A stretch of 63,770 nt of DNA, counting the filler, from Asterionella formosa (taxonomy: Eukaryota), in the NCBI GenBank assembly GCA_002256025.1. It is 19 parts of 19 records of this genome, joined end to end, with 100 filler letters (N's around TTAATTAATTAA, not from the genome) between each part and the next. Parts side by side here need not be neighbours in the genome. Positions count along the whole stretch, not along the records: positions 25,869 to 46,196 come from NKIB01003392.1; 18 more parts are not named here. One strand, 5' to 3'. Under the pieces are notes generated by a model. It did not search any database. It saw nothing but the letters and a program-made list of their open reading frames with translations, and had not been told where the DNA came from. Below, in pieces: positions 1-63,770 of the stretch (position 1 is the first letter of the stretch; every line of letters starts with the position of its first letter). The position numbers and the translations under genes were made by a program.

Positions 1-1255
1 TTGTGTGTTATTGCTGCAACATGACATGATGACCATTCTATGGCGTTAGTCATTGTTCCAAATTTGAGATTTGGATACAATCTCAGTCTATATTAATCCC
101 CAGTCAATGATGATGTTCAACTTCATGCAGTGGTCGCATAGTTGTAAAGTTATGTAATATCCAGTAGTAGAAACCTATCATTTTAATATTGTGTCTTTAT
201 GCTGCAACATGACATGATGACCATTCTATGTCGTTTGTCATTGTTCCCATTTTATGATTTGGATACAATCTCAGTCTATACAACTACTCAATCAATTGAG
301 ATGTCCAGCATCATGGAAAGGTCTCGTAGTTGTAAAGTTATGGAATATCCAGTAGTAGAAACCTATCATTTGAATTTTGTGTGTTTTTGCTGCAACATGA
401 CATGATGACCATTCTATGGCGTTTGTCATTGTTCCCATTTTGAGATTTGGATACAATCTCATTCTATACAACTACCCAATCAATTGAGATGTCCAACATC
501 ATGGAGTGGTCGCATAGTTGTAAAGTTATGTAATATCCAGTAGTAGAAACCTATCATTTGAATTTTGTGTCTTTATGCTGCAGCATGACATGATGACCAT
601 TTTTTGGCGTTAGTCATTGTTCCCATTTTGTGATTTGGATACAATCTCATTCTATACAACTACCCTGTGAATTGAGATGTCCAACATCATGTAGTGGTCG
701 CATAGTTGTAAAGTTATGTAATATCCAGTTGTAGAAACCTATCATTTTAATATTGTGTCTTTATGCTGCAACATGACATGATGACCATTCTATGGCGTTA
801 GTCATTGTTCCCATTTTGTGATTTGGATACAATCTCATTCTATACAACTACCCAATCAATTGAGATGTCCAACATCATGGAAAGGTCTCGTAGTTGTAAA
901 GTTATGGAATATCCAGTAGTAGAAACCTATCATTTGAATTTTGTGTGTTATTGCTGCAACATGACATGATGACCATTTTATGTCGTTTGTCATTGTTCCC
1001 ATTTTGAGATTTGGATACAATCTCAGTCTATACAACTACGCAATCAATTGAGATGTCCAACATCATGGAGAGGTCTCTTAGTTGTAAAGTTATGTAATAT
1101 CCAGTAGTAGAAACCTATCATTTGAATTTTGTGTGTTATTGCTGCAACATGACATGATGACCATTCTATGGCGTTAGTCATTGTTCCAAATTTGAGATTT
1201 GGATACAATCTCAGTCTATATTAATCCCCAGTCAATGATGATGTTCAACTTCATG
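1..1255. repeat. 188-bp tandem satellite, about 6.7 diverged monomers filling the whole contig
   Basis: The unit TTGTGT..GCTGCAACATGACATGATGACC restarts at 1, 189, 377, 565, 753, 941 and 1129. Bases 1-127 are identical to 1129-1255. Confidence 0.97.
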
Positions 1256-1355
1256 NNNNNNNNNNNNNNNNNNNNNNNNNNNNNNNNNNNNNNNNNNNNT
1301 TAATTAATTAANNNNNNNNNNNNNNNNNNNNNNNNNNNNNNNNNNNNNNNNNNNN
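1256..1355. other. Artificial contig linker (44 N + TTAATTAATTAA + 44 N), first of 18
   Basis: The same 100-bp block also starts at 21707, 23061, 24415, 25769, 46197, 47550, 48903, 50256, 51609, 52962, 54315, 55666, 57017, 58368, 59719, 61070 and 62421. TTAATTAATTAA gives stops in all six frames. Confidence 0.99.
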
Positions 1356-1856
1356 ATAGTGAAGTCCTTCTTGCCATTCCTGTACCCTGACACTTTAAAT
1401 CTCACGCAAATTTTTCGAAGTACCTTGACAGATATATGTTTTATGTCGATTCCTTTTATATGAATCAATCCCAGCCCACTTTCATCCAGAATAAAGTCAT
1501 CTGGTACTATGAGCGAGTTGACGAACTCATCAATATTGGCTAGCCAACCGGGAAAGGGTTTCCTCTTTTCAGGGGGACCAATCTCGTTAATGTCAAGAAG
1601 TGTACCAGTAGTTGCAGGTACGACATTTTCGGATGGATCCATCTCGTCAATGTCGAGCCGCCAGTGTGTCAGCAGTTGGAGGTATTTTCATTTCAGGTGG
1701 AGGAACCATCTCGTCAATGTCAGTTGGATCAGCAGTAGACAACTCAACAATATCTTCGACGTCCTCATCAGCTACAACGCATTGCTTCTCTTCCGAATCA
1801 ATGCGAATAGAGGCAGCATCAGGAGTTTCAGCCGTACCCACTACTTTGCTGCTCAT
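1356..1856 (-). pseudogene. Partial or frame-split ORF, probably a transposon accessory protein (inside a Harbinger-like end)
   Basis: Two consecutive out-of-frame ORFs (1856-1647 acidic; 1642 to the contig end, ...KVLRKICVRFKVSGYRNGKKD) read inward from the TIR at 2599. Confidence 0.35.
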
Positions 1857-2389
1857 TGCGCCAATTAATCGAGATATAGTCGATGTTGGAAGATTGGTAT
1901 AGAGTTGAGCGGACTACTGATTCTTGTATGACTCACGAAGCTGAAAGGTAATGTATACAGAGTACCATAGTATATGTTAAAGTATCTAGTACTCTTGAGA
2001 AGTATACGTCTATACTTCACTCTCAGCTAGCTATTTCTCGTGATCTACTTCTAGATCTTTAGTAAACGTCAGAAACTCACTTTCTGCTTTACTTTATTGT
2101 GAGCTTTCTACTACTTAGAATAAGCTCCTTCCTAAGATCCATTTTCGATCTTTCAACTTCTACTTCAATCATCTCGTCATCGTCTTTACCAAAACAATTC
2201 TGTGGTCCCTGGGAGCCACATTTACTATAAGACATAGTTGGAGCATAATCATAGTTCGAGTCACTTTTGTGACTCGACTCAAATGATCCCTTCACTATTT
2301 GTCAAGTATATATATAACAAAAAATAGTTGGCGCAATATTTAATAGTGTTGTTCTTGCCTATTTACAGTTATTTTATCAGTGGCAATGG

Positions 2390-2599
2390 ACGTGATACAC
2401 AGTGATCAACGGCTTGATCAGTGATACAGCATTGGTCAGGGGTCCAAAAACTGTATCAGTGATACACCCATGATACACCGGTGATCAGACCAAAAAAACC
2501 GTTGGTGATACACAAAAAAAAACCAAACCGCCATTTTTGTATCATATTTCGGCGATGATACACCAATGACAACAAATAACAGAATGATAAGAACGGCCC
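2390..2599 (-). mobile_element. Terminus of a PIF/Harbinger-like DNA transposon (TIR GGGCCGTTCTTATCAT, flanked by TTA)
   Basis: ATGATAAGAACGGCCC at 2584-2599 is followed by TTA. The identical 16-mer at 58687-58702 is followed by TAA. Both are preceded by multiple TGATAC(A) subterminal motifs. TWA flanks are typical of PIF/Harbinger. Confidence 0.65.
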
Positions 2600-2932
2600 T
2601 TAATCAAAAGCCACGTCTGGCAGGCATGAGATGATACATTGGGAGTGTGTCGAAACTGAAAAGGAGGTGCGCATAAAACGTGCACTACCGGACCTTTCAG
2701 GTATACCTGGTACCAGGTACCAGTGCCATCCTTCGATGATAGTACAAAATAATAGCTAACCAGCGAATTGAATTCTCGCAGACACGAAAAACAAATGACA
2801 GGGCAGGAGCAGAACCTATAGTAGGATTCATTCAGCCGAAGTTACAAACACGGTCCTATTGTGCCTTCGAGGTTGACCTCGTTCATTTCTCTTCTTTGCT
2901 GATCTCCCACGCAGCCCAATTCACGAAACACA

Positions 2933-4886
2933 ATGCAGCTTATCTTCGTATCTTCAATAATCCTTGTCGCTCTAGTGAGAGCAGAAGAAAACGCCCAATG
3001 CGGCATCTACCTTGCAGAATCGTCTACATCTCACTCGGGGGGTAACAAATGGGGCCTTTTTGCTGGAACAGAATTCACCAAGGGCGCGGCAGTTGGTACC
3101 CCGGAAATCGCCATTCCAACTTTGAATCTCGAGAGCTCCCATGATGTGATCGGCGCTTCGCAATCCACTGCTTTAGCAACGGTGGAGTTTCTCCAACAAA
3201 GCATTTGGGTTCCCGATGCGACAGGAGGAAAATTCGATTCAGCAGGGCGTATCGTGTCAGCGATTTCTGGCTCTGGAATGCTTGGAGCCTTCAATGTGAA
3301 GTTGACGAATGTGGAGTGGAACCATTTAAGTGCCTACCATCGGCCCTCCTTGGGAGAGTCTCCTGGCGTGGCTCATGAAGGCAGGGGTGCCTTCTCTAAT
3401 TTCTACAACATAGCCTTGAGGAGCAAAGATACAATTTTGGCGGGGACCGAAATTTTTGTGGATTATGGAGAGAATTGGGTGAGTTTGTCATTTTTATCCG
3501 AGATCGATGTAAACACACTTCTCTAACCTTGCAGCACTTATTCAGGAAGACGAGCAAAACGACGAAGAATTGAGCAAATCGGACTATGCCAAAATGGATG
3601 TTGTCATCAATCAAATTGTAGAATTCATGGAAAAGTACAAGGAAGAACTTGACGAGACGCAAAAGACGGAAGTATACAACTTTCTTGTCAAAGATATTCT
3701 CAGTGCAGCCGCAGGGCCGACCAAGGGCCGCCTCATTGCATCCTTGCTTCCGACCAGCCCAGATGATCTGTCAAAAGTCAACGAAATAGGTGGATCGCTT
3801 ATGTACTCAGAGCCCTCATCAAAGCGTTCGATAGAGTGGTTGCAGAAGAACGGATTTTGTATGGACAACATAAAGGTTGGTGCTTCGACTATTAAGCATG
3901 CTGGGCGTGGGGCGTTTGCCCAGCGGACCATGAAACAAGGATTCACTATTACTCCAGTCCCATTGCTACACTTGCCTGAAAAATCTGTAATGGAAATGTA
4001 TCATGTGGAGCAATCCCGAGGTGAAAACAACAAACTGTTTTGGCATCGTTCATCAAGTGAGCCTTTTGGAAAGCAGTTGCTACTGAATTACTGCTTTGGA
4101 CACCCGGAATCCAACATGTTATTTCTCCCTGCTAGCTCGGGTTCCTCATTCATCAATCACTCGCCTACTCCCAACGCAAAACTGGTTTGGTCTGAACATC
4201 CACTCCATCAGAAAGACTGGTATGAGTTGGACCCTGAAACGCTTGTTGATGAGGATCATCAATATTTGGGCCTTCTGATGGAGATTGTCGCGACTCGGGA
4301 TATTGAAGAGGACGAAGAAATATTTTTGGATTACGGAAGCGAATGGCAAACGGCATGGGATGAACACGTTACTTCTTGGAAGGATGCATTAAAAGATGGC
4401 GAGATTACGAACCCATGGCCTATCAGAGCTTTGGACTTAAATGATGAATTCAAGACCAAGGGCTACATGACAAAGGCTGAATTGGAAGATAATCCTTACC
4501 CAGAAAATATTCGGCAAATGTGTTTTCTGGTTGTTCAGACTATGCCCAACGCGGAACCAAATGTCAAGTTGTGGGCCATGTCTAACGATGGTGACACTAC
4601 CTATGACACTCAAAATTTGTTCGACTGTACAATTATGGAACGTATTGCAGTGGATGATCCTGTGGAAAATAGCCTTGCGTTTAACTACACGATTGAACGG
4701 GTGGACGAAGAGACAAAAAAAGTCACTATTGTGCACAATGTTCCTCACTTGGCCATTACATTCTTGGATCAACCAGACACTGGGGATCAGTGGGTAACCA
4801 AGGGAGCCTTCCGTCATTTCATTGGTATTCCTGATGAAATCTTCCCCCGAGGACCTTGGCGGGACGCCTCTCCTGCACAGAAATAG
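2933..4886 (+). CDS. Secreted tandem SET-domain protein (diatom BacSET-like), 2 exons, about 628 aa
   Basis: Signal peptide MQLIFVSSIILVALVRA. Exons 2933-3478 and 3546-4886 are joined in frame by a GTGAGT...TTCAG intron. SET motifs: AGRGAFA, FINHS, ATRDIEEDEEIFLDYG, plus an earlier GTEIFVDYG. Confidence 0.85.
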
Positions 4887-5303
4887 TGAGATTCGGCATG
4901 GACTCATCCAAATTTCATTGCATTATCCCGACTGGATTATTATTGAGAGTGTTAACACTTGTTGCATTGAATGATGAAAGAATATGTAGAGTCAAGTGCC
5001 CCAAAATTTGAGCACACTAGTAGACCATGATTTTATTTCTAATATGTAGTTTCAGATGACTGTGATTGTAAATAGTTTTCATTTGTCTTAATTTTCTGGT
5101 CTGGCATATAGATTAGGTGAGAAAACAGTCAACAAAAAATATTTTCAACTTCAACATGGTTGCTTGTTGTGGAGATGGGGGACCAGTACTGTATAAGAGA
5201 TGAGGGTGTTTGAGGTGGATGGGAGTAGTAGTGAACTGGAGCCAGAGCAGGAGGTTCTAGCAGACATCCAAACAACTTTTGGTACCTTGAAACAATTACC
5301 TCT

Positions 5304-5916
5304 ATGATCCATTATATAATTCATGAACTTCATCCAACTGATGCAAAGGTTATATTTGATCTGGATGAGAACCCAGAAAATACATACCAAGGTGATTGTC
5401 ATCCACTTCATCATGACAGTATCTATGTGCTAATTGTTTATTGCAAAAGATCAGATGAGGAGGAAAACAACCATTTTGTGCATTATCTTTTTGCTATAAA
5501 TGATGGATTATTATGTCAGGTCTGTGATCCAGGAAAAGATGCAAGTGTGGATGAACATTATGATCAAGTATTTCACCTTGCTCATAAGTACTGTATCATC
5601 CTCGCTGGATGCACCAAACAATTGGTTTTGTTATTCACCAATACAGGATATCTTCCACAAAAAATCCCATATTCCTGAAGAAATTGGATTTTTGGAATCT
5701 TTCTATACTGGCACCAAAGCACCATTGCAGATCATTATGGCCACTGAACATGATTCCATGTTATTTCAACCAGAAGATGATAGTGGATGGTCATGTGGAC
5801 CATTTACAATTTTGAAAGTGTTGGAAACTCTATCACTATTAGAATGGAATGGGAAAACCAAATTTCTTGGCAACCAGGCACAATTCCATTTGAAGACAGA
5901 GTCCTGGAAAGTTTAA
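5304..5916 (+). pseudogene. Decayed Ulp1/C48-like cysteine protease fragment
   Basis: Frame-split ORFs give HFVHYLF...VCDP (His, Asp) and FQPEDDSGWSCGPF (Gln and catalytic Cys motif Q-x(5-7)-CG-x-F). The region is CpG-poor. Confidence 0.45.
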
Positions 5917-6093
5917 AAATGTTAGGTGGTAGAAACAGATGAAACAGACGATTTGTTATCTATTGCAACTAGAAAGGAATGGGAAAACCAAATTTCTTGG
6001 CAAGCAGGCACAATTCCATGTGGAGACGGAGTCCTGGAAAGTTTTAAAACGTCAGGTGGTGGTAGCAACAGATCAAACAGACGATTTGTTATC
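5841..6093 (+). repeat. Tandem duplication of about 130 bp
   Basis: GGAATGGGAAAACCAAATTTCTTGGCAA...GAGTCCTGGAAAGTTT...AAACAGACGATTTGTTATCT occurs twice, from about 5841 and about 5971. Confidence 0.9.
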
Positions 6094-6313
6094 TGACACA
6101 CCTGACCCACCAAACAAGTCAACATACTTTCATCTTGGAACAGTTAGGCATCAAGTGTCAACAACAAATTCTAATGAGCATATGTTTCAGTTGGAAATAA
6201 CTGTTCTTCAATTTTGTATCAAAAAATTTTGTGCTCCTATTTAGATTTAAAATGTTAAACAAAGTATTTGGACGAGTTCCTTGCAATTCTTTTCTTAAGC
6301 GGGATGATGTTGT

Positions 6314-9300
6314 CTAATGAGCTTCATACCTTCCATCAAAATATTTCGTTGCTTTTGCCTTGAGCAGCAATTTCATCAGATGATCAAAGTAAACTGGTGG
6401 AAGGTAATTCTTGTTAAGAAATAATATGAGTTCTAATTCGTTTGGATGCATAATTAGAGAATGTTTACTTGGAAGTTGAAATTGAGGAGTAAGGGGCGCG
6501 CATTTCCATTGCATTTTCAGGGAGAAAGCCGGTGTGATCTTGAAAATCTGAATATTGCATGGTTTCTGAATTCAATCCTTGGGGAGATTTTAGTCTCAAT
6601 TGTTCGTCTTGTTGTGACTGAATATTGTTCTAAACTGAATCGTCACTGTCATCATGAAATGGATGATTGTGGCCACTTGATTCAATGATAGGACACATAA
6701 TCTCTTCTTGTTGTCTACTCTCCCTAAATGCTGCAGCAGTTACACTGCCATTAACTTCTTTCCTTGAATGATTTGATGCACTACGGCAATACATGGTTTC
6801 ATTATGTATTCAATGAACTCAATGTTCTTGCATGCAATGTTGACAGTGACCATCTGCATGAAAAACACGGTCGCTACAATTTTGATTGTGAGACTCAGAT
6901 GGGGATTCGTTCTTCCGAAATTTGTAGTTACACAGATAACACCATTGCAATGTCCGCAAAGATATTGCGAATTTCAAATGATGACCAAGTCAGGATATGA
7001 AAAGGATAGAATGAAAATGAATTAATAATAATAAATTTAGCATCACTCCGATCAAGCTGTGCTGGACAATACAGAGTCGTGAAATTATCACTCCACCATA
7101 GTAGTAAAATGGAGGTATACCACTACATATAGTACAGGCGGCACTAATAGTAGTATAGAGCAGCATCAATGTTTTCCTAACATCTATGATATGGTTTGTG
7201 CATTGTAGAAGTCTCACACTAACTATATTTAATATGTAACTACTAAGTATGCATTGGATTCTATTAGATCCATTCAAAATCAACGTCATCATCCATGTCC
7301 TGTTGATTAATGCGTTCGTTGTAATCAATATTCTTCTCAGGAACATTTGGTTGAAGTGGTTCAACATATTGATGCATATCCTCTTCGCTTACATTGGTGG
7401 GAAATGAGAAGTATGAGTGTGGGTAGATGATATTTGTTGTGGAAATAGCAATTCCACTAGGATTCCTTCCATATTCAGATTGATTCTATCACAAGTGTAG
7501 ATTTCCTTATAATAACCGAAAAAAACATCACTCCATTGATCAGTGAGACCATGGCATTTGAAACTGAACTTTCTTCCCTCACACTTTTTTTGATAAGTGG
7601 ACTGGTTTCCCACCAATGTCGACAAAATCAGTAGAATGACGAATATCGTTCACTGAAATTTCCTGCGTATCTGGATTGAAACCCAAATATTTTTGTTGCA
7701 ATCGGAATTTTCCTTTCAGCACCAAGAAGCAAAATGCTTCTGTACTGGCATTGATCAGCGAACCAACAAAACGTGATCGCAATTCACATTTTGCCCAAAG
7801 ACTGAGTTGAAATTTGGCGTGGTCACACCAGATTTGTCTCCTGTTAAAAATGGTTCTCCACGCCCTGTCCTGCCTATAAAATACACTGGAGCAAGAACAT
7901 CACGCCAGACTTGGTATCCTTGGCTTCCCCTGTCAATGTCCTTTGACTGCGCAAAACGATAAAGCGTGAACGCCCACCTAATAAAGTCATCAATATCCAT
8001 AGTCTGGAAGTTATATTCTGTTAGACCAGCTGGTGTGTGATGAATTATGAAAGCATTTTTAATTCAAACAATTTTGATAAGAATATAATCACCGACTCAA
8101 AACGTCATGCTTTCAGAGCATCTCCAGCCCTGCAAGAACTTACCTAAGACCCCATAACATTGATTATTTGAGACATTCTGTCATTCTCTCAACTTTTTAA
8201 TGCACATGCCATCAAATGTTGATTTGATGTAATCTAAACGTGCCTTGTTGGTACGTTCAATGGTCTGATTCATCGGAAGTAGTGCATCAGAACCATTCCA
8301 TATGAAATCGGCAAGCTCTGGGTCACTCTCCACTTCGTTGCCTAACTCCGGTTTCACTGTGTATAACTGAGTTAGGCAACATTGGGAAAACCAATCCTGT
8401 TTGTGATTGGAAATGCCTTTCATACTACTTGGACCAGATAGGCAGGGCGGGATGTTTGATTCTCTTTTGGGACCAGAAAAAAGCACATTAGATTGATTTT
8501 CTTTTTTACAGTACCTGCAATTCGCGAACTATAACATCAAACTTACATTTTCATAGCAAAGCTTCTTGGTCTTGGTATTAAAACTCACAACCTTTGTGAC
8601 AATTGATGGTTCAATTTTAGCTAAGCGGGAACGACGTTCTGATAAGGCTGCTGAAATAGAAGATTCTTGATAACCTTGTATGGACGAGTTTTGAACCGAA
8701 TTACGACCTTTGTAGTGATTGAGTTCATTGACCAATTGATAATATTCTTATGGCATGGAACCATAGTCGTCCATCTGCATCCGGGAGTTGTTTTTGATGC
8801 TATTATCGACTGAAGCCATTTTTTGTAGCAGCAACTTAAGAAAAACGTCATCATCGCTTTCAGTATCAATGAGGGGATCAGAACCGAGTTTGAGTAATAG
8901 CATATCGTGCTTTCAATTTTACGATCATACAATCCTGAAACTGCTGTCCAGCTGCAGTAGCAAGAGTCCTGAATATATGGTGTTCTGTTGCTCCCTTACT
9001 CCTCTGACCTCTCCCACTTCCTCTCTGCTACTGGTACTCTGTATATATATATATGATAAATTGTTATGATCAGCTGCCAAAATCCTTGCATATAAAAAAT
9101 GATAAAAATGGGTTGTGACTTACACCAATTTAATGGTCTAAATAATTAGTTCCAACGGACGTAGAAAATATTGATGCAGACGAATTTCAGAAACAGTACC
9201 GGTACATGAAGTTTTGGAAAACAATGGACATATCATGCATTGAATATTTTCGAATTATGTATATGCAAATATGATCATCTCAATAATACAAGATGTGCCA

Positions 9301-10024
9301 TGTTGAGAGTGCCTTTGAATTTTATAAATGTACGACACTTCTATATCAATCATTTTTATAGCACATTCTAAATATTCTATTTCTAGAGTTGCCGTCATTG
9401 CGCTCCATGGCCTATATAAGGTGGGGCGGGGAAAGTGTTGGTTGGTAGTCACTTCCTCATGTGGAAGTAGTTTAAAAAACATTTTTGAGGTAGATTTGTT
9501 CTTGGTTCAGTTCTCTATGACTGCACTTCTTGTGTCAGCTGGAGAATAGGATGGTGAGTGTGGATTGGTTTAAAGATTTCCTGTTTTGCTCCAATTCAGA
9601 TGATTCCATTTGAAGTCTCCAAAACCATTGGTGATCCCAGGGCTTCCAACTCATTGTTTTTGTCTTTGTCTTCATTGTCTTCGTTATCACAAAAATTATT
9701 GCTTTGAGCAACACATCTAGCTCTGGCGCAACTTCTTCATCAGTGACTTCTTCATTTCTCTGTCTTCTTCTTTATTCTTGTTAATGTCTGGAATATCGCC
9801 ATTCTTGTAGTCTTCTGCTTCTTGCACTGTAATAGCGCTCACTATAGTGAAAAAGGTGTTGAACTTCTTTTCTCTTGATACTATCTTTGCCTGGTTTGTG
9901 TTGTGTTGATTCAATTGCTGTGCATTCTTTTTTTGTCGGATTTCGTTACTATCTTATGGTGCTGTCCCATATGTGAGTTTTTCTTTCTTTGCCTGGTTGG
10001 ACGCTTGGATAGCGCCTTTCGTCA
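6314..10024 (-). pseudogene. Chain of broken minus-strand reading frames of unknown family (decayed large element)
   Basis: Abutting frame-shifted ORFs at 8932-8529, 8486-8181, 8000-7389 and 6514-6314. A Cys/His-rich segment WCYLCNY...HNQNC...HCQHC lies at about 6830-6945 and is followed by TGA stops. Further fragments lie at 9255-10024. Confidence 0.4.
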
Positions 10025-11591
10025 TGGTGAATCGGTCGTTTTTAGGATTTATTAACTATTGGGACCCGGAGGCCCCTATAGCTTATGTACCACTAAATTC
10101 TGTGATCAGCGCTGCAGTACTGTAGTAGTCTTTCTTAAACTTGCCTTTATACTTGGCCAAAAAGTGTAAATGTACGACACTTAATATATTTACAAATTTA
10201 CAAATTTTATAACTATATAAATGGCAAATATATTTGATATCGTTCTGACATCATGTTAACAAACAATGCCTACTTCGTGAAAAGATATATCATAGCAAAA
10301 AATATCACAAGGAAAGTTTACGCTATAACGAAAACATTGTGGCTTCGAGACATTGCACCTTCGAATTATGGAGTATGTTTAAGGTAATGAAGCCAACAAT
10401 GTGGTACGTGAATGACAATCATTGGGAGGACAACAACAAATAGTAAACTAAACGCACTTTTCCTTTCTTCTCAGTTGATTCAATAGCTCATTTCGCTTGT
10501 TGGGGAGCACCAATGTAAAACAAAACAAAATTGGTAAGTGGTTCTCTTGTCCTTGGATCTATTCACGTTGGAACATAACTGATGGACACGTTTTCCTTCT
10601 TTCAAAGTTAAGCTAATGAAAATGAAGTTTTATTCGACAGCATTGGATACCTGATATCTACTTATTCAAGAATTTACTGACAATTAATATTACAGACATA
10701 TGCATCACTTGCTTTGATTTGTGGTAAGTGAAGCAAGAGGACACAATGGAATTGCGTGGTGTTGTTCAGTGTAACATGACTAGTTAACATGTCATTCCTT
10801 CTCATTGTTACTGTAACTGCATAGGACAATAAAACCAATCAAACAACGGAATAGTCGGCGAGTTCAGAGTGTCGCTCACAGCAGGGAGAGAGATGAGACA
10901 TTAAGCACCGCATGGCACAAGATTCAGAATAGAGGAAGAAAAGGGCGAGACAGGAACAATATACATTGAGCCGAGTGGAGAGAGAAACATTGGGTTGCTG
11001 GGCTGTAGAAACAGAAATAGCATTGCTAAATTTGATAGCTAAATTACAATCCATTTCAATCTATTTTGAACAAAGTTTGTGATTAGAATTATGATCATGT
11101 TTAGGATAGATATGATAGAGTATAGTTGCGCTGATTTTAGGATGCATTGTAGTAATGGTTTATATTTGACGATCAAGAGAACTGAAAATAAAATGAGAAG
11201 GCTTATGATATTGATAATAAATGTTGTTGATCAGTTGATATACATTGTGTGATGATAATGTTCTTATTATCATTATACTTCAAGCTTGGTAACATATTAA
11301 TAAATCATCATAGTTACAGGATACCTTGATCATAGTTTTGATCCACAAATTATCATATATATGAAAATCCTGTGCCACTTAGTAGCATACAATACCCTTG
11401 ATCCTATATGCATGATACTTTTTATTTGAAGACGATGAATCTTAAAAAAATTTAAGCCTATAAACTTATTGCCATGTAAACCACCAGAAACCTACAGTTC
11501 TGCAGATTTAAATTAACTTTTCAAATATGAAATATCCGTTGAATTGATTTAGGGGCAAGGGATTGAAAACCCAGACTGATTCCAGTCTCTT

Positions 11592-12606
11592 AGCTAGGGT
11601 TGCCGAAATTCACTGGAACTAAGAATTTATATGAGCTATTTTTGAATGACATGATTCCGTTTGAAATTTTCAAATCAGTGGAAATTTGCGCATAGGTACA
11701 TAGAATTCTTTTTGAAATAGCTAAATAAATATATAGATATTGTGCATGACTGTATGTATATGTACCAACAATTATTTTTCTTATATACGACCCGGCGGCT
11801 CCAGCAATTATTTGAAAGTGCAATCAACAAGTGGTACTACCGGGTACCACACGTATGATGTCCAATGATGAACATATACTGGTACCCGCACTGGATTTAG
11901 TACCGGCCTACCGGTAAACCCAAAGAAATGTTACATGTGTATCCAATGTGGCCGGTGTGCTGGGTGTGCAATTCCTCTCACAATTAAACGGAGTCGAGTA
12001 TTTCGCCATAGCCAATCAGTACATATATAAGACTGCGAGCACGTACAATGGAATTTTTGGTACTGGAAATTTTACGACTAAATATTGCATCACAAGACTA
12101 CCATTCCAATGATGACGTTTCGGCGCTAAGTGATTCTGATTCCGATGATTCGGAGACCGTAGAAAAGGCCGATTTTGTCGAATTTTTGGACAACGATAGC
12201 TCAACGTTGGCTAGGTCTGAAACCGATTTAGATACATAGGTAACCTTCAAATAGCATCAGTATATAACTTCTGGCGAGAAACTGCAGAAAGGAACTTCGG
12301 TTTTTTACTATGCCAAATAAAGTGATTTCCCCCGAAATTTCTAGTCTTTATAGCATAGTTAAAAAACCGAAGTTCCTTTCTGCAGTTTCTCGCCAGATCC
12401 TATATCCTGACGATATATAGCGTTGACCTGTGCCCCTACTTTTGTCAATGACTGTATCTAAGCATATGGAAAGGGTTTATATTGGTGAAAGCTCCGTTTA
12501 GCGATACACATTTATGTTTTACTCGTAAGAAGTGTGTGTTTGAGTACTCTGACTCAATGTTATTTTTTTAACCCTACCTCTAAGCTAGGGTTGAAATGCA
12601 GGAACC
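11592..12606 (+). mobile_element. TTAA-flanked TIR element, copy A (left end truncated); Kolobok-like non-autonomous
   Basis: Colinear with 17092-18117 and 18122-19346. Right end CTAGGGTTGAAATGCAGGAACC|TTAA. Internal hairpin at 12271-12396. Confidence 0.8.
12048..12239 (+). CDS. Small acidic ORF (63 aa) inside the TTAA element
   Basis: MEF...DDVSALSDSDSDDSETVEKADFVEFLD. A homologous frame is present in the other copies with many third-position changes. CCAAT (12012) and TATATAA (12024) lie upstream. Confidence 0.35.
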   Translation: MEFLVLEILRLNIASQDYHSNDDVSALSDSDSDDSETVEKADFVEFLDNDSSTLARSETDLDT

Positions 12607-12610
12607 TTAA

Positions 12611-13210
12611 GGTTGTGGCCCTGCAGTTACAAATTGCGAGGTCCATTTTTTCCCAAAATATTTTGATGATGTACCTCAATCCACACATCACGTACAAGTA
12701 AATATAGAAGTTAAAGGTTAAATTAGCTTTCACCATTACGACCACTTTGCATATTCTTAGATACTGTCATTTTGCGACTTAGGGGTATGATCTATATACA
12801 GATATGGTAAGGACCCCATTTCTGGAGAGAAGTGGCAGTTATGTATCATAGATTTGTAACTACCGCAAAAATAGTCAATAAAAGGGGCTACGAAGCTTTT
12901 CAAAAAATCTTTGATACATAACTGCCACTTCTCTCCAGAAGTTAACTCCTGACGTTATAGGGTACACGGCTATCTATTTTAATCATCATGACCCCGTAGA
13001 CGTAGAGCAATCCTCTTCCTAAAAGTCGACCCAATCGGTTTTTTCAACAGTTGCCAAGATATTGGAATCGGAATTAGTAAGTGCAAAAACGTTCTCGAAG
13101 ACTTAGAGTCTTGCACAGGTATGTTTTGCTGAATAATTCTGTCCGAAAAGACTCCAGGGTAAGTTCCCGCGCTACACATGCATATTCTGATTGGTTGAAT
13201 TGAATTTACT
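12611..13210 (-). mobile_element. Diverged inverted relative of the TTAA element (subfamily D, copy D1), tail-to-tail with copy A
   Basis: Starts TTAA|GGTTGTGGCC. The reverse complement of 12937-13210 aligns with the CCAAT/ORF/GTTAACTT region of copy B. Hairpin at 12820-12940. The far end was not located. Confidence 0.7.
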
Positions 13211-13999
13211 CGCCTGCTCCAGATCGGCTGCAGTATCTTGGTCTTGTAAAATTACAATTACGCCAGCCATACTTGAACCACATGTATTAGATGTACTGTA
13301 CCGGTACCTGGTAGGGAAAATAAGTACTACCGGTAGTTTCATCATCCATCGTCATTAACCAAGATTATGTACTACTGGTACCAGTTACCCTGGCACACCG
13401 TTACTCCGGCCGGTATAAACGGATTAAAAATATCATGAGTATACATTTAGGCATACTCCTGATTTATATGTGTGTTAATGGCGTGGAACAAAATTATGTC
13501 TACATCCAGCAACGTATATCATTTTTGTTTGTTTAAAATGGAACTCTTTCAATCTGGCGCCGACTCCTATTTAATTCAATATTCAAATGGAGACTTGAAT
13601 CATGGGAACTCATAGGAGCAAACTCCCTGTTCCATACCGTTTTTACAACCCTAGCGACGTTTTCTCCAAACTAGGGTTAAGCCTCACATGCAATGTTAAA
13701 GGGTGAATTGATGACATTTTCTATGTAAATAAACGCCTGTCCTGCGTCACGTTATCAATTTCAGCAAAATGGCTGACCGCAACCACTTGCATGTACCCCC
13801 GTACATAGGAGCCCATTGTCCACTGTCGTGGCTGACGGTCACACGTTGAACAGATCGCCTTGGTTGAAATATGGCTGTACGCCTCAATGTGCTTTCATTG
13901 TGAACTATCGCCAACCAATTTACCCCGGTAGTCCAATTAACCGGGACCGGCAGATCTGTGCTTTACAATTTTAGCATTTGCTAAACTGGAACAGAACGA

Positions 14000-14824
14000 A
14001 TGCGCTCAGGGATCGCAATAGTTCTTCTTCTGGTTCATTTTCTCGCAATCTTACCCCCACGCACTAGTGCGACCAAAAGCGCAACACCGAGAGTTTATGC
14101 CAGAATGTCGCCACGTGTGAAGAATGTCGATTCGACTGTTTTGAGTGAACTGAAAGAAACTATTAAGAAGCAAGCGGCAGAAATTGATTCGTTGAGAAAA
14201 CAGAATGGACCTACAGTAATTCCATCCGTTGGCCATGGGCCTCAGGCTGGAATTGAAGATATTGGTCTTTATCTCCAGAAACCCTTTTACGCGATCGCCG
14301 TTCAGCGAGTTGGGTGGCTGAGCATATTTCTTGCATCGTTATCGCTGACAGCTCTCATCATGAATGAATTCGAGCATACACTATCGCGTCAAATCGAACT
14401 GGCATACTTTGTTCCTCTCCTGGCTGGCCATGGAGGCAACACGGGAGGACAGGTGGTCGGGACCGTCCTCTCAGCCTTGTCATCAGGTGCTGTATCCGTC
14501 AAGGATGCATATAAAGTGGTAATCAAGGAGGCCATGTCGGGGTTGATGGTCGGTTGCATCCTTGGTATTTTCGTTGGTTCGCTAGCTCACTACTTAATGG
14601 GTATTTCTGTTGCTGTATCCGTTGTGGTTTTTGCTACACTTCCTCTAGTATCTACCATTGCAGCTACACTCGGATCCACAATTCCTTTCGTGTGTGTTGC
14701 GGTTGGTCTCGATCCAAGTGTGATTGCTGCACCAGCCATGACAACCTTTGTGGATGTCACAGGGTTGCTCAGTTACTTTCTTATTGCGAACAAAGTGTTT
14801 CAGTTGTTCGGTTTGGAACTGTAG
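14000..14824 (+). CDS. mgtE: MgtE/SLC41-type magnesium transporter (membrane domain only, N-terminal signal peptide)
   Basis: AYFVPLLAGHGGNTGGQ and DPSVIAAPAMTTFVDVTG match the MgtE TM2 and TM5 motifs, including the conserved Asp. Five hydrophobic helices. Confidence 0.9.
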   Translation: MRSGIAIVLLLVHFLAILPPRTSATKSATPRVYARMSPRVKNVDSTVLSELKETIKKQAAEIDSLRKQNGPTVIPSVGHGPQAGIEDIGLYLQKPFYAIAVQRVGWLSIFLASLSLTALIMNEFEHTLSRQIELAYFVPLLAGHGGNTGGQVVGTVLSALSSGAVSVKDAYKVVIKEAMSGLMVGCILGIFVGSLAHYLMGISVAVSVVVFATLPLVSTIAATLGSTIPFVCVAVGLDPSVIAAPAMTTFVDVTGLLSYFLIANKVFQLFGLEL

Positions 14825-14866
14825 AGTCCCATCATTCTGATAATATGGCTATTTCCTCTTTTTTTA

Positions 14867-15098
14867 TTCCCCTACTGCTGTATCATTGTCATCATTTTTT
14901 CCCTCTTGCTCCTCATTAAGGCTGTGGCCCTGAAAACATCAGCTCAAAATAGGGTACAGCAAAACCTTTTTAATATTTTAAATGTAATCTAACGCTCACC
15001 GGGAAACTAATTCCCCACTGCTGTATCATTCTTCCCTCCCGCTGCTCATTAAGGCCGTGGCCCTGGAAATACCAGTGTGCAATAGGGTACAGCAAAAA
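14867..15098 (+). repeat. Diverged direct repeat (about 90-100 bp, twice) containing a TTAA|GG terminus-like motif
   Basis: ACTGCTGTATCATT...CTCATTAAGGC(T/C)GTGGCCCTG...AATAGGGTACAGCAAAA occurs at about 14867 and about 15011. Confidence 0.75.
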
Positions 15099-15834
15099 CT
15101 ATCATTTCTTTGTGTGTAATCGAGCCAACAAAGTGGAAACAATAGATAAATCTAAATGAAGTGTTCACCAATCTTGACACTAGTAAAAAGTTAGCTTTTG
15201 GCAACAAGTTGCACTTTCATAGGGCCACTTTTGCCAATATACATGCTATTGATATTATTGATACTATTTCTGTTCAATGGATACTTGAATCAATGAGGAG
15301 GAAGGGTCTTATCATCCTAACAAGATGGACCAGAATATTCGGAAAGTCACATGTTGCCTGTAGCGAACTATCCATAAGAGTTTTGCCACCATTGGAGCTG
15401 CCACTGATGTGAGGAAATCATGATTCTATACTTGTTTCGAAACCAAACTATGGTGGAATGATCAAGTATACAGTTCATAATTGCTATTTTGTTGCCTGTA
15501 TGGATGTTTGAGTAAGGATGCAACATAAAACTAGATCTGAAATAAGAGAAAGTGGGATTGATTTTAGCTGTCATGATACACTCAGACTAATATTGGAAGT
15601 ATACTATTGGCGTGCAGGTACTGCCTATTAAGAGGTAAGGAATTCACCATGTATGCATAATATTGCAAATGTATATCATCTGATCTTTTTACGACTGTCT
15701 AATTCTCTGCTTTATCGTTACCCCATACATAACTCAACTAATAATCGATTTCGCTTTGTAGTTTGTATTACCTGGCTTGTTGCTGCTCTTGTATAACAGC
15801 GCACAAATGGGTTTAGATAAAGCAACGCGAAAGC

Positions 15835-16551
15835 CTAGATAATTTCTCCTGCAGTACCTCCAATTGCCTCTGGTTCAGCTGAAAATTCTGCAGTGGAATG
15901 CACACCTGCACTTCCATTTTCAGATACAGCGTCAACATAATCCTTCAAGGCGGAGCCATCAGCATCCAAGGCTAGCTCAGAGCCCATAGCAATGTCTTTC
16001 GAAAGTGGGATTGACTGGGCAGTCCTCTTCTTGTAGATAAAAAAAGCCATGCCCCCCACCACTCCAAGCGCCAATAAGACAATAGCAGCTGTTACCCCTG
16101 CACTTAAACCTCCACTACTACTGCTTGTGCCTTGAGAAGCCGAGGGGAATCCATATTGAGTTGTTGATCCGTCAAATGGCCACCCTTGTGGCTGAGTGCC
16201 GGCCACAAACTGACAATGGGGGCCTGTGTACGCAGTAGGACATGTGCATCCAAGATGAGCAGAAGATGCTGAAACTGTAGCAATGCACACTCCTTGATTT
16301 GTACAAAAGGAAGTTTGAGAGACCTCTTGACCAAAGGTACAGTAGGACGTCGCGACGTGTTCGCAAAACAAACCAGCATAAGCTTTGTTTTGAAAGGCTT
16401 GGTCGCAATCGCAGTAGAACGAGCCTTCGTCGTTCGGATTTTCAACGCACATAGATCCGTTCTCGCATCTATGGCCGTCGGTGCATATCAAAAACGATGT
16501 CGGCATGGTTGGTGCGTTGGTGTTGGTGATCAGAATTGCATTGTTAGACAA
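15835..16551 (-). CDS. EGF-like repeat, single-pass membrane protein (5' end unresolved)
   Basis: Two EGF-like Cys patterns (CENGSMC...CDC...YAGLFCE; CTNQGVC...CTCPTAYTGPHC), then the TM segment AAIVLLALGVVGGMAFFIY followed by KKR. The ORF starts at a TTG. Confidence 0.8.
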   Translation of the reverse strand: MSNNAILITNTNAPTMPTSFLICTDGHRCENGSMCVENPNDEGSFYCDCDQAFQNKAYAGLFCEHVATSYCTFGQEVSQTSFCTNQGVCIATVSASSAHLGCTCPTAYTGPHCQFVAGTQPQGWPFDGSTTQYGFPSASQGTSSSSGGLSAGVTAAIVLLALGVVGGMAFFIYKKRTAQSIPLSKDIAMGSELALDADGSALKDYVDAVSENGSAGVHSTAEFSAEPEAIGGTAGEII

Positions 16552-17091
16552 GCAATGCGCATTCCTGATTAGGTGCGCTTGCCTTAGTTCTGATTTCGGT
16601 TTTCGGCATCGTGCGGAATAGTATCTTCATGGCTGAATGTTTATATTTGAGCTACCTCGTACTCAACTGACAATGATTGCTATTTATACACGAATATGTG
16701 GATATAGCATTGCATGATTTAAATATAAAAATATACACAGGGGAATATAGTTTCAAGAATGAAGTTATCTCGCCTCCGGATTCCATGTATAAATAATATC
16801 TTCCTAGTATCAAATCTACGGACTACCCTACACGGTGCTTCTGACCCTCCTCCTCACCATGCTCCTTTCGGGCTCTACTGCTGCCACTCTCCTGCATAAT
16901 CATCCCTCTCCGTCACTCTCTTTCCTTGACATTGCTCCTCTATGGAGATGACGATCCTCCTTTCATCCACATCTACAATGCTGATTATTGGTACAGCCAC
17001 CACAAAAAAGTGCCAGTCAAATGTGATCACCCAGCCATATTAATTATTTGGGTGGCCCAATGTGGTGAATTTGGCTGTATACATAATTTAA

Positions 17092-18117
17092 GATTCCTGC
17101 ATTTGAACCCCTAGGCAAAAGTTAAGATATTGCTGAGAGTTGCCGAAATTCCCTGGAACTACCAATTTTTATGAGCTTATTTTGAATGACATGACTCCAT
17201 TTGAAATATTTAAATCAATGGAAATTTGTGCGCATTTCTTTTTCGAATTTGCTAAATATATAGATAGAAACAGTCTACCTCACTCCATGTACATATGCCC
17301 TATACTACGATAAACATATTTGTGACATATGACCCAGTGCATTCCAGTACGGTACTGGTATGCATATGATCACTGATGATCAGCTACCTCCTATTGTGGA
17401 TATTCCACCAGCCAACTCGCTCCCAAGAAAATTGTATGTGTGCTTCTAGCAGTGTGGCCAGCGTGGGTCAGCAGGATCACGCAAACTGGGCCAATCAAAT
17501 GGCGGGAAGTAATTCAATTTGACCAATCAGAATATTTATAGTAAAGCAGGCACTTACAATGGATTTTTGTAAAGGAGATTGTAGGACGAAAACTTGAATC
17601 ACAAGGCTCCTATTCCGATGATGATGTTTCGGCTATTAATGATTCTGATTCCTACATTTTGGAGACCGTTGAGAAGGCCGATTGTGTCGGATTTTTGGCT
17701 GATGATTACTCAATGTTGGCAGGGTTTGAAGAAGAGTTAAGTTGATAGGTATTCTTCATATAGACCCAGAAGTTAACTTTCGGCGAGAAACTGCAGAAAG
17801 GAACTTGATTTTTTTGCTAGGCCAAATAAACTGTTTGGCCTGGTAAAATCCACTATTTTCAGCATATTAAAAAAACAGAAGTTCCTTTCTGCACTTTCTC
17901 GCTAGATCCTATATCCTGACAATATATAGCATTGACCTAGTATACCCCTACTTTGATCAATGACTATAAATAGGCATATGGAAAGGGTGTATATTGGTGA
18001 AAGCTCCGTTTAGCGATATACATTCATATTTTACTCGTAAGAAGTGTGTGTTTGACTACTCTGACTTGATATTGTTTTTTAACCCTACCTCGAGCTAGGG
18101 GTTCAAATGCAGGAACC
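17092..18117 (+). mobile_element. TTAA-flanked TIR element, copy B (1026 bp, both ends present)
   Basis: TTAA|GATTCCTGCATTTGAACCCCTAG ... CTAGGGGTTCAAATGCAGGAACC|TTAA: a 23-bp TIR with 1 mismatch and TTAA on both sides. Confidence 0.9.
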
Positions 18118-18121
18118 TTAA

Positions 18122-19346
18122 GGTTGCTACATTTGAAACCCTAGGCAAAAATAAAAATATTGCTTAGGGTTGCCAAAATTCCCTGGAATTAAGAATTTAA
18201 TTATCTATTTTTGAATGACGTGATCCCATTTGAAATATTTAAATCAGTGGAAATTTGCGAATACGAACATAGATTCCTTGTCGAAATCGCTAAATATATA
18301 TATAAACACTCTTAGTGGCTGTATGTATATATACCCTAAAAATACGATCAACATATATGCATGGACACTCTATACTCCGATTAACGATTTTATATACTAT
18401 GCATTGAATCCGTTCGACATATTCAAATCACGTAATATATATATATATATATATATTTAGATTCTACATCGCTTGATGTGCATATACCAGTACTACAATC
18501 TATACCGGTACTCCGATCAACGACTATGTGTCATGTATACGACCCGGCGGCTCAGCAAATATTTGAAAGTGGACTCAAGGAGCAGTAAGCGTATGTCCAA
18601 TGATGATCATCTACTGGTGCCCGTCGTGAAAATAGCACCGGACTGTCAGTACACCCAAGAAAATGTTACATGTTTATCCAATGTGGCCGGCGTGGGTTTG
18701 CAAGACCTCGCAAACCAGGCCAATCAAACAGAGGAATGTTATTCACGTTCACCAATCATATTTAAAAAGTGGAAGCGGGCACTTACAATGGAATTTTTTG
18801 GACAGGAGAATTTAGGACTAAAAATTCCTGCACACGACTACCATTTCGATGATGACGTTTCGGCACTTAATCATTCTGATTCCGATATTTTGGCGACTGT
18901 AGAAAAGGCCGATTTTTTCGAGATTTTGGACGACGATAGCTAAACGTTGGCTGGGTCTGACGGCGATTTAGATACATAGGTAACTTTCAAATAGCATCAG
19001 TATATGACTTCTTGCGAGAAACTGCAGAAAGGAACTTCGCTTTTTTACTATGCCGAATAAACAGATTTCCTGCGAATTTTCGAATCTTTTTAGCATAGTT
19101 AAAAAATCGAAGTTCCTTTCTGCAGTTTCTGACCAGATCCTTTATACTGACGATATACTGAGTGGAACTACGCCCCTACTTTGTCCGAAGACTGTATTTA
19201 AGCATATGGAAAGGGTGTCTATTGGTGAAAGCTTCGTTGAGCGTTATACATATTTTATTTATATGTGGAAAGTATGCGTTTGATTAGTCTGACTCAATAT
19301 TATTTTATTAACCCAACCTCGAGCTAGGGGTTCAAATGCAGCAACC
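18122..19346 (+). mobile_element. TTAA-flanked TIR element, copy C (1225 bp), sharing one TTAA with B and one with D2
   Basis: TTAA|GGTTGCTACATTTGAAACCCTAG ... CTAGGGGTTCAAATGCAGCAACC|TTAA: a 23-bp TIR with 2 mismatches. Confidence 0.9.
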
Positions 19347-19350
19347 TTAA

Positions 19351-19753
19351 GGTTGCGGCCCAGCAGTTACACATTCTTATGAGGTCCGTTTTTTCCCAAA
19401 ATAATTATATGATGTACCTTAATCCTCACATTACGTTCAAGTACATTAAATAGTTGAAGGTAAAATTAGCTTTCACCAATATGACCACTTTGCACATGCT
19501 TACTAGATACAGTCATGGGTCGACTTAGGAGGGGTATGTTCTATCTTCGGATAAGGTCAGGACCTCATTTCTGGAAAGAAACTGCAGTTATGTATCGTAG
19601 AATCGTAACTATCGCAAAAATAGTCAAAAAAGGGGCAACAAAGCTTTTCTAAAAATCTACGATACATAAATGCAGTTTCTCTTCAGAAGTTAACTCCTGA
19701 CGTCATAGCAGGGTATACAGCTATATCTACTTTGATTTTGATGAAACCAAGTA
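19351..19753 (-). mobile_element. Subfamily D copy D2, interrupted at a TA by the pogo element
   Basis: Colinear with 12611-12998. Hairpin at about 19569-19688. Homology stops at TA 19752-19753. Confidence 0.8.
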
Positions 19754-19968
19754 CCGTAAAACCTGGTGTCTCGTATCCCCCCAGATACCTGTACCCCCCT
19801 TTGTACATCTGGCGCAACACTCCCAAATATTTCCTGTGTACAGAAAAAATAACACAACATAAACGTATTCTATTTATTAGTATGTATTTTCGTATATTAC
19901 CGGTACCCTACTGTTTCCGGTAAAGTATCATCACCTGTAAAATATCGTCACATATACCGGTTGGCAAC

Positions 19969-20361
19969 ATGATGATTGCGGACGACATTCGTGATGGCGA
20001 AATCCTTGGCCTCAGAGGTACCACCAATGGAAGAAGCTGTGAGCAGCATGCCTGCTGTGGGGCAATTGTGAGGCCGAATGATTGTGTTCGGTTCAAGGCA
20101 GCAGTGGTCCCGATTGATGGAGTTGATCAGGCAGGTATCAAGGCTGTTCTGATCCTTGATGGGACGGAACTGTGCACGGTTGGTTTCCTTGGCAAGAATA
20201 TTGCAGCTTTGAAGAAAACAAGTGACAAGTTTGTCAACAAGTTTGCTCAAGTTATTGAACTCTATGACTCTAGTGAAAATGCTGCCAAAAGGGCAAAAAG
20301 CCACAATAACCTTGGAGTTTGTTCATTCCGGCTTCTTGAGGACATCCAGATTCAGGAATAG
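19969..20361 (+). CDS. Transposon accessory protein, Cys/His motif plus HIRAN-like signature (130 aa)
   Basis: GRSCEQHACCG, then DQAGIKAVLILDGTELCTVGFLGKNIA, which resembles the HIRAN D-x-x-A-I-x-V...VG[FY][LV] pattern. Intact ORF between the TIR and the transposase. Confidence 0.65.
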   Translation: MMIADDIRDGEILGLRGTTNGRSCEQHACCGAIVRPNDCVRFKAAVVPIDGVDQAGIKAVLILDGTELCTVGFLGKNIAALKKTSDKFVNKFAQVIELYDSSENAAKRAKSHNNLGVCSFRLLEDIQIQE

Positions 20362-20600
20362 ATGTTATGAAAACTGGACAAGCCTTTGAATACTTCAACC
20401 AATCTACACTAGAATGTTAATAATAGTATTAGAAATTAGCATTTTCAGCATTAGAATCACTCCGTTTTGGGTTTTTTGTAGTCATCAGCTTAATTTATTT
20501 GCCTATTAGGAAATGCCATCCTGAATCTAATTGACGATAATGATTGTTTCACTAAAACTAAATGTTAAAATAGATTATCAAATAATCCAATCCTTATTGA

Positions 20601-21689
20601 CTAGTCAACATCAGCAAAGCCCTCATATCCAATGCTCTTCCAGGTATTGGTGATTGTTTGAATTGAGACTCTAGCCCATGCCATCTCTACCCATTGTGCA
20701 ATGTGGTGCCTTTGCACCTTGGGATTATCCACATTGGCAACCATGTAGTCTTCCCAATATCCTCTCATGTAGTCCTTGAAGGGCTTATTAACTCCTACAT
20801 CCAACACTTGAAGTCTAGATGTGTAGCCTGGGAGGACGAAATCAATCTCAGTGCCGCAATTTTTAATTGCATCAACACAACGTCCTACCTTGTGGACAGT
20901 AAAATCATCCATAAGAAGGTGAGTAGGCTCACCGCCTTTTCCCAACGCAAATGGTTGCCAAACTTTTTCGATCCATTGTAAAAATATGTCTGTATCAACC
21001 CAAGCTTTGGGTTGACAAGCGTATTTAATACTGACCGGAAAAAGTTGTTGATTGTTGTCTAGTAATCCCAATTGCCTGGAAATACGTCCATCCCTTGTTC
21101 CTGTAAATACAATGAATGGTGGCAACTTCTCACCACTCATTGTCACCCCTAACAACACAGTGCAACGATTCGAATTTCCTGTTGTTCGAAGCCCAATGGT
21201 CCTTTCGCCTCGGGTTGCCAAAGTCTTTGATCCAAACATGTCAAAATTGATGTTTGTCTCATCAATATTGACAATGTTTCCAGCAGGAAATTCGAACGCA
21301 GCAATTTGATTGTTGACGTAGGAAACAAAATCTTGAATTGTCTCCTGATCCAGCCTTGTATTTTGGGCGACACGAGTCACACGCCTAATGACAATGTCCT
21401 CACGGGCAAGCCAGCGCTTGATCCGTTTTTCAAGTGCCTTCAGCGACACATTTTCGTTCCCAGGTTGCCTCTTAAGCTCAACACTGAGCATCCTGGTGGT
21501 GCAGGCCCTATCTTGAAGCCGCAACTGGTCAAAAAGAGTCTTCAATCCTTCGAAATCAGCAGCACTTTTTGGAGAGCGGCCCGGGTGAGCGATTTTTTTC
21601 ATCAACACCTGCCTCTGAATCACACCTTCTTCCTGCAGAGGAATCTCCGCCACCTCCGCCGGAACCACAACCATTGCACCATCCAGCAT
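20601..21689 (-). CDS. pogo/DDE_1 transposase (DD35D); the frame stays open to the contig end
   Basis: IVNIDET, GEKLPPFIVF, KAWVD, LLMDDFTVH and PGYTSRLQVLDVGVNKPFK. There are 35 residues between the 2nd and 3rd Asp. Confidence 0.95.
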   Translation of the reverse strand: MLDGAMVVVPAEVAEIPLQEEGVIQRQVLMKKIAHPGRSPKSAADFEGLKTLFDQLRLQDRACTTRMLSVELKRQPGNENVSLKALEKRIKRWLAREDIVIRRVTRVAQNTRLDQETIQDFVSYVNNQIAAFEFPAGNIVNIDETNINFDMFGSKTLATRGERTIGLRTTGNSNRCTVLLGVTMSGEKLPPFIVFTGTRDGRISRQLGLLDNNQQLFPVSIKYACQPKAWVDTDIFLQWIEKVWQPFALGKGGEPTHLLMDDFTVHKVGRCVDAIKNCGTEIDFVLPGYTSRLQVLDVGVNKPFKDYMRGYWEDYMVANVDNPKVQRHHIAQWVEMAWARVSIQTITNTWKSIGYEGFADVD

Positions 21690-22534
21690 GGACTTCCAGC
21701 TCCGGANNNNNNNNNNNNNNNNNNNNNNNNNNNNNNNNNNNNNNNNNNNNTTAATTAATTAANNNNNNNNNNNNNNNNNNNNNNNNNNNNNNNNNNNNNN
21801 NNNNNNATTAACATGACAGGTTGATTAACATTTATCATTAGATTCAAGAACTATTGGTCTTACGAATACAGATACTGTATACTGGTACTTCATTGTCCTG
21901 GATCTCCCCCAATTTACACTGCCGTGACTGAATTTCTAGATTGATTTTACTCATGGGTCCAGGACAATGAAGATATTTCCCATATAATACCAATATTAAG
22001 CCTAAGTATATTTCATTAGCTCTACAGGGTAGCGCACATTTTTCTAAGATGCATTAACATGACAATTATTTCCGTGATGTGAAAAATGAGAGATTTCTTG
22101 AGAATGACGCTTTTCGATTTGGTCCGTATATCATACACAACATAGAAAACACAATCGTAAAAAAGAATTATTCTAATAAAACAAATATTAAAATCTAAAT
22201 TAGAGACGCAAATGGCACAATTTTTCATCAAGTTTATGGATGCACAATTCAAAACGACGATGCTCTGAACGGATTTGACATTGTCACAGTAGCTGCGCAA
22301 TCACTCCAACAACGACTATAACAATACCATGATAGAATGCAGGAAAATAAGTGAAACAATTGGTTGTTTGTATCGACGCCGCAAAAGGATGCATTGCATG
22401 CCTTGGGTTTCTTGACAATGCCCCCCCCCCAATTGTGTGAAGGGAATTTGTTCGTAATGCATAATGCACAAAAATCACAGCATGATTTGATTGGCTTGCA
22501 GCGATTNNNNNNNNNNCCCCCCCCCCCCCCCCTA

Positions 22535-22800
22535 GTGTTGTCACAGTAAATGACATTCATATTCACTTTGTGTCCATGTGCTTCAATAAATAGTTTTGTC
22601 CACAACATCTTTGATAAAATGTCGTCAACACCAACTAATTCTGCTTCAGTCGAACTCTCATGTTCGCTTTCTGTTTCATAGACACTGAACAAATAATTCC
22701 TTGTCCAAATGACAATGTAACTCCTGTGTAACTTTTAAACTCCTTGTGGACTGCAAATGCAAATGCCACATCTATGTACCATTTTTTTAATTTTGCTGTT
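22535..22800 (-). mobile_element. Degenerate Ty1/Copia RNase H fragment
   Basis: KWYIDVAFAFAVHKEFKSYTG...KQK / SSTEAELVGVDD...LWTKLFIEAHG...IYCDN, frameshifted. Confidence 0.85.
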
Positions 22801-23160
22801 CCATTGCTTCCAAAATCATCATTCTGTGAAAGTAATGATAGTGCTAAATCTTCATCCTTGTCATCAAAGACTGTTGGTTCGAAGAAAGGAAAATGTTTAT
22901 CTTCTTCATCCAATCATTTCCATCATTCCTCTGCTATGGTACAACCCATACATGTAAAGCAGTACTCAGACTGAGCATAAGGAATTGATACCGATCTGTT
23001 ATGTCATATCTGATGAAATCCAAATCAGCAGAATTTATTAGCGAAATCTGCAGAATCGGCNNNNNNNNNNNNNNNNNNNNNNNNNNNNNNNNNNNNNNNN
23101 NNNNTTAATTAATTAANNNNNNNNNNNNNNNNNNNNNNNNNNNNNNNNNNNNNNNNNNNN

Positions 23161-24099
23161 TCATTTGCTTGTTGGAATTGTCCGTTGCCTCAAACTTGCT
23201 TGGCGTGTGCGTGCACACACTGTCGACTTGTTTTCAATGGTATGTTGTTCTTTGTATTCACTGTTGAACTTGTCCGCATCTTTGTTAACATCAATAGAGC
23301 GACAAGTGGGTCTCTTCATTGTTGTTTGCTCCTGAAAAAGTCGGTGTCCGTGTCCGTGTCATCCTCATCAATAGAGAGACAAGTTCTTTCGTTGGAAAAA
23401 TTGGTACCGTTTCATCATTCGCTCGTTCGAACCACTGTCCGTTGCCTCAAACCTGATTAGCGTTTGAGTACTGGTACCCGGTATGTGCACTGTCGACTTT
23501 AGTACATTACAGGCGGAGTGACTTCGCTACTAAATTGCGTGATATAATAATATACCCTGTAGCACGATGCAGAATACAGTTGCTTCCCAATCATCTCATC
23601 ATGATTGATAAGATGATACTGTGATATCATGATAAGGTTACATCGATGCATACATCACCAAAGTATGATACGTAATATTGAATAAAAAATATCACAGAGC
23701 TATGATACATTGATAATAAAATTATGATGATTTTATAAAATGTTTATGATATAATTTTGATCAAAATATGATCATGTAAAAATAGTACAATGACAATAAA
23801 ATACGATAATATATGTGCGCAAGTGTTATCGATACATCACAGAATATAAATCAAGCAATCATTAAGTATGTTAATTAATATATGTGTTTGTCGTTTAATG
23901 TATACACTTAAAGTCAACACTTAATATGATAGTATTATACAGTGGATAGGATCTAAGTATACGGATGCGTTGATATGTACATCACTATAATATGATTTGT
24001 GACGTGATGGATTGATGCATATCACATACCGGTATCCTCAACAACCAGCCATCACGTTCATTGTTGTGTCGTCTTTCCTTGTTTTAGCTATATATATGC
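23161..24099 (-). repeat. Dispersed AT-rich repeat family (copy 1 of 3)
   Basis: The reverse complement matches about 62765-63693 and about 60896-61069 at high identity. Confidence 0.92.
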
Positions 24100-24414
24100 T
24101 CAGATCCGTTCTATTGCAAATCTTCCTTCAATTGGTCAAACTCGTCATCCTTGAGCATTTGCCTTCCAGTGGCATCGTAGGACTGAAGCGCGTCCAGAAA
24201 GATACGCTCCTTTTCGGCTACTGTGAGACGAATGAGTTCCCCACTTTCCGGATCGACGACACAGTATTCCTCGTCAGAACCACTTTCGTTTTTGCTTGAT
24301 TCCTATGGGGAAAGATGGAAGTAAGAATATTTATTTACTCATAAATAGTTACTAACAAAATGGTTATTTGTTTTTAATCAAGTACAGCCATTTGCAAATA
24401 ACCGGACGCTGGTG
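24100..24414 (-). pseudogene. PGRL1: PGRL1 (PGR5-like 1) pseudogene fragment retaining an intron
   Basis: The minus strand reads EEYCVVDPESG/(frameshift)LIRLTVAEKERIFLDALQSYDATGRQMLKDDEFDQLKEDLQ*NGSE, matching the PGRL1 FLxALQSxY...EFDxLKExLxWxGS motif. Trp is replaced by TAG at 24111-24113. Acceptor CCCATAG lies near 24303. Confidence 0.8.
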
Positions 24415-24514
24415 NNNNNNNNNNNNNNNNNNNNNNNNNNNNNNNNNNNNNNNNNNNNTTAATTAATTAANNNNNNNNNNNNNNNNNNNNNNNNNNNNNN
24501 NNNNNNNNNNNNNN

Positions 24515-25768
24515 TGCGATGTTGGAGTCATTCATGTCATGATGGCTGATCGAGTGCCCACATCAACTTACCGCTGTATAACTGACGAGACCCAGGAGGG
24601 TGATGGAGAATCGGAGATGGCATATTCTATTAACCTCCCGACAGCTTTTGTCGTTGGAAATAAGGAAAAGCTGGACACCGGCGTTTCTAGTATTTGCATC
24701 ATTGGTGGTTCTGCCATTTGTACAGCTTTTGGAAAACCAGACTACGTTATTATTCCACCAAATGCTGGAATTCACTTTGTTGCAAGTCTTTCCAATCGTG
24801 ACCGTCATTTAGCTCAAACAGGATCCCGATCAGTCCTTGTTGTTCGTGTCTCTGCCCCTTCATCCCTCCAATCCGCCACGTCTGCAAGCCTGGCAGGTGC
24901 AACCTTTGGTACTGGAGGTCGGCAGTTCTCTATGGCTTCCCAATACAGCTCATGCTCTGCTGGGAAACTGACATTTGTTGCTGCAAGTGGGTACCCAGAC
25001 AAGGTGACAAATGGAGTTATTGACTTAATACTTCCTGCAACCGTCAACGACATCAACATCTTTAACCTTGAAAACTCTATGATAAATTCGGTTAAGGATT
25101 CGCTTGGTGTTGCTGACCTCGGGAACACTTTCTCCAACATCATGTTTTGCATGCCATACGGCACGACTTACAATTCAGGCGGTTCGAAAAATTGGCTCGC
25201 CTTTGCATACGTACCAGGACAATATTCATATTATAACAATGGTGAGTGCAGTCTCAGTAATTCAAATATTCAGCATCTTCATTCAAAGGGCTTACCTATC
25301 CTCTTCTATTTCTCGACCTGTTATTGCAGGATGGTGTACGAGTCTCAGTGCAAAAATGCATGAAATCGGGTAAGTCCAAGGGTGCATATTATATATGAAG
25401 ATTTCTATCGCTCTTTTCTTCTTATTTCTCACTCTAATCCATTGCTAACAGACATAATTTAGGTCTTCAACACTCCAATGAGAATGGTATATCATACGAT
25501 GACCGGAGTTGCATGATGGGTTACTCCTACTCTGCTACTGGATCACCATTAATGTGCTTCAATGGACACAAGAACTATGTCCTTGGGTGGTATGCTGACA
25601 AACAAATCACTGTTAACCCAGCTACAAACGGAGCCTGGTCTGGCAAACTTGTGGGTTTCGTAGACTATGCCATTGCATCACCTACATCGCGCGAAGAATA
25701 TGTTCTGATCATTGTTGATCAACTTTACATTCAGTACAACCTTGCGACTGGATTTAACTTTCAAGTGC
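24515..25768 (+). CDS. Gametolysin / peptidase M11 metalloprotease (internal fragment, 2 introns)
   Basis: Removing introns 25242-25329 and 25370-25451 gives MHEIGHNLGLQHS (HExxHxxGxxH), the Met-turn SCMMGYS and CFNGHKNYVLGWY. Confidence 0.92.
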
Positions 25769-25868
25769 NNNNNNNNNNNNNNNNNNNNNNNNNNNNNNNN
25801 NNNNNNNNNNNNTTAATTAATTAANNNNNNNNNNNNNNNNNNNNNNNNNNNNNNNNNNNNNNNNNNNN

Positions 25869-25893
25869 GTAGTAGTAGTAGTAGTAGTAGTAG

Positions 25894-25966
<73 letters not shown>

Positions 25967-26312
25967 GGTTGTTGTTGTGGTTGTTGTTGTGGTTGTTTGT
26001 TGTTTGTTGGTTGTTGGTTGTTTGTTGGTTGTTGGTTGGTTGTTGGTTGGTTGTTGGTTGGTTGTTGGTTTTTTTTGTTGGTTGTTTGTTGGTTGTTTTT
26101 GTTTGTTGTTTGTTGGTTGTTTGGTGGTTGTGGTTGGTTGTTGTGGTTGGTTGTTGTGGTTGGTTGTTGTGGTTGGTTGTTGGTGGTTGGTGGTTAGTGG
26201 TATTTTGTTGGTGGCTGGAGGTATTTTGTTGGTGGTTGGTGATTGGTGTTTTTTTGTTGGTGGTTTTTGGTTGGTGGTTGGTCGTTGGTCTTTTGTTGTT
26301 GTTTTATTGGTT
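25869..26312. repeat. (GTA)n(GTT)n microsatellite grading into degenerate GTT/GGTT low-complexity sequence
   Basis: Seen directly at the contig start. Confidence 0.95.
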
Positions 26313-26379
26313 GTAGAGGAATCGTACAAATAAGGAATACGAATGTGCTGACATAGATAAATAATGACAGCATACAACA

Positions 26380-26560
26380 ATGGAAAAGGCAAACTCGCCA
26401 ACAGTGGCTTCAGTCATACTCTCATGTGTTATTGACGCTAATGGAGGTCGCAACATAGATATTGTTGATATCATCCCTGGAGCCTTCGTACAAGCTGAAT
26501 TGGAGGACTTGGTGCATGTGAAATTGGAAGGAAAGATGGCTGAGTTACTCACAAATCTGC
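26380..26560 (+). mobile_element. Degenerate Ty1/Copia reverse transcriptase fragment
   Basis: SPTVASVILSCVIDA...VDIIPGAFVQAELEDLVHVKLEGKMAELL matches the diatom Copia RT pattern SPT...D[IV]PGAF.QA. Confidence 0.8.
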
Positions 26561-26664
26561 CTTGCTCTTCTGAAAAGACTGAGAGCTCTCAATTGTGCCT
26601 TAAATATAAAATTGAAAATGAAAAATTAAAATGATTATTTCACGCATCAAATTAACCAACCCTT

Positions 26665-27579
26665 TTAGCTATCGTGATTGAAAAAAAAAGTCGAAGGAGT
26701 GCTTGCTTGAGCTGATCCAGATTGGCCAAGGCCTGGTACAATTTCATGGTAAAGCTCAGGAGGAAGAACTAACCGAAGCTCCTCTTCGATTGGAGGATGA
26801 TTACCAAACATGGCATCGAATTTGACGGCAAACTCATCTGCAATACCAAAATCTTGAGCAAGTAACTTGCCTGGGGAAGCGATTTTCTCATAGAAAACCC
26901 GAACAATCTCGTGTCGCATTCCAGGATCGATTCCTATCCCTTCGGTATTCTTATATACCTTCAACACACTCTGGTAGACCATTCTCTTGTTATTTCTTCT
27001 TTCTGTCCACAATCCTGGCACGCTCCAAAACTCAAGTCCTCGCCACGTGTGACCAGCGGCGATCCACAGCTTGAATATTTCCTCGTCTATTCGTCCGGGA
27101 TCAACCTGATTCATACGGGAATGATATATACGGTAGAAAACTTTGGCGTAATCAAAATAACTACGATTGCAAGTGTAAGATTCACGAATTGCCTTTGCAA
27201 TATACTTTGCGTTCTCCTTCATCATGAGGTACTCATCGTCTCGCCACCACATACTGGCCCTTTGTCCATCGCTAATATCCGACCAATGAATGACGAGAGG
27301 GTTGACTTCAGCTTCTTGTCCTTCTCTGAATCTTACTCTCTTTATTTTATTGATCTTATATTGCTTCATTGATGAGTCCGCCGTTGATAGGCACGATTGC
27401 GAAGCTACAACCACCTTGCTTTTTTCACATGAATCAGGTAAGTTTTCTACCTCCTCGGCTTTATTGAAGTGTGTCGTGTTCATACTGTATGTTGTAACTA
27501 TTTCCTCGCTCTGCTCATTCAGAACGATTTCTGACAGCTTCTTGGTAATTAAGCGTTGTTTGGAGAGGTGTGTTGCCAA
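26665..27579 (-). CDS. Diatom-type hypothetical protein with RVxF and RGLE motifs (304 aa)
   Basis: KRVRF...MWWRDDEY...WRGLE...SVLKV; intact intronless ORF. Confidence 0.75.
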   Translation of the reverse strand: MATHLSKQRLITKKLSEIVLNEQSEEIVTTYSMNTTHFNKAEEVENLPDSCEKSKVVVASQSCLSTADSSMKQYKINKIKRVRFREGQEAEVNPLVIHWSDISDGQRASMWWRDDEYLMMKENAKYIAKAIRESYTCNRSYFDYAKVFYRIYHSRMNQVDPGRIDEEIFKLWIAAGHTWRGLEFWSVPGLWTERRNNKRMVYQSVLKVYKNTEGIGIDPGMRHEIVRVFYEKIASPGKLLAQDFGIADEFAVKFDAMFGNHPPIEEELRLVLPPELYHEIVPGLGQSGSAQASTPSTFFFNHDS

Positions 27580-27896
27580 TAAAGTGCTGATGAAGGAAAA
27601 TACAGTAGTGTTGGTGCTAAAATCTTTGCATTGATTTTCTTTTTTTTGTTCCGAGCGACTGGTCGTCTAATTTTATGTAATGTACATACCGCAACATCTA
27701 TGTATAATCAGGAGTATATAATGTGTGTAGGGAGCGGACAAATATATCAAAAAGCAGCCTGCATCGCTTGGGATCGCTTTTTGTTTCCACCACGAAATTC
27801 TTATTACACTTACCCGCGGTACCAGGTTCCCGGCAGTCGAACTGGATTGTACTGGTACCAGGTAGTATATGCCAGATAAGGTTACTCAAAGTAATA

Positions 27897-28022
27897 GCAA
27901 GTTGCGGTCATTTTCCTTAAATAAACAATTGCCGCAACTTTTGGGCATTTTGCTTAAATAAACAACTTAATATAAGATAAAGATAGCTAAGTTTATCACC
28001 GAAGCACAGTTACCGCAACTTT
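27897..28022 (-). repeat. Short MITE-like element; inverted homolog at about 40620-40727
   Basis: Ends AAGTTGCGGT...ACCGCAACTT. The reverse complement AAGTTGCGGTAACTGTGCTT..TTAGCTATCTTTATCTTATATTAAGTTG aligns to 40638-40700. Confidence 0.6.
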
Positions 28023-28741
28023 CAGTACCAGGTACCTCGTACCAGTTATCAAATGATCTGATTCATGTCCCATAACGGTACTGTACTTATAAATATTCCC
28101 CGAAATGTCCTACCGGTATGAAGAGCAAATTGTGTGCTTCGGGTGTGGTGTGAATTTCATATTCGTAACAATTTTATCATACGTATTTTTGCAACAATTT
28201 TATCATAGGCACTTGAAGCAACAATTTTATCATATTAACTTGTAGTTTTGATCCCTTAAAAATGAGTCACACACACCGGTACTTGAATCATTAATGGTGC
28301 TACAAAGAGAAGCACTTCATGTGCATTGGTGGAATGGCTGGCGTTTAAATTGATTTCTTTTCGCAAAACATTTGGACAGCTGTTGTACCAGGTACCCGGT
28401 AGTTAAGTATCAGTATCATGCCTAGAATTCTATCTGAGTACCTGGTACCAGTATCGTTTCATGATGCCATAAAATGGAGCAACACATATTTTGACTTATG
28501 AATAGTGCTACAAAGGGAAGCGATTCATGTACCTTAGTTGAATGGCAGGTGCTTATAATGTCTATCTTTTCGCCATGTGGTCGTTCAGTGTGGTTTTCAT
28601 CTTGGATTCCACTTGATATCATTGATTGCATCATGTGCGAATTGATTACAATCATGATTCAGTATTACTAAAAGGATAAAGATTGGTACCTGCTGGTGGT
28701 AGACTAATATTACTTTGTCTTCGCATTATGTCTAGGAAATT

Positions 28742-29809
28742 CTAATTATAGCCCAACTCATCATTGATTTGAGCTATACACGCCAGCGCTGCTTCATGTG
28801 TGTTGCCTTGCGGCACCACTGGTAGGTAGTTGTATTGATGAATCCACATTTGTGTAATCCACTTTTCATCCATTGCAACCTCCCCTTTATGCAATGTGCG
28901 ATCGTCAGGTCGGCCATCCTTAAATGCCGGAAAGAACAACAAGGCTGAACCCTTTTTGGGTTTCATAGTGAGCAGTTGACCGTCGGCATCCTTGAGATCT
29001 CGGAATATGGTCCCCCCACCTCGTGAGACATTATTGAGATATACCAACAATGTCATAACTCTCTGGCCACCATTCTTCAATTGAGCCGGAGGAACTTCAT
29101 CGTAGTGCCACGAGAATTCTTCTCCAGTTCTATATCGAACAATTTGAGGTTCTTCCATTTGCTTGATAGGAATTCCAAGAACTTTATGTGCTTTCGCCAA
29201 GAGGGTTGGCATTTGCTCATAGAAACAAAACCACGATGTCGATGTCCGCTTGGACTGTGCTAGAGGCGAGAAAGTTGCCGAATCCACTTGCAGACTATCG
29301 CTGGCGCATTGTGTGACGCCCTGCACATAAGCGCATTCGTCGTCTGAAAAGAAATGGTCAATGGCCAGAACTGGAGGCGATTGATGTAGCATACGAATCG
29401 TCATTGGTTTTCTTCCTGGTGAAGGATGTTTCTCGGCTCCATTATCATCAAATCTATCTAGCGTCAATGGTACATGATCCCTCAACGCATTTTCAATCGC
29501 TTGTTTGGTAGTTTGTGATGGAGCTGAAATCAATTCAGTGCCTGGAGGCATGTACGGAAATATATCTTCTTCTGTCGGCGGTGGCAGACCCCACTTGTCT
29601 AGCTTGGTTTCGGCTTTTTCGGAAGATCTTGGCGATAGATTCTCCATTTCTGACAAGCCCCTCTTCTTTCGCTTGGGTTTGCTTGGACTTTTGGACGACG
29701 CTCCAAATCCACCAGAAAATGCGATCTGACGGTGTGGATGGGAACCATTGACCTCGCATAGTATCAACAACATCATGGATATTCCTTTTAAAATGCGTGA
29801 CTTCATCAT
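28742..29809 (-). CDS. Prolyl 4-hydroxylase-like 2OG-Fe(II) oxygenase with signal/targeting peptide
   Basis: EPQIVRY...WHYDE (HxD), GQRVMTLLVYLN, GGGTIF, TLHKG (distal His) and KWITQMWIH. Confidence 0.9.
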   Translation of the reverse strand: MMKSRILKGISMMLLILCEVNGSHPHRQIAFSGGFGASSKSPSKPKRKKRGLSEMENLSPRSSEKAETKLDKWGLPPPTEEDIFPYMPPGTELISAPSQTTKQAIENALRDHVPLTLDRFDDNGAEKHPSPGRKPMTIRMLHQSPPVLAIDHFFSDDECAYVQGVTQCASDSLQVDSATFSPLAQSKRTSTSWFCFYEQMPTLLAKAHKVLGIPIKQMEEPQIVRYRTGEEFSWHYDEVPPAQLKNGGQRVMTLLVYLNNVSRGGGTIFRDLKDADGQLLTMKPKKGSALLFFPAFKDGRPDDRTLHKGEVAMDEKWITQMWIHQYNYLPVVPQGNTHEAALACIAQINDELGYN

Positions 29810-30989
29810 GCGGGCGATGTATAGAGAATGGAATGCAAAGGGAAGGATGAAACCATTGGGTTGAAAGAGAAGAAATATTTGAGTTTCTGATCCATCATAC
29901 CGTACGTACCGTACCAGGTAGTATTTTCGTCAGAGTAAAATTCATGAACTCTTGTGTATCCAAGAGTCTGTTGTTGGTACCTGGTACCAGGTGAAAGGTA
30001 CCAGGTAGTATTCTTCACTTACCGGTATTATTCGACAGAAAAATCTAGCAGACTACCGGTAGCTATGTACCCGCATATGTACCGGTATACACCGGTACCA
30101 GGTACCGGTAGTGGAAGTTACCGTAGTGCACTACCGGTAGTAATTAATTAGCACCGTGTATAAAGCTAGCAGTAGAAAGGGAAGAGTATACTGGTATATA
30201 GCTTACGACTGATGCATTGGGCACGACAACCAGGTATGGTACCAGGGTACCGTAATCATTACATTACACTCTGAAAATTGACAAAATACCGATAATTGCT
30301 ACATAGTGTAAATATTCTGAGGATGTGATTACTGCATGGTAATGGCAAGTCTTGAGGCATCTTAACTGGGGGTGCAAGAACATGTACTGGTAGGCTACCA
30401 TTACTCTTTAACAAACTATACATAGTGCAACAGCAAATCTTTAAACACCAATGTCAATGTAATATCACGAATATCAATGTAATATCATGCATCCTCATAG
30501 CCTTCTCACAGTGTAAATAAATATATGAGCATGCATTCTGATTTTTGAAAATGACCTAATTTGATTTAACCCCATTGGATGGTGTAGGCCTCGTCCAAAG
30601 TATATCAGCAATATCCAACTCATCGTCAGAATTGAAATTTACGCTCTTATATTGCGAAGGTGGCAAAAACGAGAGAACAAACAGCATATGACTGTGAATT
30701 TCAGGAAATCATTATGAATTTCAGGATAAATAAGTAAACATTAGGAAATGTGTCAGGAGATGTCAGCAAATTTCAGGAAATGCATGGAATTTCCTGAAGT
30801 CTCAAAAACTTGCTTTAGTGAAAAAACCACCTACCCTTCATTCTAGATTAAAAGTACTGGTAATGGTTACCGGTAGGATCAATTGAAATACCGGTGGCGG
30901 TGTTACTAAGTGATTGTAAATATATAAATACGGTATTTATTATTACCGGTACCCTGGTACTGCCTACCGAATACTAATCTTTTATTTCC

Positions 30990-32711
30990 ATGTTGGATTG
31001 CAATGAAATCCGACTTATTTGGCATCGACGAGATTTGAGATTGCATGACAATCCCCTGTACAGCAGTGACAACGAGCAGCACAGAACAAAGAGTCTTATA
31101 CTGTCGGTGTACATTTTCGATGCCGCATTTTTCCGACCAAGGCCATCCATCTCTACATCATGTGATGCATGGAATACTGTCGACGTTGGCCCCCATGCAG
31201 CCAGGGTCTTACTAGAGACAGTCTCTGACCTTCGAAAAAATCTCCGATCCAAAGGAAGCGAATTACTTATCCGATACGGCGATCCATTGGAGATACTACC
31301 CAAGCTAGCAGCTGCCATTGGAGCGAAGGAAGTGTGCTGGAGCGAGGAACCAGGAGTGTACGAAGCCAGGTTATCAAGAAAGCTGCAACTAAAGTTGAAG
31401 GATCAAGTGCTAGTTAGTACCTATTGCACATACACACTGTATCACCCAGATGATTTGCCTCGAGGTTCGAATGAATGGGCCCAACTAGCTCACCCAAAGC
31501 AAAAACGATCTAAGAAGCCGGGGATGGGAAAACCACCTCAAGGCACCCAAAAACATAACAACAACACGGAGGGGCCAACAGTCGTTGCCAAACCAGTACA
31601 GGTTCAATATGTAGTTGATGTATCAACAGAAAGGTTCAATGGCGCTCCAAAAGTCATGGGTGACTTTCGTCGAGCATGTCGAACATTTAAACCCTTACGT
31701 CCGAGTCTACCATCTCCAAGCACTTTGGAAAAGCCAGACATTCCCGAGCATATTGAAATCGGAGATTTACCATCCCTGTATGACTTAGTACGACCGCTTT
31801 TGGATTCAAAAATTCCCATACTTGGCATGCGTCAGGACATAATACACGAAATCGTGGCATCTGCTCAAAGGCTGTCCGAGTCAACAGATCCTTGGATATC
31901 ACGAGGAGGAGAAAGTCAAGCCATCCATCGACTTGATCATTTTGTCAACCACGGACACGCAAAAAGCGCCGATCGAAGCTTAGCCGAAGTTCAAGGAAAT
32001 GGAAGTTCCAAGCTATCTGTTCATCTTGCCATGGGATCAATATCACCACGCCTTATTACAGAAATGGCCAAGAAAGCGGGAGATGACTGCTCATGGCTCA
32101 TTAGTCATTTGGAAATGAGAGATTTTTTCTTGTACTCTGCCATAATTTATGGCCACCGTCTATTTCACATTGACGGCATGCCTGTGAATAAGAAAGCAGC
32201 AGGTTGTCTACAATGGAATTCTCCAACGTCCAACCCTTGCATCAAAGACCACTGGCAACGCTGGGCATTGGGACATACAGGCCTTCCCCTTATTGATGCA
32301 GCAATGTCAGAGCTCCGAGCCACGGGATATTGCTCCAATCGAGTGAGACAAAATGCAGCTAGTGTATTGACCAAAGACCTTGGCATTGATTGGAGAGCTG
32401 GAGCAGAGTGGTATCAACTTTTGTTGGAAGATCATTGCGTTGGTGCGAATTGGGGCAACTGGATGTATTTTGCTGGTGTCGGTAGTGATCCCAAGCATCG
32501 GCATTTTCGAACTGTGTCCCAAGCTAGGCGGTACGATCCCCATGGATCCTATGTGAGCAAGTGGATACCTAGATTGGCTTTGGAAGCCGATATTGAGGTG
32601 AAACTGCGACCTTGGAACTTTCTCGATGATTGGGGCGATGTAATTGTTGACCCAATGACCCAATACACATGGCACGATCTTCAGAAACTTGATGGTGATA
32701 AAGCCATCTAG
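30990..32711 (+). CDS. Cryptochrome/photolyase family protein, CRY-DASH-like (573 aa)
   Basis: WHRRDLRLHDNP, GGESQA, SSKLSVHLAMGSISPR, SNRVRQNAASVLTKDLGIDWRAGAEWY, ANWGNWMYFAGVGSDP and QARRYDP. Confidence 0.93.
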   Translation: MLDCNEIRLIWHRRDLRLHDNPLYSSDNEQHRTKSLILSVYIFDAAFFRPRPSISTSCDAWNTVDVGPHAARVLLETVSDLRKNLRSKGSELLIRYGDPLEILPKLAAAIGAKEVCWSEEPGVYEARLSRKLQLKLKDQVLVSTYCTYTLYHPDDLPRGSNEWAQLAHPKQKRSKKPGMGKPPQGTQKHNNNTEGPTVVAKPVQVQYVVDVSTERFNGAPKVMGDFRRACRTFKPLRPSLPSPSTLEKPDIPEHIEIGDLPSLYDLVRPLLDSKIPILGMRQDIIHEIVASAQRLSESTDPWISRGGESQAIHRLDHFVNHGHAKSADRSLAEVQGNGSSKLSVHLAMGSISPRLITEMAKKAGDDCSWLISHLEMRDFFLYSAIIYGHRLFHIDGMPVNKKAAGCLQWNSPTSNPCIKDHWQRWALGHTGLPLIDAAMSELRATGYCSNRVRQNAASVLTKDLGIDWRAGAEWYQLLLEDHCVGANWGNWMYFAGVGSDPKHRHFRTVSQARRYDPHGSYVSKWIPRLALEADIEVKLRPWNFLDDWGDVIVDPMTQYTWHDLQKLDGDKAI

Positions 32712-33134
32712 ACCCACAATGAAAGGGACCATCGATTTAGGAATCACCATTTATATAGTTGTGTGGAATAATTGTTTCCAAGTGATTTTAAATTACCTCG
32801 CCAAGTATCGCTCACAATTATTTTGAGGCATACTGTAAATACGGTCAAGATGGACCATGACAAATATTTTTTGTTTTTTATTGCCTTGAATGAAATCTCC
32901 ACTCAAAAGAATATCGGTATTGCATCAATACAGCGTTTCAAATACGGTTGATGTACTCTCTAAATGGCAGCTCTATTTTATTTGTTTGCAAATTTTAGGA
33001 GGTTGGTCACCCCCACCCCCTTCCCCTTCTTGATGAACAAAAAAGTGGTCTTAGACCAAAAAGGGCGGCGCCGCCGATAGGGTGCAGTATTATTTAATAG
33101 CGCCGCATATTTTCTCCATCTACGTTTTGAATCA

Positions 33135-34733
33135 TTAGAATCTGGTGTTCACGGTAGAAAAGTCGAAGGGCGCGGCGACAGGGCTCATTTGTCCTTGGCT
33201 GCCAAACAGGTTTTTGGGCGCCGGTGCGCCGAACGAGAACACATTGCCATTAATGGCAGGTGCAAGGTTTTCGTCTTCAACCTCTTCTTCCCCGAAAAAA
33301 CGTTCAATCATATTGATCGCTTTGTTATAGATCGTATCGTCAGTGTGCTGCTGGAGTGCTTCAATCTTATCGATGCCTCCGTATTGATCAAGCAATGTGA
33401 CAAAGTCCTGGTTATTTCGTTCACCAACAACAAGGATGTTCTCAATAGCATCTAGAGCGGCCACTACAAGTCTATTCTCTCCGGGGATGTCTAAGACATT
33501 ACACATGGCTTCAAGACCATCGGCTTGTACAAGACTTTGAACGTGGAAGTCGTTGCCACCCGTGAAGATATTAGAAACGGACCAAATTGCTTCCTTTCTT
33601 ACATCCCATCCTTCATTCTTTGCATTTTCGACAAGAAGCTGAATGATCTTTCTCTGCTTGAAGACGCTTCCAATTTGCGATTGTGTTCCCGCAGAAATAT
33701 TGGATAAAAGCCAGCATGTTTCCTTACGGATAGCACGCTTCTCATTTTGTAGTAGTTTCACGGCAATTTCCAAGACACCAGCATCAATTACTGCCTGTGT
33801 CTGTTGAGCATTGCCAGTGACAAAATTACCTGCAGTTCTTAGGGCTGGAGTGAGAAGCTTTGGGTTGCCTTCATCAAGTATTTTAACCACAATTTTCGTG
33901 CAGTCCGTGTCCATGACGGCCTGAATACGTTCATCATCGCCATCGCTTGCGTATGATAGGGCCCAGAGAACATCGGCAAGCATATCATGTTTCGACTTCA
34001 TCGTTTCGTCAGCTGAAAGAGAATTCAATAGCCAGGCAAGCCCAGGTAAGGCGGGAGCAATCAATGCAAGATCCGGCTGTGGTTTTCCACGACAAAGATT
34101 GGATATAGACCACGTTACATTTGCAAGAAGGGTTTCGTTTGCTGGTTGCTCAACATTCAAGAGGAGGGATGGGAGTGCGTTAGCCTTCAACACCATATCA
34201 CGATACATTGCACCATCTCCTGAGATATTTCCAAGGCACCATGCTGCCTGTTCCCTAACATTTTCATCGACAGAGCGAAGGAGAACTACCATTGGCTCGA
34301 TGACACCAGCTTCCACAACATCGCATGTGAAGTCAGTAGACGCGATATTTGTGAGAGCCCAGGCGGCTTCGAAGACAAGCTCTCCACAGTCCAATCTACT
34401 AAGTACAGCGATGAGCGGAGCGATAGCGCCGGCTTGAATCACGTCTGCAACAGGCGGGTTGGTCGAAACAGACAGCATGCGACGGATTCCTCGCACAGAC
34501 TTAATAAGTGTTGGGAAATCAGAGTCACCGTTCCTGATCTGGCCCACCAGCATAGGAAGATCAGTCGTAAAGTATTTGTCTTTGTCTTCGAATTGGGCTA
34601 TTGTCGACTCTGTAACAACACTTCGTTTCTTTAGGAGCTGCTCATTCTTCTTTGTCTTTCTGATTTGGATCCGCGTGTCTTCTCGGCGGCGACGACCATC
34701 ATCAACAGAGACAAGCTTCTTGTGTTTGTCCAT
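33135..34733 (-). CDS. Importin subunit alpha (532 aa)
   Basis: IBB domain RRRRED...IRK...KKR, ARM repeats FEAAWALTNIAS, REQAAWCLGNISGD and WSISNLCRGKP, and C-terminal KIEALQQH. Confidence 0.97.
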   Translation of the reverse strand: MDKHKKLVSVDDGRRRREDTRIQIRKTKKNEQLLKKRSVVTESTIAQFEDKDKYFTTDLPMLVGQIRNGDSDFPTLIKSVRGIRRMLSVSTNPPVADVIQAGAIAPLIAVLSRLDCGELVFEAAWALTNIASTDFTCDVVEAGVIEPMVVLLRSVDENVREQAAWCLGNISGDGAMYRDMVLKANALPSLLLNVEQPANETLLANVTWSISNLCRGKPQPDLALIAPALPGLAWLLNSLSADETMKSKHDMLADVLWALSYASDGDDERIQAVMDTDCTKIVVKILDEGNPKLLTPALRTAGNFVTGNAQQTQAVIDAGVLEIAVKLLQNEKRAIRKETCWLLSNISAGTQSQIGSVFKQRKIIQLLVENAKNEGWDVRKEAIWSVSNIFTGGNDFHVQSLVQADGLEAMCNVLDIPGENRLVVAALDAIENILVVGERNNQDFVTLLDQYGGIDKIEALQQHTDDTIYNKAINMIERFFGEEEVEDENLAPAINGNVFSFGAPAPKNLFGSQGQMSPVAAPFDFSTVNTRF

Positions 34734-35255
34734 TCGCGATAGTTCTTAAAATATGAAATAGGATCGAGCAATAGATGAGTGAAATTGTGCTGATTTGGAA
34801 TCTGTAAGTAATCCAAGAACGGACAAGCGCCACTGTTAATGATCCCTTGTCGACCCTTTCGATCTCCCTTGTATCCCGTAATCTGTGAAGCACTTCACTT
34901 ACCTGTTGGCTTGCTCATTTTACTTTCTTAATATTCGTGATGTTGATGCGTGGTAGAAGGAGTTCTTTATAATTGTGAGGAGCGATAGATGTTTTGCTTC
35001 CAATAACGACATGAGGGAACTGGCGATTTGTGTGGTACAGATGAAATGTGAGAATCCATGTGTCTCACAATACTAGTCGTTGGGCGGTTATATGCAATAT
35101 CGAATGTTTTGGAATTGATTGGTCCAAATTTCAAAATAGGAACACCCCCCAGAACGTTTAGTCCTATGTATGTATCAGCCTGTCTTCCATACCGGTAGGT
35201 ACCAGGTACAATCCTGTCGGTTTTATGATCATCCACGCACCACTCAGAACTTCCT

Positions 35256-35550
35256 CAAGATTCAATTACCAGTACACTTTGGTTCTACTGTATCATATAC
35301 GGCCGTAGGCAGTACCCCGAGTAGCACAGACGACAAAGCAAGAGGAACACCGAGACATGCTGTCGGTGGCTGATGCTGTGCACATCAAAACAAGATTTAA
35401 TTACCAGGTCACTTTGGTACTACCATAGATGTAGGCAGCACTCTGAGTACCGGTAGCACAAAAGACAAAGCAAGAGGAATACCGAGACATGCTGTGGCTG
35501 GCTGTACAATACCTGGTACCTGGTACCAGTACCTGGTACAGTACATCAAA
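35256..35550 (+). repeat. Diverged 135-bp tandem duplication in the importin/GAPDH divergent promoter region
   Basis: CAAGATT(C/T)AATTACCAG...GTAGGCAG...GACAAAGCAAGAGGAA.ACCGAGACATGCTGT at 35256 and 35391. Copy 2 is expanded by TA-motif insertions. Confidence 0.9.
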
Positions 35551-35836
35551 CTACCGGTACGTCTGGCGGTCAAATCAGCAAATATCACACGGAAACCAAT
35601 AACCAATTCGTCATCACAGATACCGACACCACAACGTCACTTCATCGCGTCACATGCGAAGCTGAATTGTTGACACCTCCTACTTCTGGCCTGATACTTT
35701 TGTGAGTGATGCGATGAAAGCGTTCCCATCTGCTTCTGTGAAGTTCGCTTCAGTGCGGTTCTCATATTCGTTGCTTGCCGCAGAAGGATCCAAACAAAAG
35801 GAAAGATCATAAAAACAGGAAACTGCCACAAGATAA

Positions 35837-36971
<1,135 letters not shown>

Positions 36972-37236
36972 ACTCAAAAAGTTTTAGGAACAATGCAACA
37001 TCAAAACAATAATATTGTAAGGAATATTTAGAGCAGAACATAAGCCTTTACTATATGTCAGGGTATTCACGGCTAAATTAGGTTGTCGTCCATTTCTTTT
37101 CCGTTTGTATGAAGGCAGAAGTCAACGCTTCACTCCGCGTAATATTTGAATATACAGTCTGACACAGAATTACAATAACGCATTCTCTAATATAGCAGTA
37201 TCCTCCGCCCGTGATTGTTTCACGAGCCAACGTCGC

Positions 37237-39981
37237 TCATTCCTTCTGTTGAGAAATAACATCTGCGCCTCGGGATGCAAGGTTGGACAGAGTCCGCGCC
37301 GCTGAATTTGTAAGCTCATCGGACAACTCATCATGCTTTAACGTCGACTCTATGTTCGCACTTGCTGTCTTGAGTAATGACGAAGCAAACTTCCCCCCAA
37401 GTTGACCCACTAGTGGAGCATATAGAGGTACATTCTCACGAAGTTCCTTCATTACCAAGGCCGCTTGTTCTGGGTCAAATTGAAGAGATCGAGCAGCTTG
37501 TGTCGGAACTCCACCATCAACCATAATAGTACCGGTCAGTGATGGTGCCACTTGTTGAGGGAAGAAGCTTGAAAATTTTCCTACTAAAGCCTGAGCTTGT
37601 TCTTCAGATTCCGTTTTTCTCAAGAAAGGCTCAATTCCGCCTTCAATAGGTAAAATAGGAAGAACTCGGCCAAGTCCAAGAGGCAAGGCGTCGCGGAATC
37701 GCCGAGGACCATCAATAAGAGTATCGCGAAGGGCATCTTTCACGTTTGCTGATGTCGCTAGGACACTCTCTTCTACTAACAAGTTTTGTACCATGTTGCC
37801 GTCCTTGGCAAGGAGAATATCTGAAGCGTCCTTGGCCAGTGTAATGGCAGCTTCCGTATCGGCGAGAACATTTTTGCTATTTCCTACCTCTGTGGATGTT
37901 GTTTCAATACTCTTTGTATTTGTTGTGTACTTTGCAAATCCGTCAGCTAAATCCGAGAGTCGTTCGGCATTCACAGCATTACCTGTTCCGTACAACAAGT
38001 CACGAAGGGCCTTTTGTGCCCTTGGCGAATCATCTGCGACCAAACGCTTTGCCACATAAGGAAAGCAGCTTTTGATAATACTATAATTCTCATCAGCTTG
38101 AAGACTAACTCCTTCCAAGGTTAAAAAAGCGCGTGATGTGTAAACAAACCATGACGGAATAGAAAAGGCATCAGCATTTCTCTTTTGCAGTTCTTCCACT
38201 TCCATGGTAATTCCCGTAACAGCCGACGCTCTCTGTCGAGATTCTTCCATTTGCTGCTTCATGTCATCTCTCATTTGCACTCGCAATTCCTCATCCGACA
38301 AATCGGGATATCGGTCTTTAAACTCCGAAACGATACGATCACGCATTTTATCAGCTCCACCACCCTGACCAGCTTGTTTGAGTATGTATGTGAGTGGTTC
38401 GAGAAATCCCGACGCACGAACAGTATCCAATCGCTCTGCCTTCAAGAATCCCAACTGTACCAAGTCTTCTGGAATTCGGTCAAAGTCTTCTCCTGTTAAA
38501 TGCGCGACAAACTCCAATAGTGAGTACTGTAGTGTGGGTTCTGTTTCCAACGTCATTCCAAAGTCTAAAATACAAAGTCTCCCATCGGTTGTAACAAGTA
38601 AGTTTCCAGGATGTGGATCACAGTGCAATGATTGCAATTCCAGTAGCATGACAAGGTATGCATTCAATGCCACAGAGCAAAGCCTGGGAACAGACGCTGC
38701 ATTACTTTTGTCTAATCGGACTCCGTCTACCCATTCCGTCATTAGAATTCTGTTGGTGCTGTATTCTGGCAGCACAATGGGTGCTGTTACGGCCATCAAA
38801 TTGCGTTTGATCATTTCTTCATTGAATCGCATGGTGTTTGCAGCTTCTAATTGATAATCCAACTCGGAAATAAAGCCACGTCCCCACTCATTCGCCAGAG
38901 AAGAAAAGTCTGTCGCCGATCTCGTCCACCATTGATAGAACGGTGCCAAGTACTCCTTCACTAGGTACAAGTCAAGTGCAATATCACTGAGTGCATTTGG
39001 CCGTTGAATTTTCACAGCCACGTCCGTTTGTCCTATACGTGCCTTGTACACTTGCCCAATCGATGCCGATGCGACCGGTTCTCGGGTCATGTCCTTAATT
39101 TGCGCATATTTGGCAGCCCCCAATTCTGCCTCCAACAATGCCTTGGCTTCCTCGGTATCAAATGGTGGCACTCGGTCTTGCAATGTCGCTAGAGCGGTTG
39201 CGTATTCTGTGGGGATCAAATCAGGTCGCACCGACAGGGCTTGTCCTACCTTGATGGCCGTCGGTCCTGCCGTTTGAATGAGCTTGAGCAATTCTTGCGC
39301 CCGTTGTTCTCTGGGCTCTTGCTTCGTTATGTATTTGTCAATGATAACATTCAAAAGGAAGGCGTTGGATATACGAAACAGTTGCAGCGACCGTTGAATA
39401 AGAATCATGGGATGCTTGGAATAATATATGCTCGCCTGGAGTGGATCATAGTCCCCCCGTTGGTAGGGTTCGTAGCCTTGCCTAAAATTGTCCGGCGGGT
39501 TGGATAAGTTGGTGTAGGCAGCCGTTAGTATGAGTTGCAGTGGCAGAAGCGCAATGGAGAGCTGCACCCATCCGTCGAGTGCAGTAAAGGCCTGGAGTAG
39601 ACTGTCTAGTATGGTTTGTATCTGCGCGACTGCGGGTCCTGGAGTGACCAGCTGCGTCCATTCAATGCCCCGAACGTCCTGGGCGAGTTCCGACAAGAGG
39701 TCCTTCGTCATGGCCTTGTCAACCAGCGCAGCGACATCTGCCCATGAGTCATCGAGCGATAGTTGCAACGTCGTGGAAGAATGGGCAGCAGCAGCTGCTG
39801 ATGCGGAATGGTGCTGACGGCGACTCTTCGTGTGATGCGGAACAAGCGGAAACGAAGAAACAATCCTGCAAGAGGACAAACTACCAGAGAAGAATACGAG
39901 GACTGCAAGAGCCAGGGCTCCGTTCCTCGACTTGTCGGCCATCATGACAGTGCAGTACCGGTACGCAATCACAACTGACAA
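37237..39981 (-). CDS. ABC1K/UbiB-family atypical kinase, probably plastid-targeted (true start may be about 39945)
   Basis: IKVGQALSVRPD, VASASIGQVY, VAVKIQRP, HCDPHPGN and LDFGM. Signal peptide with an SSF junction plus a Ser/Ala-rich transit peptide. Confidence 0.93.
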   Translation of the reverse strand: MSVVIAYRYCTVMMADKSRNGALALAVLVFFSGSLSSCRIVSSFPLVPHHTKSRRQHHSASAAAAAHSSTTLQLSLDDSWADVAALVDKAMTKDLLSELAQDVRGIEWTQLVTPGPAVAQIQTILDSLLQAFTALDGWVQLSIALLPLQLILTAAYTNLSNPPDNFRQGYEPYQRGDYDPLQASIYYSKHPMILIQRSLQLFRISNAFLLNVIIDKYITKQEPREQRAQELLKLIQTAGPTAIKVGQALSVRPDLIPTEYATALATLQDRVPPFDTEEAKALLEAELGAAKYAQIKDMTREPVASASIGQVYKARIGQTDVAVKIQRPNALSDIALDLYLVKEYLAPFYQWWTRSATDFSSLANEWGRGFISELDYQLEAANTMRFNEEMIKRNLMAVTAPIVLPEYSTNRILMTEWVDGVRLDKSNAASVPRLCSVALNAYLVMLLELQSLHCDPHPGNLLVTTDGRLCILDFGMTLETEPTLQYSLLEFVAHLTGEDFDRIPEDLVQLGFLKAERLDTVRASGFLEPLTYILKQAGQGGGADKMRDRIVSEFKDRYPDLSDEELRVQMRDDMKQQMEESRQRASAVTGITMEVEELQKRNADAFSIPSWFVYTSRAFLTLEGVSLQADENYSIIKSCFPYVAKRLVADDSPRAQKALRDLLYGTGNAVNAERLSDLADGFAKYTTNTKSIETTSTEVGNSKNVLADTEAAITLAKDASDILLAKDGNMVQNLLVEESVLATSANVKDALRDTLIDGPRRFRDALPLGLGRVLPILPIEGGIEPFLRKTESEEQAQALVGKFSSFFPQQVAPSLTGTIMVDGGVPTQAARSLQFDPEQAALVMKELRENVPLYAPLVGQLGGKFASSLLKTASANIESTLKHDELSDELTNSAARTLSNLASRGADVISQQKE

Positions 39982-40577
39982 TGATGCCGGAGGTGAGGTC
40001 TACAGTGGGTATGCCTTTCTGTTGTTGTCAGTATGTGTACCGGTATACCGGTAGTCGCTATTTCCGTGATACCAGTATGTCGAAAGAAATAATAAAAACT
40101 GGTCACAGGCAGAAATTGTCATTTTTCACGCACAGCCGACGAAGACGTGACGAAAAAAGAAGAAAGGAGAAGATGACGTGTGACTAGCCGATGACTAATT
40201 AGCAGAGTACCCGGTATGTATGTATGAATACCGGTGGTACGCTGGTACGTGGTACCAGGTAGTCTATGTAGTTGAACAATGTAAATGCTTATGTACCTAG
40301 TATACCCAGAGTACCCCGGTACCAGGTACCTGGTGCCTGGACCAAATAGGCAAGAGTGACGAATGTGATGCAGAAGCAACATATGGTGAGTCAGTCCATT
40401 TGCTTTACTCATAAAATTAGAATGATCGTCACTGCTTGTACCAATACCAGGTACCAGGTACCCGGTATGATATCGCTCCATCAGCAGCAGATAAATAACC
40501 CATCCTCAGCCAAATCACATGCAATAAGAATGATCCGACTGTACCGGTACCAGGAACCTGGTACGGTACCGGTACCA

Positions 40578-40727
40578 GGTGGTGCCAGATACCTGCAAGT
40601 TGCGGTAATTGTGCTTTAAGGTGGTGCCAGATACCTGCAAGTTGCGGTAATTGTGCTTAAACTAAAAGTTTAGCTTCCTTTATCCTACATTAAATTGATT
40701 TTTAAAGCCAAAATACCGCAAATTGCC
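40578..40727 (+). repeat. 42-bp tandem duplication plus MITE-like element
   Basis: GGTGGTGCCAGATACCTGCAAGTTGCGGTAATTGTGCTT occurs at 40578 and 40620, with a TTAA at the junction. The sequence continues into the homolog of 27897-28022. Confidence 0.75.
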
Positions 40728-41059
40728 TTGTACCAGTTACCAGGTACCTGGTCCCATTATAATCACTACATTCACAGGATATTCATACAGAAAATATAAA
40801 GCTATGATGATTTTCTTGGCAACCCAAACGTCCTGTCGTTGCTTATGGCTGTACAAATATTGAAGTCAAATCTGGTTCAATTCCTGAAATTTTGGGGTTC
40901 ACACATTTTCATGTCTACCGGTAATCGAAACTAGCTATTTAACTTGCATCCGCAATAATGGTTGTATAGACTAAATCAGTCATTTATTATGTCAACCTGG
41001 AATTAGCAATAGCAATGTTATCATAAAGTATCAAGCATGATGATGACAGCGTCCTGTCA

Positions 41060-42382
41060 TTAAAAACCTAGACCAAATTCATCATCATTGAGGGTCTTGC
41101 GTGGTTTGTTTTTTAGCAAAGACTCATATTTGCCTCCTGTATATTCTCCTCCCAGCTGGGTAACAGCATTGTAAGCAATGCCCAAATCCTTCAAGTAGCT
41201 TAGATTTGACGACCCATACTTGTTTAACCAAGACTGTGCTGTGGGGTTATCCTTGTCCAACAAGACAGCTCCAATCCAACCCACGTTTGTCACTTCTCCT
41301 GTGCCCCCCTTTTTCATGCTTAACCCATTCAACTCCTTCAAATACTTGTTGAAAGACTTTTGATCAATCCCCGAAGACACTTGTTGGCCAAATGCTTGTT
41401 CTCTTGTTCCAAATGAATCAGCAATGTACCATCCATCATCAGGATCTTCCTCATAATCGTCTTTCGCCATGGCATTGAAATCTTCATCTGTCAGCTTTTT
41501 GTAATCACTCATACGACCCATTTTGCCACGTTCTACATACTTGGCTCGCTCTTTGGGTTTCACAGCATCCGTCGGCACTTGCTCCAACGTCAAGAGCGCC
41601 CCCAACAAAGTGGTCATTTCTCGTTCAGTCAAGCCCGCCTGCCGAAAGACCCTGTTCACTTCCTGGGGTGTAGCTTTCCCATTGAACAGATCCAACGGAA
41701 TGGTGTTGGGCAATTCCACCCCCTTGGGAGGCTCGGTTCGTCCCAATTGGACTGACAGAACAGGTCCCCCAATTGACTCAATGGCCTCTGCTCCAGCAAT
41801 GGCCACAGCGTCCGGAATTGTAATGGCCGTATACTTGGTTAGCGCAATACTGGCTTGAATCAGCACAGTGGATGCTTCTTGCAACAGTTTCGTGTACTCG
41901 TCCTTGGGTTCGCCCATGGACAGGGCTCGACGAACCACACGTCCGTCGGGACCATATTCTTTCGTTTTGATATTGTACGAAAGGCCATCTAGCAACGCTA
42001 ATTGGAAAAACGATGGCGCGAGCTTTGGATTCTTGAGAATGGCTTGTCGGACACGTTCGCGAAGTGTGTCGACCGCAGCGACGCGATTTTCTTGATCACC
42101 GTACATGGCCGGATCCAAGTAGACGGAAGCAGAGGCAGATGCCGTGGGTAACAGAAGCACACTACTAGCAGCTGCTGCTGCTGTTACCAAGGAGGAGTAC
42201 AGCATGTCTCGGCGAGACGCGTCCAACGATGTTGTTGTAGGACAACTACCGGTACTTGACGTGGTTGTAGAGACGGTGTTAGTCACCCGCCTCATTGGAA
42301 CATAAAAGGCGCTACTGCTGAGAGATGATGATGTGCCTGCTAGCAACAGCAGCAACCAGGCTAGTTCCAGGGAGCGAACCAT
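41060..42382 (-). CDS. Thylakoid lumen TL29/APX4-like peroxidase-fold protein (440 aa)
   Basis: Signal peptide + SSAF, transit peptide, twin-Arg SRRDML...ASA. PSFFQLALLDGLSY...GPDG and DAVAIAGAEAIESIGGP...LGR fit the class I peroxidase fold without the distal Arg/His. Confidence 0.8.
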   Translation of the reverse strand: MVRSLELAWLLLLLAGTSSSLSSSAFYVPMRRVTNTVSTTTSSTGSCPTTTSLDASRRDMLYSSLVTAAAAASSVLLLPTASASASVYLDPAMYGDQENRVAAVDTLRERVRQAILKNPKLAPSFFQLALLDGLSYNIKTKEYGPDGRVVRRALSMGEPKDEYTKLLQEASTVLIQASIALTKYTAITIPDAVAIAGAEAIESIGGPVLSVQLGRTEPPKGVELPNTIPLDLFNGKATPQEVNRVFRQAGLTEREMTTLLGALLTLEQVPTDAVKPKERAKYVERGKMGRMSDYKKLTDEDFNAMAKDDYEEDPDDGWYIADSFGTREQAFGQQVSSGIDQKSFNKYLKELNGLSMKKGGTGEVTNVGWIGAVLLDKDNPTAQSWLNKYGSSNLSYLKDLGIAYNAVTQLGGEYTGGKYESLLKNKPRKTLNDDEFGLGF

Positions 42383-42759
42383 GTTCTTCTTCTTGTGCTT
42401 TCACTATAATGTCGTCTTGAGGTGATCTGAAGGGAGTGAGAAGGGCCGTGTGACAAGCAAAGTGTAAACAAATCTATCTCCCTGATGCCTTGCCCTCCGT
42501 CAGTACATGTAAGCACAGAGTCAGCAGCATCATTCGTATACCGGTAGACACCCAACAACTCGGCCACCCCGGCCAATGTTCGCAAAAGGCATCATCACGA
42601 CAAAGCCCCGTGACGAGGAATACCGGTATGTAAAGATCCGATGACATACGAAGTAACCCTACCGTACCAGGTGCTCCTCTGTCCAAATAATACCGGTAGT
42701 TGAATCGATTATCGATTACATAGATGTGAAAATATACTCTATTTCTGTAATTAAAGAAT

Positions 42760-43470
42760 TAGGCCGTAGCATCTGAATAAATTAATCGAAACCAATTTAA
42801 CATACATATATCTTTATTGTGCACATCTTGAAATTTTTGTGCTACATATAATAAGCACAATCCAGCACCCTCCCAGAAGTTTTTCCAAAGCTTTTGCCAA
42901 AGCAACTCTGCAAATGGACAATGTAGCACAGCGTGATTGAAGTCTTCATTGAGCCTGCTGCTGTGACACTGGAAACAACAATTGTCCACACTTTTGTCAT
43001 ATTTGCTTCTGCGCTGGAAAGTTGCCAGTAGATCAACTCCATGTTAAATATTATCATTTTCTTCGACCCTATCATGTCTTTTATTGCTTTGGACCCTGCC
43101 TTCCAGTCCAGTCCATCTTCTCAAAACCATAGTAGCAAGTAACCCTATCCTGCTAATTTCATAATGTATTTTTCCATGACCGCCTGCTTAGTATAGCTAT
43201 GACGCATTTCTTACCGCTAAAGGTAACTGTTTAATGATAAATATATTTCCGATTTGTTATCAAGTAGCTGAGTGTTCTGGATGGAGTCGATAAGATTTCT
43301 CTTTTTGGGAATGCATTTATTGCACTCTTGAACTAAGGTGGCCTGCTTATTGCAGTCACAATTGAGCTGAGCCTGCCATGGTAGTTGATCATATGTACTC
43401 TTGTTAATCTGATGAGACTTCATGTGATGGGGTGGTAGTTGAGATGAAGTACTACTACCACTCAATGAAA
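42760..43470 (-). mobile_element. Degenerate non-LTR retrotransposon (RNase H end + C-terminal zinc knuckle)
   Basis: HMKSHQ...WQAQLNCDCNKQA and CFQCH...EDFNHAVLHCP, with many stops. Confidence 0.65.
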
Positions 43471-45006
43471 TTGCATGGGCTGACCATCATGACCTCAACT
43501 TGCAGTTCTTTGCAGCATCTTCAATGGAGAACGTTCTTCCTCTTCCCATTCAGATGAATTCCCATACATAGGAGGATTAGGAACTGCTGCTGCTAATATT
43601 CTTTCTTGTAATGTAAATTAATCTTTGCCTACTTTTGTCCTTTGTTTGATATTCATGTAGAAATACCATCACCTTGCTTCTTGCTTGTAGAATTCATGAC
43701 CTCATTTGGCTCCAAAGATTGATTTGGAAACACCTTATTCAGATACCTTATCAATTTATTAGTATTAATTGTATGTAATATTTCCATAAGCGTTTTTTCA
43801 TGAAGATATCCCCTGAATTGATCAACTGGCAACCAAACACCATGAATAGCAGGGTTGCTGATTTTTGATATTACTTTTTAAATATCATGTGAAAAGTCAT
43901 TGCCCTAAATCATTCCACTTATGCTGATTAGATGAACTTAATCTAAAAGCCTTTATTGAATCACTTTTGCACAAGAAATGACAGAGGTATTGAGCAACAT
44001 GGTGAGCTAATCGAAACAAATTGGCGTGATATTCCTTCCCACTGTACTAGGAATAAGAAATAAAAATTGTACCATTTCTACGTGGGCTACAATAAATATC
44101 ATTGTTACTATGCAACCGCCCAGCCGTATGAAACATCCCATCCGGTCCGTATACCGGGGCGCTATTTATTACTTATAGGCTATTATGTACCGACAACCTG
44201 TTGATGGTGCACTGTCTATATTTACTTCCCCGCCCTTCTTTCATAAATACCGGGCCATGTTTGTACACGCTCATTTATATTTAGCAACGAATGGATATTC
44301 AGGTGCTCCACGCTATTTTATGGCTAAATTTATAGTTCACTCAACGCCATTACAACCAAAATTCACTGTCATGGAAACCAGGGTACCTGGTACCCTGGTA
44401 CAAAAACCGGTTTCAACTACAAAAGCCCGATGGAGTAGATAACCCGACAATTATTTTTCTCCCTCTGCTTGATATGCATGTATGCATAGCAATGGCTGTC
44501 TTCAATCTTGTGTCGTAGGACCCCCTCTATTGAGATGTCTAGATCGTAGATGCATCTTTTCCCTTTCCAAATATTAATTGACCCTTGGCAAAAAAAAATT
44601 GAAAAAATCATTTCGTGATAATGATGCGTTGAGCTCATCTTTTTACATTATAGTAATTGAAAATGTCAAAAATCATTTCGATACACGCAGGAATGAATTC
44701 CTAGTCGAACCAAGGGGGCATACAAAATATAATGGCCGAATTTCTTTTTTCTTCAACATCATTCCGTTGCCTTACCTGACTATTTTTAAATTAGTCGTCC
44801 GAGGGTGATCATTCTACCAAATACAAGGAATAGGAAACTTCGAACTATATAGACACAAAGCGTTGAGTCCAAGTGATGTTCGACAAAACAATTATTCTAC
44901 CTCAATTTCATTGAACACCATCTGTTGACCATTCCCCCAAAAGGCACCGAGTTTACGCCACAAATTAAGTCGGGCTCCGGAGAACTTTTATAAAGAATTC
45001 TTCGGA

Positions 45007-46196
45007 ATGAGGGCGCTTCTAATTTCAGCGCTGTTGATTGTCAGTTTTGTTTCGGCTGAGGAGGGACGAAGGGATGAGCGGCCCGATGTCGATGCTAACA
45101 ACAATATATCGAGGAGATGGCTTCGAGAGCGCCAAAGTAGGATCTTGCAAGACGCAAGTTTTAGTGGAACTGTGCCGTTGCCAACACTCATTCCAACAGA
45201 ACGACCAACCGAATCACCAAGTGCCGCTCCCAGCGGATTCCCTAGTGGTCTTCCATCTACCTCGCCCTCAGAATTCCCAACAATGCTTCCCACTAGTCAA
45301 CCCAGTGCCCATCCATCTGATCAGCCAAGTGACGTACCCACCACTACTCCCAGTCATGCCCCATCTACATTCCCATCATCTGCTCCATCTCCGAGCCCTA
45401 GTGGAACACCAAGCAATACCCCCAGTGGCTCACCTTCTGAAACTCCTAGCAGCAGTCCATCTAGCGCACCATCCACTATGCCCAGCAGTACACCCAGCAA
45501 TGTCCCTTCTACATCCCCATCATCTGCTCCATCGCTGATCCCTACTGGAATACCAAGCAGTACCCCCAGTGGCTTACCTTCTGAAAGTCCGAGTAACGCT
45601 CCATCTAGTGCACCATCAGCAAACCCATCGTCAATGCCGAGTGTCGAACCCACCGAAACTATAAGTGATGCCCCCAGTGGCTCTCCTACGAGTACACCGA
45701 GCAGTACCCCCAGCGGCTCACCTTCTGAAACTCCTAGTAGTAGTCCATCTAGTGCACCATCCACTGTTCCCAGCAGTACGCCCAGCAATGCCCCCTCTAC
45801 ATCCCCATCATCTGCTCCATCGCTGATCCCTACTGGAACACCAAGCAGTACCCCCAGTGGCTTACCTTCTGAAAGTCCGAGTAACGCTCCATCTAGTGCA
45901 CCATCAGCAAACCCATCGTCAATGCCGAGTGTCGAACCCACCGAAACTATAAGTGATGCCCCCAGTGGCTCTCCTACAAGAACACCCAGCAGCATTCCTA
46001 GCGGGGTGCCAACTCTGTTGCCATCGTCCATTCCATCCATGAAACCCACTAGTGCGCCCAGCAGTCGCCCTAGCAGTACCCCCAGCATCTCACCAACCAC
46101 CACTCCGAGTATCTCACCCAGTAGTGCACCTTCATTGTCGCCGACTACAATTCCAACAAGGGTTACGACCGAGACTAGTAGAGCTCGCACAAGTCT
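45007..46196 (+). CDS. Secreted Ser/Pro/Thr-rich (PSxx tetrapeptide) protein, 3' truncated by the contig end
   Basis: Signal peptide MRALLISALLIVSFVSA, RRWL and RILQ motifs, dozens of PSxx repeats, and a 288-bp internal duplication (45421 vs 45709). Confidence 0.9.
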
Positions 46197-46725
46197 NNNN
46201 NNNNNNNNNNNNNNNNNNNNNNNNNNNNNNNNNNNNNNNNTTAATTAATTAANNNNNNNNNNNNNNNNNNNNNNNNNNNNNNNNNNNNNNNNNNNNTTGT
46301 GCTCATCCACAGCGTCAGACGGCGTTCCAAAGAGCCCGTCCCAAAATTCTTCATCATGTTTCGCCTTAACCTCCATTTCTTTCCGTTCTTTGTCACTGGA
46401 AGGAAATTGGGTGTCATTGAGCAAGTCTTGCCTACAACTTCCATGGTACACTCGTGCCGGTAATGTGTACTGGTACCAGGTACAAGGGTACCTACAAGAT
46501 ATTTATATCTTGTGATGCTTTTCTGACGTCATTTTCCATCAGACCTTCCATGGTTGTATTTCAACTTATTTTCAAATTGTTCATTGTTGCCAACTGCCAT
46601 CAGTTGCAATTATTCTTTGACTTTCTATCAGTCAATCTTTAGCTAGTCTAATCTCACAATTTCTAGAACTTACTTTCGAAGTACGTCGTTTAGATTATCC
46701 TTAGACTATAGTCTGTTCTCATACA

Positions 46726-47549
46726 TTGAGATACATATTATCGCAGGTTATTAGAGCCCTCTTCCGTTTCCATCCTCAACGTTCTATCCAAGTCTTCTTC
46801 CTTCCGCTTGCGAAGATGATTACACCCACACCTTCCATCTCTGGAAGCATTGGCAGCGCTCGCCCTTTTGGTCCCCTTCCATCCCCGCCTGCTCTCTCTG
46901 TTTGTCATGTCTCTACCCCTCCTGGAACCATCACCAAACTCTATCGCTACCTCTTCTCCTCCACTGCTCCTGCACTTGCCGTTCCTCCTCTCCCTCTGGT
47001 GGTCAGTTGTTCGGATTACCCCTGTGGTGCAGTCGTTCATTTCTTCTCCACCCCTACTGCTTATCCTCTTCTTGTCACTGTTGTGGCCATTGACCGGGAT
47101 GATCCTCTACAGCTTCTCTACACTGTTCGCCGCTCCGACGGCGTTCTTATCGACACTGATTCTCGTTGTCTTCGCGCCCTTTCTGCTCAGCCTGTTGCCT
47201 TCTCAGTCGACATGGCTGTTCTCTACTCCAAACACTGTTCCTCGCCTCTCCCGTGCATTGTTCAGGCTGCCGATCACCCCAACTATACGCTCCGCACTCC
47301 TGACGCCCAGCTTATTCACACTGTTTTCAAACACATCAGCCTTGACCTCCACCACGCTACCCTTCCCCCCTTCTTCCTGGCCCTTCCCCGATTGACTCTT
47401 TCTCCAATTTTTCTCCCGGGACGAAGCAGGTCCTTTTGTCTGTTCACCATCTCTCTCTTCGGGATCGTCACACCCTCACTGCCGCACCCCCTCTTGCTAC
47501 ATCCCTCTTCGACGGTTCCCCCTCTTCCATGCAGGATCTTCAATGCCAA
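46726..47549 (+). CDS. Pyrimidine-rich partial ORF, possibly the 5' gag/ORF1 of a retroelement
   Basis: Open frame to the contig end with strong C/T skew. CA|GGTTATTAGAGCCC at 46744-46759 loosely resembles a Copia LTR end plus PBS. Confidence 0.3.
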
Positions 47550-49002
47550 NNNNNNNNNNNNNNNNNNNNNNNNNNNNNNNNNNNNNNNNNNNNTTAATTA
47601 ATTAANNNNNNNNNNNNNNNNNNNNNNNNNNNNNNNNNNNNNNNNNNNNCCCAGCACAACTGACAAGTTGCGACGAAGCGACAATGTGGCAATAGCCTGA
47701 CGAAAGGCATGATAAGGCGACATGTTGATCTCAACACACTTGCCAGAATCTAATCAAAAACGCAAAGAACATCAAACTTTTGTTCAAGTAGATGCTATAT
47801 ATCTCGGTCGTACTCGGAGTACCAGGTACATCAATTGACTTATGAGCGACGCGATGATCATGAATCAACATGAAGAGTACCGGTATTTGTATGTAAATAA
47901 AAGGCTATGGATATAACGGTACATGTTTTCACGTACAGAAGTATGTACGAAAGGTACAACCAGTACTTAGCATACGTACAGAACAACGTCCCTGACACCC
48001 CCCACAACCCTAGAAAAAGAAGGCAAAATAGCTGCTGTCTAATAAATATGATAGGGTTGCAAAAATCTTTTGGAACATCAAAAAGGCGGAGGGCGGAATG
48101 TTTTACCAATAAAAAATATCATCGCCTACCAGTATAGCACTATAGGTTTGAATCTTTAAATTAATAGTAGTGGGGATGAATTAACAATGATTCCAATCCA
48201 TTCAAATAAACTTGGAAGTGACCAAATTGAGTTCTAGCTGCAATTTTAAACATTGCAAAGCAACATATTCCACTACTTAAACTATTTTATCCTAGTAGTA
48301 GTATTAGCTAGACCATAGCTTAATATTTTATCATTTGTCTGTTTGCACTCTACTTTCTGCATATATACAGAGCAGCCATAGTACAAGAGGACACTCAGTC
48401 TTACAATATTCCTTTGCCAATTTCTATAGCAAAGGGGTTCAACATCAACAATCCACCTATTCACCAGTATTTTGGAGCTAGATTGATAATTGAACAGTAC
48501 TGGCTTTGGCATTAGATTAAAAGCCTGTGAGAAAGTATAGAAGTAGTTGTTTCGACTGCTGTCATTGGTTCCTGCTACTGTACTGCAATTCTGTATTGAC
48601 TCACGCATAAACCACAGCAACAGTCCAAACAAGAAACCCACCTCATGAATATAATACAATTTGTCCATAATAACATGGGTAGTAATGTATTTATGGATAG
48701 CTTGTGATGGATAGCTTGTGTTGGATAGTCTGGAACCTTCAATAGCAGGTCATGCCAGCCAGCAAGAATGAAATAAAAAAATTCTACATGTATGAATACA
48801 TCAAATCCTTGCATGTAGCCAGCCAGTCTCACCAATCTCAGGCTGGTGTTTTCCAATGGTTCCAACATGGAAATCATTTCAGCAGACGCTTCTGTGGAGA
48901 CGNNNNNNNNNNNNNNNNNNNNNNNNNNNNNNNNNNNNNNNNNNNNTTAATTAATTAANNNNNNNNNNNNNNNNNNNNNNNNNNNNNNNNNNNNNNNNNN
49001 NN

Positions 49003-50174
49003 TCCCTGGCTTTTTCTGCCATGGACTGGATGCATGCAGGTGCATGGCGATCCGGGTCTTTCCATCCTCGAACTTGTATTTTTCTGACATCACCACCAAG
49101 TCTAATTTGCACCCCAACTACAAAGCGACCTTTGAATAGATTTCTGTACAATGCCAAAGCATCCTTCAAGGCCTTGGAAGGACGTGTCATAAATAACCGG
49201 AAGAAAATAAATGTCCGTTCTGCTCTACCCAAGTCCATGAGTCGGTTGTTCTTCCAAAATTGTGCGGCATATGCATTATGCTTGAAGGGATCCATTCGAA
49301 ACGTCAGTTGGCTCAACACCACAACATCCTGGTCGATATTTTTTGTATATTTCCCAAACAATTCCTGTGGCATGTTTGTCTCGTAGAACCATGACATATT
49401 CTCATACTCAAAAGTGCCACTTTCCTTTGTAGTTCTAGTCGTCTTTTTGATGGCATAATAGTCCCAGTTTCCTCCAGCGGAGGATAGTACAATTGTAGGA
49501 ATGTTTTTCAATTGAGGCACTACATCTAAAGATGTTTTCAAATTGAATTTCTGAAACAAGATCCCTCCAGCGGAATAGTACTTATCATTCAATCCAAGAA
49601 AGAAATCATCCCACTGGGCCGGATGTTCCATACATATTGAAAATGTGGCATTCATTGCCAATGCTAATAGAAATGTATTCACTGCCGCACGGATACGATC
49701 TCCCAATCCACCACAACCTTTCTGACAATAATACACGACATGTCGACGTAGTTGTTGTTTTGGTTGTTGTTGCTGTTGTTCATAATTGGCCCGTACCAGC
49801 CCAACACGTAGTGGCATGTTGGTGGGATGGGCATCTACCAAGGATTGCAGACAATGGATAGAAAATGGAACAATGATCGGTTTCGGAAAGGTGGAGCTGT
49901 AGTAGTAGTTGGTGTATTGCTTGAGTGTGCAATTATCATGATGACGAGACGTTTGTTGTTCCCCATTATTACCGGTTGGTGATACCGGTAGTATGGTACC
50001 AGTTGTGTTTGTCAAAACAAGCGCAGTTGGTGGTTGGTCTGATGATAATATTGTCGTTGAAATGACCTTCCAATGACGAGCAGAGAATATGTTCAAGCAG
50101 CAGCATACGCTGACAATCAAAGCAATGCTAAGGAGCAGAACTTTGTGATATCCTGCTGTAATGTTTTTGGTCAT
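49003..50174 (-). CDS. Type II membrane glycosyltransferase, fucosyltransferase-like (3' truncated)
   Basis: N-terminal TM anchor, GCGGLGDRI...FLLALA and VVGVQIRLG, which resemble the GDP-fucose-binding motifs of GT11/23/37-like enzymes. Confidence 0.75.
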
Positions 50175-50628
50175 GATCCTTAGCTTTGAAGGAAAGCATT
50201 TTTATTATGAACACGTAATCCAAAAGAAAATGGTAGACTACCGGTCCGGGGCACTNNNNNNNNNNNNNNNNNNNNNNNNNNNNNNNNNNNNNNNNNNNNT
50301 TAATTAATTAANNNNNNNNNNNNNNNNNNNNNNNNNNNNNNNNNNNNNNNNNNNNTTACATACTCCGTACCAGCTATCAGGTACATATTCCGCCGTACCA
50401 GCTGTACTGGTACTCGAGACTTCCTCAAGTACTCTGGAGCTCCGAAGTATCAGAGTACCTATTATATACTCCATACCAGGGACGTGGTACTGATTACTAG
50501 CTGTACTCCGAGTACCAGGTGATACCATTGCAGAAGCATTGATACTAGGTGGAAGTGACGAATCATAGTCTCTACACAAAGAATCATAGTCTCTACACAT
50601 TCTTTTTTGGTTTACTCTTCTTATCAGG

Positions 50629-51608
50629 ATGTCATCTCGACAATCGACATACACCCAAACTATGAGCGACCATGACCATGCTACCCAACATGCTTGTACA
50701 ACACGAACAACAACACCATCATCTGCACTCCCTGAGCACCCCCGACGTTCCACACGCCTTCATGGTACTTACCCACGTATCCCAGACGTTTCTCCTACCA
50801 GCCAACCGCATCTTTTCCATGGTTTGGATTGCCAGCTGGCATCTTTACTCGAGACACTTGGAACCCCTTCTGCAACATCACATGTCCACTCAGCAGCTCC
50901 TACTAATCCTACTATGGGTAAAGTCGTACCTTACCCCACGACGATCAGCATACAATCTGACCCGCTTCATGATCACATCACGACACATGGTCGACTCCGT
51001 AATTCCTACCACCATATGTCTCTTGAAGAGCGATTCAATACTGCCCCCCACAGTCGAGTCTCTATGACTCGAAACATACCTTTGGACACTCGCTCTACTT
51101 ATAGTGGCCAAAAGTATGATACTCTTACAGACGGGAATACTGTTGATACTCATACATCTGTTCTTCTCCCCTCTTCCCCTACTCCCACGTTACCTGCAGA
51201 GCTACTCAATAACATTGAATCCTGCATACAGTCTTACGTAAAGGAACGGTTAAATTTATATACCATAACACATGACGTCCGTTATTCTATGCACCCTGTG
51301 GAAAATTACCATGTCCGCCAAGGTATGCAGCCACCACTTCAGTCCTCTACACTTCGTCCTTCTTTGTCACACCAGCATCACGAGTCATACAACGATAATG
51401 ATCCTGATCCAGGTGATGATTGTCCTTCTTTGTCACACCAGCATCACGAGTCATACAACGATAATGATCCTGATCCAGGTGATGATCCACCAGAATCCAC
51501 CTCATCTGACCAGTCTCATTCCAAGAGTGAAGCTGACCCTCCATTTAATGATCATCTTGCTGCCTACAATGCAGATAATCCATTCTTACCAAGATTCCGC
51601 CCCATTCC
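50629..51608 (+). CDS. Low-complexity partial ORF with a 66-bp tandem duplication; possibly retroelement gag N-terminus
   Basis: Open from the ATG to the contig end. PSLSHQHHESYNDNDPDPGDD occurs twice (51357, 51423). Confidence 0.4.
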
Positions 51609-51708
51609 NNNNNNNNNNNNNNNNNNNNNNNNNNNNNNNNNNNNNNNNNNNNTTAATTAATTAANNNNNNNNNNNNNNNNNNNNNNNNNNNNNNNNNNNN
51701 NNNNNNNN

Positions 51709-52510
51709 GCAGGGAGAATGGAGCAGCAAGCATAATGTACGACAAACCAAAAATCGCAACAGGGACACCATAAACTCCCAAATCAAATAGGCCGATTTTT
51801 GGTTCCTTTGGATAATACTTGAGTAACAAACCCGACACTACAAGGTTAGTCGATGTACCAATCAATGTGCATGTTCCTCCCAAAATAGTAGCAAAGGAGA
51901 GCGGAATCATCAACTGCTGCCGAGGAACGCCGATATTTCTTGCCCAACGAAGGGTAATTGGAATCATGACAGCTACGATGGGAGTGTTATTCAAAAACGC
52001 AGACAAGGTGGCGATAGGAACCATGAGTCGGATCTGAGCACCAGCAATCGACTTGGGGTGTCCAAGGACTTTTCCCATGTACCAATCGAGAGCTCCTGTG
52101 CGACTAATGCCTTCCGCAACAACAAACAAAACAAGCACGGTCAAGATCCCTTCGTTGGAGAAGCCGCCGAGTCCTTCGGATATGGTAATGATCTGGCAAG
52201 CCATAAAGATGGTCAATCCGGCGATCATGACCCAATCAGCTCCAATTCTGTCGGACAAAAGGATAGCAAACATAAAGAACAACGTGATCGATACAACTAG
52301 AATTTGCCAAAGTTCGCCTGTGGTCTTTGCTGGAGCAACAGTCGCGAGAAATCGCTGTTCGTCATGCGGACAAGGGCAGTGGTCGAGCCATGGAGCAGCT
52401 GCTCCGGCACTGCTTAAAGGAAGGATGTCGTTAATTGTCATTTCAGACAAGTGGCCTAAGATGTTGGTTATGCAACTTAAGAAATTGTGAGATGACTCGT
52501 GAAGTTTCAT
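51709..52510 (-). CDS. SLC13/SLT-like sodium:sulfate (anion) cotransporter, N-terminal part
   Basis: GFSNEGILTVLVLFVVAEGISRTGAL, SAFLNNTPIVAVMIP and PLSFATILGGTCTLIGTSTNLVVSGL. Confidence 0.9.
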
Positions 52511-53091
52511 TTCTCGCCAGTATTTTGAAACCTGGAGTTAGCATTCGCTCTATAGACGATATACTGTTATGTTGCTCAATACCTGGTACCTGGTACCAGG
52601 GTGCCAGGTCCCATTTACCAAATCTCAGACGCACATCACCTCATCGTCACACCGTACCGATATGTACCAGTACACATTGGTACATGCAGTGTACACATAA
52701 TCAACATACCGGAAAGCATCGCCTGACCATCTCATGCTGACTTTCAGACGTGTACTCCATTTTTCAACGAGACCCTCCTCTCAGACGTACATGTCATTTT
52801 ATTACTTACCGGTATATCATTATTATTTGTCATTTTTATTCATACAGATTCCTTGTCTGTAGATTATGCTGTACTCGAAGCAATTTGTAAATTTTTTGTA
52901 TGCACTCAATGCATGTATACCATGGTTTATGTCTCATTATACACTGTTGTCCCTGTATTGANNNNNNNNNNNNNNNNNNNNNNNNNNNNNNNNNNNNNNN
53001 NNNNNTTAATTAATTAANNNNNNNNNNNNNNNNNNNNNNNNNNNNNNNNNNNNNNNNNNNNGCGGGTTCGCATTTTGGAGATCAGAAAACA

Positions 53092-54314
53092 ATGACAATG
53101 AAGATTGTGGAACTACTTCGATCGTTGTTGCTCGTGGCCACACTTCTAGTAACCAGCACCTCTGTGCTAGCGAACGAGGCCGTGATTTTGACAGAATTTG
53201 AAGTGGGTGTCGATGGTCAACAAGAACAAGTTCTGCAGCTGGAAATCAACAAAGGCATTGGAACCCCTGCAGCTGATACTGCAGCAGATCTTGAACCAGA
53301 GGCTCGCGGTCGAGACCCAGACGAACTCACCTCTGAAATTCCATCGCCAAAGCCGAAGCATCACGAAGAAGAAGACTCACTAGTTCCAGCTAGGGAAACG
53401 CCAGATGACGACAACGGTGAGGACCTTCCATTGGTGATCCCTACGAAAGATGACTGCCGAGATCTTGAGGAAGAATGTGAATTCTGGTCGTCCATTGGCG
53501 AATGCGACGCGGAAAACGGGAACCCTGCATTCATGTACCAATACTGTCCCAAGAGCTGTAACCTATGTGGGAGAGACGACATTGCTGACTTGATTCAACA
53601 AGCTTTGAACTCTGTTCAGGTGAAGGTTGTTGATGAACCTATCTGTCAAGACCTGAACGAAAAATGCGCTCTTTGGGAGTCTATTGGAGAGTGTGAAGCG
53701 GTTGATGGAAATCCTGCCTACATGTACATTAACTGTCAAAAGAGCTGCAACCTTTGTGGCAAGGGAGATATTGACATTTTGCTGCGTCGGGCATTGAAAT
53801 TGCGCAGCGACGACTTGGCCATTTCTGGGTGGGGAGAGGAACAAAATACTCTAAACGATGAAGCATTTAACGATTTGAAGAATGACATAGATGGATACAT
53901 GCTGGAAGAAATCAACGTCGAAGTGAAATATAAGTCGTATAAAAAAAGATGCCGGAATCGATATAAGGAATGTTTGTTTTGGGCCTTTAAAGGAGAGGTA
54001 AGTCCAGATGCATTGTTTGCAGGGATCAATGGAGATTCTCAAGCATTTCTGCAGCTCAAGAATTTCCGCCTTTTTGTTCAAAAAATTTCTAATTGGTAGT
54101 GCGAAAGCAATCCTGACTTCATGGAAATGCAATGCGCACCAAGCTGCAAGACCTGTCACAAAATATCCTTTAATTATAAATGCCCTATGCCTGAGAATAT
54201 TCCTGAAGTCAATGCATGGCAACCTGGTGACCTTGACAAAATGTTTGAACGGATCGTGGCTACCATTCCAAATGTAAATATCCATTCTCGACCAAGCCCT
54301 GTCGAATCCGAAGA
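53092..54314 (+). CDS. Secreted multi-ShK-domain protein (probably ShK-prolyl 4-hydroxylase), N-terminal part
   Basis: Signal peptide and three ShK repeats (C..W...GEC..NP.[FY]M...C.KSC..C). Intron 53998-54099 splits the third. They are followed by WQPGDLDKMFERI. Confidence 0.85.
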
Positions 54315-54414
54315 NNNNNNNNNNNNNNNNNNNNNNNNNNNNNNNNNNNNNNNNNNNNTTAATTAATTAANNNNNNNNNNNNNNNNNNNNNNNNNNNNNN
54401 NNNNNNNNNNNNNN

Positions 54415-55665
54415 TACCGGTTATTTGCCAATACCTTGGAGGTATTTTCTGTCCTCAGTAGAAGACTACCAAGGCCTACGAGAAAATACTACCCTGGTAG
54501 AATTTCGGGACTACTAAACCGGTATGCCGGATCAAATATCTTTTATTTCTGACAAGCAATTTTGGACAAGGAAATCCAGAGCTGAATGACTATAATGCTA
54601 ACTCTTCGATCATTCTCCGGCTCGATGCGCAGTTGTATGGAAAAATGCAGTTGAATCACTGGATGCATCGAATCGGTTTCTGGCACCAAGTTATCGGAAC
54701 TTGCTCGGCGTTTTGTTGAGGGATACATGCACCAAGTTATTGGAATTCTCGTATAGAGCAAACAGTTTTTAACGATCTGACAACATGAACGTAGTTGTGT
54801 GGAAGTAAGTTTGGAGTTTGCGACTGTGATCATTGCGAACGACATTAAGATCCAACAAAAACGCAAAGGCGAGTGTTCCTTGCTTCCAGTTCTTAGCTCT
54901 TATTTTCAATCGAAAGAAAGCTTTACTACAAAGGAAATTGGAATGTGAAAAAATCACTTGAATGGGCTTTTTGAAATTTGGGTCGCGAGGCATGATTCAA
55001 TGGTTCCATGCTAAAGGCGGTTTCTCAACGCTTGCTGACTATTTATCAGTCAGGATCAATACACCGCTTTTCCCTTTGTTGGAGTTTTGGCATCAGATTC
55101 TAAACGCACTCGTTTGATGCCGTTCCCAGTCGACAAATTGTAAACGATGACAAGTCGTCTGCAAAGGAGATGGAAGATCATGCGATCATGGTATCACAAG
55201 CTGTGATGGATTACATGAACAGCTTCACCAATGAATCCATCAAGAAACAACCACCGGAGCTGATCATCACCTGTCGTCGCGAGTATTTGCAGAAAATCTT
55301 TGATCGTCTCGTTGTCTCTCGTCGTCGAAAGCAGATATATAAGTTTTATTCGGTTTGGCGCGGTCTGATTTTGAAATTGATCACGTCTCAATCACTTCCC
55401 TTGAGACTAACTGGTTGGGAAAAGCTCAAGGATTGTATCGAGGCATGCAAAAATCATCGTCCACCACCAAAGATGTTCGAGGTGTCTCAAGCAGGAGGTC
55501 TCCAATTCGTCAACGGAATATTCGAATTCGCAGGAGTGATTACAGCTGACGGGTATGCCCGGTGTTCCCGGAAAGGACCTGACACTGTTTCGTTGTACAA
55601 TGCGCTCACAGCAAAAATGGTGGTTTCTATCTGAGGCAGACGAAGAGCAACTGGGAACGGATAGA
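54415..55665 (+). pseudogene. Frameshifted fragment resembling the N-terminal region of a large diatom ubiquitin-specific protease
   Basis: WRGLILKLITSQSLPLRLTGWE...HRPPP...FVNG, then CTMRSQQKWWFLSEADEEQ in another frame. Upstream frames are broken by stops. The family is assigned from memory only. Confidence 0.45.
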
Positions 55666-55765
55666 NNNNNNNNNNNNNNNNNNNNNNNNNNNNNNNNNNN
55701 NNNNNNNNNTTAATTAATTAANNNNNNNNNNNNNNNNNNNNNNNNNNNNNNNNNNNNNNNNNNNN

Positions 55766-57016
55766 TGGATTTTGAGTTTTGCAGGCAGAGTTAAGGCTTC
55801 ATAGGGTTTACTGTCATCTTGATGGCTTTTGATGTGAACCGCCTGGAGATCGACCGGGATAGATGCCAGAACCGTCTTGGCTGAGTGGATAAGGTCCCAG
55901 TCTGGGTAGTGTTGATGGTGGTGAGACAGACGCTTGACTAGGGCCTGGTTGTCGATGCGGTGAGAGGAGTAAGGGGATCTAGAAGATCATGGTATGTAAG
56001 AAGAGCACGAAGGGCAAGAACTGCACCAAGATAGCCGCAGCACTCTTCCCGGAAGGAGGAAAGAGGAGTGTCGGTGAAGGTGGTGGTGTTGTAGCCAGAG
56101 AGTTGGGTGTCACTGGAGCGGCCATGAATAACCCATGCGAAAGAGCCATGGGGAGAGCGGACTGATCCATCAGTGGCTACCTCAAAATTATTGGTTTTGA
56201 TATCTTGGAGGAGTGGTAGAATATCGGGCGGGAAGGTAACCTGGCCGATATAATAATTGTCATAAGAAGAAAGAGATGAAAGGTAGGTGGAGAAGGTTGG
56301 TGGGAGATGCGATTCAGGGAGAAAGGAGGGGAGAAATCGAATATGGTGGGATAGAGTTTGCGGGAAGGGGAGCCAGGAAGAGACCGAAATTGGAATGGCG
56401 GAAGAGGGAAGAGTGGAGGTAAGTTGATTTGGAGTTGGTGTGAAGCGGAGCCGATTATTCCGACGATAAGGGGAGAACAAGATGGAAGGATCAGAGGGGA
56501 GGCGACAATAGAAGGTAGAAGATGATGGATGCAAATATGTCGGCCAGTGTTGGTGAGAGGGTCCAGTGGGAAGCCATTTGAGAAGACGGCTTTGAGGGCG
56601 AAGGTGAAGGGAGCGAGATTTGATGGTGAAGAGGTGTGAAAGTAGGCGTCCCCAAATTGTCCAGCTGGTGGGGCCAGGGCGGGTTTGTTTGGGCCAGGAG
56701 AGATTGGAGACTCTATTGATTTTGTATCTGTTCCAAAAGTCCTTATCAATGGTGTTGCCTGTACTGTCGACAATGTCGGACAGAGTGAGCACTTGCAGAT
56801 ACAGACGACATCTATTGAATTTGATGATGTCTGAGGCAGTGATAGAAAAAGTGGCTGCCAATGAAATTAATCTAGGCATGAGATGACAATCATTCTGCCT
56901 CTCAAGGGGAAGGATCCAGGGATCAGAGAGAGTAAGGAGGGCAGAGGTTTCATCCATAAAATCCCAAGTAGTGGTAAGCCAAGAAGGTTCAATATATTGT
57001 GCAATAGAAGAGTAGG
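55766..57016 (-). mobile_element. Non-LTR retrotransposon pol fragment with RNase H (diatom Ambal-like)
   Basis: NRCRLYLQVLTLSDI, WPKQTRPG..SWTIW, VATDGSV...SFAWVI...SSFREE, and after a frameshift PDWDLI...HIKSHQD. Confidence 0.88.
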
Positions 57017-57116
57017 NNNNNNNNNNNNNNNNNNNNNNNNNNNNNNNNNNNNNNNNNNNNTTAATTAATTAANNNNNNNNNNNNNNNNNNNNNNNNNNNN
57101 NNNNNNNNNNNNNNNN

Positions 57117-58367
57117 TGGTCAAAACCCGCTAGTTGAAGTGACACTGCAGGCTATCAGAGGTATCACCTTGCGTACTCGTGAAGATGGTACGAATATAAT
57201 AGGCCTTTGTCGCGGCGAAGAAATAAACGGGCGAGTACCAAGGATGCCAAGGATAACTGCAGCAGTTGCTTTCTCAGGCTCTGTGAACGATATGCAAGTG
57301 TCGTCTTCATTCATCTGCCCTAAGTCAGCGAAGTTGATGGTAGAATCTCGTCCAGCGACACTCCTCCCGTCAACAGATTACCCGTTGATGAATACCTACC
57401 CCTTGATCGCCCAATGGACTGATCTTAACGACGAAGATCTCATTTTGGACGTCCTGCAACCTCATCTTTCAATTCGAGTACCTGCCAGTGACTCTCGTGT
57501 ACCAAAAATACCGTTGTCGCAAATGAACCGCGACTCCAACATTATTCAATCGAGTCCTAGGTCTCGGTCATCTTGGTCGCCATCGCTAGACGAAAGCGAT
57601 GTTTCTTCGCAGTCTGGTGAACTAGGAGGATTTGAAGTTGGTCCAACACCTTCCCGTGACGATACCCGATCTGAAACTCGGGAAGGTACTAGTGTGGTGT
57701 GGTCGGCAAGCGGTGCTGCCATGCCAGAGATTATTGAGCTCCATGTGAGTCTCAAAATCGATGAAGATGATGCGAAGAATACGAGAAGTGGCGAAAGCGA
57801 TGAGCTTGAAGTCGCGTGTGACAGTTGGCGCGAAACGATTTTCCCCATTGGTACAGCGTTCTTGGTCTTCTTTGGTAACGACGAAGGTCGCACCGTCATT
57901 GACCTTCCAATAAAGAAGAACTTCGGATCGCAACTTGCAGCAAACGGAAGTGTCTCCTTGGACGACAATGCCTCTATTCGGATAATGGTGGATGTAATGC
58001 CACAGGGAAAAATTGGTGGCAGCCCGTTCAATTCTTTTATCGACTTGTATTCCAGTGATATGATTGACGCTGCCTCAAAAGCCAGAATATATCATGACCA
58101 AAGAGTCCTGTGGCCCATCCTGGAACAGCTAAAGAAAGCAGAAAGAATGATCAGTGGACCTAAACAACGTCTGCGAAAGGATCTCGAGAGGCATGCAGAT
58201 GGTCACGGCGCACCGCCGCTGTATCCGCGAGAATTCCGGGCTTCACGAATGCTTTGTAACCTTGGCAGTCTTGACATCTTCTCGACAATATCAGCAGCAG
58301 TTAAGTGCGGAGATGCGGGCGGTTTTATTCCACGGAGCAACTCAATGTCGAGTACAATTGACACAGC
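57117..58367 (+). CDS. Hypothetical protein (internal fragment, C2-like segments)
   Basis: An open frame of more than 400 codons spans the contig (VEVTLQAIRGI...ITAAVAFSG...IIELHVSL...PIGTAFLVF...IDLPI). Confidence 0.75.
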
Positions 58368-58467
58368 NNNNNNNNNNNNNNNNNNNNNNNNNNNNNNNNN
58401 NNNNNNNNNNNTTAATTAATTAANNNNNNNNNNNNNNNNNNNNNNNNNNNNNNNNNNNNNNNNNNNN

Positions 58468-58702
58468 TTTGTTTAGGCTACGCATATGCATTCACTGCTC
58501 AGATATATCTAGCTAGATGTTCGTAGCTGGCCTGTCACCATTGACAATCCTTGTTGCTTCATGATACACTGTGATACAAATTAGTGATATAGTGTCAAGT
58601 TTGGAATGAATGAAATTCAGTTCAAATCGAGTTACTGTTGCTGATACATTTACAAAAAATTTCAAATTCCGTGATACACGAAAAATATGATAAGAACGGC
58701 CC
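58468..58702 (-). mobile_element. Second Harbinger-like terminus (same TIR as 2584-2599, flanked by TAA)
   Basis: ATGATAAGAACGGCCC|TAA with TGATAC subterminal motifs. Confidence 0.65.
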
Positions 58703-58762
58703 TAAGATAGATGTCGAAATCCTGAAGGCAATACACGCCCGAGGTGGTCTCTTGCCTGCAAG

Positions 58763-58837
58763 TATACATGTGTTCGAGGCTGGGTGGCGCGAGAAGGTCA
58801 CCCTACGAGTGCCATCCCAGCCTCAAACACATGTATG
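58763..58837. other. Long imperfect inverted repeat (about 28-bp stem, 18-nt loop)
   Basis: TATACATGTGTTCGAGGCTGGGTGGCGC pairs with GTGCCATCCCAGCCTCAAACACATGTATG. It can be extended by TTGCCT/AGGCAA. Confidence 0.8.
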
Positions 58838-59818
58838 CGAGAAGGCAAGCAAGTAGCCGCCGAGAAGGGTAATGTTGAGGCAATTCCCGCTCTAGCTATC
58901 GTCGCGTCATTCGCTTCCCTAGTGCCCACAAATTTAGCGTAAATGTCAATTTTAGCCTACTATTGCCCATCATAAAAAAAATATTTTGGATATTTCCTAT
59001 CTTCACCTCGAAAATTGCCAAAGGTCCGATATTGCCCATCATTAAAATATATTTTGTTTATTTCATATGTGCGCATTTTGGCAAGACAACAGACGCCAAT
59101 TGCCCCTCGGTTTTTCAGACCTGGGATTGCCGAAATCGGCAAGGGGTCTACTTAAGGAAACCATTTTATATACTATACAGATTCTAGTAATTTATATCTA
59201 GAATTTACCTCGTTTTTGTTCCTTTCCTGAAAAGTGGACTTCGGCAATTCACCTTTCACCATGCCAATCGTCGTCCATCATGACCGGTTTGAAGCGAAAT
59301 CAGTTCCGTGATGACGCCAGTAGCGATTCTTTGCCTAACGGATGCGGTTGGTTGTTGGATTGCTTGTCTTCTCGAGGCATTCATGTAGACGCATCGTCCA
59401 TATTTCGTTGGACGAACGATGATATCGATACATCTGATGTTGGTGGCAAGTTTTTGCTCCGGTCATGTATGTAATGATTCTTAACGGATATTCTACCCGT
59501 TACCTGTAGTCATCTGGTCTACATACTTACGTGGTACTGAAAACAACCATGCATGGTTTAAGCTATGCTTTAATGCTTACTTTGAACACGTTATAATATT
59601 ATCTCTGTAGACTCGGTATTATTTTTACGAGACCTGAAATGTTGAATTATATCGTTCACATACTATTCATTGATTTTACGTACCAGGGTACCGTATGCCC
59701 GATTTCGTCCTCACAAATNNNNNNNNNNNNNNNNNNNNNNNNNNNNNNNNNNNNNNNNNNNNTTAATTAATTAANNNNNNNNNNNNNNNNNNNNNNNNNN
59801 NNNNNNNNNNNNNNNNNN

Positions 59819-60540
59819 ACCCTGACATGAAGAGCCACACCGGTGGCGTGATGTCTTTTGGAACTGGAGGTATCATATGCAAGTCGACCAAGCAGAAATT
59901 GAACACAAAGAGTTCGACGGAGGCTGAATTTGTGGGTGCCAGCGATTATCTCCCGAACACGCTGTGGGTAAAAATGTTTCTTGAAGCACAGGGATACAAG
60001 ATTCAAGAAAGTTTCTTCGAACAAGACAACGAGAGCGCAATTAAACTCGAGAAGAACGGACGAATTTCGGCAGGGCCAAAGTCTTGGCATATCAACATCC
60101 GTTATTTCTGGATTAAGGATCGATCGGTAGATGAAGGAATCACTGTTCGCCACTGTCCAACGTTGGAAATGTTGGGGGATTTTTTTACGAAACCACTGCA
60201 AGGAAACCTGTTCAGAACATTCCGAAATGTGCTTCTAGGAGCTGCGCACGTCGATACCCTGACTGCCAGTTCCCTGGCAACAGCTGAGGAGCGTGTTGGA
60301 AAAATTCGAGCTGACTGCCACAGGACAGGCGTGAAGGGTATAGTAGACACGAGAGAGAACAGTACTACAGTTAAAACCGTACAGCCACTACCAAGATTTA
60401 CCTGGGCCGACGTGGTAAAAGGCACAACGCAAGGAAAAGCAATCAGAGGTCAGGAAAAAATGCTAAAATGCAATGTGAGTAATAAGAGTGTTTCGAGACC
60501 ATTATCTCGAAACAATCCAGTTAGTAAAGTGAAAGTTTAA
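59819..60540 (+). CDS. Ty1/Copia pol C-terminus (RNase H), reading into the 3' LTR
   Basis: DMKSHTGG, KQKLNTKSSTEAEFVG, QDNESAIKLEKNG, HINIRYFWIKD and MLGDFFTKPLQG. Confidence 0.95.
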
Positions 60541-60648
60541 GTTTGACAACTTCCTTGTTGTTGCTATCAATTTCATCAACTGTATTCGATTAACATAGTA
60601 CTAGGTTCAAGGCCTACGATATGGTCGAATACGGTAGTTGTTACAACA
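60294..60648 (+). mobile_element. Putative 3' LTR of the Copia element (355 bp)
   Basis: Purine-rich GAGGAGCG directly precedes TGTTG...; the segment ends ...TTACAACA, giving TGTTG/CAACA inverted termini. The second LTR is not in the contig. Confidence 0.65.
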
Positions 60649-60829
60649 GTAAGTCTTGTTTCTTGTTTGACTGATCCTTTCCATGAAATCCATGAAATGC
60701 CATTTGGACAGTTATCGAAGGGCCAGGAGACAATGATGTAAAACAGTGGAAGGGAAACGCGGAGCTTTTCGCGGAGCTTATTGCGGCTGTGGAGGTGGAA
60801 CTGGTGTGATGGTAACCGAGTGTAGTAAT

Positions 60830-61069
60830 TGTTGAACAGAGGACAGTGTAATATGCATGTTCCGCCAGCGTAGTGTTTACACAATACACATGCTGGCATA
60901 TACCGGTATATAGCTAAAACAAGGAAAGACGACACGACAATGAACGTGATGGCTGGTTGTTGAGGATACCGGTATGTGATATGCATCAATCCATATCACA
61001 AATCATATTATAGTGATGTACATATCAACGAATCCGTATACTTAGATCCTATCCAATGTATAATACTTT
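60830..61069 (+). repeat. Dispersed repeat family copy 2, starting TGTTGAACAG
   Basis: Near-identical to 62698-62935. The flanks differ upstream of TTGTTGAAC. Confidence 0.9.
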
Positions 61070-61287
61070 NNNNNNNNNNNNNNNNNNNNNNNNNNNNNNN
61101 NNNNNNNNNNNNNTTAATTAATTAANNNNNNNNNNNNNNNNNNNNNNNNNNNNNNNNNNNNNNNNNNNNTGGGGTTACTCAGTCCCCATCAAGGAACAAC
61201 AACGATTTTTCACGTGCTCCTACTAGTTCAGTTTCAAGAACAGCAACTGTCAGGCGAGCATCAACGTTTCCAAGAGCTCGCCGAAGC

Positions 61288-61731
61288 ATGCAGAGTCGGG
61301 GTCAACAGTTCAGGATCAATGAGATTCTCTCATTGCTGGAAACCATTTCTACTCACCTGCCAATTGGGTCCCATGAATGGGAAGTTGTTGCATCACAGCA
61401 CAACGAGAATTTCCCAGACAAAGAACGGACAGGACCTTCACTTCGCCGAAAGTTTTCACAACTGCACAAAGTTAAGAAACCAACTGGGGACCCAACATGC
61501 CCTGCTGAGGTGAGATATGCCAAACAAATTTTTCGAAGAATCGAGCAACAATCAGATGCAAGTGCTGAGATTGAATCCACTGATCTTGGAATAGATAGAG
61601 AGCCCAATGAGCCCAATATTGATGAGCCAAATGTTGATGATGATTTTATAGCGATTTCTGGGGAGAGTGAAGACAATGGTGGAGCAACATCTGCCGCTCA
61701 TGCTAATTTTTCTGGTTCAAGATTTCCTTGA
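61288..61731 (+). CDS. Myb/SANT-like (DUF6818-type) protein, likely the Harbinger accessory ORF; 3' part frameshifted
   Basis: LLETISTHLPIGSHEWEVVA..HN..FP...RT..SLRRKFSQL...KPTGDPTCPAEVRYAK. A Q/M/S-rich tail continues out of frame to 62170. Confidence 0.75.
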   Translation: MQSRGQQFRINEILSLLETISTHLPIGSHEWEVVASQHNENFPDKERTGPSLRRKFSQLHKVKKPTGDPTCPAEVRYAKQIFRRIEQQSDASAEIESTDLGIDREPNEPNIDEPNVDDDFIAISGESEDNGGATSAAHANFSGSRFP

Positions 61732-62224
61732 CCTATGGTGTCCCCTCAATTTAGAGATAAGGCAGTGTCAAACAATAGTACTGGGCCTGTTGAAAAGTTC
61801 TTTCTCTTCTTTCGACACAGTTGCTTCACAAGGCTACTCGAACTGATACTGATAACCTGCAGCAGCAACAACAACAGCAGCAACAACTGCAGCAACAGAA
61901 CATGATGAACATGATGATGATGTCAATCATGGCATTTTGTTGAATCAGCATGGGGTATCTCAAACAACCACCTTCACTGACAGTGCCAATCCCACTCAGG
62001 CTATTATGAATTCAATTATTGCTTCAAACATGATTTCAATGCAGCAAACAATGCAAAGCCAAAATCTAACCTCGACAGCAGGTGCCAATGCACAAAAAAC
62101 TTTGTCTGCCTCAACTCAATGTCAAACACCAAAAAACAACAGTGGTAGCAGTAGTAGTGATGATGAATAACCTTAAATTAATTCATTCTAATATAATGTG
62201 AAAGAAGTGGTGCTAAATTTTGTT

Positions 62225-62420
62225 CATGGGTCCATCCATTGTAGAAGTTGTTCTGCTGTGTTTCATTTCCAGCCTGTTGCAGGGTCAGTTTCCGACCATC
62301 CATTGCTCCCCAACAATTTGTTATAAGTGGGTATTTCTGATTGATCATGGTTGCAAACAAGGTGGCTTCGTCTGCAGTAGGCAGTCTCACAACGGCATCT
62401 TCATGTGTCAGCAGTACTTT
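62225..62420 (-). pseudogene. PIF/Harbinger (DDE_Tnp_4) transposase fragment, truncated
   Basis: VRLPTADE...KYPLITNCWGAMDGRKL.LQ...QNNFYNGWTH, after which similarity ends. Confidence 0.8.
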
Positions 62421-62520
62421 NNNNNNNNNNNNNNNNNNNNNNNNNNNNNNNNNNNNNNNNNNNNTTAATTAATTAANNNNNNNNNNNNNNNNNNNNNNNN
62501 NNNNNNNNNNNNNNNNNNNN

Positions 62521-62697
62521 CTTTCTCCAGTGATTTCGCCTATTGACCGACCAACAGTTGCTACACTTCCTCCTGATGCACCCCCAGTTTCTTCTGTATC
62601 TCCAGTCGCTTCTCCTAGCCCAATCACAATGGGTCCTATTACATCTGTTTCTCCAGTGATTTCGCCTATTGATCGGCCAACACTTGCTACAATTCCT
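62521..62697 (+). other. Pro/Ser/Thr-rich coding-like fragment with an internal repeat (126-bp spacing), cut by the repeat insertion
   Basis: SPVISPIDRPT(V/L)AT occurs twice (62522, 62648). Confidence 0.45.
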
Positions 62698-63770
62698 TGT
62701 TGAACAGAGCACAGTGTAATATGCATGTTCCGCCAGCGTAGTGTTTACACAATACACATGCTGGCATATACCGGTAAATAGCTAAAACAAGGAAAGACGA
62801 CACGACAATGAATGTGATGGCCGGTTGTTGAGGATACCGGTATGTGATATGCATCAATCCATATCACAAATCATATTATAGTGATGTACATATCAACGCA
62901 TCCGTATACTTAGATCCTATCCACTGTATAATACTATCATATTAATTGTTGACTTTAACTGTATACATTAAACGACAAACACATATATTAATTAACATAC
63001 TTTATGATTGCTTGATTTATTTTCTATGATGTCTTGGTAACACTTGCGTACATATTTTATCGTATTTTATTATCATTGTATTATTTTAACATAATCATAT
63101 TTTGATCAAAATTATATCATATATATTTTATAAAATCATCATAATTTTAGGATCAATGTATCATAGCTATGTGATGTACTTTATTCAATATTACGTATCA
63201 TACTTTGGTGATGTATGTATCGATGCAACCTTATCATGATATCACAGTATCATCTTATCAATCATGATGAGATGATTGGGAAGCAACTGTATTCTGCATT
63301 GTGCTACAGGGTATATTATTATATCACGCAATTTAGTAGCGAAGTCACTCCGCCTATAATGTACTAAAGTCGACAGTGCACATACCGGTACTCAAACGCT
63401 AATCAAGTTTGAGGCAACGGACAGTGGTTCCAACGAGCGAATGATGATACCACGGGTACCAATTTTTCCAACGAAAGAACTTGTCTCTCTATTGATAAAG
63501 ATGACACGGACACCGACTTTTCCAGGAGCAAACAACAATGAAGAGACCCACTTGTCGCTCTATTGATGGTAACAAAGATACGGACAAGTTCAACAGTGAA
63601 TACAAGAACAACACACCATTGAAAACAAGTCGACAGTGTGTGCACGCACACGCCAAGCAAGTTTGAGGCAACGGACCATTCCAACAAGCAAATGACGATA
63701 CAGATATCAAATTCTTCCTACGAGCAAACAACAATGAAAAGAGCCACTTGCTTTCGCTCTCTTGATTGTA
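62698..63770 (+). repeat. Dispersed repeat family copy 3 (over 1.07 kb, starts TGTTGAACAG, internal sub-repeats)
   Basis: Matches 23161-24099 (inverted) and 60830-61069. CAAGTTTGAGGCAACGGAC and GAGCAAACAACAATGAA each recur within 63400-63770. Confidence 0.92.

Follow-up and report, generated by a model that had tools for sequence, protein, structure and literature searches.

Palindromes of the HIP type are present in coding sequence and are created by substitution. Short sequences are also written into genomes by transposon excision, and this is best described for the Tc1/mariner transposases, which insert at TA with duplication of that dinucleotide and, on leaving, nick the non-transferred strand slightly inward of the element's end, by a few bases, so that 3' overhangs are produced and are end-joined into footprints (PMC7827188, in part). 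In rice, a comparison of Asian with African genomes counted 94 excisions genome-wide, of which 8 had left a clean footprint, and placed insertions and excisions at a ratio of about 2:1 (PMC4423477, in part).

Here we describe two short TA-bounded motifs, TACCGGTA and TACCWGGTA, in DNA of the alga Asterionella formosa. The window, by which we mean the whole stretch of 63,770 nt that was analysed, consists of joined contigs (20 counted) with 100-nt spacers of the form N44-TTAATTAATTAA-N44 between them, and the duplication and arrays with which we begin lie on a 20.3-kb host contig (25869-46196).

The importin-alpha/GAPDH promoter and its differences among paralogs and strains

The region 35256-35560 lies inside a 1.1-kb divergent spacer between an importin-alpha gene, whose family assignment was returned by Protein Atlas, on the minus strand and a GAPDH gene on the plus strand. 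Its features are as follows, with the strand given where one is assigned.

33138..34745, minus strand: importin-alpha gene, the left flank of the promoter
35190..35208: chain TA-CCGG-TA-GG-TA-CCAGG-TA, in the same promoter as the duplication
35256..35390: duplication copy 1, with a plain TA (GAG-TA-GCACA) at the homologue of 35448, defined by repeats and alignment
35391..35509: duplication copy 2, to the start of the array, defined by repeats and alignment
35448..35455: TACCGGTA in copy 2, of which CCGG+TA is missing from copy 1 and from the X6 single-copy contig
35510..35543: array TA-CCTGG-TA-CCTGG-TA-CCAG-TA-CCTGG-TA-CAG-TA, 34 nt, its second half a 13-nt period repeated 2.3 times
35552..35559: TACCGGTA directly past the end of copy 2, read from the sequence
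35856..36971, plus strand: GAPDH gene, start codon at 35856, two exons, intron at about 36525-36668

This divergent promoter carries a tandem duplication of about 135 nt, made up of two direct-repeat families of 52 nt (90% identity) and 33 nt (88%) that are spaced 132 and 135 nt apart; in a pairwise alignment of copy 1 with copy 2 the mean column identity was 79%. A search for RNA genes over 34700-35900 returned no tRNA and a single Rfam match, which at 20.3 bits (E = 0.39) fell short of the gathering score of 48.5. The stretch is partly present in 20 of the 24 public runs listed (16 studies), which are labelled as algae and as freshwater, lake and riverine metagenomes, labels that point to a freshwater eukaryotic alga.

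The initial annotation had pointed out two motif gains in copy 2 relative to copy 1. One of these, GAG-TA-CCGG-TA-GCACA in place of GAG-TA-GCACA at 35448-35455, was recovered as a clean 6-column gap in the alignment. The other, the array at 35510-35543, is present exactly as it had been written out, but it is not a clean insertion: when the array is collapsed to one TA, copy 2 is still unlike the ATGCTGTGCA of copy 1 at this place, the alignment of the two copies across the array requires a 30-column gap plus mismatches, and the surrounding sequence differs as well. Tandem Repeats Finder reported a period of 7 over 35510-35544 (4.4 copies, 83% matches) together with a period of 13 within 35516-35544 (2.3 copies, 94% matches). 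Contigs with unrelated flanks align to the array interval 35510-35543, numbering 39 in X6 and 45 in X9.

These strain data come from contigs of four runs, strains X6, X9 and X12 among them, which were aligned over 27501-43000. Over 5,536 nt of single-copy X6 contigs (records 20-23) there were 28 single-letter differences from the window, or about 0.5%, and X9 showed 56 differences in 2,905 nt. The sole X6 contig at 35448 (record 23, covering 35297-35545, depth 30.8 of 30.8) lacks six letters within 35445-35452, aligned as 2+1+3, which leaves a plain TA. Because copy 1 and X6 are both without the unit, the window allele at 35448 is the derived one. Three further places at which strains or repeat copies differ are listed here.

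30868..30875: TACCGGTA; the sole X9 contig and one of the two X6 contigs are without six of its bases
35416..35427: difference in X6 of net +7, with CAGG behind 35420, TAT behind 35423 and A>G at 35427
62769..62776: TACCGGTA in a dispersed repeat, the second copy of which lies at 60901-60908, while in a third copy, at about 24080-24094, the TA run is continuous and exactly six bases shorter

The motif at 30868 stands in the context GGT-TACCGGTA-GG, with no adjoining unit, and its absence is probably ancestral since X9, the more distant strain, lacks it; the greater divergence of X9 suggests its use as an outgroup. Clean 6-nt indels of CCGG+TA were therefore found at three independent loci (35448, 30868, and 62769/60901 versus 24094), in line with the earlier reading of the motifs as insertions at TA sites. 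The polarisation of indels that had been proposed along with that reading gave the same answer at two of these loci, 35448 and 30868, where the difference reads as an insertion and the longer allele is derived, at 30868 probably so. These comparisons show that motifs arise by insertion of a core plus TA at a TA. Slippage does not explain the 6-nt indels, because an adjacent template is missing at these sites, and neither it nor stepwise substitution, the two origins named in the initial annotation as speaking against the idea, held for the 6-nt TA-bounded insertions.

The change at 35416-35427 creates a TACCAGGTA in X6 that is missing from the window. It is a complex event that can be described either as a 7-nt insertion (CCAGG+TA after GGTA) with two substitutions or as two indels with one substitution. 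Motif events made up 3 of the 9 separate indel events among the rows listed for strain contigs over 27501-43000, and the X6 contigs showed 3 motif events against their 28 single-letter differences. The X12 contig over 35455-36931 (record 4) is shorter than the window by a net 13 letters. Among the contig rows listed for the four runs over 27501-43000, we found no locus at which one allele holds an element and the other a footprint or an empty TA. Stretches without X6 cover (37324-39391 and others) and joints with sides of 20-24 letters were considered as evidence of excision and were set aside as array repeats from other loci.

Abundance, location and anatomy of the two motif classes

Across the window, TACCGGTA was counted 37 times, where dinucleotide-preserving shuffles gave a mean of 0.30 and none of 100 shuffles reached 37; TACCWGGTA was counted 25 times against 0.18, again with none of 100 reaching 25. 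Under an order-3 Markov model, the top over-represented 8- and 9-mers of the window were these same two motifs. We also compared observed with expected counts for 838 words of the form TA-X-TA in the window, which gave the following values.

Core CCGG: 37 observed, 0.64 expected, rank 1 of 838
Core CCWGG: 25 observed, 0.62 expected, rank 2 of 838
Core CCAG/CTGG: 20 observed, 2.66 expected
Core CCAGGG/CCCTGG: 5 observed, 0.11 expected
Core CCCGG/CCGGG: 5 observed, 0.24 expected

The count of TA-N-TA words against background that the initial annotation had put forward as a check thus comes out, for the window, with CCGG and CCWGG leading all 838 words. The CWG core, which it had grouped with these two, falls outside the 45 most enriched words, TACAGTA being present 5 times and TACTGTA 12 times. 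The six-base cores CCATGG and CCTAGG, which correspond to full retention of two 3-nt overhangs, have no copies in the window.

The motifs are confined to non-coding DNA. On the 20-kb contig they were distributed as follows.

Promoter-containing spacers: 6,876 nt, 37 motifs
Two convergent 3' spacers: 697 nt, 0 motifs
Coding sequence: 9,009 nt, 0 motifs

This amounts to 5.4 motifs per kb of promoter spacer. The GAPDH intron carries one more TACCGGTA, at 36538, and further copies are held by dispersed repeats.

The two classes differ in their surroundings. None of the 8 flank positions of TACCGGTA carried more than 0.12 bit of information (37 sites), which means that the CCGG class has no sequence context beyond its TA. 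A TA is shared with another unit in only 4 of the 37 copies of TACCGGTA versus 17 of the 25 copies of TACCWGGTA (Fisher p = 4.8e-6), and the base preceding the TA of CCWGG is G in 40 of 50 half-flanks. CCGG is isolated and CCWGG is clustered, and therefore one process does not cover both; the clustering of CCWGG may reflect a second element, a preference for GG-TA-CC targets, or slippage. At least two units were present in 19 of 113 chains, in which the cores were mixed (CCGG, CCWGG, CCCGG, CCAGGG and CCG), and adjacent CCWGG units had the same W in three pairs and a different W in five. Sequences at 32 oriented sites diverge immediately downstream of TA-CCAGGT, and for this reason the sites are not truncated long element ends.

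In addition, the copies of TACCGGTA are young and polymorphic: 37 are perfect, compared with 21 copies spread over 11 one-mismatch classes, a count that excludes the CpG-transition class. That class, TACTGGTA/TACCAGTA, has 20 copies. The ratio of observed to expected CpG in the window is 0.76, with TG at 1.25 and CA at 1.22. Because the class is the CpG-to-TpG product and the window is depleted in CpG with TG and CA in excess, TA-CCAG-TA is, as far as base composition can indicate, better read as decayed TA-CCGG-TA than as a separate class of footprint. Within arrays some contribution of slippage is probable, since there is a 13-nt period in the array at 35510 and a net shortfall of 13 letters in the X12 contig.

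Candidate source elements

Two copies of a miniature inverted-repeat element (MITE) and one pogo-type reading frame were identified in the window.

20604..21704, minus strand: pogo-type transposase reading frame, 367 aa, DDE_1 (PF03184, E 1.1e-22), cut by the contig end at 21706
27893..28025: MITE copy 1, with inverted ends of the GCAAGTTGCGG type and with TACCAGGTA at a distance of 37 nt from the left end and of 1 nt from the right
40575..40729: MITE copy 2, with an internal 42-nt duplication and motif arrays on both sides

The depth of X6 bins at the MITEs was 1,647 and 2,377, compared with about 30 for single-copy sequence, and in the window there are at least 20 putative scars to each element copy. 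Distances from the MITE ends to TACCWGGTA were 37, 1, 140 and 9 nt, so that three of the four ends lie within 40 nt of the motif. When positions were placed at random, both ends of both MITEs were matched in 3 of 100,000 trials; for one point chosen at random, the chance of falling within 40 nt was 3.5%.

The initial annotation had expected the CCWGG cores to come from a TA-targeting element with CCW ends, and the MITEs have candidate ends of this kind. They form a TA-flanked family in which candidate termini, TA-CCTGCAAG and TA-CCAGGTGG, start with CCW, although the true end is ambiguous. For copy 2 the left end may be TA-CCAGGTGGTGCC (40575) or TA-CCTGCAAG (40592), about 17 nt apart with CCAGGTGGTGCC the outer, and part of the outer candidate TA-CCAGGTGGTGCC is common to both MITE copies. 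Only one of the four ends in the window reads TA-CCT beside the conserved core, the others reading ATA, CT and CAAG. A consensus of loose ends from 20 X6 and 15 X12 contigs was ..TACCTGCAAG.., in which the candidate TA-CCTGCAAG recurs, with an agreement of just 0.49-0.59.

A metagenome scan with the MITE end returned four loci. Two of these, L002 and L003, are copies of one locus from another organism, in which a related element end directly abuts TACCTGGTA; L004 is without the motif, and L001 proved to be unrelated and was discarded as a relative of the MITE. Loci on viral contigs, three found by array pattern and six by MITE end, had no MITE structure and at most 4 motifs in 6 kb, and were judged to be chance matches. 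A search of the window for further TA-flanked inverted-repeat pairs with the same two starting bases and at least 16 of 20 matches gave 12 pairs and no new element of the form TA-CC..GG-TA. Most of the 12 pairs belong to a family with ends in TTAA.

Relatives of the pogo-type transposase include a 419-aa form that is 97% identical, and a cluster at 99% identity comprises 79 member sequences. In relatives of 385-460 aa helix-turn-helix families are present as well, and a relative of 685 aa has the pogo-type set of PF03184, PF03221 and PF05225. A transposase of the superfamily thus appears to be encoded, its frame being open and, judged by sequence, looking intact. A terminal inverted-repeat pair of the pogo element is not definable because the contig end cuts the element, and the "CCGTA-ended pogo" of the initial annotation is a guess. 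A comparison of the pogo end with the MITE did not establish a link, the two sharing an 11-mer alone (E = 2).

Probable excision footprints, other origins and known systems

We think it probable that TA-CCGG-TA and TA-CCWGG-TA are excision footprints of TA-targeting cut-and-paste elements (Tc1/mariner/pogo and MITEs). This reading fits because there are two dominant cores, because TA is duplicated and no other context is present, because the copies are young, and because of the link to the MITEs. An element with CC(W) ends would enter a TA and duplicate it, and its excision by staggered cuts would leave each flank with the outermost two or three bases of the element. End joining would then give TA-CC+GG-TA where two bases per side are kept, and TA-CC-W-GG-TA where three-base overhangs are joined with a one-base overlap at W. 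Every scar would add a TA and, with insertions favouring promoter-containing spacers, scars would pile up side by side. CCGG would subsequently pass to CCAG/CTGG through CpG decay, and the longer arrays may then be reshaped by slippage. We infer the element once seated at each site, its identity and its cut geometry. Several observations weigh against the reading: no pair of alleles with an element in one and a footprint in the other was found among the contig rows listed, the MITE ends are ambiguous, the cores CCATGG and CCTAGG have no copies, CCGG and CCWGG behave differently, the X6 event at 35416-35427 is complex, and the putative scars far exceed the element copies in number. Since clean footprints are exceptional in rice, the uniformity seen here would be a property of the repair of this alga. 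The proposal of iterated transposon footprints with which the analysis began thus stands for the insertions at TA, for the candidate CCW-ended family that sits in arrays and for the open pogo-type frame; it is not supported for CWG, which is not enriched, or for CCAG, for which CpG decay is likelier, and it has to allow for more than the one process that proved insufficient.

A mutational process free of transposons could also write such units, either as templated insertion during break repair via TA microhomology or through a sequence-specific nuclease followed by fill-in. At 5.4 motifs per kb a template is mostly available within a few hundred bases, as with 35552 and 35190 around 35448, and the X6 change at 35416-35427 is a cluster of small changes like that of error-prone repair. 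Templated repair would, however, copy varied neighbours, whereas the inserts here are the same 4- or 5-base cores with the TA always duplicated, and the tight association with MITE ends is left without a reason under repair and nuclease alike. We know of no mutational process that writes motifs in this templated or nuclease-driven manner, and regard it as an unlikely origin. Slippage of a 7-nt (TACCWGG) or 13-nt unit, by which the arrays would be built as an ordinary minisatellite, agrees with the periods of 7 and 13 at 35510-35544, with the net loss of 13 letters from the X12 contig over 35455-36931 and with the same W in three of the eight adjacent CCWGG pairs, but not with the opposite W in the other five, the mixed cores of the arrays, the 33 of 37 copies of TACCGGTA that have no neighbouring unit, or the 6-nt insertions at sites where an adjacent template is missing. 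It is likely to be a secondary process and not the origin, a role in which we find it highly improbable.

The location of the motifs invites a functional explanation, in which they are selected cis-regulatory or structural promoter elements, such as a palindromic factor-binding site, and owe their abundance to function. They are indeed palindromic, and their distribution (37 in 6,876 nt of promoter spacers, none in 697 nt of 3' spacers and none in 9,009 nt of coding sequence) is as this would have it. Promoters, though, are preferred by many cut-and-paste elements. Turnover is also very fast, with two window motifs missing and one extra between strains about 0.5% apart; the motifs originate by an indel with TA duplication and not by substitution, and copies are present in an intron (36538) and in dispersed repeats. 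Selection is thus very unlikely as the source of the motifs; it bears on why they are kept and is compatible with an origin as footprints. Just as doubtful is a scheme in which the arrays came first and the MITEs home to them, or in which the motifs are tiny remnants of element ends produced by internal deletion. That MITE ends sit in arrays suits either version, and TACCAGGT-GT..GCCAGATA is common to the left flanks of both MITE copies, so part of the "array" may be element. Against remnants stands the divergence of the 32 oriented sites at once past TA-CCAGGT, and homing leaves the isolated CCGG+TA insertions unexplained.

If the motifs are excision footprints, the genome may be under what we would call a hit-and-run regime, which we put forward tentatively and with somewhat more doubt than confidence. 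TA-targeting elements would rarely gain copies, would jump often and would be followed by uniform rejoining, so that their scars would become the most over-represented words of the genome, with a density of about 1 per kb overall that rises to about 5 per kb in promoters. Arrays would stack since scars offer TAs in the preferred GG-TA-CC context, and new motifs would appear in spacers at about one tenth of the number of single-base changes, so that the motifs would be to a eukaryote, and through insertion, what the highly iterated palindromes are to bacteria.

Were this to hold, footprints, usually seen as rare by-products, would be a dominant source of mutation in promoters, which they would keep varying steadily. 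Housekeeping genes whose upstream spacers they would change include GAPDH, importin-alpha, a photolyase-family gene and an ABC1-type kinase, and the motifs vary between strains about 0.5% apart. The scars would be a natural record of transposition that outlives the elements, would represent a measurable, sequence-specific mutation rate, and would provide a test case for end joining by the alga at transposase-made breaks. They would also account for an extreme k-mer bias, which might otherwise pass for a regulatory code.

Within the limits of the literature searched, we found no report of these motifs or of footprints accumulating genome-wide as over-represented words, and none of footprints that are stacked in arrays, number about 5 per kb in promoters and vary among strains that are nearly identical. 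The closest likeness is to the footprints of Tc1/mariner elements such as Sleeping Beauty and mariner, in which a duplicated TA surrounds a few terminal bases as a result of staggered cuts and end joining (PMC7827188, in part), and the A/T ambiguity at the centre of CCWGG parallels the C(A/T)G scar quoted for Sleeping Beauty in the initial annotation. Unlike canonical Tc1/mariner footprints, the algal scars are the top words of their sequence, stand in arrays, attain some 5 copies per kb in promoters, outnumber the elements and have the cores CCGG and CCWGG. Excision footprints are natural polymorphisms near genes in rice, where 74 of 160 gene-associated polymorphisms lie upstream (PMC4423477, in part), and likewise for the Stowaway MITEs of Triticeae (PMC1925063, in part); in contrast to those of rice, the algal scars are uniform, far denser and stacked. 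The 367-aa frame of the window matches the DDE_1 domain of pogo-type transposases, which combine it with an N-terminal helix-turn-helix, but, unlike in these relatives, the copy in the window is cut by a contig end. HIP1 (GCGATCGC) of cyanobacteria is also a palindromic octamer that is hugely over-represented genome-wide (PMC13756078, in part). It lies within genes and is tied to DNA methylases (PMC13756078 in part, and in part general knowledge), whereas 9.0 kb of coding sequence has no copy of the algal motif, which is made by TA-duplicating insertion and turns over between strains. Taken together, these comparisons place the footprint mechanism among known kinds, and it is the scale and the arrays that are unusual.

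Motif classes and possible CpG decay

The TACTGGTA/TACCAGTA class, with its CCAG or CTGG core, occurs 20 times in the window, 7.5 times as often as expected (for example at 9029, 11877, 13373, 1603 and 18485), and is read as what a CpG transition makes of TACCGGTA, the TA-CCGG-TA octamer. Taken together with a CpG observed/expected ratio of 0.76 in the window, the excess of this class may reflect methylation of cytosines in the alga, or at the least rapid CpG decay. Window-wide, TAGCTA (TA-GC-TA) was found at 20 sites compared to 8.5 expected, and TTAGCTAA at 3.9 times its expectation; these may represent a further class of TA-bounded palindromes or something unrelated.

Reading frames and repeats within the window

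An open frame that matched no Pfam family sits in the stretch from the pogo transposase gene to the element's presumed end, with three sites containing ACCGGT inside 70 nt (19898-19965) just upstream of it. In addition, repeats with inverted ends of about 20 nt (AGGTTSCTGCATTTGAACCC) were found, the two long copies sharing 81% identity. Because these ends abut TTAA, they suggest a second cut-and-paste family that targets TTAA.

Open frame and AGGTTSCTGCATTTGAACCC-ended repeats
19924-20358 (+), 145-aa open frame
17089-18120, repeat copy, ends adjoining TTAA
18119-19349, repeat copy, ends adjoining TTAA
11858-12960, related copy

An AT-rich dispersed repeat of more than 930 nt is present as three partial copies that are 94-97% identical (62690-63700, 23161-24094 and 60829-61067), each cut by contig ends. 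Internal TACCGGTA copies are common to all three, and the TACCGGTA that one copy carries at 63383 is replaced in another by a variant with 7 extra nt. The whole contig at 1-1255 consists of a tandem satellite, its 188-nt period repeated about 6.7 times at 87-92% identity.

Make-up of the window

The window joins 20 contigs, the 13 from 46297 on being about 1,250 nt apiece, through 100-nt spacers of 44 N, TTAATTAATTAA and 44 N (1256-1355, 21707-21806, 23061-23160 and 15 other places), and contigs that lie side by side are therefore not genome neighbours. A 10-N gap is flanked on either side by long C runs (22400-22535), perhaps homopolymer tracts or else the edges of a gap in the assembly; window-wide, G8/C8 words are 10 times as frequent as expected.

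A related element end in another organism

The metagenome contigs L002 and L003, which match the end of the high-copy, TA-flanked MITE, come from another organism and represent one locus. There, a related element end (TGCAAGTTGCGGTAATTTTGC, L002 1447-1478) follows immediately after TACCTGGTA, and the contig contains no other motif in 2.1 kb.
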